Of a stretch of DNA of 20,435 nucleotides, positions 1 to 20,435 are shown one piece after another. A program made the position numbers and the translations under genes. Source of the stretch: a virus (taxonomy: Duplodnaviria > Heunggongvirae > Uroviricota > Caudoviricetes); IMG/VR virus record IMGVR_UViG_3300040801_002714, positions 1-20,435 of that record. The stretch is one strand, 5' to 3'. The notes under the pieces were generated by a model that saw only the letters and a program-made list of their open reading frames with translations, ran no database searches and was not told where the DNA came from. Positions within the stretch are counted from its first letter, which is position 1. Each line of letters starts with the position of its first letter.

Positions 1-303
1 GACATCCGCCTCGGTAACAGTTGCAGGAAGATCTGCAGGCTGCGCCCAGCGCATCATCTTGTCTTCGGGGTTGTAGTAAGGGATACCCTTGAGGTCGGTC
101 GGCTCCATGAGGAGCAAGCGCATGTCGATCACAATGCGATCTTGTGCGACCGCAATTGCTTCGACCAGTTCTGATTTACCAATGCCGGGCGGACCCCAGA
201 TAAACGCAGGCTGCTGAGCGTAAATGGATAGTTCGATCAGCTCTCTAGCGTTGCCTGGTGTGACGGCATATTCACTGGCGAGGCCATCTTTCTTTGCTGC
301 CAT
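1..303 (-). CDS. MoxR-like AAA+ ATPase, N-terminal part (runs off the window edge; not in the ORF track)
   Basis: Hand translation: MAAKKDGLASEYAVTPGNARELIELSIYAQQPAFIWGPPGIGKSELVEAIAVAQDRIVIDMRLLLMEPTDLKGIPYY. Walker A GPPGIGKS plus 'D.RL...EPTDLKGIP', typical of phage MoxR-like ATPases. SD AAGGAG lies 9 nt upstream of the ATG at 303. Confidence 0.85.
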   Translation of the reverse strand, partial: MAAKKDGLASEYAVTPGNARELIELSIYAQQPAFIWGPPGIGKSELVEAIAVAQDRIVIDMRLLLMEPTDLKGIPYYNPEDKMMRWAQPADLPATVTEADV

Positions 304-348
304 AGGTGTTTGCTCCTTGTAGTGGCGCTTTTGTTAAAACCCATGACT

Positions 349-377
349 ATAGTACGAATGTTTCGGCCCGGTGTCAA
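349..377 (-). promoter_or_regulatory. sigma70-type promoter upstream of the MoxR-like ATPase
   Basis: Minus strand TTGACA (377-372), 17 bp spacer, TACTAT (354-349). Confidence 0.8.
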
Positions 378-985
378 TAGGTCTCTGTAACTTTTTTGTC
401 GGAAAGATCCGCAACAATTTCACGAAGCCGTTGTGCTTCTTGGCAAGCTTCTGCCCAAATGATGTTCATGCTGTACTCAGACAGGATGACATAAGTCTCA
501 GCAATGTACTCTTCCCAGTGTTCCTTGCGGTCACCACCCTGCATGTCGGAGCAGATCGGAGGAAGAATTTCGAGCAACTGTTCTTTGCTGCTCATAATGC
601 GATTACCACACTGGTCCAGGATATTGTTCTCCTGGGCAAACAGATGTGAAATGATGTGGGCGTTAACTTCGCGCTCGACTTCTTCGTCTGTGTAGTCCGG
701 GCGCATCGTGTTCGTAACGTAGCCGACGCCGTAGTGGTTGTGCATCAGTTTGTCGGAGTAGTCATCGAATTCCACGAACACGTCAATTGCATGACCAACT
801 TCGTGCACAATCGCTGCCAAGCAGTCTTCGGTCAGTGCGAACGCCTTGCTGTCGATTGTTGCGTTCGGGTCGTAAGAGCCAGCCAGCGCAATAAACGGGC
901 AAACAGTGTTCAGTTGATCCAGCAGCTTGTGGCTCTGACCAGGGCTTGTAGTAAAGATACTAAACATGCTGTGCTCTCTGTCCAT
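374..985 (-). CDS. HExxH zinc metallopeptidase-like protein
   Basis: AIVHEVGHAID followed by EREVNAH (possible third ligand). Start moved to ATG 985 because the ORF-track start at 1000 lies in the -10 box; ATG 967 is also possible. Confidence 0.55.
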   Translation of the reverse strand: MDREHSMFSIFTTSPGQSHKLLDQLNTVCPFIALAGSYDPNATIDSKAFALTEDCLAAIVHEVGHAIDVFVEFDDYSDKLMHNHYGVGYVTNTMRPDYTDEEVEREVNAHIISHLFAQENNILDQCGNRIMSSKEQLLEILPPICSDMQGGDRKEHWEEYIAETYVILSEYSMNIIWAEACQEAQRLREIVADLSDKKVTETY

Positions 986-998
986 TAACTTTACACAC

Positions 999-1027
999 AT
1001 TATGCCTGAATATATTCAGTTTGTCAA
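999..1027 (-). promoter_or_regulatory. sigma70-type promoter with a 14-bp palindrome in the spacer
   Basis: TTGACA (1027-1022), 17 bp, CATAAT (1004-999). The spacer holds the perfect palindrome CTGAATATATTCAG (1006-1019). Confidence 0.75.
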
Positions 1028-1407
1028 CTACTGGTTTTGACCCAAACTGTCTTGGTTTTGGCCTTTGCAAGATTGTATTTTTCGAACAAAGGTCCCCATC
1101 CTTGGGGCGGAGCAGACTCTTCACCGTATGAGTCCCACCACCCAAATACTTCGTAAACAATATCCTCGACACTGTGTACTTGGGCGATTCTGTTGTATCG
1201 TGCACATGAAACTAAATCGCCCGAAGGAATCTCATTAAAATCAATGCTTCCGGTCTTGGGTATGTCGGTAATACGATACCAGAGGATTTCCTCAGGATAG
1301 TCCTCTAGGTTACCTTCGAACACTTCCGGCTTCTCTATCTTTCTGATAAAAAGCTCTACCTTGATTCCGGAGCGGAGCAGTTCTACGATGATCGGATTAA
1401 TGTTCAC
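1024..1407 (-). CDS. hypothetical phage protein
   Basis: 127-aa ORF that tiles with its neighbours (ATGA overlap at 1404-1407). Confidence 0.7.
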   Translation of the reverse strand: MNINPIIVELLRSGIKVELFIRKIEKPEVFEGNLEDYPEEILWYRITDIPKTGSIDFNEIPSGDLVSCARYNRIAQVHSVEDIVYEVFGWWDSYGEESAPPQGWGPLFEKYNLAKAKTKTVWVKTSS

Positions 1408-1616
1408 TTGCAGATCTCCTTGCCAGCCTTACTGAGATGATCCTCGGAGACCATTTCGCACACTTTGCTTTCGACCATGCTCTCGTAGCCCCAGGTCCAG
1501 TTCCACCAGCGGTAAAGGTGAAAGATGCCCCATACTATTACGAAGAAGAGCACGACACCTGCAGCACCGAATGCTAGCAGTGCAAGGGTGTCACCCTTTC
1601 CTTTACGACTAGGCAT
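1404..1616 (-). CDS. small single-pass membrane protein
   Basis: Hydrophobic segment TLALLAFGAAGVVLFFVIVWGIFHLY after a basic N-terminus; SD GGAG upstream. Confidence 0.7.
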   Translation of the reverse strand: MPSRKGKGDTLALLAFGAAGVVLFFVIVWGIFHLYRWWNWTWGYESMVESKVCEMVSEDHLSKAGKEICK

Positions 1617-1938
1617 ATTCTTTTACTCCGGGCATATCCATATAGTAATCAGTAGCAGGACAGCCTAGCTTGAATATCATAGCATCTTCCGGAGTCACGT
1701 AGACTCCGCTAAAGCCCAGTATGTAATCTGTTTCTTTCTCTTCAAACCACATACGTATCATTGCTAGGGTATTTCTGCTGTGAGATCTGATACAGGCCCA
1801 ATCGTCTACCGTGCCTACCAACAAAGGCTTCGAATGCTTGAGGGGAGTAAATTCTCGATGCAGCTGGTCGGATAACTCACGGTTACCACCTCTTAGCACT
1901 CGACTGATTTCGTCCCAATCAGTTACGGGCCTAAACAT
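1609..1938 (-). CDS. hypothetical phage protein (C-terminal DAxxFKL motif)
   Basis: 109-aa ORF overlapping both neighbours. Confidence 0.65.
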   Translation of the reverse strand: MFRPVTDWDEISRVLRGGNRELSDQLHREFTPLKHSKPLLVGTVDDWACIRSHSRNTLAMIRMWFEEKETDYILGFSGVYVTPEDAMIFKLGCPATDYYMDMPGVKEYA

Positions 1939-2192
1939 GAAACCTTGACCTCAATGTAGGGGCTGCCGCGTCCACCAGTCATCACAGCAGCATTTTCGAT
2001 CTGTGCATAAATGGGAAACTCTTGTCGCCACTCTGTGCGTAGTTCGGCCATCGTTGCATCTAGCTGGGCCTGGGCCCGTTTTTTTGGACCCGGGAGAAAC
2101 AGCCTATCGATCTCGTCTTTGATCCGTGCATACCGTTCGACTAATTGGAACAGCTTGCAGTCTTCGTCAGGATATATTCGTATCTTGTGCAT
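1923..2192 (-). CDS. hypothetical phage protein
   Basis: 89-aa ORF that tiles between 1938 and 2167. Confidence 0.6.
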   Translation of the reverse strand: MHKIRIYPDEDCKLFQLVERYARIKDEIDRLFLPGPKKRAQAQLDATMAELRTEWRQEFPIYAQIENAAVMTGGRGSPYIEVKVSCLGP

Positions 2193-2577
2193 TGTTGAGA
2201 AACCGTTTGTCTAACATTTCGGTAATGGATGCAGATACATAATAGTCACCTGCCAGCGTCGCAGCAACAGCAATTTCTTTCAGTTGATCAACATACTTCT
2301 GATAGGTGAAGCTGTTACTGAGCATGGTGATAACTCCACCTGATCTCTCAATGACCTTGAGATATTCGTGAAGATCGGAGTCGGAGAGGTCCTCTGTAAC
2401 TACCACAGTCTGTGACCGGGTCTCAGCATCTTCGACAAGTTCTTTGGCCTCTTTAAGGCCTTTGCCGGTGAAATATCTGATAGCCTTAATGATAGATATC
2501 TTGCGAGTGGTGTCGCTAGGAATTACCCTCAGTTCGAATGCAGGTCCCATGCCGCTGTTGATCTCAAATACGCTCAT
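2167..2577 (-). CDS. ribosomal protein L7/L12 C-terminal-domain-containing protein
   Basis: KISIIKAIRYFTGKGLKEAKELVE matches the bL12 CTD signature K(I/V).VIK.VR..TGLGLKEAK.LVE. There is no bL12 N-terminal dimerisation domain or Ala-rich hinge, and there is an extra C-terminal segment. Confidence 0.75.
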   Translation of the reverse strand: MSVFEINSGMGPAFELRVIPSDTTRKISIIKAIRYFTGKGLKEAKELVEDAETRSQTVVVTEDLSDSDLHEYLKVIERSGGVITMLSNSFTYQKYVDQLKEIAVAATLAGDYYVSASITEMLDKRFLNNAQDTNIS

Positions 2578-2583
2578 GTTCTC

Positions 2584-2611
2584 AGTATAGCAAACTGTGT
2601 GAATATGTCAA
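2584..2611 (-). promoter_or_regulatory. sigma70-type promoter (extended -10), predicted leaderless start
   Basis: TTGACA (2611-2606), 16 bp, TG-c-TATACT (2589-2584). The ATG at 2577 is the 7th nt after the -10, with no SD. Confidence 0.75.
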
Positions 2612-2973
2612 CTGTTGAATATTTGTGCTTTCTCTAAAAACTGATGAACGGATCCATGCAGTTTAAGAAGCAGGGCATCGTCGTCGGAGTATACTGCAAA
2701 GAACTTTCTCGAAAGGTACCAGGGTCCAGTCAGTGCTGCTAGACCTATAATGTGTTTGGTAAGAAAGTTGTCGGAGTGTTCGAACACCCAGCACTTAGCC
2801 AGTTTACTCAAGTGTCGGTGTCCAATGTAAGTTAAACGTAAAGATCCAGAGCGTCGAAATATTTTTGATTCTGCGTCGCCATCTTGATTTAGTTCAGGAA
2901 AATGTGACACAAGAACTTCCACAGTTCTTTTTCTAACAGTCTCCTGATCGTGATTTACCAATCGGGCCACCAT
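2608..2973 (-). CDS. hypothetical phage protein (start uncertain)
   Basis: ORF fills 2608-2955; C-terminal region PWYLSRKFFAVYSDDDALLLKL. Confidence 0.65.
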   Translation of the reverse strand: MVARLVNHDQETVRKRTVEVLVSHFPELNQDGDAESKIFRRSGSLRLTYIGHRHLSKLAKCWVFEHSDNFLTKHIIGLAALTGPWYLSRKFFAVYSDDDALLLKLHGSVHQFLEKAQIFNS

Positions 2974-3662
2974 TCTTTTCTTTCGGGCTGAGGTCCGATG
3001 TCTGGGCAGAACTTTGGCTGAGGAGTACCCTTTAAGCGATTGATAATTTCGTTATCTTCCCATTCTTTTCTCTGGGCCTCAACATTTCTTTTTAGACCAG
3101 GCCAATCATCTAGCCAGATAGTCACTGTGTAATTTCCGCGTTGTCCGCCACTACCCGATCCTGTACAGATACCAATTCTTTTCAACAAGTCAGTATCGAT
3201 ATAATAATCTTTCTTGTTGCTGAGAAGATAGATGTTTCCTGTAAAGCCAGGGTACCCTCGCGGCACACCTTTGTCACTTTCTCTCCCGCACCAGTTAGTC
3301 TTTCCTGAACGCGGACAACTGTGGCTGTTTGAACAACTGTCTGAATATCTGAGGTTATTTAGATCCAGGATAGTTTGAAAGTCTTTGGGGAACTTGGTTT
3401 GATGCCACCGATCTCTTCTGCCTTCTAGATCTAAGAAATAGTCAAGATTCTTTTCTACCCATTTGATGATTTCATAGGGCGTAGACAGTTCTTCGGTTTC
3501 GGTAGCGAACCAGTCGTAGAATTGGTCGCGCTTGCGCTGAAGCAATTCTCTCTGCTTCTTGATGCGATATTGCTTGTTGACGTGTGCGCGGTATTTCTTT
3601 TCGTCTTCTAGAGGGAAAAGCTTTTTACTGTGCGGACATTGCCAGGCTTGAACTTTTGGCAT
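2955..3662 (-). CDS. hypothetical phage protein with Cys/His motifs
   Basis: 235 aa; N-terminal WQCPHSKKLF...KYRAHV, internal CSNSHSCP...NW...PRGYPGFTG; lies downstream of its own promoter. Confidence 0.75.
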   Translation of the reverse strand: MPKVQAWQCPHSKKLFPLEDEKKYRAHVNKQYRIKKQRELLQRKRDQFYDWFATETEELSTPYEIIKWVEKNLDYFLDLEGRRDRWHQTKFPKDFQTILDLNNLRYSDSCSNSHSCPRSGKTNWCGRESDKGVPRGYPGFTGNIYLLSNKKDYYIDTDLLKRIGICTGSGSGGQRGNYTVTIWLDDWPGLKRNVEAQRKEWEDNEIINRLKGTPQPKFCPDIGPQPERKEWWPDW

Positions 3663-3692
3663 CTGACTGTGAGAATCTGTGAGTGAGCTCGC

Positions 3693-3721
3693 AGTATACG
3701 ACTGAATATTTACTCAGTCAA
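3693..3721 (-). promoter_or_regulatory. sigma70-type promoter with an inverted repeat
   Basis: TTGACT (3721-3716), 17 bp, TATACT (3698-3693). GACTGA-N8-TCAGTC inverted repeat at 3700-3719. Confidence 0.75.
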
Positions 3722-4008
3722 TCCCCAGTATACAGTTCACCTTGTGCAAGTCTATACACTTCGAAATCTTTGCATTTGAATAGATCATTCAGTCTTTCTG
3801 CAAGATTAAGTGCGTGACCGGGATTACTGAAGCTGGTCTTTTTGTATTTAGGACCGGGGTAGCTTACTAGCTTATTCAATGTGCGTAGATTGATAGGGTC
3901 GCCCTTGTAGTACACTGCCCAAATTGCACCAGCTTCTAGTATTTGTTCTGCTTTGTACGATTCGGGATCTACATGCTCAAGAAGAATCGTTGGTTTAGGT
4001 CTAGCCAT
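3718..4008 (-). CDS. hypothetical protein resembling conserved large-phage proteins
   Basis: 96 aa, MARPKPTILLE...YPGPKYKKTSFSNPGHALNLAERLN; SD AAGGA upstream. Family resemblance is from memory. Confidence 0.75.
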   Translation of the reverse strand: MARPKPTILLEHVDPESYKAEQILEAGAIWAVYYKGDPINLRTLNKLVSYPGPKYKKTSFSNPGHALNLAERLNDLFKCKDFEVYRLAQGELYTGD

Positions 4009-4041
4009 TACAAAGGTCCTTAAATAATTATCTACTATGTT

Positions 4042-4048
4042 TATTTAT
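4042..4048 (-). promoter_or_regulatory. candidate T4-like late promoter (ATAAATA)
   Basis: ATAAATA in an AT-rich intergenic spacer about 35 nt upstream of the ATG at 4008; resembles the T4 gp55 late -10 element TATAAATA. Confidence 0.4.
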
Positions 4049-4063
4049 CTAAAAACAGCAGTT

Positions 4064-5023
4064 TTAATTAAGTAGGAAACCTAGTACAACTGGAATAGTT
4101 ATTGTGTCTCGACCGCGTCTAACAGTGACATTGACTGTGGTACCTGGGCGCAAAGATTGAACATAATCGATTAGCTCGTAACTGGACACCATAGGTACTC
4201 CATCCACCGAAATGATAAGATCGTGCTTCTTGAGTCCACCGATCTTTGCAGGAGAATTTTTCATCACTTCTGTGATCAATATGCCTTGTGTTGTTCCTCT
4301 GCTAATAACACCGAAAGATGATCGTTTTATTTCACCTTTTTCAAGCAAAATTCTCTGGATAGTTTGCTGACTTAGTTCACTGTCAGTGGCAAGCGATATA
4401 CCGTTGCTTCCGCCTGATATTGTGATGATTGCTTGAATGATACCAATCACTTCACCGTTCATATTAAAAAGCGGTCCGCCCGAGTTACCAGTGTTCACTG
4501 CGGCATCTGTTTGTATGTAACGAATGAAGTTTTTCGCATAGTCTCTTCTGCCAGCAAAAGACACAATACCTTTTGTCACAGTAAACTCAAATCCAAATGG
4601 GTGCCCAACTGAGAACACATCCTCGCCTACTTGTGTTTCTCCCTGGTGCCACTTTACTGGTGTACCCGATACTCGAGACTTGTCTTCGTCCATTATGTCC
4701 AGCACCACAATATCAGCAGCAGGATCGTATCCCACAATCTTTGCTTTTAATCTCTTGTTTTGATTATATGCACGATAGTAGACATCAGTCGTGCCTTTGA
4801 TAACATGATAACTGGTAACAATAGTATCTTCGTCAATGAAGAAACCTGTGCCTTGTTTAACCACAGCTTCTTCGAAAATACTGTCTATTACAGAAGTGTC
4901 GGGAGCGGAGATGGCAGAAATTACCACAACGCTGGGAAGAACCTCACGTATGGTATCGGGGAAGTTTTCTGCTTGGGAAGTAGCAGAAATCAACAGTAAT
5001 ATACATAACAAAAACTGTTTCAA
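4064..5023 (-). CDS. HtrA/DegP-family serine protease (trypsin domain + one PDZ) with signal peptide
   Basis: TSYHVI (His), ADIVVL (Asp), IQTDAAVNTGNSGGPL (Ser); PDZ-like NSPAKIGGLKKHDLIISVDG. TTG start and signal peptide MKQFLLCILLLISATSQA. Confidence 0.92.
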   Translation of the reverse strand: MKQFLLCILLLISATSQAENFPDTIREVLPSVVVISAISAPDTSVIDSIFEEAVVKQGTGFFIDEDTIVTSYHVIKGTTDVYYRAYNQNKRLKAKIVGYDPAADIVVLDIMDEDKSRVSGTPVKWHQGETQVGEDVFSVGHPFGFEFTVTKGIVSFAGRRDYAKNFIRYIQTDAAVNTGNSGGPLFNMNGEVIGIIQAIITISGGSNGISLATDSELSQQTIQRILLEKGEIKRSSFGVISRGTTQGILITEVMKNSPAKIGGLKKHDLIISVDGVPMVSSYELIDYVQSLRPGTTVNVTVRRGRDTITIPVVLGFLLN

Positions 5024-5028
5024 CGAGC

Positions 5029-5283
5029 TTACTCTTCAGTGAATGATCCTCCAGTAATATTTATTGTTTTTTGCTCGTCTTTATCTGTGTTGATTTCTTC
5101 TCGCAGCTTGGAGATTTCTATTCTTTGTTCAGCTGCTGTTTTGGAAAGGTGTGTGATTTGACTTTGCAGGTCATCGATTTCTGCAAGAAGATTTCGGGCG
5201 TCATCGCGCCCGATCATTATCTTAGGTGTGCGAGTCCTAGCAGCATTTTTGTGCTGAACTCGAAGCTTCTTTATTGCTGACAT
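5029..5283 (-). CDS. hypothetical coiled-coil protein
   Basis: 84 aa with heptad pattern LLAEIDDLQSQITHLSK...ISKLREEI. Confidence 0.65.
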   Translation of the reverse strand: MSAIKKLRVQHKNAARTRTPKIMIGRDDARNLLAEIDDLQSQITHLSKTAAEQRIEISKLREEINTDKDEQKTINITGGSFTEE

Positions 5284-5762
5284 TTGCGAAGCTTGGCAAG
5301 GACACTTTTCATTTCGCGTTCTAGTTTGAACGGACCTTGATACTCATACTTGTCCAGTGTGGCCAGCTTAGGACAAAAGCTAGGCAACCATCCCTTAGGA
5401 AACTTGAGGCAGTAGTAGCCTGCTGCATAATAAACTTCACTGCTTTCTGATTTGGTATACAGTGGCAGTTCGCTGAGTTTGTCGTCCGGATCAGCCTCGT
5501 AGGGATCGTCAAAGTCAACTGGGTATCCCTTTACAAAGTATTCTGCATCTGTTTTCTTTTCTTCTTCGATCACAATCTTGTCAAAGATGTCACCTACGTT
5601 GAAGAAACCAGACACTTCATCCTTTGTGTCGAACGTAGTCTTAACGTCTTTTGCAATCAGGATAAACTTTTCTTTCTGCTCTGACAGAATTGCAATTTTG
5701 TTAAGGCCGTTATCACTTAACACTAACCAACTCTTTTCTGAAAGAGGTTTTAATTTTACCAT
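5271..5762 (-). CDS. hypothetical protein resembling conserved large-phage proteins
   Basis: 163 aa with PLYTKS...AAGYY...GWLPSFCPKLATL...YQGPFK; SD AGGA upstream. Confidence 0.75.
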   Translation of the reverse strand: MVKLKPLSEKSWLVLSDNGLNKIAILSEQKEKFILIAKDVKTTFDTKDEVSGFFNVGDIFDKIVIEEEKKTDAEYFVKGYPVDFDDPYEADPDDKLSELPLYTKSESSEVYYAAGYYCLKFPKGWLPSFCPKLATLDKYEYQGPFKLEREMKSVLAKLRKCQQ

Positions 5763-5764
5763 TG

Positions 5765-6034
5765 TTATTTTCCTGTCTTAAGCCTTCTTAGTATTTTGTA
5801 TTCTTTCCAGACTTTTTCTAGATCTGGGTGCTCTTTCCACAATTCTTTTTCTTCGGATTCGAACTGAATACGGTGTAGATCATCGAGCTCTTCGTATTCG
5901 TCTATCCATGCTTGCCATCTGTTTCCTTTACGTTTATACATAACTGATGCGACAGGATCGTAAATTATTTCCCCTTCCTCCATGTCGCTTGTATTGAACA
6001 AACGTTTTCTTCTCTTGTACAGATCGTTAGACAT
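5765..6034 (-). CDS. hypothetical phage protein
   Basis: 89-aa ORF that tiles between its neighbours. Confidence 0.65.
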   Translation of the reverse strand: MSNDLYKRRKRLFNTSDMEEGEIIYDPVASVMYKRKGNRWQAWIDEYEELDDLHRIQFESEEKELWKEHPDLEKVWKEYKILRRLKTGK

Positions 6035-6040
6035 ACAGTT

Positions 6041-7033
6041 CTAGCAGTATTTGGCATTCAGCATCTTACTAAATGCTTGAGAGTTATCACTGAGTCTTTT
6101 TAGATCCCACAAGCCACAAAACTTCATGAAGTGTATGCCTACATTGCCGATTGCTTCTGCGTCGGCTGCGGCAGCAATTGTGTGAGCACATGCAATCTTG
6201 ATTTCGTCTGGCTGTGCACGTAGATCAATGAGGTGTCGATTTCTTTCGTAGTCTTCTTTAACTATGTGCTCGACATCTTCGTGGTCAGTCCAGCGCTGCA
6301 ACATAAAGTTATTCCAGGCAAAGCCCTTTGCATGACGATCCTCGAATGCTTCTCTAATGCCTACTTTCTTGCTGCTGCCTTTTTCTCTAGCACCAGGGAA
6401 TGCACTAAACACATTGTCGCTCTTGTCGCCTCGAATACATTTGAGAAACAAGTGATACTCTGGATCGAGCGGCATCTTTTGCTCACCTGTTTTCTTGTCA
6501 ATCACAGGATTGCCGTTGTCGTCGTAGTATCCATCTAAGCGTATGTTAACTTTGTCGATGCCGTTATAGATAGAACAATTAGGTGCAAGTAACTGCACAA
6601 AGTCGGAATCAGAACTAAGGATAACATGTTCGTCGTGTGGGTGACTGTCTACCCAAAACGCAATAAGATCATCTGCTTCTGCATCGGAACATTTAAGAAC
6701 AGATACATTAGTCTTGGTGTCAACGAATTCGCAAAACTCGTTGAATGCATCCATCATGATTTGATCGTTCTCGGCTTCGATTTCTGTACGTGCCATGCGA
6801 TCAGCTTTGCGATTTAGTTTGTACTTTGGATAAACGTCCTTTCTCCAGCTTCGACCGTCCAAGCAGAACACGACATGATCTGCGTCAAAGTCTCTCCAAG
6901 CCTTCAACATGCTGTTGAAGATAATATGGAACCCCATGCCTATCATGTTGTCTAGTCCCGAACTAGGACTAACCACGTGTGAGGCCCGGAAGAACATATT
7001 CATTCCGTCTACAATAAGATATTTTTTAGCCAT
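6041..7033 (-). CDS. rnh: T4 RNase H-like / FEN1-family 5'-3' exonuclease
   Basis: YLIVDGMNMFFRA, EADDLIA, LSSDSDFVQL and IRGDKSDNV supply the conserved acidic motifs of the 5' nuclease superfamily. Confidence 0.88.
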   Translation of the reverse strand: MAKKYLIVDGMNMFFRASHVVSPSSGLDNMIGMGFHIIFNSMLKAWRDFDADHVVFCLDGRSWRKDVYPKYKLNRKADRMARTEIEAENDQIMMDAFNEFCEFVDTKTNVSVLKCSDAEADDLIAFWVDSHPHDEHVILSSDSDFVQLLAPNCSIYNGIDKVNIRLDGYYDDNGNPVIDKKTGEQKMPLDPEYHLFLKCIRGDKSDNVFSAFPGAREKGSSKKVGIREAFEDRHAKGFAWNNFMLQRWTDHEDVEHIVKEDYERNRHLIDLRAQPDEIKIACAHTIAAAADAEAIGNVGIHFMKFCGLWDLKRLSDNSQAFSKMLNAKYC

Positions 7034-7039
7034 AGAAGT

Positions 7040-7068
7040 ATTTTACTATCTGTGCGTTAGAAAGTCAA
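7040..7068 (-). promoter_or_regulatory. sigma70-type promoter, predicted leaderless start
   Basis: TTGACT (7068-7063), 17 bp, TAAAAT (7045-7040). The ATG at 7033 is the 7th nt after the -10, with no SD. Confidence 0.75.
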
Positions 7069-7679
7069 CTAGCTTCCCACTTACCGTCGTCGTCTGTGGC
7101 AGTCTTCTGAATGAACTGATCAGGGACACGTTCATCAAAGTCACCTGTGCCTGTAAACTGCTCCATTGCAATGTTACGACAAAGATCAGCTAGCCACATA
7201 TCAACTACCTGCTCATCTGCAGGAGCATCGTATCCACCTTCACGAAGTTCTTCTACAAACTTATCGTTCCAGTCGAGCTCTAGTTCACCGTGATTGGGTT
7301 TAGAACTATCAGGATTAATGTTGAGTATCTTTACCCACCCTTCGCCTTTTGCAGTTGCGCAGCCCTTTTCGTATTCGTTCTGATCGATCTTGCCTTCTTT
7401 GCGATCTAGCTCAAGCAAAGCAAGGTCTCTTTCTTCGCCTTCTTCTAAATGATTCTCGGCGAATTGCCTTTCATATTCATCTTTAGTAATCTGCTGATGT
7501 TCAAGCTGTGCATCTAAGATCGCCAAGTCACATTCATCTGTGTCCTTGCCGTGCTCAATTTCTGCTAACCGAACAGTGAGATCGTATCCCGATAGTTCGT
7601 ATTCAGCTCTGGCAATCTCTCTTGTTTTGCCTTTTAGGCCCCAGTGGCCTGGGAGCCACCCAAATGGAATTAATGCCAT
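7065..7679 (-). CDS. acidic hypothetical protein resembling conserved large-phage proteins
   Basis: 204 aa, with ELDWNDKFVEELREGGY...VDMWLADLCRNIA; SD GAGGA upstream. Confidence 0.75.
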   Translation of the reverse strand: MALIPFGWLPGHWGLKGKTREIARAEYELSGYDLTVRLAEIEHGKDTDECDLAILDAQLEHQQITKDEYERQFAENHLEEGEERDLALLELDRKEGKIDQNEYEKGCATAKGEGWVKILNINPDSSKPNHGELELDWNDKFVEELREGGYDAPADEQVVDMWLADLCRNIAMEQFTGTGDFDERVPDQFIQKTATDDDGKWEAS

Positions 7680-7709
7680 GTTATCCTCTTATTATAATAA
7701 TTAAAACTG

Positions 7710-7716
7710 TATTTAT
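7710..7716 (-). promoter_or_regulatory. candidate T4-like late promoter (ATAAATA)
   Basis: ATAAATA overlaps the TAA stop at 7713-7715, about 30 nt upstream of the ATG at 7679. Confidence 0.4.
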
Positions 7717-8126
7717 TGATCGAAACTAACAGTTACAGTGCCCTCTTCTGCATACACTGTGCCTTCCGGTGTACAATGGGTTATGCTAATGCCGTGTGCT
7801 AATTTTAATTTTAACAGGGCGCCTTCGTCGAACATCAAGGAGCCCGTTGCATATTCTATCTTAACATATGGAATAACTTCTTGTATTTCTGACAGGCAAT
7901 CTGCAACAGTTATTTCTTTGACTTTGAGCATCCCAAACGGATTTTTAATTACGTCCGGGCGCCAGCTTTCTTTCGGGCCTTGGTCGTATACTGTAAATTT
8001 CGCATAAGCAAGGTGACCTTGCGGCAAACCAAACACTAGTCTGCAATTTAACCACCAGTTATCCCACCAGCCTGTTTCTGTCTGGTGGCTCGATATCCGG
8101 GGTCCTATCCCGGAATCAAAATTCAT
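7713..8126 (-). CDS. hypothetical phage protein
   Basis: ORF fills the gap below queE; start moved to ATG 8126, just after the queE stop. Confidence 0.6.
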   Translation of the reverse strand: MNFDSGIGPRISSHQTETGWWDNWWLNCRLVFGLPQGHLAYAKFTVYDQGPKESWRPDVIKNPFGMLKVKEITVADCLSEIQEVIPYVKIEYATGSLMFDEGALLKLKLAHGISITHCTPEGTVYAEEGTVTVSFDQ

Positions 8127-8136
8127 AAACCGAAGG

Positions 8137-9096
8137 TTACGTACCAAGCTTGTTGCCCCAGATGTAACAGTGTAGGCGACCACTCACATTGTAACCTCTT
8201 GCGATTGCCTCTTCTGCCACAGCTTGGGTGTCTTCGCTCTCTTGTGATTCTTTGGTAGCTCCAACAGGCATGATCCACACCGGCCAATGTTCGAGTCCTG
8301 CTTCTCTGAATTCCTTTACAGCTTTTTCAACTTCGTACCAGGTACGATCGTCGTTGTCGACCACAAACTTCAACTGACCATGCGGACAAACTTCAGCATA
8401 CTGTGCTACTACTTCGGGCTTGATTGCGTCGTCCCACTTTTCGCCACTGGATCGCAGCTTCGGACTCACACTCCAGAACCAAAGAGGCGCGCCTCGTTCG
8501 TCGTCGATGTATCCACCGTACATTGAACTCAGCATGAACTCTCTTAGGAAGTCTTGCATGTGATCTTCGATTGGCCGTGTGCCGTTTGTTTCCACAGTGA
8601 CCATGAGCGGCTGGTTTTCGATCTCTTTGAATCGCTCCATAATCAGTCGCATACCTTTTTGACTCATCATGGGCTCACCGCCAGTAAATGCCATGTGTGT
8701 TTCTTGTCCGCTGCCCGGGTGCTTGAACATTCCCTGCGGGTTATAAGGACTCTTCAGTGTGTCGATCAGTGTGTCGACAATCTCGCTGACAGGCTTGCGA
8801 TGTGCAAGGTGCCGGTATTCCTGGCTCCAAGTATACGAACTATCGCACCCGAACTCCCACACAGGCAAGTCTTCCATTGCGATAATGTTCGGATCAATTG
8901 TATTCTCTTCTGCAAACTTCTTGTACGGCAATTTCCAGGTGCTCGGGTCGTCTAAGTTCTCTTGTCCGAAGCCTTTGCATTCTAGGTTGCAACCCCAGAA
9001 GCGAAGCCACAGTGTAGGCACGCCGGTAAATTCTCCCTCGCCTTGAATCGAACGGAAAATCTCGCTGTAACGATATTCTTTTTCTTTATCAGTCAT
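8137..9096 (-). CDS. queE: 7-carboxy-7-deazaguanine synthase (radical SAM) with a split cysteine motif
   Basis: YSEIFRSIQGEGEFTGVPTLWLRFWGCNLEC...GCDS; FTGGEP; VETNGT; SVSPKL; C-terminal RLHCYIWGNKLGT; SD AAGGA. Confidence 0.9.
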   Translation of the reverse strand: MTDKEKEYRYSEIFRSIQGEGEFTGVPTLWLRFWGCNLECKGFGQENLDDPSTWKLPYKKFAEENTIDPNIIAMEDLPVWEFGCDSSYTWSQEYRHLAHRKPVSEIVDTLIDTLKSPYNPQGMFKHPGSGQETHMAFTGGEPMMSQKGMRLIMERFKEIENQPLMVTVETNGTRPIEDHMQDFLREFMLSSMYGGYIDDERGAPLWFWSVSPKLRSSGEKWDDAIKPEVVAQYAEVCPHGQLKFVVDNDDRTWYEVEKAVKEFREAGLEHWPVWIMPVGATKESQESEDTQAVAEEAIARGYNVSGRLHCYIWGNKLGT

Positions 9097-9105
9097 AATA
9101 GTTCC

Positions 9106-9405
9106 TTAAGAAAACTTGAGCCACTTCGGCTTACTATACACTCGTATGGCCTTGCCCGCTAGTACAGCGACTAAGACATCTTCGCCAGCGTCCTTGGCTA
9201 CTATTTCGGCCTTAAATGGATTACCTTCATCTCTGCTATATATGTCAGGAGTCGGGCCACCTGGGCCCCTCTTTTTGGATTCTGAGCGCCAGTGTTCTGT
9301 GACGTAGTCGTCTGCTGCTTTCTCAGAAAGGTGTATCGAATAGCCGTCTGGTCTTGTTCCCCAGCCCCGTTCGCTCTCTTCCCACTCTTGAACCCAAACA
9401 ATCAA
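9106..9405 (-). CDS. hypothetical phage protein
   Basis: 99 aa, VQEWEESERGWGTRPDGYSIH; ATGA overlap with the upstream ORF. Confidence 0.7.
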   Translation of the reverse strand: MIVWVQEWEESERGWGTRPDGYSIHLSEKAADDYVTEHWRSESKKRGPGGPTPDIYSRDEGNPFKAEIVAKDAGEDVLVAVLAGKAIRVYSKPKWLKFS

Positions 9406-9626
9406 TGGATAGTTTCTCCGCCGCTGTTTTGATAGACCACAGTGTCATCATAGCGAAAGTACAGTTTCATAATGCCAGGCTTGTCGCCGTACTCTCTTGC
9501 ACTGTGCTCAAGACTGGGTCGCATTGCGTCACCGTGGCCTTCTTTGTACTCGTTCAGCGCTTTGACTGCTCTTTCAATCTCTATTCTGTTTGCTTCGGAA
9601 ATCATTCTTCTTCCTTCGGTGCCCAC
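9402..9626 (-). CDS. hypothetical phage protein (start uncertain, possibly ATG near 9605)
   Basis: ORF tiles between its neighbours. Confidence 0.55.
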   Translation of the reverse strand: MGTEGRRMISEANRIEIERAVKALNEYKEGHGDAMRPSLEHSAREYGDKPGIMKLYFRYDDTVVYQNSGGETIH

Positions 9627-9823
9627 AGTTCTTCTGATGTTCCGTCTGCATACTTCAGCTTCAAAGGAGCTTCGCCTAAGAGGATAGCTTTATCTTCCTT
9701 TGGCAATGCTTTGAATGCCTTGTGGTCGCGTTCGATGTGATCACGCATCTTGTCCCCCATGCCAGGAATGATGCCGTTGAACATATTAACAGCGTCCTGT
9801 ACAGGATCTTTTTTAGAAGGCAT
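9602..9823 (-). CDS. hypothetical phage protein
   Basis: 73 aa; SD GAGG upstream; overlaps both neighbours. Confidence 0.6.
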   Translation of the reverse strand: MPSKKDPVQDAVNMFNGIIPGMGDKMRDHIERDHKAFKALPKEDKAILLGEAPLKLKYADGTSEELWAPKEEE

Positions 9824-10235
9824 CTTCTGCGTCCTCGAGTTCTTCAGGAAATACCACAGAGATATTTACGTACAGTTCTCTGTCGTTGTCTGTGCGTGTA
9901 ACTTCTGCATCTTCCTCGATGATGAACTTACGAACGATTTGGTTCTCGTCGATAAGTCGACCCCAGACTCGACCCTGGCTGAATGTTTCTTTCAGCAGTT
10001 CGTATGCACGTTCGCGACTGGTGTCAGTTCGAGGCATAACACCACTCAGTCCAGCAATGAAAAAGTTTTGATCCAGGTGCTTGACATGCAGCGACAGTGT
10101 GTGGTCTTCCAACTGAGCAACAAGGTTGCTGCGGTTCAATGCCTTGAGGCCACGCAGTTCGCCGCTCATTTGCTTTACCAGCATGTCAGGGTGGCGATCG
10201 TACTTGAACTCAACGCCTGGGGTTTGATCGGTCAT
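9813..10235 (-). CDS. hypothetical phage protein
   Basis: Start moved to ATG 10235 (ATGA overlap with the upstream stop, SD GGAG). Confidence 0.65.
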   Translation of the reverse strand: MTDQTPGVEFKYDRHPDMLVKQMSGELRGLKALNRSNLVAQLEDHTLSLHVKHLDQNFFIAGLSGVMPRTDTSRERAYELLKETFSQGRVWGRLIDENQIVRKFIIEEDAEVTRTDNDRELYVNISVVFPEELEDAEDAF

Positions 10236-10699
10236 TTCCATCTCCACTTGGAACCAGATAATTCGTGTACTACTTTAACGGAGTCACGAATGTAAGTCAA
10301 GTCCTGGACGGAGAGCGTTTTTCCTTCTTCTAAGTGCTGCATAATCTCTTCGAACGCTTGATCTCTGCCCTTGGAGAATATTTCTTGACGCACATCGTCT
10401 GTGACTCCATGTGCTTCAACCGCAGCATATCTAAGCATGGTTGCAAACGAAGATGCAGCATCGTTTACATCAACATCGTCTCCCCAGGTCACTACGCCTT
10501 TGCTGTCCATTTCGACAAGAGTGTTATCGTCTTTGTCGTAGATAGTCAGTAGTGTATCTGAGCCAGGAGCAGAAAATTTTATTCTCGTATTCGAGATACT
10601 CGAACTTGCAATACTTTGATTGACATATGCCCTTGTGGCAACATTGCTCGAAAGTCCGGGATTTCCAAGGGTGTTATACGGGCTTGTTGTATTTGACAT
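10232..10699 (-). CDS. hypothetical phage protein
   Basis: 155-aa ORF tiling with the HIT gene. Confidence 0.6.
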   Translation of the reverse strand: MSNTTSPYNTLGNPGLSSNVATRAYVNQSIASSSISNTRIKFSAPGSDTLLTIYDKDDNTLVEMDSKGVVTWGDDVDVNDAASSFATMLRYAAVEAHGVTDDVRQEIFSKGRDQAFEEIMQHLEEGKTLSVQDLTYIRDSVKVVHELSGSKWRWK

Positions 10700-11051
10700 C
10701 TCGGTAGTTCCCCTGCTCTGGTATCACATGTCTTACTCCACCTGTGGGATCTTCCATATCTCCGGATGATCTTGGAATAAGATGAACATGTGGCCAAGGC
10801 ACAGTCTGCCCTGCCGCCTCGCCCTGATTGATGCCGACATTAAACGCTTCGATCTTGCCTAGCGATCTCATGTTGTTACCGTGTCGGTATGCTGCACCAA
10901 GAGCTCTTGCAATAGAATGAGCACTGTCGTGTCTCGGAACAAACAATAGGTGACCTTCGGTTACAGGGTACGCATCTTCGTACACCAAGTAGTCTTCCCA
11001 CTCGCTGACTAGATTTGTCCAAGGACCGATCTTTTTATCATACTCTGCCAT
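10674..11051 (-). CDS. HIT-family nucleotide hydrolase
   Basis: DAYPVTEGHLLFVPR, FNVGINQGEAAGQTVPWPHVHLIPR. The first His of the HxHxH triad is replaced by Trp. Confidence 0.9.
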   Translation of the reverse strand: MAEYDKKIGPWTNLVSEWEDYLVYEDAYPVTEGHLLFVPRHDSAHSIARALGAAYRHGNNMRSLGKIEAFNVGINQGEAAGQTVPWPHVHLIPRSSGDMEDPTGGVRHVIPEQGNYRDVKYNKPV

Positions 11052-11520
11052 TTAAATTCTCCCAGGGATAAACAACCCAATTATCATTATGTATGTTACA
11101 GGCAACATAATCTGCTGCCCATGCAGATGTGTATCTTTCGTGCAAGCAAGCAACATGAACGTTGTCTTGAAAGTTTGATTTCGGTGGAACTGCTGTTGAC
11201 CAATCCGCGAATATATCGTTTATGGTTTTGCCTGTGTCTAGGATATCATCGACAATTAATATCTTTTGTCCGTCTTGTGCGAGTTCTGGTAACCAACTGT
11301 TGTGTTCGTTTCCTATTTGTTCGTTGTAGTCTCTAGTAGCCCAGCCTACACACTGAACAGGACAACCGAGTATATGGCTCAACATGATGCCCGGCACGGC
11401 ACCGCCTCTTACCAAAGGCACAATTATATCTGGCTTGTAGTTGTCCGCTCGCATCTTTTCTACTAAGATTTCAACTAAAGAACAAACATCGTCAAAATTT
11501 AACACAGTTTTATTTGTCAT
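11038..11520 (-). CDS. type I phosphoribosyltransferase (Gpt/Hpt-like)
   Basis: IVPLVRGGAVPG and the PRPP-binding loop ILIVDDILDTGKTI. Start moved to ATG 11520 (SD GGAG). Confidence 0.88.
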   Translation of the reverse strand: MTNKTVLNFDDVCSLVEILVEKMRADNYKPDIIVPLVRGGAVPGIMLSHILGCPVQCVGWATRDYNEQIGNEHNSWLPELAQDGQKILIVDDILDTGKTINDIFADWSTAVPPKSNFQDNVHVACLHERYTSAWAADYVACNIHNDNWVVYPWENLNGRV

Positions 11521-12607
11521 CTGGGAACTCCAGGAGCTTCGCAACCATCTTAGTTGCAGTAAAATATTTTTCTAGCAGTCTCTTTTCTAGATCTGCTTGT
11601 GTTGACATTTCTGCTTCCATAATAAGTCGAATTCGGTCAATTAGCTTGTCTTTGTGCTTGACGTAGTTATTCCAGTTAGCTGTCCATACGCCAGGGTACT
11701 TATATTGCTCTGGGTACATCTCTGTGTAGCTCAGTCTGTCAGGTACCAACGGGAACACATCAAGTATTGCGCCTTCGTACGGGCTAATGCCCAGTGTCTC
11801 TTGCAGGTTCGCACTAAACATCAGTTTGCTTTTTGCCAGTAACTGATGATATTCGGACTTGCTTAGTTGCTGTTCCTGACAAACAACAAATTCATATTCG
11901 GGCAAGCTATCTCGCAAGTCATAAAAGATCTCAGGCTGCTTCTCTGGAGCAATACGATGCGGGAAGATAATGATATTTTCTTTTTCAGTGCCGTAGTACT
12001 GTCTTAGGGTTGCTGGCATGTAATCCATTGGCCAGCCTGTTCTTAATATCTTTTGCTGCTTATCAGAATCTGGTAATCCCCAGTCTCCGCCAAATACTAC
12101 GCTATCAAACAGCCCCATGTGAAAGTTTGTAGCAAACCAATTGTAGTCGCTAGCATGAAAGAAAGAGCGCTCTGCATTGTATGTCCAGCGCTTGTCTTTG
12201 ATTAGTCTGCCTAGAAAATCTTGTGGATCATAGCTTCCGGCGTGCCACATGCTGTGTATCTCTACAGGAATCTGTAACAGTTCACTCATGTACTTTAACT
12301 GTATGATACCGGGATGCCATGCGTCTGTGAACAAGAACTTATCGCCCGGCTGTATCTCCCCTGAGAAACGCTTTGCGATATCATTCATCTGTGTGTTCTT
12401 GTAAATATTGGTTTGTTGAAAGTTCAAGAACGCACCAGGAGTAGCTTCAATAGATTCTTCGCCCCCACTGATATTGATAACCTCGACATCGACGCCTGCT
12501 AGTTGTGCTTCTCTCTGTAGCATGTTCGGCACATAAGTTTTCCACTCACACGTATAGCGAGTAGGCACAGACTCGAGGTCTACAACATAGATTCTATTCT
12601 TGCTCAT
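11510..12607 (-). CDS. GT-B fold glycosyltransferase, substrate unknown
   Basis: Two Rossmann-like halves; C-terminal IIFPHRIAPEKQPE and the donor-binding-type motif FSANLQETLGISPYEGA...PLVPDRLSYTEM. Confidence 0.75.
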   Translation of the reverse strand: MSKNRIYVVDLESVPTRYTCEWKTYVPNMLQREAQLAGVDVEVINISGGEESIEATPGAFLNFQQTNIYKNTQMNDIAKRFSGEIQPGDKFLFTDAWHPGIIQLKYMSELLQIPVEIHSMWHAGSYDPQDFLGRLIKDKRWTYNAERSFFHASDYNWFATNFHMGLFDSVVFGGDWGLPDSDKQQKILRTGWPMDYMPATLRQYYGTEKENIIIFPHRIAPEKQPEIFYDLRDSLPEYEFVVCQEQQLSKSEYHQLLAKSKLMFSANLQETLGISPYEGAILDVFPLVPDRLSYTEMYPEQYKYPGVWTANWNNYVKHKDKLIDRIRLIMEAEMSTQADLEKRLLEKYFTATKMVAKLLEFPDDK

Positions 12608-12866
12608 TGCTTTCCTGTTCTTGGCTCAGTACTAGCTTTTCGATAAGTTTGTATTCGTCGTAAGCGTTTTTGAGAGATTGGTATTTTTTGAGCATTTCTG
12701 GATCTGGGTCACTCAGTATACCAATCATCTGTTCTATCTTATCTAATCTTTCGTGGACTTGTTCGAAGTGAAAATCAGCTTCATACTTTGTGTATGCATC
12801 TGTGCTCATAAACACATTATTGTCACCACCCCACATCACGCCTCTATAAGGATCTGGATTGCTCAT
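12594..12866 (-). CDS. hypothetical phage protein
   Basis: 90 aa; ATGA overlap with def. Confidence 0.65.
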   Translation of the reverse strand: MSNPDPYRGVMWGGDNNVFMSTDAYTKYEADFHFEQVHERLDKIEQMIGILSDPDPEMLKKYQSLKNAYDEYKLIEKLVLSQEQESNEQE

Positions 12867-13396
12867 TCTAGATTATTCTTCCTTTTCCATTTTTTAAGTT
12901 TTTTAAATTTAGCAGCATGAACACGTTTGGCTGTAGGACTTAGTCGGTCGTAAAAAGTAATGCCGTGAAGGTGATCTATTTCGTGCTGAAGGCAAACTGC
13001 ATCAATACCGTCTGCAACTACAGTAAACGTTTCTCCGTTTTTGTGCTCGGCTTCTACTACAACTGAATCAAAACGCTTTACGTTGACGAATACACCCGGA
13101 AAACTTAGGCAACCTTCTCGCTGCATACTTGTTTCTTCGCTGTGTTCTACAATACGAGGATTAACAAACTCTTTGCATAATGTACCTCCTTCTATAGACG
13201 TAGTGTCCATGACCAGTATAGGCATGATTAGTCCTACCTGATTAGCAGACAGTCCGATTCCTCGAGTCGCATACATTGTGTAAAACATGTCGTCGACTAT
13301 CTCCTCAATAGGAAGATAATCTGTTATGATTGTGTCGTATGTGTTTGCTTCTAGGCTCGTGTTAGGCCAAAATTTTAATTCTAGTTCTTTACCCAT
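12863..13396 (-). CDS. def: peptide deformylase
   Basis: All three PDF motifs are present: GIGLSANQ, EGCLS, HEIDH. Confidence 0.95.
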   Translation of the reverse strand: MGKELELKFWPNTSLEANTYDTIITDYLPIEEIVDDMFYTMYATRGIGLSANQVGLIMPILVMDTTSIEGGTLCKEFVNPRIVEHSEETSMQREGCLSFPGVFVNVKRFDSVVVEAEHKNGETFTVVADGIDAVCLQHEIDHLHGITFYDRLSPTAKRVHAAKFKKLKKWKRKNNLE

Positions 13397-13592
13397 TCTT
13401 ATAATAGTGCGTTACGTCCCAATCCATCTCGTTAAATTCTGGACCGCTAGCTCCGCCTACTCTCCATGTACAATCTTCTTCTTCAACTCGTGTTAAGAGT
13501 ACTTCTTTTGTTTCGCCACTAGTGAAACTACGAATACGGCACAGGTATTCCCCGCTTGGCGGCATGTTACCTACGTCTATGTCTGTCCACAT
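13389..13592 (-). CDS. hypothetical phage protein
   Basis: Start probably ATG 13592 (MWTDIDV), with GGAG upstream. Confidence 0.55.
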   Translation of the reverse strand: MWTDIDVGNMPPSGEYLCRIRSFTSGETKEVLLTRVEEEDCTWRVGGASGPEFNEMDWDVTHYYKNG

Positions 13593-13749
13593 TGTTCCAG
13601 TACTCCTGGCTGCGCCCAACTGTATGACCGGTGCTAGTGTCTACGACTGTGAAGCCTTTGGAGATGTAGTCACATTCGTTGCACCCTTCCCAGAGATTGT
13701 CGTCCCAGAGGTTTGTGTTTCCGCATTTTGGGCATCTTGGTTTAGACAT
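13567..13749 (-). CDS. small zinc-ribbon protein
   Basis: CPKC...CNEC; strong SD GAGGAG. Confidence 0.6.
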   Translation of the reverse strand: MSKPRCPKCGNTNLWDDNLWEGCNECDYISKGFTVVDTSTGHTVGRSQEYWNNVDRHRRR

Positions 13750-13830
13750 TTCTCAAGCTCCTCGGCTTTTGCAAATAGTTCACAGTCGTGCCTTCTTTTA
13801 GCACGATGCTTCATGTTTATGACGTCGAGT

Positions 13831-14187
13831 CTAGTCTTCGTATCTTTCGATTCTTGCGCCATTTTCGTTATCCTCGCTCACCGACACAACATAGTCACGG
13901 AACGGATATTCTTCTTCTAGATAATCGAGCAGCTCTTCTGCTAGCATCTCGCAACTCTTATCATCTAGCTCAAGTGTTCCTTTTTCGTACAGACCTTCAA
14001 GCTCGCGTTTAAGCATTATAAACTCAATATCTCTGTCGTTGTGTGTAACAGTCACTTCAACACGAAAGTGAAAAATGTGTCTATGCGGGTGTGCAAGAAA
14101 GCCCACTGCAGGCGGAGCATCCGGATACTGATGAATACCTTCTTTCTGAAATGTTACCCAAATCCACTTCTTATCGTTATCACTCAT
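13831..14187 (-). CDS. QueD/PTPS-fold (T-fold) protein, DpdL-like
   Basis: FLAHPHRHIFHFRVEVTVTHNDRDIEF...SCEMLAE...VSVSEDNENG. It has LxxxHRHxF in place of the QueD CxxxHGH motif; SD GAGG. Confidence 0.75.
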   Translation of the reverse strand: MSDNDKKWIWVTFQKEGIHQYPDAPPAVGFLAHPHRHIFHFRVEVTVTHNDRDIEFIMLKRELEGLYEKGTLELDDKSCEMLAEELLDYLEEEYPFRDYVVSVSEDNENGARIERYED

Positions 14188-14392
14188 ATTCTTCCCTTAA
14201 AGCTTTTAGCAGTTTGTCACTCATTTCGAATCTAATCTTTTCTCTATTTATGTGGTCATTAACCGACACCACGTTTGTTTTCACAGACGCTACGCCCTTG
14301 ATCATTCTAATTGCATCGAGAACAGCTTCTACGTCGTCGTCTCGATAATCTTTATCGAGCGTTACTACAATGCCACTTACACGATCAGTCAT
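14180..14392 (-). CDS. hypothetical phage protein
   Basis: 70 aa, VVTLDKDYRDDDVEAVLDAIRMIKGVASV; SD AAGGTG. Confidence 0.7.
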   Translation of the reverse strand: MTDRVSGIVVTLDKDYRDDDVEAVLDAIRMIKGVASVKTNVVSVNDHINREKIRFEMSDKLLKALREEYE

Positions 14393-15386
14393 AATTCACC
14401 TTTGTGTTATTTAGGAACTGTGTTGCACAGTTATCCCAGGACCATATTTCGCTATACTTATGAACTAATCCTCTGGGCAACAGTATAGCACGATTCACGG
14501 CGTCCTGTAAATCTTCACTTAGGACTCCAGTGAGGTTTGGTTCTACAACATCAATCGGTCCTTGCACCGGATATGCTGCAACAGGCGTACCACAACTCAT
14601 TGCTTCAATCATTACTAGTCCGAATGTGTCTGTCTTGCTAGGAAACACAAAACACTTGGCGCCAGCAAATGCGTCAACTAGCTCTTGTCCTTTGAGCGCG
14701 CCACGAAACTGCAAGTCGTTTCTGTGTCCGTGTTCTTTGCGATACTGTTCTAGCATAGGACCATCGCCTACTACCACTTTGTAGCCGTCTAGTGCAAAGA
14801 AGTCTTCTAGGTTCTTTTCGATACTGACTCTTCCTACATACAGTAAATAGTTGCCTGGTTGTTCTTTGAATTGAAATTGCTCTCGGTCAACACCCCGTGT
14901 CCATGTTCTCACATTCACAAGTCGATTTGTTACCAACTTGAACATCATCTCATCTGTGGGAACTAATATGGCACTGCTTTTTCGATGAACCCATCTCATC
15001 CAATGCCATGTAAGCCATTCGGGCACATGGAACATTGCTTTTAGATACTGTGGCCAGTCTGTGTGGTATCCTGTAGTAAACTTTTTGTTTAGACTAATAC
15101 AGGCCTTCTTTGCGCGATAACCTACAGAACCCTCTGGGGTTGCGATGTGTACTATATTTGCCCACGCAATGTCGCCGTAGTATTTTTCTTTTGGTACCCA
15201 GGTGAACTTTACTTCGGGGTACGGAGTAGGAATAGAGAAACGGCCATGTTCGGGTGTTATCATCCGAACTTCGTGACCTTGTTTTTCTAGTGTCTTTGTG
15301 AGATTAGTTAGCGTAGTGACTACGCCGTTGACCTGTGGTTCCCAGGCATCACTTATTATTAGAATTTTTAGACCAGTGGATGACAC
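14385..15386 (-). CDS. GT4 glycosyltransferase, Agt-like (diacylglycerol glycosyltransferase)
   Basis: ILIISDAWEPQVNGVVTTL, HIATPEG, FTTGYHT, WTRGVD, YVGRVSIEKN, VVGDGP, FVFPSKTDTFGLVMIEAMSCGTPVAAYPVQGP. GTG start with SD GGGGAG. Confidence 0.85.
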   Translation of the reverse strand: MSSTGLKILIISDAWEPQVNGVVTTLTNLTKTLEKQGHEVRMITPEHGRFSIPTPYPEVKFTWVPKEKYYGDIAWANIVHIATPEGSVGYRAKKACISLNKKFTTGYHTDWPQYLKAMFHVPEWLTWHWMRWVHRKSSAILVPTDEMMFKLVTNRLVNVRTWTRGVDREQFQFKEQPGNYLLYVGRVSIEKNLEDFFALDGYKVVVGDGPMLEQYRKEHGHRNDLQFRGALKGQELVDAFAGAKCFVFPSKTDTFGLVMIEAMSCGTPVAAYPVQGPIDVVEPNLTGVLSEDLQDAVNRAILLPRGLVHKYSEIWSWDNCATQFLNNTKVNYD

Positions 15387-16110
15387 GAAACTCCCCTTTG
15401 TGTGTCTCTACAACTGCTGTGCAATTCTCAACCCAGTCACCTGTGTTGATGTATTCCACATCGTCGTATACTGTCATTTGTGGATGATGAATATGTCCAC
15501 AGATTACCCCATCGTAATCGTTCTTGCGAGCATAGTCTGCTAATTGTTCTTCGAACTTGTTGATAAAGTTCACTGCTCGCTTTGTGCGATCTTTTAGGTA
15601 TTTACTTAGGCTCCAGTATTCCATGCCGAACATTTTTCTTATTGCGTTCAGCTTAGTATTGGCCCAGATTAATATCTCGTATGCTTTGTCGCCTAGGTGC
15701 ATGATCCACTTTAGGTCGGCTCGCATGAGGTTATCGAACATATCGCCGTGCACTACAAGATATCGTTTTCCTGACAGTGAAACATAATCTTGTCTATTCG
15801 ACACACTGATATTTCCAAAGCTAATCTCATCGCGAATGTACTGTCGCAGTGCTTCGTCGTGATTGCCGACTACATATTCGACTTGGGTGCCTTTGTTTGA
15901 TTTGCGAAGAACACAGCGTATGATTTCGGTATGGCGTTCCGGCCAATACACTCCCTTCTGCATACGCCAGCCATCAATTATGTCACCTACGAGATAAAGA
16001 TTGTCGCAGGTATTGTTTTTTAAAAAATCCAGTAGCTGCTCGTCTCGGCATCCTCTAGTACCCAAGTGAGTATCGCTAATAAAGATGCTACGATAGTCTG
16101 TCTTTTTCAT
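15349..16110 (-). CDS. plcP: PlcP-like metallophosphoesterase (often annotated UDP-2,3-diacylglucosamine hydrolase / LpxH2)
   Basis: FISDTHLG, LVGDIIDGW, GNHD (not the LpxH GNRD), HGDMFD, CGHIHHP, YINTGDWVE. Confidence 0.85.
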   Translation of the reverse strand: MKKTDYRSIFISDTHLGTRGCRDEQLLDFLKNNTCDNLYLVGDIIDGWRMQKGVYWPERHTEIIRCVLRKSNKGTQVEYVVGNHDEALRQYIRDEISFGNISVSNRQDYVSLSGKRYLVVHGDMFDNLMRADLKWIMHLGDKAYEILIWANTKLNAIRKMFGMEYWSLSKYLKDRTKRAVNFINKFEEQLADYARKNDYDGVICGHIHHPQMTVYDDVEYINTGDWVENCTAVVETHKGEFRVIHWSKNSNNK

Positions 16111-16130
16111 TCGGTTTGGCTCACATTCAA

Positions 16131-16508
16131 TTAAGGCCGGCGGCGTCGGACCGGAGGAGGAGTTGGTGCACCTGTTGGTTTTCTGTTGGCATAAGATCTT
16201 GCAGTTCTTTGCTTTTCTCTAATGTCGTTTGGATCCGGTTCTCGAAGTGCACGAATCACCACATCCTCTTCACGGCAATAATCAGGCCGGCCAATTTTGA
16301 TTTCGTATCCACCTGCCATCAGTGGAGCCGTTGGATGCTCATATACACACATTCTTCTCCCAACATATTCGAGCCAGTGCTTTCTATGCAGCCCAAGATC
16401 TTCGTCGTATATGCGAACTGGATACCAAGCAAACCATCGGTGCCAGCGGCATACACGACTTACTTTTATATCGAATTTCTCTTGTGCTGTAGGACTCACC
16501 CAATCCAT
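16131..16508 (-). CDS. 'WFAW.PV' paralog 4
   Basis: MDWVSPT...RWHRWFAWYPVRIYD. Start moved to ATG 16508 by alignment with the upstream paralog (MRWVSPS). Confidence 0.75.
   Translation of the reverse strand: MDWVSPTAQEKFDIKVSRVCRWHRWFAWYPVRIYDEDLGLHRKHWLEYVGRRMCVYEHPTAPLMAGGYEIKIGRPDYCREEDVVIRALREPDPNDIREKQRTARSYANRKPTGAPTPPPVRRRRP
16417..16445 (+). repeat. 29-bp direct repeat, copy 1
   Basis: ACTGGATACCAAGCAAACCATCGGTGCCA, identical to 16802-16830. Confidence 0.9.
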
Positions 16509-16509
16509 C

Positions 16510-16893
16510 TCATTGCGGTGGTTCGTAAATGCCTTCTGCTTCGGCAATCTCAGGATCACCCTTTGTGTCGTTTGGCCTTTCCCATTCGCCCTTTATTTGT
16601 GCTTTTCGCGCATCGTTGATTTCCGGTTCTCTTAGAGCTCTTACTACAACGTCTTCCTCGAAGCAGTATTCGACGTGACCAAGATATTGACGGTTAGTGT
16701 TCAATGAATATTCACCATAGCGGTGATACACAGTTTTTCGCCGGCCCACATTTTCGAGCCAGCACTTTTTGAAAAATTTGATTTCCGGATCATAGATGCG
16801 GACTGGATACCAAGCAAACCATCGGTGCCACCGAGCTTGTTTTTGTGCTTTAATCCAAAACTTTTGCTTGCTGCTAGGACTCACCCACCTCAT
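16510..16893 (-). CDS. 'WFAW.PV' paralog 3
   Basis: MRWVSPS...RWHRWFAWYPVRIYD...EEDVVVRALREP. Confidence 0.75.
   Translation of the reverse strand: MRWVSPSSKQKFWIKAQKQARWHRWFAWYPVRIYDPEIKFFKKCWLENVGRRKTVYHRYGEYSLNTNRQYLGHVEYCFEEDVVVRALREPEINDARKAQIKGEWERPNDTKGDPEIAEAEGIYEPPQ
16802..16830 (+). repeat. 29-bp direct repeat, copy 2
   Basis: Identical to 16417-16445. Confidence 0.9.
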
Positions 16894-17096
16894 CTCCCCC
16901 TAAGCTCCGTGACTAGTGCATCGTGCAAGAAGTAGTACTGCCACACCCAGTCTCCGTAAAACTGCGCATCGTGTGAATCCGCAACTCGACGTCTGGCTAC
17001 ACCGCGCAGCCAAATCATTTTGTGATATTCAACGTGCGGGTCCCAAACCCAAACAGGGCGCCATGCAAACCAAGGCTTCCACTGTGACACGACCAT
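16890..17096 (-). CDS. 'WFAW.PV' paralog 2
   Basis: QWKPWFAWRPVWVWD...WLRGVARR. Confidence 0.7.
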   Translation of the reverse strand: MVVSQWKPWFAWRPVWVWDPHVEYHKMIWLRGVARRRVADSHDAQFYGDWVWQYYFLHDALVTELRGR

Positions 17097-17101
17097 ACTA
17101 G

Positions 17102-17371
17102 TTATGCGTTGCCGACCAGGCGATCTGCTACAACATCACCAGTGTCACGATATTCGGTGAACCGATGATTATAGAACAATCCGTCTTTGTAAAGACGCTG
17201 CTGAACAGTGCGACGAACGACGCCTACACAAAAGCGCCAGCTTTTGGTACCGTCAGACTGAACGAGTTGCACAGGATGCCAGGCCCACCACTTTGACCAG
17301 AGACTGGTCTTTTCTTCGTAGATGCCATATCCGTCTTCGTTCATTTCCATTTTTGCATCTGTTCCGTCCAT
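17102..17371 (-). CDS. 'WFAW.PV' paralog 1
   Basis: LWSKWWAWHPVQLV...VGVVRR; SD GAGGA. Confidence 0.7.
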   Translation of the reverse strand: MDGTDAKMEMNEDGYGIYEEKTSLWSKWWAWHPVQLVQSDGTKSWRFCVGVVRRTVQQRLYKDGLFYNHRFTEYRDTGDVVADRLVGNA

Positions 17372-17374
17372 TGC

Positions 17375-17938
17375 TTAATCCTCTTTAGGCTTGTTACGGC
17401 GAATTTTACGTAAAGCTTTAATATCACTGTCACGCATAATAACTTCGTCGTTGCCGTAGTCAACCCAGGGAGTAAAGCGATTTCTGTCCAGCAAATCGTG
17501 CTGTGGAATACACCACACACCTGTGTTAGTGCCTTGGAAATCAGTATCGTCTACTTTTAGTACTAGATTCTTACTAAAGGTTTCGACGTAAGGCACAATG
17601 CAACTTACCATCGGAATAAAGTGGGGGTGCGCTGCATACTTGCCAGGCAATGTGTCTACCACAAACTGCTGAGCGCTTGCAGGATAGTCCAGTGTTACCC
17701 AGAAGCCTTCATCCAACAGAGCAGGAACAATCTCTGCCCATAGCTTGTTATTCTGAAAACTTCTATTAGCACCTAGATAAATGTGTGGACAGTTGTGTTC
17801 TCTTGCGAGATCAATCATTTGTTGAATACCACGAACACCTACAACAAAAAGTGTCTTCTTGCTAAATGCAGCACTGGTTTCGACTTCTGGTCCTACAAAG
17901 TACACAGCATCATCGTGGTCTTGTCTCTCGATAGTCAT
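17375..17938 (-). CDS. hypothetical protein near the DpdA-like gene
   Basis: 187 aa, YFVGPEVE...KTLFVVG...HIYLGANRSF...WVTLD...FIPMVS...LKVDDTDFQGTNTGVWC; SD AAGGA. Confidence 0.75.
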   Translation of the reverse strand: MTIERQDHDDAVYFVGPEVETSAAFSKKTLFVVGVRGIQQMIDLAREHNCPHIYLGANRSFQNNKLWAEIVPALLDEGFWVTLDYPASAQQFVVDTLPGKYAAHPHFIPMVSCIVPYVETFSKNLVLKVDDTDFQGTNTGVWCIPQHDLLDRNRFTPWVDYGNDEVIMRDSDIKALRKIRRNKPKED

Positions 17939-18135
17939 GATAGTTTTCCTTTAATAGTTTTTGCACACTGGCTAGCAGAACGGCCATTCATGTAACTGAG
18001 ACAGGCGTAGTCAAAAATCACAGCACCTAGCCCGCGGCCGTTAATCTGATGCTTGTCTGCATCAGCAATAAACTCCGACCCTAGCTCTGCTTTAACTTTG
18101 TCAAGATACTCGACTAACTTCTCAGGATTGGCCAT
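17935..18135 (-). CDS. hypothetical phage protein
   Basis: 66 aa; SD GGAG; overlaps both neighbours. Confidence 0.6.
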   Translation of the reverse strand: MANPEKLVEYLDKVKAELGSEFIADADKHQINGRGLGAVIFDYACLSYMNGRSASQCAKTIKGKLS

Positions 18136-19660
18136 TGCGAATCTCCGTTTCTAGTTCGTCTAGCTTCTCTTCTTCGGCTTCTGTGAAGCCTTCGTCTTCG
18201 GCGTGATCACTTTGCATCTCAAACATTTTAGCAAACAGCGGATTGTTCTCGCCGCCTTGTGTTCTTGAGCCGCTTACGTCTTGCAGGAAGTTTCTATTGT
18301 CCTCTAGCATCTGCATTGGTGCATCGCTAGTAAACAGATCCTCCACAAACTTATCAAAGAACAAGATGTTACGCGGTACCCATTTAGAGAATTCTCCGCT
18401 CTTGTCACTCTTCTTAAGCTTCTTCCATTCTGTAATGTCAGGACGGAATCTTGCAGTTTCGATAGCAGTCAAGTGGTTAGCAATTTGCACAGCACGGATA
18501 TGCTGGTAAACATTGTGCACCATTATTAGTGCATAACTCATGCTGTCCCAAGATGTCTTGCGCTCTTCGCCTTTAGTATTAAGGTTCTCTCCGGGTCCAT
18601 GGCGACAAATGTCACCTACAGTCATACGTCTACCGATCTCACTTTCGAAAGGATAAGGAATATCACTGCCTTTGAGGTCTTTATTATCTGGCGCTGGTTC
18701 CATGATATAACTGTAACGGCTGTTAGTGTGAATAGGAGCCGTGTAAGTCATCCCGTTCGCTGTTGCAATGAACGGACTAGCGCAGTCGAAGCTAATTTGT
18801 AAATTAGGATTAACGTGTTTGCGAAGCTGTCGCTGAACAGACGTAAGCATAGATGCCCAGTCCAGTCTCGAGGTACCGAGAAAGTGCATCCAGTCCTTGC
18901 CTTCTAGCCGGCCTTCGTCTCGCAGTATAATGAGTCGCTTGAGCGCAACATACATATCGCGCATATTCTTGCCACCCATTGCCCAGCCTTCGAACTCGTA
19001 ATCGCGCACAGACTCATACCAGTGCTGTGCTTCTTCCCAGTTAGATCCTTGTAGTACATTCAAGAATTTAGTCGCCCCTAAGCGATTGTCTAAGAAGAAT
19101 TCGTTGTTGAACTGTGTTGCATCCAAACAGTCTTGGAATGTTTTCAGTCCAGTGACTTTTGCTCTCAACGGGTTTGCAGCCCAGCTAGGCACATCAAGCA
19201 CCATGCTCCAGTCTGCTGTGTATTCTAGCCAATTGAGAATAGCCATTCTTGTGTTATCGGCGTTGCCTTTATAATTAGCATCGCCTTTCTTTTCGTAGAA
19301 GTTATCCCAGTCAAACTTGAGAACACCCTTACCAATCTGGAAACCACCGGAGTCGCCTAAGATCATAGTCTGTTCACGATCTCTCTGGTGAATCATTCTC
19401 TCAACGGGCTTTTCAGGATTAAGGCATTTTTCTAGATTAAGTTCAGCATGGCCCGCTGAATACAGAGCAGTGTCGTAATAGAAACTGCCTTTGTCTTTGT
19501 CTAGAAAGTTTAGACTATCGAAACCGTTTTCGAATGCGTCCGGTAATCTATCCTCGCCAATTTTTCCGTTCCAGCACGTATCGAGCATGGATGTATAGAA
19601 TCCGGAAATAGCCGGAAGGAATAGGGCATAGTCCTTCTTTTGCCCGTTAAGATCTTTCAT
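18122..19660 (-). CDS. dpdA: TGT-fold guanine transglycosylase, DpdA-like
   Basis: TGT motifs appear in the expected order: LGDSGGFQ, MVLDVP, NVLQG, GWAMGG, WMHFLG, ISFDCASP. At 512 aa it is longer than bacterial Tgt and lacks the CxCxxC zinc site. The subfamily is not determined. Confidence 0.75.
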   Translation of the reverse strand: MKDLNGQKKDYALFLPAISGFYTSMLDTCWNGKIGEDRLPDAFENGFDSLNFLDKDKGSFYYDTALYSAGHAELNLEKCLNPEKPVERMIHQRDREQTMILGDSGGFQIGKGVLKFDWDNFYEKKGDANYKGNADNTRMAILNWLEYTADWSMVLDVPSWAANPLRAKVTGLKTFQDCLDATQFNNEFFLDNRLGATKFLNVLQGSNWEEAQHWYESVRDYEFEGWAMGGKNMRDMYVALKRLIILRDEGRLEGKDWMHFLGTSRLDWASMLTSVQRQLRKHVNPNLQISFDCASPFIATANGMTYTAPIHTNSRYSYIMEPAPDNKDLKGSDIPYPFESEIGRRMTVGDICRHGPGENLNTKGEERKTSWDSMSYALIMVHNVYQHIRAVQIANHLTAIETARFRPDITEWKKLKKSDKSGEFSKWVPRNILFFDKFVEDLFTSDAPMQMLEDNRNFLQDVSGSRTQGGENNPLFAKMFEMQSDHAEDEGFTEAEEEKLDELETEIRNGQS

Positions 19661-19663
19661 TGA

Positions 19664-20404
19664 TTAAGTCCTTGCAGGAAGAATGTACTCGTAGTTGCCA
19701 AGACCGCTGTCGATGTCAATCTTCAGTGCGCCCTGATCTGAGAAGCTCATAGTGCAGCTTGCACTAGTTTCTTGCAGTTTTAGAATTGCAAGTACCTGAG
19801 GTAGCGGCCAACTCCACTGATGCTTTAGTTCGCCTTCAATGTCGCTAGCAAACACAAGAGCACTTCGGTCGTTTGCGCCAGAGCCAATCAGGAACTCTAA
19901 GTTGTCGCCGCGAGTCCTAACTGTGAATGTGCTCTCGAATGCGCCCAAGATGTTGTTCATGGATGTGAGGTCTTGCAGTGCGCTTTTTGTAGGAGTAATA
20001 ACCACATCCCACTGTGCACCCTTGAACGGTGGTACTTGGATCTGTTCCTTTGCCATCTCAGCGCTCATAAAGCGATAGCTAGCAACGTGTCCTTGGTTAG
20101 AATCAAATTTAACTTCACAAGGAATGTCTACCCCGTTGCGCTCCTGAGACACAATTTCTACTTCAGCGTTATCATTACTGAAGGGAGAAAAGTTCAAGTA
20201 GCCTGCCAGTACGCCTAGGCGAGACATACCAATAGTGCCTTCTAGTCCAGCGATAGCATTGTTCTGCTCGCCGTACATAACGACAGTTCTGTCTTGGTCC
20301 ATTGCTTCAAGCTTAACACCGTCTTCTTCGCCTGTTAGCTTTACCATTTCGATAAAGCCGAGACCAGAGGTATGCTTGATGATATCTAGAAAATTATCTA
20401 ACAT
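19664..20404 (-). CDS. putative DNA polymerase sliding clamp (gp45/PCNA-like)
   Basis: About 246 aa, acidic, with a two-domain beta-rich pattern and C-terminal YEYILPA. Resembles large-phage clamps from memory. SD AGGAG lies 6 nt before the ATG at 20404. Confidence 0.5.
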   Translation of the reverse strand: MLDNFLDIIKHTSGLGFIEMVKLTGEEDGVKLEAMDQDRTVVMYGEQNNAIAGLEGTIGMSRLGVLAGYLNFSPFSNDNAEVEIVSQERNGVDIPCEVKFDSNQGHVASYRFMSAEMAKEQIQVPPFKGAQWDVVITPTKSALQDLTSMNNILGAFESTFTVRTRGDNLEFLIGSGANDRSALVFASDIEGELKHQWSWPLPQVLAILKLQETSASCTMSFSDQGALKIDIDSGLGNYEYILPART

Positions 20405-20435
20405 CACATGCTCCTTTATTGTTATTAGATGTGCG

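Follow-up and report, generated by a model that had tools for sequence, protein, structure and literature searches.

QueC-less 7-deazaguanine systems in phages

The QueC-less, DpdL-type gene set for 7-deazaguanine modification of phage DNA is already known. Cellulophaga phage phiST, which encodes FolE, QueD, QueE, DpdL and DpdA3, carries dDG in its DNA and is the sole phage in which plain dDG has been measured (Table 1, PMC10516641). DpdL, recognized by the published signature LxxxHRHxF, is proposed to convert 7-carboxy-7-deazaguanine (CDG) into 7-deazaguanine by decarboxylation, and dpdL plus dpdA of phiST and ACP17 in E. coli gave no dDG (PMC10516641). Virion DNA of Pseudomonas phage PA5oct withstands restriction enzymes at G-containing sites (PMC12191111).

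We analyzed a window of 20,435 nucleotides, that is, the whole stretch of DNA under study, which forms the start of a 97-kb record estimated to be about 25% complete and comes from a PA5oct-like jumbo phage. The window probably carries the central genes of a QueC-less, DpdL-type 7-deazaguanine DNA-modification system.

A conserved gene module split by insertions

The features of the locus are as follows:

19664..20434, minus: probable sliding clamp, upstream flank, outside the pathway
18122..19660, minus: predicted TGT-superfamily transglycosylase, DpdA-like (P0001, 512 aa)
17375..17938, minus: u187, conserved 187-aa protein adjoining the TGT-like gene
12863..16110, minus: span of the lineage-specific insertions, outside the deazaguanine system
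15349-16110, minus: LpxH/PlcP-like metallophosphoesterase (insertion)
14385-15386, minus: second GT4 (insertion)
13831..14187, minus: DpdL homolog, proposed CDG decarboxylase (P0002, 118 aa)
12863-13396, minus: peptide deformylase (insertion)
11510..12607, minus: GT-B/GT4-like glycosyltransferase, 365 aa, module member
11038..11544, minus: 6-oxopurine (xanthine/guanine-type) phosphoribosyltransferase (PRT)
10674..11051, minus: HIT-superfamily protein
8137..9096, minus: QueE (CDG synthase) of phage type, its cluster motif carrying an insertion (P0003, 319 aa)
6041..7033, minus: RNase H / 5'-3' exonuclease, downstream flank, outside the pathway

The TGT-like, DpdL-like and QueE ORFs claimed in the first-pass annotation were recovered on the minus strand with identical coordinates, and since each has many homologs they are not chance ORFs. 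Genes were counted in the neighborhoods of 80 relatives, of which 40 had enough flank to be informative. The order TGT-like, u187, DpdL, GT4-like, (FolE), PRT, HIT, QueE is kept in all 40. What had been described as a dispersed pathway is thus the derived state of a module that is otherwise compact and conserved, interrupted in this phage by insertions identified from Pfam matches: the deformylase is seen in 1 of the 80 neighborhoods, the second GT4 and the metallophosphoesterase in none. The DpdL gene itself lies inside the insertion span, yet is conserved.

Both flanking genes had been named earlier. The RNase H assignment was correct (PF02739, E 1e-21; 53% identity to PA5oct 'RNaseH'). The clamp assignment holds at the level of a lead: the gene is kept in 80/80 relatives with 51% identity to PA5oct EST35_0314, and its atlas neighbors are named PCNA or gp45 (scores 0.94-0.97), while Pfam and PDB gave no match. 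EST35_0314 itself carries the annotation 'structural protein'.

Four conserved module genes were left out of the first-pass annotation. The protein u187 is found in 77/80 relatives, lies between the TGT-like gene and DpdL in 40/40 of those with enough flank, and obtains no identity from Pfam, PHROG, PDB or the atlas; it is a homolog of ACP17 ASD50402 (E 2.7e-17), encoded just upstream of ACP17 DpdA. The GT4-like protein, which has no Pfam match, was assigned from predicted structure (pLDDT 91; Foldseek BshA 1e-11) and an invariant E270-x7-E278. The PRT matches PF00156 above cut-off (E 1.2e-13), PDB 1vdm (E 4.9e-15) and XGPRT, keeps its PRPP loop ILIVDDILDTGKT, and is found in 33 of the 40 informative relatives; ATG 11520 (residue 9) is a likelier start than the listed TTG 11544. 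The HIT protein (PF01230, E 4.6e-9) has a conserved H88-x-H90 and usually comes right after the PRT, being directly downstream of it in 20/40 relatives with enough flank.

Genes for CDG synthesis

QueE matches phrog_2076 (E 6e-59) and is 42% identical to QueE of Vibrio phages VH7D, phi-Grn1 and phi-ST2; dPreQ1 has been measured in phages whose QueE is homologous to it (PMC10516641). Its invariant residues are F14-x-S16-x-Q18-G-E-G, C36, C40, C84 and GGEP 139-142. That folE, queD and queC are missing from the window, as previously reported, was borne out. Extending the search to the rest of the record recovered queD at 96367-96861, 77 kb from the window genes, which holds the sole PTPS match across the 97 kb (96370-96741). 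PF01227 (FolE) and PF06508 (QueC) gave no match in this record (about 25% complete). FolE is encoded inside the module by all three complete references and by six of the eight long relatives. QueC is absent from the three complete reference genomes (PA5oct, ACP17 and phiST) and from the eight long relatives. With no QueC in this record or in any relative examined, preQ0 and G+ are unlikely products, in line with the earlier suggestion.

The DpdL homolog and the TGT-like protein

Neither P0001 nor P0002 is matched by Pfam or NCBIfam; they were identified from fold, profiles and homologs. P0002 contains L30-x3-H34-R-H36-x-F38 (L-AHP-HRH-I-F), the DpdL signature, which the first-pass annotation had given correctly. 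It is 53% identical to ACP17 DpdL and 42% to phiST CGPG_00067, shares His19, His44, Glu80 and Glu105 with both, and matches phrog_17812 (E 1e-32). Homologs were found in 29 phage records (E 1e-28 to 2e-11), and DpdL is present in 75/80 relatives. The Cys needed by QueD/PTPS chemistry is missing from DpdL.

P0001 likewise has no match in PHROG and no significant sequence match to PF01702. Its translation contains DSGGFQ and FDC, and its PA5oct homolog is found at E 1e-120. With the AF2 model (pLDDT 88.8), the top Foldseek matches are all TGT (E about 1e-8), and VIA structure comparison ranks ArcTGT (Z 18.4), QTRT2 (16.4), TGT (16.3), DpdA 7ui4 (15.1) and Cap10 (14.1) ahead of generic TIM barrels (Z 11.4 or less). 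Residues D103, S104, G106 and D292 are invariant across 46 diverse members, and hhalign aligns D103, D156 and D292 with D89, D143 and D264 of E. coli Tgt. The Tgt zinc motif CxCxxC...H is absent, and about 110 extra residues at the C terminus are modeled as a helical region. By predicted fold and catalytic residues, including both catalytic Asp, P0001 is thus a transglycosylase-superfamily member; this part of the earlier DpdA/TGT-like call stands, but placement in a named DpdA subfamily does not, as profile comparison including phiST DpdA3 and ACP17 DpdA fits it to none. P0001 belongs to a large family without a name. No DpdA subfamily fits and the ArcTGT match is no worse than that to DpdA, so it is from gene context that DNA is presumed to be its substrate.

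Proposed pathway and alternative explanations

The analysis directly established gene identities, the catalytic residues, the conserved linkage and the lack of QueC; for the chemistry beyond CDG, activity on DNA and the resulting base, we infer the following. FolE, encoded by the phage as in relatives or else a host enzyme, and QueD would convert GTP to CPH4, from which QueE would form CDG. Having no QueC, the pathway could not proceed to preQ0. DpdL would instead decarboxylate CDG to 7-deazaguanine, as published for its homologs as a proposal, and the divergent TGT-fold enzyme would install this base in place of guanine in already replicated phage DNA, protecting G-containing restriction sites. 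In its simplest role the PRT would turn released guanine into GMP, pulling the reversible exchange towards completion.

The conserved sugar transferase and base-to-nucleotide enzyme bear on the product, because published plain dDG needs neither. The product proposed in the first-pass annotation, dDG or dCDG, is therefore one possibility. Since GT4-like, HIT and u187 are conserved in the module, the DNA may end up with a tailored derivative instead of plain dDG. Specifically, the same pathway might operate with the GT4-like enzyme, possibly also HIT or u187, glycosylating the deazapurine or one of its derivatives, which would place a glycosylated 7-deazaguanine, not dDG, in the DNA; we found no description of such a base in the literature. 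We regard this as a possible but clearly less probable outcome. Four independent cultured lineages (PA5oct, ACP17, Phosso and Xanthomonas BUDD/X1), like 31/40 uncultured relatives with enough flank, have the GT4-like gene beside or close to DpdL, and phiST, in which plain dDG was measured, yields no match. However, nine of the 40 informative relatives lack a match, and the linkage could stem from shared ancestry of the replication-gene block. The protein preserves EX7E, a motif of retaining GT4 enzymes, and has a confident GT-B fold that matches T4 DNA alpha-glucosyltransferase (VIA Z 17.3) and a pterin glucosyltransferase (19.9), but its nearest structures are small-molecule/sugar-phosphate GT4 enzymes (sucrose-phosphate synthase 25.3, BshA 24.1), not DNA glucosyltransferases. 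Moreover, 7-deazaguanine is missing a hydroxyl for glycosylation, and the module shows no hydroxylase or hydroxymethylase.

The 6-oxopurine PRT, with its intact PRPP loop, points to another route, which we consider improbable: it would join CDG and PRPP, DpdL would decarboxylate the nucleotide, and reduction and phosphorylation of the resulting 7-deaza-GMP would give a dGTP analogue for the phage polymerase to incorporate during replication, leaving the TGT-like enzyme a secondary or different role. There is precedent in the QueC-less tubercidin pathway, where TubE, a CDG-specific purine-type PRT, is followed by a separate decarboxylase (PMC6112128), and phage PRT homologs come almost all from 7-deazaguanine lineages, including phiST and immuto_2-6A, in which all G is replaced (Table 1, PMC10516641). 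On the other hand, ACP17, Phosso, Xanthomonas X1/BUDD and others have DpdL with no detectable PRT homolog, and immuto_2-6A has the PRT without DpdL; as each occurs without the other, they are not obligate partners. Every such phage has a transglycosylase (PMC10516641), and none of the module genes was recognized as encoding a dGTP-clearing enzyme.

A role in tRNA modification, or in making a free metabolite of deazapurine or pterin type such as a pterin glycoside via a QueD paralog and a GT4, is very unlikely: although P0001 is at least as near in fold to tRNA enzymes as to DpdA, a tetrahydrobiopterin-glucosylating GT4 is among the structural matches and DpdL decarboxylation is a proposed activity, P0001 has no Tgt zinc motif and is encoded among replication genes between clamp/polymerase and RNase H, DpdL has no PTPS-type Cys, and both the resistant PA5oct DNA (PMC12191111) and dDG in phiST (PMC10516641) speak against it.

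Comparison with known systems

A QueC-less, DpdL-type DNA-modification system thus remains our preferred reading, and phiST resembles it in lacking QueC, in a DpdL ortholog with the identical signature, in QueE and in a QueD of the same CxxxHGY type. Its PRT homolog lies at a separate site in the genome, its DpdA3 (259 aa) has marginal similarity to P0001 (hhalign 72% over 83 columns), it has no match to u187, and no counterpart of the MazG/dUTPase-like gene adjoining its DpdL was seen in our phage. Acidovorax phage ACP17 has a cluster of QueD, FolE, ASD50402, a 424-aa DpdA, GT, DpdL and QueE, and shares with our phage the u187 homolog, the GT4-like protein (34%, E 1.7e-62), DpdL (50-53%) and QueD (48%). 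Its transglycosylase, with DSGG-x-Q, belongs to the same broad clade as P0001 (hhalign 96.6%, E 6.4e-10) but is too distant for BLAST; no PRT homolog was detected and gene order differs.

PA5oct and other Wroclawvirus members have a syntenic block, EST35_0314 to 0325, starting with the clamp-like gene (identities to PA5oct: TGT-like 41%, GT 41.5%, DpdL 51%, PRT 28%, QueE 31%, RNase H 53%). The PA5oct block is compact, without the insertions seen here, encodes a DpdL with HFH where ours has HRH, and has no u187 homolog by BLAST; the PA5oct genome has FolE and no QueC. Bacterial DpdA (PDB 7ui4), Tgt and ArcTGT share the TIM-barrel fold with P0001 (Z 15-18), and their catalytic Asp pair and substrate Asp align, whereas P0001 differs in its PF01702, zinc-motif and C-terminal features.

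The Streptomyces tubercidin pathway (TubA-G; PMC6112128) also lacks QueC and branches at CDG, using QueD, QueE, FolE, a purine-type PRT and CDG-level decarboxylation. It relies on a UbiD-family decarboxylase, not a T-fold protein, yields a free nucleoside and has no transglycosylase; the likeness is an analogy of pathway logic rather than whole-system homology. With a transglycosylase from an unnamed family and four partner genes without a published role, the final base here may differ from the one described.

A DpdL homolog in a QueC-less phage clade

The window forms the opening 20.4 kb of a viral record that comprises 97,170 bases, with a CheckV completeness of about 25%; the sequence data behind it are assembled contigs from one microbial-mat study of 2018. 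Nearly all long ORFs of the window are on the minus strand, and no cultured phage matched it in a Megablast search. The three ORFs from which the first-pass annotation had proposed a 7-deazaguanine DNA-modification pathway were recovered at exactly the same positions (18122-19660, 13831-14187 and 8137-9096), with products of 512 (P0001, TGT-like), 118 (P0002, DpdL-like) and 319 (P0003, QueE) amino acids. The observation was confirmed and its interpretation partly supported. Neither P0001 nor P0002 has a match in Pfam or NCBIfam, and their identities were therefore tested by other means.

P0002 reads L30-AHP-H34-R-H36-I-F38. The LxxxHRHxF signature given in the first-pass annotation is indeed the published one, with CxxxHGH of QueD replaced by LxxxHRHxF in DpdL (PMC10516641). 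Among the 29 phage records matched by tblastn are those encoding ACP17 DpdL (ASD50405, E 1e-21) and phiST CGPG_00067 (E 2e-11); identities in the alignment are 53% to ACP17 DpdL and 42% to phiST DpdL, with the signatures in register. The histidines and glutamates common to QueD are also present: H19, H34 and H36 are found in P0002, E80 and E105 are invariant across the DpdL and QueD rows of the alignment, and H44 is an additional histidine that P0002 has in common with the phiST and ACP17 DpdL proteins. The Pfam PTPS model does not match P0002. Since homology, signature and His/Glu residues all agree, every sequence criterion identifies P0002 as a DpdL, the predicted CDG decarboxylase. We also observed that the PA5oct DpdL homolog (EST35_0318, L007:11992-12369) has HFH where the published signature and the window have HRH.

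P0003 matches phrog_2076 ('QueE-like') over its full length (E 6e-59), matches the NCBIfam QueE equivalogs at its N-terminus only (38-42 bits versus cut-offs of 200-300), and shares 42% identity with QueE proteins from phages for which dPreQ1 has been measured. QueE is the CDG synthase, a radical SAM enzyme whose three-cysteine motif corresponds to the 4Fe-4S cluster and whose GGEP is the SAM motif. In P0003 these are C36, C40, C84 and G139-G-E-P142; conservation of these residues and of the N-terminal motif Q18-G-E-G21 across 25 relatives is 95% or higher. The cysteines are spaced C-x3-C-x43-C, so that an insertion of about 43 residues, conserved in relatives, interrupts the radical-SAM cluster motif.

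The first-pass annotation had seen no folE, canonical queD or queC in the window. The rest of the record does hold a QueD, at 96367-96861 (48% identical to ACP17 QueD), and searches with PF01227 (FolE) and PF06508 (QueC) over the 97 kb gave nothing. In the QueD sequences of this record, of phiST and of ACP17 (L001:1498-1992, minus strand, L006:3472-3966 and L008:3778-4254), CxxxHGY stands in place of the textbook CxxxHGH and the usual first His context is missing; from its sequence, this form looks like a phage QueD subtype. FolE is encoded in all three complete genomes (PA5oct, ACP17 and phiST) and QueC in none; eight long uncultured relatives (100-245 kb) have FolE in 6, QueD in 4 and QueC in 0. 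With QueC absent from the record, the three references and the eight long relatives, the clade is consistently QueC-less. Lack of QueC is a hallmark of DpdL phages, which encode FolE, QueD, QueE and DpdA (PMC10516641); the genome context of P0002 comprises a DpdA-like gene, QueD and QueE; QueC is absent, and the search of the 25%-complete record gave no FolE. FolE is probably encoded elsewhere in the missing three quarters of the genome or supplied by the host.

A noncanonical transglycosylase family

P0001 carries DSGGFQ and FDC. At least 7,979 homologs were found at E <= 1e-5 among 8,000 candidates scored; the family counts 903 clusters at 50% identity, and none carries a Pfam domain. PF01702 does not match P0001 at gathering score and reaches 2 of 46 family members (best E 0.0069), and searches of PDB sequences with the single sequence or with profiles of 34 or 46 sequences gave nothing; P0001 was linked to TGT only through fold comparison and hhalign.

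The AlphaFold model, built with 34 homologs, is confident (pLDDT 88.8), and its top Foldseek matches are all tRNA-guanine transglycosylases (E about 1e-8, probability 1.0). In VIA, an independent all-against-representatives structural alignment, five TGT-superfamily entries scored Z 14-18 (archaeosine TGT 18.4, QTRT2 16.4, bacterial TGT 16.3, the DNA preQ0 insertase DpdA, 7ui4, 15.1 and Cap10 14.1) versus at most 11.4 for unrelated TIM barrels. The residues that never vary across 46 family members, with identity down to 26%, are S68, D103, S104, G106, P158, H259 and D292; D156 is nearly invariant. When the family is compared with E. coli Tgt by hhalign (175 columns, probability 81%), D103 pairs with D89, D156 with D143 and D292 with D264. 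D89 and D264, which we take to be the catalytic Asp pair of E. coli Tgt, are therefore both represented in P0001. The Tgt zinc site CxCxxC...H (CDCYTC...H in E. coli) is absent from P0001, and no conserved Cys was found in that region in the 46 members. Fold, conserved catalytic residues and missing zinc motif together point to P0001 as a noncanonical member of the transglycosylase superfamily, with an intact active site and distinct from canonical tRNA Tgt.

The first-pass annotation had called P0001 DpdA/TGT-like and suggested comparison with the DpdA subfamilies. The family is clearly related by hhalign to the ACP17 DpdA, a DSGG-x-Q protein of 424 aa (96.6%, E 6.4e-10), and marginally to phiST DpdA3 (259 aa; 72%, 83 columns only), for which the narrow profile A1 gave a probability of 1%. 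On these comparisons with ACP17 DpdA and phiST DpdA3, we assign P0001 to no named subfamily (bDpdA, DpdA1-4). Exchange of bases in DNA by P0001 is proposed indirectly, from the restriction resistance of PA5oct DNA (PMC12191111).

In Vibrio phage 2.275.O._10N.286.54.E11 (MG592671.1), some 7 kb separate a P0001 homolog (28%) from a QueE (42%), and there is no DpdL match at E 1e-3; the TGT-like family is thus not always paired with DpdL.

Gene order and conservation of the module

BLAST of the window ORFs against PA5oct, ACP17 and phiST revealed synteny of the window with PA5oct EST35_0314 to 0325. We then collected 80 IMG/VR loci with P0001 relatives (49-57% identity) and searched each with every window protein; gene order was counted in the 40 loci whose downstream flank reaches 7 kb or more. 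These read TGT-like, u187 (a 187-aa protein), DpdL, GT4-like, PRT, HIT, QueE, u204 (a 204-aa protein), RNase H. Both u187 and DpdL are present in 40/40, PRT in 33/40, QueE in 32/40, GT4-like in 31/40 and HIT in 20/40. The TGT-like, u187 and DpdL genes usually fall within about 1 kb, and DpdL lies within a few kb of the P0001 relative in 75 of the 80 loci; QueE (32/40) is likewise a synthesis gene linked to this family. The module is therefore compact and larger than first reported.

Several genes of the window depart from or adjoin this order:

12863-13396, minus strand, peptide deformylase (PF01327, E 2e-41), between DpdL and GT4-like; in 1 of 80 neighbourhoods
14385-16110, minus strand, metallophosphoesterase and GT4 pair: LpxH/PlcP-like (NF003743, E 2.5e-13), overlapping a Pfam-strong GT4
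7065-7679, minus strand, u204, matching PHROG 13349 'virion structural protein' (E 1.6e-35)

The deformylase, the second GT4, the metallophosphoesterase and the small ORFs of the window are each found in at most 1 of the 80 loci; they are lineage-specific insertions. The description of the pathway as dispersed holds for the layout of the window, but this is a derived state that arose through these insertions, the relatives being compact. The second GT4 and metallophosphoesterase (14385-16110) were considered as pathway genes and rejected; being absent from all 80 neighbourhoods, they form a cassette that was inserted and has no connection with the deazaguanine module. In relatives, as in PA5oct (EST35_0324), the u204 gene comes immediately after QueE and ahead of RNase H. 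By coordinates, FolE of the relatives is positioned between the GT4-like gene and PRT. In the window these two genes overlap (11510-11544), so the slot is empty, and FolE has been lost or moved from it.

Partner genes of the module

The GT4-like ORF (365 aa, 11510-12607) has no Pfam or PHROG match, and PF00534 was found in 2 among the 120 homologs listed. Counterparts sit between the DpdA-like and DpdL genes in PA5oct (41.5%, E 1.6e-90) and ACP17 (33.9%, E 1.7e-62), and the gene adjoins or nears DpdL in Phosso, the PA5oct group, ACP17 and Xanthomonas BUDD/X1. Its model (pLDDT 91) has a GT-B/GT4 fold with BshA as Foldseek match (E 1e-11), and E270-x7-E278 is invariant, as in retaining GT4 enzymes (EX7E). 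VIA Z scores were 25.3 for sucrose-phosphate synthase, 24.1 for BshA, 19.9 for a pterin glucosyltransferase and 17.3 for T4 DNA alpha-glucosyltransferase (AGT); the last is below many small-molecule GT4 enzymes (Z 20-25), and the ranking does not discriminate the acceptor.

The PRT (11038-11544) matches PF00156 (E 1.2e-13, 51.2 bits versus a cut-off of 26.3) and, in PDB, 1vdm (E 4.9e-15) as well as XGPRT. Its PRPP loop is intact, with D99, D100, D103, G105 and T107 conserved, consistent with a type I phosphoribosyltransferase of the 6-oxopurine kind. Nearly all of its 24 phage-record matches belong to deazaguanine-linked lineages, among them the phiST group, the Flavobacterium immuto_2-6A group, BUCT-ZZ01, two Brevundimonas phages, in which PRT abuts FolE, and the PA5oct group. 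A PRT or glycosyltransferase in 7-deazaguanine context is mentioned in neither PMC10516641 nor PMC12191111.

The HIT protein (10674-11051) comes after PRT. The u187 protein (17375-17938) has invariant acidic and polar residues, and its ACP17 homolog is just upstream of ACP17 DpdA. None of 34 u187 members has a Pfam match, and no match was found in PDB, no usable match in the structure atlas, whose model is of low confidence, and no similarity to phiST CGPG_00066 or CGPG_00068. Complex prediction of u187 with the TGT-like protein scored 0.00, which gives no verdict and speaks neither for nor against binding.

Wider distribution

A profile scan of one genome per prokaryotic species, performed with the narrow alignment A1, identified 55 loci with a TGT-like homolog. 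Nine have phage context: five carry a fuller module (clamp-like, TGT-like, DpdL, GT and more), and in the other four, which are short fragments, the clamp-like gene is the sole neighbour recognised. All nine are probably phage contigs placed in MAGs by binning. The MAG labels of the loci with the full phage module (L096, L097, L098, L099 and L101) are Neomarinimicrobiota (a 335-kb contig), Pacearchaeota, Methanobacteriota, Legionellales and Crocinitomicaceae, probably through misbinning. About 45 homologs (L102-L148) are chromosomal, with 26-35% identity to the TGT-like protein and no module partners within 8 kb around, except for one short contig with a DpdL match. In Limnohabitans sp. Rim11 (L108:4212-12034), the homolog is found among four unannotated genes in an integrase-flanked island beside serS, possibly a mobile element with a role in modification or defence.

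Proposed pathway and alternatives

The best-supported account is the base-level route as published. FolE, QueD and QueE would yield CDG, which DpdL would convert, by the published proposal to 7-deazaguanine, and the TGT-like enzyme would swap this base for G in DNA. Each exchange would free guanine, and we infer that PRT may turn it into GMP, thereby removing the product of a reversible reaction.

The final base is possibly tailored further, perhaps with a sugar, as the conserved GT4-like enzyme of the module and the lack of any GT4-like match in phiST, a phage with all-dDG DNA, would suggest; 7-deazaguanine, however, offers no hydroxyl and no hydroxylating enzyme was seen in the module. A further rival, by analogy, is a nucleotide-level route through PRT resembling tubercidin biosynthesis, which is also QueC-less and in which TubE joins CDG to PRPP before a separate decarboxylase acts (PMC6112128); but in cultured phages either DpdL or PRT can occur without the other, whereas a transglycosylase is always present. 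A broader proposal is that the seven genes (TGT-like, u187, DpdL, GT4-like, PRT, HIT and QueE) make not plain dDG but an undescribed tailored, probably sugar-bearing, 7-deazapurine, or achieve complete G replacement through the tubercidin-like PRT route, with u187 and HIT as the 'missing enzymes' behind the failure of dpdA plus dpdL in E. coli; we regard this as rather unlikely and retain the base-level route.

Two genes elsewhere in the record were also considered, the first being:

44597-45592 of the record (L003:5597-6592), minus strand, GuaC GMP reductase (NF003470, 535 bits versus a cut-off of 397; 60% identical to Salmonella GuaC)

Combined with a guanine-type PRT, GuaC would give a path from guanine through GMP to IMP. 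It was rejected as pathway-specific, since its scores exceed the equivalog cut-offs for GuaC and its homologs in phages are not confined to deazaguanine lineages. The NUDIX protein of the record was rejected as a TubG analogue because it co-occurs with NAMPT and NMNAT-like matches typical of phage NAD salvage.

Relation to known systems

7-Deazaguanine DNA modification is a main phage route of restriction escape, and to our knowledge the pathway steps after CDG are still unproven. Here, a very large group of uncultured jumbo phages, with at least 596 viral contigs and 903 clusters at 50% identity, combines DpdL with transglycosylases of a family named in no public domain library. Four conserved partner genes accompany DpdL as well, of which we found no discussion in the searchable literature, and they are concrete candidates for the missing activities. 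The identity of the base and full-G replacement become testable in cultured phages (PA5oct, ACP17 and Phosso).

DpdL has been described as a QueD paralog and, by proposal, a CDG decarboxylase, an activity undemonstrated even for the type members; phiST, with DpdL and DpdA, has all G replaced by dDG, and dpdL plus dpdA from phiST or ACP17 gave no dDG in E. coli (PMC10516641). For PA5oct, a modified G was inferred and the QueE and PTPS genes were noted, with neither a transglycosylase nor DpdL, nor the identity of the base, being named (PMC12191111). Set against these systems, the one described here is a variant of the known DpdL-type pathway whose transglycosylase belongs to an unnamed family and which includes four conserved partners as yet undescribed.

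Follow-up and report, generated by a model that had tools for sequence, protein, structure and literature searches.

The locus described here raises the question of whether a phage glycosyltransferase encoded among 7-deazaguanine genes decorates the modified base with a sugar. The gene, which we call GTX, lies in a 20,435-nucleotide stretch from an uncultured Caudoviricetes jumbo phage (IMG/VR record IMGVR_UViG_3300040801_002714), hereafter the window. The reading we favor, as the somewhat more probable one, is that GTX is a retaining-type accessory of the DpdL branch of deazaguanine modification and would put a sugar on 7-deazaguanine. The cluster comprises the following genes:

8137..9096, minus strand: QueE, 7-carboxy-7-deazaguanine synthase (radical SAM); phrog_2076, E 6e-59, and N-terminal QueE NCBIfam matches
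10674..11051, minus strand: HIT-family protein; PF01230, E 4.6e-9
11038..11544, minus strand: xanthine/guanine-type phosphoribosyltransferase (PRT); PF00156, E 1.2e-13, and weak NCBIfam XPRT/HGPRT matches
11510..12607, minus strand: GTX, a predicted 365-aa divergent GT4-like, retaining-type GT-B glycosyltransferase; open reading frame, AF2 model, structure and profile comparison
12594..12866, minus strand: orf90, a small protein overlapping the GTX start; 31% identity to PA5oct gp319, E 1.8e-6
13831..14187, minus strand: DpdL, a QueD paralogue (QueD-fold T-fold protein) and proposed 7-carboxy-7-deazaguanine decarboxylase; LAHPHRHIF motif, phrog_17812
14385-15386, minus strand: ordinary GT4; PF00534/PF13439, overlaps the LpxH-like gene
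15349-16110, minus strand: LpxH-like metallophosphoesterase; PF00149/PF12850 and weak LpxH NCBIfam matches
17375..17938, minus strand: orf187, a conserved protein usually between dpdA and dpdL; recurrence across loci
18122..19660, minus strand: putative 512-aa DpdA-like DNA guanine transglycosylase (long form); GDSGGFQ and FDCASPF motifs, hhalign

GTX is an uninterrupted 365-aa reading frame with an ATG start on the minus strand, and stop codons occur throughout the plus strand of the same interval. The initial annotation, which named no strand, had placed a 365-aa gene between the DpdL-like gene and queE; the reading frame and gene order agree with this, and all three genes share one strand. 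At its start GTX overlaps orf90 on the upstream side by 14 nt, and downstream it overlaps the phosphoribosyltransferase gene. The 365-aa start is supported because alignments of relatives begin at residue 2-6, while the database gene call on the source contig (P0001, 337 aa) places it too late. Since at least 8000 database proteins at E<=1e-3 (best non-self match 1.4e-166) and 1117 cluster representatives at 50% identity match GTX, it is a real conserved gene and no chance reading frame; one clade alone accounts for at least 600 IMG/VR contigs. No phage genome matched the window as a whole in a megablast search. A contig scan for close cellular homologues of GTX gave just one 2-kb MAG fragment, and hence no evidence for such homologues.

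The surrounding genes place the locus in the DpdL branch of 7-deazaguanine modification in phages, as it combines a DpdA-like protein, a DpdL with the LxxxHRHxF motif, and QueE and QueD. The LAHPHRHIF motif of the window DpdL fits the published LxxxHRHxF signature (PMC10516641), and the protein shares 50% identity with ACP17 DpdL and 36% with phiST CGPG_00067. The window DpdA is 41% identical to PA5oct gp316, and hhalign matched it to the TGT-annotated phage DpdA group of ~425 aa (E 8.5e-5, 234 columns), bringing the DSGG(F/L)Q motifs into register. As sequence and profile searches of Pfam and PDB returned no match, the putative DpdA assignment rests on these motifs and on hhalign. QueD is encoded at 96370-96858 of the source contig, which spans 97 kb or ~25% of the genome and on which no FolE was found; no QueC model was matched by the window ORFs scanned, and no hydroxymethylase was seen among them.

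Several neighbors recur with these genes. With full flanks, orf187 was present in 11/11 window-type and 43 of the 48 ZZ01-type loci, and also in ACP17; searches of Pfam, PHROG, NCBIfam and PDB profiles gave no match for it, and the ESM Atlas no usable lead. The phosphoribosyltransferase reappears as PA5oct gp321, as the BUCT-ZZ01 'XGPRT' and in 42/48 ZZ01-type loci, and the orf90 relative PA5oct gp319 is located just after dpdL. The HIT-family gene is an occasional cluster member (4/25 window-type loci). The ordinary GT4 and the LpxH-like gene (14385..16110) form a lineage-specific insertion absent from all other loci examined, with nearest phage matches of just 27-32% identity. This second GT4, considered as a conserved partner, was rejected because it has no counterpart in other clusters.

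Structure prediction confirmed that GTX belongs to the GT-B glycosyltransferases and placed it closest to their GT4-like retaining clan. An AF2 model from the single sequence was unusable (pLDDT 40), and we therefore took the model built with a 106-sequence alignment (pLDDT 96.2, pTM 0.93), which shows two Rossmann-like domains separated by a cleft. The model matched many GT4, GT5 and GT20 structures at Z 20-25.7 over 290-330 aligned residues, with Z values (VIA) of 25.7 to sucrose-phosphate synthase (SPS 6kih), 24.3 to BshA 3mbo and 23.7 to MshA; Foldseek gave E 2.7e-11 to BshA at a probability of 1.00. The predicted fold, Foldseek and structural matches thus agree with the initial assignment as a GT-B enzyme. 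At the profile level, GTX matched PDB glycosyltransferase 8xsg (E 6.4e-6), and its C-terminal donor-site region aligned to 8xsg, to 2f9f and to the ordinary GT4 of the window, whereas phmmer against PDB returned nothing meaningful. The enzymes with the closest solved structures have small soluble molecules as acceptors, which fits a free base or metabolite as well as DNA.

Conservation follows the donor site. The EX7E motif corresponds to E270...E278, with E278 invariant among the 106 sequences and conservation of at least 90% at E270, R218 and K223; invariant or near-invariant across these diverse members are E278, E296, R218, K223, E270 and H122-A-G. GTX carries the motif WHAGSYDPQDFLGR, and its residues 122-134 are HAGSYDPQDFLGR. 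The N-terminal acceptor domain has its own conserved set (E12, R17, Y18, W22, Q73, D95, W97, H122, D127, D130 and E146). No match to Pfam, PHROGs or NCBIfam was obtained at curated thresholds, although 77 of the 106 relatives matched PF00534 weakly (E<=0.01; best 4.5e-9); being below the curated thresholds, GTX is filed as a divergent clan relative and not as a PF00534 member. The initial description as unlike the Agt-type GT4 therefore holds in that GTX misses all Pfam thresholds, but not in the wider sense, since the protein is still a divergent GT4-like enzyme with EX7E. GTX proteins are acidic, with a family median pI of 5.7 (window GTX 5.25); because T4 AGT (pI 6.11, compared with 9.05 for BGT) and the window DpdA (net charge -20) are also acidic, overall charge says little about DNA binding. 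A complex prediction for GTX and DpdL scored 0.02, which weighs neither for nor against binding.

The genetic linkage of GTX was traced with related loci collected by single GTX queries from four clades. GTX sits beside deazaguanine genes in five or more phage groups that are only distantly related, and clades sharing just 22-51% identity all adjoin DpdL and a DpdA. The linkage holds in PA5oct, Phosso, ACP17, BUDD/X1, BCSR5, BUCT-ZZ01 and hundreds of uncultured contigs, with the following gene orders in the cultured phages:

PA5oct: dpdA-GTX-dpdL-...-PRT-queE, with gp317 as GTX
ACP17: queD-folE-orf187-dpdA-GTX-dpdL-queE, with ASD50404 as GTX
Phosso: dpdL overlapping GTX by 4 nt, then folE and queE
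BUDD: folE-...-GTX-dpdA-dpdL-queE
BCSR5: dpdL ... GTX, then a DSGGFQ-bearing protein, then queE
BUCT-ZZ01: queE-PRT-queD-folE-GT-dpdA-dpdL-GTX

Among IMG/VR loci flanked on each side by 5 kb or more (n=61), DpdA was present in 61/61 and DpdL in 60/61, the median gap between DpdL and GTX being 265-794 nt. Two peripheral metagenomic members of the family also have DpdL directly upstream. In 50,697 phage records, DpdL occurred in 18/18 from cultured phages with a DpdL-linked GTX, out of 29 DpdL records in all (Fisher p ~5e-62, uncorrected for relatedness); because a few large lineages supply many of the loci sampled, there were fewer independent events than the locus counts suggest. A co-occurrence and synteny check had been suggested initially, and GTX is indeed linked to dpdA, dpdL and queE in distantly related phages, so that its distribution is not independent of dpdA. 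Its closest partner is DpdL rather than DpdA.

Apparent exceptions were inspected individually. Five loci (L004, L006, L019, L022 and L025) were rejected as DpdL-less cases: GTX lies within ~1.2 kb of a contig end, and they are uninformative because the contig stops where DpdL would be. BCSR5, in which tblastn missed GTX, was rejected as a DpdL-positive phage without it, since the family HMM finds the gene (E 6.6e-68). GTX is absent from five complete DpdL-positive genomes, phiST among them, in a search whose positive control recovered 5/5 known carriers; these five phages mark GTX as an add-on to the DpdL pathway. In the PhiXhv-12 group, a paralogue of 25% identity sits with GlmS and a deacetylase and no DpdL, so the wider GTX family is not confined to deazaguanine.

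This paralogue, in its sugar-metabolism context, bears on the strongest alternative, namely that GTX glycosylates a target other than deazaguanine, be it another DNA base, a protein of the phage or its host, or a glycan of the envelope, and that the linkage reflects shared placement in the early replication modules of related large phages. The clusters do lie within replication modules (clamp, polymerase, RNase H/FEN), and the structural neighbors of GTX include many GT4-like phage enzymes whose targets are not DNA. We nevertheless consider this explanation unlikely: the adjacency of GTX and DpdL is kept although gene order, the flanking replication genes and the DpdA subfamily all change, with three divergent DpdA types among the GTX loci. 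Moreover, in Phosso, ACP17, BUCT-ZZ01 and locus L125 the GTX and DpdL genes overlap or directly adjoin at their start and stop codons, none of the 50,697 phage records has a DpdL-linked GTX without DpdL, and no hydroxymethylase was seen among the window ORFs scanned.

Our preferred reading, a sugar on 7-deazaguanine, would extend the known pathway by one step. FolE, QueD and QueE would make 7-carboxy-7-deazaguanine, DpdL would convert it, reportedly to 7-deazaguanine, and DpdA would exchange guanine in phage DNA for the deazaguanine base. If catalytically intact, GTX would then transfer a sugar from a host nucleotide-sugar to the deazaguanine. It may work on DNA after insertion, as T4 glucosyltransferases do on hmC, or on the free base before insertion, by analogy with HuiG and the 2-amino group in huimycin. 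Either route would yield a glycosylated 7-deazaguanine, which may block restriction more broadly than the bare base. As 7-deazaguanine has no hydroxyl, the sites left for a sugar are N2, O6, a ring carbon or, on CDG, the carboxylate; we know of no case in which glycosylation at any of these is established for DNA. That GTX-carrying phages contain such a base in their DNA, made by GTX downstream of DpdL and DpdA, is a proposal that we hold tentatively, as falling just short of probable.

The closest characterized pathway is that of Cellulophaga phage phiST, whose DpdL/DpdA3 system yields unglycosylated 2'-deoxy-7-deazaguanosine (dDG) in DNA (Cui, Hutinet et al. 2023, PMC10516641). Both systems appear to share a QueC-less pathway with FolE, QueD, QueE, an LxxxHRHxF DpdL and a DNA transglycosylase, but phiST lacks GTX genome-wide, the locus examined in phiST yielded no homologue of orf187, and its 259-aa DpdA3 is just marginally similar to the 512-aa window DpdA. 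Beyond phiST, the window cluster holds GTX, orf187, the phosphoribosyltransferase and, uniquely, the second GT4 with the LpxH-like esterase.

The T4 alpha- and beta-glucosyltransferases are likewise phage GT-B enzymes, and their genes lie among those for replication and early functions. They add sugar from a host NDP-sugar to the non-canonical base hmC in DNA and, since the sugar goes onto an already non-canonical DNA base, serve as a functional model for action at the DNA level. Likeness ends at the fold class: hhalign of GTX against T4 a-gt gave a probability of 1.3% (E 0.039, 21 columns), the T4 enzymes do not figure among the top structural matches listed (GT4, GT5 and GT20 enzymes), and their acceptor is a hydroxymethyl pyrimidine, for which the scanned window shows no hydroxymethylase. 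In vertebrates, queuosine glycosyltransferases form mannosyl- and galactosyl-queuosine on tRNA, so a 7-deazaguanine derivative is glycosylated there, as proposed for GTX, once in nucleic acid. The sugar is placed on the cyclopentenediol hydroxyl; because no QueC was seen in the DNA examined (contig ~25% of the genome), the window cluster appears to be without a queuosine-type side-chain route.

For glycosylation of a free base, the precedent is HuiG, a GT4-type enzyme that links GlcNAc to a 7-deazaguanine base through the exocyclic 2-amino group and is encoded next to folE, queD and queE (PMC7439116); dapiramicins share the sugar linkage of huimycin (PMC7439116). HuiG matches PF13439, and its likeness to GTX lies in the GT4 class and the folE/queD/queE neighborhood. 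Unlike GTX, it is an actinomycete secondary-metabolite enzyme with O6-methylated preQ0 as free-base acceptor, no DpdA and a product outside DNA (PMC7439116). BshA, MshA and sucrose-phosphate synthase match the whole GTX chain (Z 23.5-25.7, 295-314 residues) and share its EX7E and R/K donor-site logic, but identity is 8-15%, GTX has its own N-terminal conserved set, and its gene neighborhood has no link to the metabolism of thiols or sugars.

Such enzymes bring up a second alternative, that DpdL and GTX, the tightest pair in these loci, are a two-enzyme unit for a glycosylated small molecule outside DNA, such as a pterin glycoside or a huimycin-like deazapurine. DpdL has a PTPS/QueD fold with a proposed decarboxylase role, and in cyanobacteria a PTPS and a tetrahydrobiopterin glucosyltransferase together make a pterin glycoside. 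Two tetrahydrobiopterin glucosyltransferases (9v0l and 5zes) match GTX structurally at Z 20.7, all the best matches use small soluble acceptors, and HuiG does glycosylate a free deazaguanine base. However, BGluT matches GTX no better than a dozen other GT4 enzymes, the presence of DpdA at every full-flank locus suggests that the pathway leads into DNA, and phiST, with DpdL and without GTX, has dDG in its DNA, which ties DpdL to a DNA base. We therefore regard a product outside DNA as improbable. Loss of sugar transfer, with GTX acting as a scaffold or substrate-binding partner of DpdA or DpdL, is highly improbable: although GTX misses every curated glycosyltransferase model, its donor-site residues are invariant or near-invariant over 106 diverse members, the pattern that would be expected of an active enzyme.

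Were 7-deazaguanine glycosylated as we favor, the base would be new to the phage repertoire. The initial annotation knew of no glycosylated 7-deazaguanine in phage DNA, and our literature searches, which covered few subscription-journal papers, likewise found neither such a nucleoside nor any report of a sugar-bearing purine in DNA. To our knowledge, the DNA deazaguanines described so far all carry small C7 substituents, and the known sugar decorations of phage DNA are on pyrimidines. A glycosylated deazaguanine would join both strategies, perhaps as the first sugar-bearing purine in DNA and as a new class of anti-restriction hypermodification, and would bear on restriction, CRISPR, glycosylase and END-type defenses that sense modified G. 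It might account for the failure of ACP17 dpdL and dpdA, expressed in E. coli without GTX, to produce dDG (PMC10516641). PA5oct DNA was reported to contain a modified G of undefined chemistry, withstands restriction at several G-containing sites, and is sensed by END nucleases specific for hypermodified DNA (PMC12191111); glycosylated deazaguanine might be the modified G of this therapeutic candidate. Given the abundance of the GTX family, the base would be common in aquatic and soil viromes, and this would matter for sequencing, as hypermodified DNA can be under-represented. Several GTX carriers are cultured phages, and hundreds more aquatic phages are known from metagenomes only.

GTX, a predicted glycosyltransferase, is encoded on a 97-kb uncultured viral contig whose first 20.4 kb form the window; as CheckV rates this contig only ~25% complete, the source is probably a jumbo phage. 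Every long ORF of the region lies on the minus strand, and the ORF that the initial annotation placed at 11510-12607 was recovered as described (365 aa, WHAGSYDPQDFLGR at residues 121-134); the plus-strand reading is interrupted by many stops. GTX is tightly packed, overlapping the upstream 90-aa ORF by 14 nt and also the downstream phosphoribosyltransferase (PRT) gene. With matches to at least 8000 proteins in a 90%-clustered collection and 1117 representatives in a 50%-clustered one, it is a genuine conserved gene. Because the alignment of relatives begins at residue 2-6, we favour the 365-aa start over the 337-aa database call.

Window genes in transcription order (minus strand)
19664-20407 (-), clamp-like gene; homologues carry a sliding clamp annotation
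18122-19660 (-), DpdA-like protein (putative DNA guanine transglycosylase), 512 aa; GDSGGFQ and FDCASPF motifs; hhalign against phage DpdAs annotated as TGT, E 8.5e-5
17375-17938 (-), orf187, conserved; no family or structure match
16131-17371 (-), four tandem small paralogues with a shared motif
14385-16110 (-), LpxH-like esterase overlapping an ordinary GT4, by family matches
13831-14187 (-), DpdL (QueD paralogue); LAHPHRHIF fits the LxxxHRHxF signature of PMC10516641
12863-13396 (-), peptide deformylase
12594-12866 (-), orf90
11510-12607 (-), GTX
11038-11544 (-), xanthine/guanine-type PRT
10674-11051 (-), HIT protein
8137-9096 (-), QueE
6041-7033 (-), FEN/RNase H; PA5oct homologue annotated RNase H

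QueD is encoded on this contig too, at a distance of 76 kb, and QueC models matched none of the window ORFs scanned.

Searches of Pfam, PHROGs and NCBIfam with the window GTX gave no match, nor did phmmer against the PDB. From an alignment of 106 diverse relatives, AlphaFold2 predicted a two-Rossmann fold (pLDDT 96.2, pTM 0.93), in agreement with the GT-B assignment made initially. The best structural matches are retaining GT4-type enzymes, among them sucrose-phosphate synthase (Z 25.7), BshA (Z 24.3), MshA (Z 23.7), GlgM, LmbT, PglA, glycogen synthase and tetrahydrobiopterin glucosyltransferase (Z 20.7). The donor domain of the family profile matches PDB glycosyltransferases (8xsg, E 6.4e-6), and 77/106 members match PF00534 weakly. 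The EX7E signature is E270-x7-E278; across the 106 sequences E278 and E296 never vary, while R218, K223 and H122-A-G hardly do. Fold, profile matches, EX7E and conserved donor-site residues together indicate that GTX is a divergent and apparently catalytically intact GT4-like enzyme, predicted to work like a GT4 retaining transferase. Since no GT model matches it above its curated threshold, we file it as a divergent relative rather than a PF00534 member. Profile comparison with T4 alpha-glucosyltransferase detected no similarity, which by sequence places GTX outside the T4 AGT family.

Linkage to dpdA, dpdL and queE, proposed as a test in the initial annotation, proved positive in cultured phages and IMG/VR loci. 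By tblastn, GTX matches occur in Sinorhizobium phage Phosso (51%; dpdL overlapping GTX by 4 nt, then folE, queE), eleven PA5oct-like Pseudomonas jumbo phages (42%; in PA5oct dpdA-GTX-dpdL-...-PRT-queE), Acidovorax phage ACP17 (34%; queD-folE-orf187-dpdA-GTX-dpdL-queE, flanked by uvsX and a primase-helicase gene), Xanthomonas phages BUDD and X1 (24%; in BUDD folE-...-GTX-dpdA-dpdL-queE) and Synechococcus phage BUCT-ZZ01 (22%; queE-PRT-queD-folE-GT-dpdA-dpdL-GTX). The family HMM added Burkholderia phage BCSR5 (dpdL ... GTX, a DSGGFQ-bearing 446-aa protein, queE). In all these carriers GTX lies by DpdL with QueE near, and DpdA is near in all except Phosso, where it lies elsewhere in the genome. 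In a set of 50,697 phage records, DpdL occurs in 29, and all 18 records with DpdL-linked GTX have it (18/18); relatedness inflates these counts.

The BCSR5 446-aa protein (10238-11578 of locus L120) carries VDSGGFQ and HVLGV motifs and escaped both DpdA HMMs used; it most likely represents a third, highly divergent type of DpdA. BUCT-ZZ01 encodes, between folE and dpdA (7004-8347 of L031), a 447-aa GT-like protein with weak PF13692 and PF00534 matches, so some GTX clusters hold two transferases.

From IMG/VR, 25 window-type, 4 BUDD-type and 80 ZZ01-type loci were fetched, named for the GTX clade used as query; the ZZ01-type clade spans at least 600 contigs. Where at least 5 kb was present on both flanks, DpdA occurred in 61/61 loci and DpdL in 60/61, with median DpdL-GTX gaps of 265-794 nt. 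Of the most divergent representatives examined, two that share 26% and 32% identity with the window GTX again show DpdL directly upstream and DpdA downstream. The weight of the linkage rests on at least six deep lineages, three divergent DpdA types, permuted gene orders and differing flanking genes. Loci lacking DpdL were rejected as exceptions, since the contig there ends beside GTX, on the side where DpdL is expected.

No GTX family member was found in five complete DpdL-positive genomes (RHph_I1_18, Bakedbeans, Ahp1_CNU-2021, D479 and phiST), and the same search recovered 5/5 known carriers, the most divergent included. RHph_I1_18 has the DpdL nearest to the window's (58%), yet lacks GTX, and phiST DNA holds 2'-deoxy-7-deazaguanosine (dDG) and the deoxynucleoside of 7-carboxy-7-deazaguanine (CDG) by mass spectrometry (PMC10516641). 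GTX therefore depends on the DpdL pathway and not the reverse, as would be expected of a tailoring reaction that follows DpdL. In GTX-less Vibrio phage Bakedbeans, DpdL is the C-terminal part of the 383-aa gp176 (L121 5194-6375), a single annotated CDS and one long ORF to the family HMM, which suggests fusion to an uncharacterised N-terminal domain of ~260 aa.

The initial annotation's interpretation, a GT-B enzyme of the deazaguanine cluster that could decorate a DNA base, holds for fold and linkage; for the acceptor we infer the most economical pathway. QueE would produce CDG, DpdL would convert it to 7-deazaguanine (a role proposed, unproven, in PMC10516641), DpdA would insert the base into DNA, and GTX would add a sugar from a host NDP-sugar, acting either on DNA, in the manner of T4, or on the base while it is still free and not yet inserted. 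For the free-base route there is a precedent in the GT4-type HuiG (huimycin), which attaches GlcNAc to the 2-amino group of a deazaguanine (PMC7439116). Expression of ACP17 dpdL and dpdA in E. coli gave no dDG, and its authors proposed that a further enzyme was lacking (PMC10516641); PA5oct carries a chemically undefined modified G that is sensed by hypermodified-DNA-specific nucleases (PMC12191111). Both observations fit glycosylation by GTX without proving it. Against it, 7-deazaguanine has no hydroxyl, the closest structures use small soluble acceptors, and the charge of GTX gives no pointer to DNA binding, though not excluding it; our literature search found no glycosylated deazaguanine nucleoside.

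GTX might instead act on an unrelated acceptor, its linkage reflecting a shared early module; this is unlikely, as the adjacency outlasts rearrangements. The wider family does have other sugar-transfer roles, since the PhiXhv-12 group has a paralogue (25% identity) next to GlmS and an LmbE-type deacetylase and no DpdL. In Xanthomonas phage PhiXhv-12 (L030 7756-10990) the paralogue directly follows GlmS and the deacetylase (LmbE/BshB-type), and neither DpdL nor QueE is close by, an arrangement suggesting GlcNAc transfer then deacetylation. Less likely still, DpdL and GTX would form a unit whose product is a soluble glycoside, for example of a pterin, a reading weakened by the universal presence of DpdA. 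A non-catalytic role is very improbable given the conserved catalytic residues. We regard the whole as a deazaguanine DNA-modification pathway that carries its own predicted sugar transferase. Relative to the nearest described system, the phiST DpdL/DpdA3 dDG pathway, it adds a conserved glycosyltransferase and orf187 and has different DpdA subfamilies.

orf187 nearly always lies between dpdA and dpdL (11/11 window-type and 43/48 ZZ01-type full-flank loci, and ACP17). Its invariant residues include T29-L-F, G34, H52, S60, K128, D130-D131, N138, G140, W142 and W158, and it is a candidate second uncharacterised pathway component. The PRT recurs in these clusters, being present in 42/48 ZZ01-type loci, at 5075-5548 of L031 (BUCT-ZZ01) and at 14327-14761 of locus L002; it may salvage DpdA-released guanine to GMP and GTP, feeding FolE, or may make a deazaguanine nucleotide.

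The window GT4 gene (333 aa; PF00534 and PF13439) shares 38 nt with that of the LpxH-like metallophosphoesterase (253 aa), which weakly matches UDP-2,3-diacylglucosamine diphosphatase. This pair, inserted between dpdA/orf187 and dpdL, is missing from every other locus examined; its closest phage matches are just 27-32% identical and have a bacterial look. The pair may act in a second sugar step, or may be a moron unrelated to the pathway. The four tandem paralogues (142, 127, 68 and 89 aa) share W-x2-W-x-A-W-x-P-V followed by a W...V..R...Y..D...L pattern, and none matched Pfam. Peptide deformylase lies between dpdL and GTX in the window and directly before queD in Rhizobium phage RHph_I1_18 (L119 2341-2922), which may be coincidence. 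Beside the replication module, the window also encodes an HtrA/DegP-like serine protease (4064-5023, -; Trypsin_2 and PDZ, N-terminal hydrophobic signal-like segment), an unusual phage cargo.

What the first reader, a model, noticed from the sequence alone, without database searches (positions are those of the whole stretch)
14385..16110. Phage-borne plcP-agt-like pair: a virus-encoded phospholipid-to-glycolipid remodelling module
Seen: a metallophosphoesterase with GNHD whose stop overlaps the start of a GT4 beginning ILIISDAWEPQVNGVV. Established: in Sinorhizobium, Agrobacterium, SAR11 and Pseudomonas, PlcP (GNHD, versus GNRD in LpxH) removes phospholipid head groups and Agt glycosylates the released diacylglycerol under phosphate starvation, and the genes are often adjacent. 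Inference: the phage could mine host membrane phosphate for DNA synthesis and/or alter the envelope during infection. I do not recall a characterised phage-encoded version of this complete pair.
Basis: partly seen in the sequence, partly recalled or inferred. Interest (0 to 1): 0.85.

Follow-up and report, generated by a model that had tools for sequence, protein, structure and literature searches.

The report
Phage-borne PlcP-Agt membrane lipid-swap genes
A large uncultured phage from a microbial mat carries its own copies of the two bacterial enzymes that replace phosphorus-containing membrane lipids with sugar lipids. Virus surveys have so far listed the first of these genes under the wrong name ("LpxH").

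Summary
Two overlapping minus-strand genes (15349-16110 and 14385-15386) encode a 253-aa metallophosphoesterase with GNHD and a 333-aa GT4 glycosyltransferase.

- **First gene is PlcP, not LpxH.** It scores 42-50 bits on NCBI's LpxH models (cut-offs 134 and 190). It falls in the PlcP clade, split 100/100 from true LpxH. It is 47% identical to the P. aeruginosa PA3219-type protein and 45% to the S. meliloti one. The characterised PlcPs are about that similar to each other.
- **Second gene is Agt-type.** It has every residue and motif shown to be essential in the SAR11 glycolipid synthase GTcp. It is 40% identical to P. aeruginosa Agt1.
- **The setting is viral.** The DNA polymerase gene lies 4 kb away, composition matches the other phage genes, and independent short contigs cross all three junctions. 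The same ordered pair sits next to capsid, polymerase and clamp-loader genes in many other IMG/VR contigs.
- **Open points.** This copy has no Pho box and no pstS nearby, so its regulation and selective benefit (phosphorus release or envelope change) are inferred.
- **Prior knowledge.** I found no paper describing phage PlcP-Agt. Cultured phages Mosig and S-SRM01 carry only a solo PlcP-like gene labelled LpxH. This scan has already flagged the pair on other DNA (47 notes in at least 43 genomes).

The parts
15349..16110 (-). plcP-like gene: 253-aa LpxH-fold metallophosphoesterase (predicted phospholipase C acting on membrane phospholipids)
   Evidence: Translation. Pfam Metallophos families. 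LpxH HMMs give only 42.5 and 49.8 bits against cut-offs of 190 and 134. All six metal and catalytic motifs are invariant in an alignment of 25 homologues: D13, H15, G42-D43, G82-N83-H84-D85, H121, G205-H206, H208. It is 47% identical to the P. aeruginosa PA3219-type protein and 45% to the S. meliloti protein. It sits in the PlcP clade of the careful tree. The model has an LpxH-like core plus a helical cap, and the top 25 PDB matches are all LpxH at 17-20% identity.
14385..15386 (-). agt-like gene: 333-aa retaining GT4 glycosyltransferase (predicted diacylglycerol glycosyl- or glucuronosyl-transferase)
   Evidence: Translation. Pfam GT4 families. It has H108, T163-R164, GRVSIEKN at 185-192, FPSKTDTFG at 248-256 (D253), E261 and W317. 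These match the residues shown essential in GTcp, and all but T163 are invariant or nearly so in 80 representatives. It is 40% identical (E 2e-73) to the P. aeruginosa Agt1-type protein. The model has pLDDT 93 with a GT-B fold. Nearest reviewed structures are lipid-acceptor GT4s: MgtA-type, alpha-monoglucosyl-DAG synthases and SQD2.
15349..15398 (-). gene junction: 38-nt overlap of the plcP 3' end with the agt 5' end, with a Shine-Dalgarno-like AAGGGGAG (15398-15391) 4 nt before the GTG start at 15386
   Evidence: Read directly from the sequence. The same order, with overlapping or near-abutting ORFs, is seen in most related loci.

Best explanation
These two genes are a genuine phage-encoded copy of the bacterial PlcP-Agt lipid-renovation pathway.

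Shown here: the family assignment of both proteins, their intact catalytic residues, their conserved order and shared ancestry, and their location inside a phage genome.

Inferred from the characterised bacterial orthologues: during infection the PlcP-like enzyme cleaves the phospho-head group from host glycerophospholipids (PE, PG, PC) and leaves diacylglycerol. The translationally coupled Agt-like enzyme transfers a sugar (glucose, galactose or glucuronic acid from a UDP-sugar) onto that diacylglycerol. Membrane phospholipid is thereby replaced by phosphorus-free glycolipid, and the membrane stays intact.

Inferred with less certainty: the benefit is release of lipid phosphorus for phage nucleotide and DNA synthesis in phosphorus-poor hosts, and possibly a changed envelope as well. 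In this phage the pair lies in a tight co-directional gene array near the replication genes and has no Pho box. It is therefore probably transcribed with the phage's own programme rather than by the host PhoB switch.
For: - **Not LpxH.** TIGR01854 gives 42.5 bits and NF003743 gives 49.8 bits, against cut-offs of 190 and 134. Across 121 Pseudomonadota genomes the same HMM is bimodal. True LpxH scores 182-369 bits. A second paralogue scores 38-58 bits, and seven genomes hold both.
- **Tree.** The LpxH/PlcP split is 100/100. The window protein lies in the clade that contains the S. meliloti and P. aeruginosa PlcP-type proteins.
- **Motif.** GNHD occurs in 226 of 235 PlcP-like proteins. GNRD occurs in 28 of 30 LpxH.
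- **Identity to PlcP anchors.** It is 47% identical to the P. aeruginosa protein and 45% to the S. meliloti protein. Published identities between characterised PlcPs are 46-47% (PMC8528852).
- **Agt features.** All GTcp functional residues and both UDP-sugar motifs are present (PMC8231724). Identity to Agt1-type is 40%. Nearest named folds are DAG- or lipid-glycosylating GT4s.
- **Synteny in bacteria.** 13 of 18 randomly drawn bacterial PlcP loci have this GT4 immediately downstream. The P. aeruginosa PA3219-PA3218-cyaB arrangement is one example.
- **Shared ancestry.** The two genes have the same nearest relatives (L003, L004, L005) in separate trees, with 98* and 97* support.
- **Viral setting of this copy.** Neighbours match phage families, including peptide deformylase, a QueE-like protein, an exonuclease and a virion protein. 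A T4-type DNA polymerase gene lies at 20470-23430. GC content and codon usage resemble the other phage genes. Short contigs bridge all three junctions.
- **Viral setting elsewhere.** The same pair lies beside a major head protein, a T4-type DNA polymerase and a clamp loader in other IMG/VR contigs.
Against: - No enzyme activity, lipid analysis or expression data exist for this or any phage copy.
- No Pho box lies upstream. The best match has 6 mismatches, equal to the shuffled expectation. No pstS or ugd gene was found in the 97 kb held. The link to phosphate stress is therefore weaker here than in the bacterial operons.
- Rough phosphorus budget (my arithmetic). A genome of about 390 kb (97 kb at CheckV's 25% completeness) needs about 0.78 million P atoms. 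Marine heterotrophs hold 0.5-2.6 million P atoms in phospholipid (PMC4796936). Even full conversion would pay for only about 1-3 genome copies.
- The sugar donor and the lipid head-group specificity cannot be read from the sequence.
- The helical cap of the PlcP model has low confidence, with pLDDT 45-70.
- The S. meliloti anchor is taken to be the SMc00171 orthologue only because it is the sole homologue in that 3.72-Mb replicon.
Confidence: 0.75

Rival explanations
1. The biochemistry is the same (phospholipid to glycolipid), but the selected benefit is not phosphorus supply. The phage changes the envelope's charge or composition for another purpose. Candidates are blocking superinfection, altering receptors or membrane proteins, tuning lysis, or supporting a jumbo-phage compartment or membrane demand.
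For: This copy has no Pho box or pstS and lies among replication and DNA-modification genes. The phosphorus yield from lipids is small next to a roughly 390-kb genome. In bacteria, lipid renovation changes membrane protein content and antibiotic and phage-related properties (PMC9804370).
Against: In the cultured relative Mosig the PlcP-like gene sits divergently next to a phosphate ABC-transporter (pstS-type) gene. Earlier notes of this scan report Pho boxes and pstS beside the pair in other phages (not tested here). Bacterial PlcP abundance tracks low phosphate (PMC4796936).
Confidence: 0.17
2. The GT4 glycosylates some other acceptor (LPS or capsule precursor, protein, or modified phage DNA), and the phosphoesterase is a generic phosphodiesterase. 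Their adjacency would then be unrelated to diacylglycerol.
For: GT4 is a very large family with many acceptors. The pair lies in a region with 7-deazaguanine-pathway genes and another glycosyltransferase-like gene. No activity data exist.
Against: The residues implicated in DAG binding in GTcp (H104, R163, W320) are conserved as H108, R164 and W317. Identity to Agt1 is 40%, against at most 22% to solved GT4s of other function. The gene order plcP then agt is the conserved bacterial operon. The phosphoesterase has the LpxH-type lipid-enzyme architecture rather than that of nucleases or generic phosphodiesterases.
Confidence: 0.05
3. The first gene is a true LpxH (UDP-2,3-diacylglucosamine hydrolase) that boosts host lipid A synthesis, as the database labels and viromics AMG tables say.
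For: Sources annotate close homologues as LpxH. LpxH is the nearest solved structure. Viromics papers list 'lpxH' (K03269) under LPS biosynthesis (PMC10653327 and PMC9611531).
Against: Scores are 42-50 bits against curated cut-offs of 134 and 190. Identity to solved LpxH is 17-20%. The motif is GNHD, not LpxH's GNRD. The protein lies on the other side of a 100/100 split from LpxH. Homologues occur in 146 of 401 sampled Alphaproteobacteria, and in the LpxH-model sample five of these scored only 38-46 bits at the same places, with no hit over the cut-off.
Confidence: 0.02
4. The segment is host DNA or an assembly chimera inside a mis-called viral contig.
For: IMG/VR contains some host fragments. 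The record is only about 25% complete and linear. The sequencing runs that hold it come from one study, probably the source sample.
Against: Genes on both sides match phage families, all are co-oriented, and gaps are tiny. The DNA polymerase gene is 4.4 kb away. GC is 0.43-0.44 against 0.45 for the genome, and codon-usage cosine is 0.92-0.93, within the range of the other phage genes. Perfect-identity short contigs cross 14385, 15349-15386 and 16110. The nearest relatives of both genes are on other viral contigs, not bacteria.
Confidence: 0.01

Closest known systems
Bacterial PlcP-Agt lipid-renovation pathway (S. meliloti PlcP; Phaeobacter MED193_17359; SAR11 HTCC7211 PB7211_983 with PB7211_960/GTcp; P. 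aeruginosa PA3219 with PA3218/Agt1)
   Same: The two protein families and the gene order (plcP upstream, agt downstream, often overlapping) are the same. The catalytic and substrate-binding residues are the same. Identity to the P. aeruginosa and S. meliloti proteins is 40-47%, as high as the published identities among the characterised PlcP and Agt proteins.
   Different: The pair is encoded by a virus. No Pho box is recognisable. It is embedded in a phage replication and DNA-modification gene array. Activity and sugar specificity are untested.
LpxH (UDP-2,3-diacylglucosamine hydrolase of lipid A synthesis)
   Same: It has the same metallophosphoesterase core with an inserted helical cap. LpxH is the best structural match, and the same database label is applied.
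   Different: Identity is 17-20%. The motif is GNHD, not GNRD. Scores are far below the curated LpxH thresholds. It forms a separate clade that coexists with true LpxH in the same genomes.
Solo PlcP-like genes of cultured phages: Pelagibacter phage Mosig EXVC030M (Mosig_00120) and Synechococcus phage S-SRM01 (QPX48289.1)
   Same: These are phage-encoded members of the same PlcP-like family, at 47% and 37% identity. Mosig plus one IMG/VR contig (L053) form the sister group (93/91) of the window's small clade. Both are labelled LpxH.
   Different: Neither has an Agt-like gene next to it. In Mosig the gene is divergent from a pstS-type gene. The genome announcement for Mosig does not discuss it.
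Known phage auxiliary genes for phosphate stress or lipids (pstS, phoH; cyanophage lipid desaturases, cited in PMC12282109)
   Same: These are host-derived metabolic genes carried by phages of nutrient-poor waters and thought to sustain infection.
   Different: Those genes act on phosphate uptake or on acyl-chain saturation. This pair would exchange the lipid head groups themselves. A 2025 paper states that little is known about lipid-remodelling strategies in infected cells.

Membership tests
PlcP (metallophosphoesterase-type phospholipase C of lipid renovation) | Complete calcineurin-like metallophosphoesterase motif set (DxH, GD, GNH[DE], H, GH, GHxH) | tested here: met
   D13/H15, G42-D43, G82-N83-H84-D85, H121, G205-H206 and H208 are all invariant among 25 homologues.
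PlcP (metallophosphoesterase-type phospholipase C of lipid renovation) | Groups with characterised PlcPs and apart from LpxH in a phylogeny | tested here: met
   The careful IQ-TREE run gives a 100/100 LpxH/PlcP split. The clade holds the S. meliloti and P. aeruginosa PlcP-type anchors and the window protein.
PlcP (metallophosphoesterase-type phospholipase C of lipid renovation) | Sequence similarity to characterised members at the level they share with each other (46-47%; published searches used BLASTP E < 1e-40) | tested here: met
   Identity is 47% (E 6e-83) to the P. aeruginosa PA3219-type protein and 45% (E 2e-80) to the S. meliloti protein. Reference values come from PMC8528852 and PMC4796936. 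The MED193 and HTCC7211 sequences themselves could not be fetched.
PlcP (metallophosphoesterase-type phospholipase C of lipid renovation) | Gene for a non-phosphorus-lipid synthase (agt, btaAB or similar) immediately downstream | tested here: met
   An Agt-like GT4 overlaps the stop codon by 38 nt. The same arrangement occurs in 13 of 18 random bacterial loci.
PlcP (metallophosphoesterase-type phospholipase C of lipid renovation) | PhoB/Pho-box control and induction by phosphate starvation | tested here: not met
   No Pho-box-like site lies upstream. The window has 3 loose matches against 2.6 expected, none before the gene. The best site in the 250 nt upstream has 6 of 14 mismatches, equal to shuffles. 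This is a feature of the pathway's regulation in bacteria, not of the protein family. Only the E. coli-type consensus was tried.
PlcP (metallophosphoesterase-type phospholipase C of lipid renovation) | Phospholipase C activity releasing diacylglycerol from PE, PG or PC | not testable with these tools
   Needs an enzyme assay or mutant complementation.
Agt/GTcp clade of GT4 (diacylglycerol glucosyl-/glucuronosyl-transferase) | GT-B fold, GT4 family, about 334 aa | tested here: met
   The protein is 333 aa and matches Pfam Glyco_transf_4 plus Glycos_transf_1. The model has pLDDT 93.3 with two Rossmann-like domains. PDB matches are retaining GT4 enzymes.
Agt/GTcp clade of GT4 (diacylglycerol glucosyl-/glucuronosyl-transferase) | Catalytic dyad His104-Asp256 (Asp rather than the usual Glu) and UDP-sugar motifs GRVAXEKN and FPSXTDTFG (PMC8231724) | tested here: met
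   H108 and D253 are present, with GRVSIEKN at 185-192 and FPSKTDTFG at 248-256. H108, R186, K191, P249, S250, G256 and E261 are invariant in 80 representatives.
Agt/GTcp clade of GT4 (diacylglycerol glucosyl-/glucuronosyl-transferase) | Residues needed for diacylglycerol binding in GTcp (His104, Arg163, Trp320) | tested here: met
   H108, R164 and W317 are present. W317 and H108 are invariant, and position 164 is R or K in all 80 sequences.
Agt/GTcp clade of GT4 (diacylglycerol glucosyl-/glucuronosyl-transferase) | Clearly closer to characterised Agt enzymes than to other GT4s (the paper reports under 25% to other GT4 members) | tested here: met
   Identity is 40% (E 2e-73) to the P. aeruginosa Agt1-type protein, against 14-22% to solved GT4s. 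No formal GT4-wide tree with outgroups was built.
Agt/GTcp clade of GT4 (diacylglycerol glucosyl-/glucuronosyl-transferase) | Synthesis of MGlc-, MGal- or GlcA-diacylglycerol from UDP-sugars | not testable with these tools
   Needs heterologous expression with lipidomics. Donor specificity differs even among characterised members.
LpxH (lipid A pathway) | Score above the curated equivalog cut-offs of TIGR01854 / NF003743 | tested here: not met
   Scores are 42.5 against 190.35 bits and 49.8 against 134 bits.
LpxH (lipid A pathway) | GNRD variant of metallophosphoesterase motif III | tested here: not met
   The window protein has GNHD. GNRD occurs in 28 of 30 proteins matched by the LpxH model, 29 of which are over its cut-off, and in the solved LpxH sequences aligned.

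The most novel reading that the evidence does not exclude
Head-group exchange of host membrane lipids (PlcP with Agt, sometimes with a Ugd-like gene) is a widespread and so far unrecognised class of phage auxiliary metabolism. It is hidden in virus surveys under the label 'lpxH / LPS biosynthesis'. In lineages like this one it is wired into the phage's own gene programme rather than the host Pho regulon. Infection itself, and not only phosphate starvation, would then convert phospholipid to glycolipid in natural populations. That would affect phosphorus budgets and the use of glycolipid-to-phospholipid ratios as markers of phosphorus stress.
Probability: 0.45. Interest if true: 0.75.

Novelty: new variant of a known kind. 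Interest (0 to 1): 0.62.

Why it matters
Phages of nutrient-poor waters are known to carry phosphate-uptake genes, but the host membrane has not been described as a phosphorus reserve that viruses tap with their own enzymes. If the pair works as in bacteria, three things follow.

- Part of the 'lpxH' signal in viral metagenomes is misread.
- Some environmental PlcP counts and glycolipid signals attributed to starving bacteria may come from infected cells.
- A cultured system exists for a first test: Pelagibacter phage Mosig, which carries a solo PlcP-like gene.

The enzymes are small and soluble enough to assay with established complementation and lipidomics protocols.

Tried and rejected
- **Named references for HTCC7211 (GTcp) and MED193 PlcP.** I could not retrieve these sequences. 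Cluster look-ups returned no organism names. The single genome-contig scan returned only the nearest relatives. Anchors came instead from PLSDB records that are really chromosome sequence and from a named P. aeruginosa cluster.
- **Near-identical DNA in the phage collection.** No match was found.
- **LpxH family search in the window's own genome.** The tool's first look found nothing, although hmmscan does give a weak match. I treat this as a filter effect.
- **Pho box.** None was found upstream here or in 52 representative viral loci, using the E. coli-type consensus. Other consensus forms and sites further upstream, before an upstream operon gene, were not tried. This is not evidence that the relatives lack control.
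- **Promoters.** The T4 late-promoter motif TATAAATA does not occur in the window. Sigma-70-like sites are not above chance, with 5 found against 6.2 expected.
- **Expression.** No RNA holder is listed among public runs.
- **Read laying.** Only low-depth contigs from one study could be laid, and some bins have no cover.
- **PDB sequence search.** It found no solved PlcP or Agt.
- **First quick tree.** It included two wrongly picked LpxH ORFs with branch length 10. I rebuilt the tree without them.
- **Literature.** These term sets returned no paper on phage-encoded PlcP or Agt: 'PlcP' with phage, viral, viruses or auxiliary metabolic; 'lpxH' with auxiliary metabolic genes; and lipid remodelling with phage-encoded. 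The library lacks most subscription journals.
Full report
**1. What is in the sequence**

All substantial ORFs of the window lie on the minus strand with very small gaps. ORF 15349-16110 encodes 253 aa beginning MKKTDYRSIFISDTHLG, with GNHD at residues 82-85. ORF 14385-15386 encodes 333 aa whose residues 7-23 read KILIISDAWEPQVNGVV.

The first gene's TGA is at 15351-15349. The only canonical start of the second gene is GTG at 15386, four bases after GGGGAG, so the genes overlap by 38 nt and look translationally coupled. Pfam assigns the first gene to the calcineurin-like metallophosphoesterases. It assigns the second to GT4 (Glyco_transf_4 plus Glycos_transf_1).

**2. Is it phage DNA?**

The window is the first 20.4 kb of a 97,170-base IMG/VR virus record that CheckV rates 25% complete. 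That implies a genome of several hundred kb.

- Neighbours match phage families: phrog_12062, phrog_17812, peptide deformylase, a phosphoribosyl transferase, a QueE-like radical-SAM protein, an RNase H-type exonuclease and a virion structural protein.
- A T4-type DNA polymerase gene lies at 20470-23430 and a clamp loader at 46763-47692.
- The pair's GC (0.425 and 0.443) and codon usage (cosine 0.92-0.93 to other phage genes) fall within the range of the phage's other genes. Genome GC is 0.454.
- The DNA is held by runs of one microbial-mat metagenome study. Perfect-identity short contigs cross the downstream junction (13951-14628), the plcP/agt junction (15087-15713) and the upstream junction (16029-16192). 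These runs probably include the source sample, so this excludes a mis-join but is not independent replication.

**3. The phosphoesterase is PlcP-type, not LpxH**

NCBI's LpxH equivalog models score it at 42.5 and 49.8 bits, against cut-offs of 190 and 134.

Running the same LpxH model over 121 Pseudomonadota genomes gives two separate populations. One is true LpxH at 182-369 bits. The other is a paralogue at 38-58 bits. Seven genomes hold both. The phage protein belongs to the low population.

Homologues at 42-59% identity occur, mostly as a single copy, in 146 of 401 sampled Alphaproteobacteria. Five of these genomes were also in the LpxH-model sample. There the same places scored only 38-46 bits and no LpxH hit passed the cut-off.

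Two named anchors were found. Some PLSDB 'plasmid' records are in fact chromosomal sequence.

- A 3.72-Mb S. meliloti replicon has exactly one homologue, at 45% identity and E 2e-80.
- P. aeruginosa records carry a 270-aa protein followed by a family-1 glycosyltransferase and an adenylate cyclase. This is the PA3219-PA3218-cyaB arrangement. The phage protein is 47% identical to a named P. aeruginosa protein of this type (P0330), with E 6e-83.

Jones et al. report 46-47% identity between PA3219 and the Phaeobacter and S. meliloti PlcPs (PMC8528852). The phage protein is thus as close to characterised PlcPs as they are to each other.

In a careful maximum-likelihood tree, LpxH and the PlcP-like proteins are split with 100/100 support by a very long branch. 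Both anchors and the window protein fall on the PlcP side. GNHD is present in 226 of 235 PlcP-like proteins, and GNRD in 28 of 30 LpxH (also visible in the PDB alignments). GNHD is the ordinary metallophosphoesterase motif, so it argues against LpxH rather than for PlcP specifically.

All metal-binding motifs are invariant in an alignment of 25 homologues. The AlphaFold model (pLDDT 77.7) has a confident core and a less confident helical insertion at about residues 122-196. Its 25 best PDB matches are all LpxH at 17-20% identity. This fits a lipid-acting enzyme of LpxH architecture but a different family.

**4. The glycosyltransferase is Agt-type**

Wei et al. (PMC8231724) defined the functional features of the SAR11 enzyme GTcp, which is 334 aa:

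- a His104-Asp256 catalytic dyad, with Asp rather than Glu;
- the UDP-sugar motifs GRVAXEKN and FPSXTDTFG;
- donor-site residues R190, K195, T257, F258, G259 and E264;
- diacylglycerol-site residues H104, T162, R163 and W320.

The phage protein (333 aa) has the matching residues:

- H108 and T163-R164;
- GRVSIEKN at 185-192 (R186, K191);
- FPSKTDTFG at 248-256 (D253, T254, F255, G256);
- E261 and W317.

All of these except T163 are invariant or nearly so in 80 representatives from viral and bacterial loci.

It is 40% identical (E 2e-73) to the P. aeruginosa Agt1-type protein. That is comparable to the published 41% between Agt1 and the Phaeobacter Agt. Identity to solved GT4 enzymes of other function is 14-22%. 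The model is confident (pLDDT 93.3, GT-B fold). Its nearest reviewed AlphaFold entries are lipid-acceptor GT4s: MgtA-type mannosyltransferases, the alpha-monoglucosyl-diacylglycerol synthases of S. pneumoniae and A. laidlawii, and plant SQD2.

**5. The pair as a unit**

- **Bacteria.** In 13 of 18 bacterial PlcP loci taken from genomes drawn at random, the Agt-like gene lies immediately downstream. This matches the 'type 2' arrangement described by Sebastian et al..
- **IMG/VR loci.** Of 78 loci with PlcP from the PlcP search (80 kept), 43 have the GT4 downstream, 34 of them within 150 nt. Of 71 loci with the GT4 from the GT4 search (77 loci), 58 have PlcP upstream on the same strand, 52 of them within 150 nt.
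- **Nearest relatives.** In separate trees both window proteins have the same closest relatives, the viral contigs L003, L004 and L005, with 98* and 97* support. The pair is therefore inherited together in this phage lineage.
- **Wider placement.** The PlcP of this lineage is sister (93/91) to the clade of Pelagibacter phage Mosig. It lies in a nearly all-viral group that is sister (98/98) to PlcPs of Hyphomonadaceae, Robiginitomaculaceae and Parvularculaceae. The bacterial sample is small and biased, so no donor is claimed.
- **Phage hallmark genes beside the pair.** Flanks of the pair in other viral contigs include a major head protein (9e-161) and a helicase in L013, a T4-type DNA polymerase (1005 bits) in L120, and a clamp loader in L005. 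The pair is therefore truly phage-borne in several lineages.
- **Ugd-like gene in relatives.** In L003 and L005 a UDP-glucose-dehydrogenase-like gene sits directly upstream of plcP. It would supply UDP-glucuronate. This window has two small paralogous genes of unknown function there instead.

**6. Mechanism**

Shown: family membership, intact active sites, coupling, and the viral setting.

Inferred from the bacterial orthologues: PlcP removes the phospho-head group of PE, PG or PC and leaves diacylglycerol. Agt then glycosylates that diacylglycerol.

The purpose is less certain. Support for a phosphorus link comes from Mosig, where the PlcP-like gene is divergent from a pstS-type gene. It also comes from earlier notes of this scan that report Pho boxes and pstS beside the pair in other phages (not tested here).

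Against a simple phosphorus-mining story for this copy:

- No Pho-box-like site was found.
- No pstS or ugd gene lies in the 97 kb held.
About 0.78 million P atoms are needed per roughly 390-kb genome. Marine heterotrophs hold 0.5-2.6 million P atoms in phospholipid.

Envelope modification is therefore kept as a serious rival for the benefit, with the same chemistry.

**7. What is known**

Among 50,697 phage records, eight hold a PlcP-like gene. The best are Mosig (47%) and Synechococcus phage S-SRM01 (37%). Both are labelled LpxH, both lack an adjacent GT4, and none holds an Agt-like gene above 32% identity. The Mosig announcement does not mention the gene.

Viromics papers list 'lpxH' (K03269) under LPS biosynthesis, in surface Mediterranean viromes and in Lake Baikal viral transcripts. 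Searches combining PlcP, lipid remodelling, phage, viral and auxiliary metabolic genes found no description of phage-encoded PlcP or Agt. A 2025 paper states that little is known about lipid remodelling in infected cells. The library lacks most subscription journals, so this absence is not proof.

This scan has flagged the same pair before on other DNA, with 47 notes in at least 43 genomes.

**8. Verdict**

The physiological role is inferred. This is a new, virus-encoded variant of a known bacterial pathway. This particular copy is notable for lacking any recognisable phosphate-starvation control.

Noticed in passing
window 16131-16559 and 16510-16893 (- strand): The two genes directly upstream of plcP are tandem paralogues, 53% identical over 100 aa (E 2e-35). 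They share a WHRWFAWYPVRIYD core and match no Pfam or PHROG family. They occupy the position where the closest relatives have a Ugd-like gene.
   Followed up: partly
L003:3193-4014 and L005:3199-3999 (+ strand): In the two closest viral relatives, a roughly 270-aa UDP-glucose-dehydrogenase-like gene (phrog_9148, E about 1e-47, covering only part of the profile) lies immediately upstream of plcP. This suggests a three-gene Ugd-PlcP-Agt module able to make glucuronosyl-diacylglycerol. No such gene was found in the 97 kb of this phage.
   Followed up: partly
L001 (Pelagibacter phage Mosig, MT647606.1 93031-94866): The cultured pelagiphage Mosig carries a solo PlcP-like gene annotated as UDP-2,3-diacylglucosamine hydrolase. 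It is divergently transcribed from a phosphate ABC-transporter (pstS-type) gene. This is a ready experimental system for phage PlcP.
   Followed up: partly
L227 (OZ019758.1, Holophagaceae MAG 'chromosome 1', 1.21 Mb): This bacterial-labelled record's PlcP nests inside the otherwise viral clade, next to viral contig L031 (100/92), and it has the Agt-like gene adjacent. It may be a prophage, a binned phage contig, or a transfer from phage to host.
   Followed up: no
G001 (Hellea balneolensis) and G002 (Hyphomonas pacifica): In the bacteria whose PlcP is closest to the phage's (55-60% identity), the Agt-like gene is not adjacent and lies on another contig. 61 of the 79 nearest bacterial PlcP loci have no GT4 downstream despite room for one, and 10 more are cut off too close to the contig end to tell.
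   Followed up: partly
CP090106.1, NZ_CP137508.1 (PLSDB): Records filed as plasmids look like chromosomal sequence. One is a 3.72-Mb S. meliloti 'pSymB'. Another is a 96-kb P. aeruginosa 'plasmid' carrying the PA3219-PA3217 region. This helped here but is a caveat for plasmid statistics.
   Followed up: no
window 13500-17500: Terminator-like hairpins are more frequent than in shuffles (8 found against 2.8 +/- 1.8 expected). Several lie inside the paralogous upstream genes on both strands (for example 16822-16834).
   Followed up: no
window 11510-12607 (- strand): This 365-aa ORF has no Pfam or PHROG match. It is distinct from the Agt-like gene and unexplained.
   Followed up: no
L050:4746-5633: In one 260-kb viral contig, two genes are inserted between plcP and agt. 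One of them is a RimK-like ATP-grasp gene (phrog_2599).
   Followed up: no
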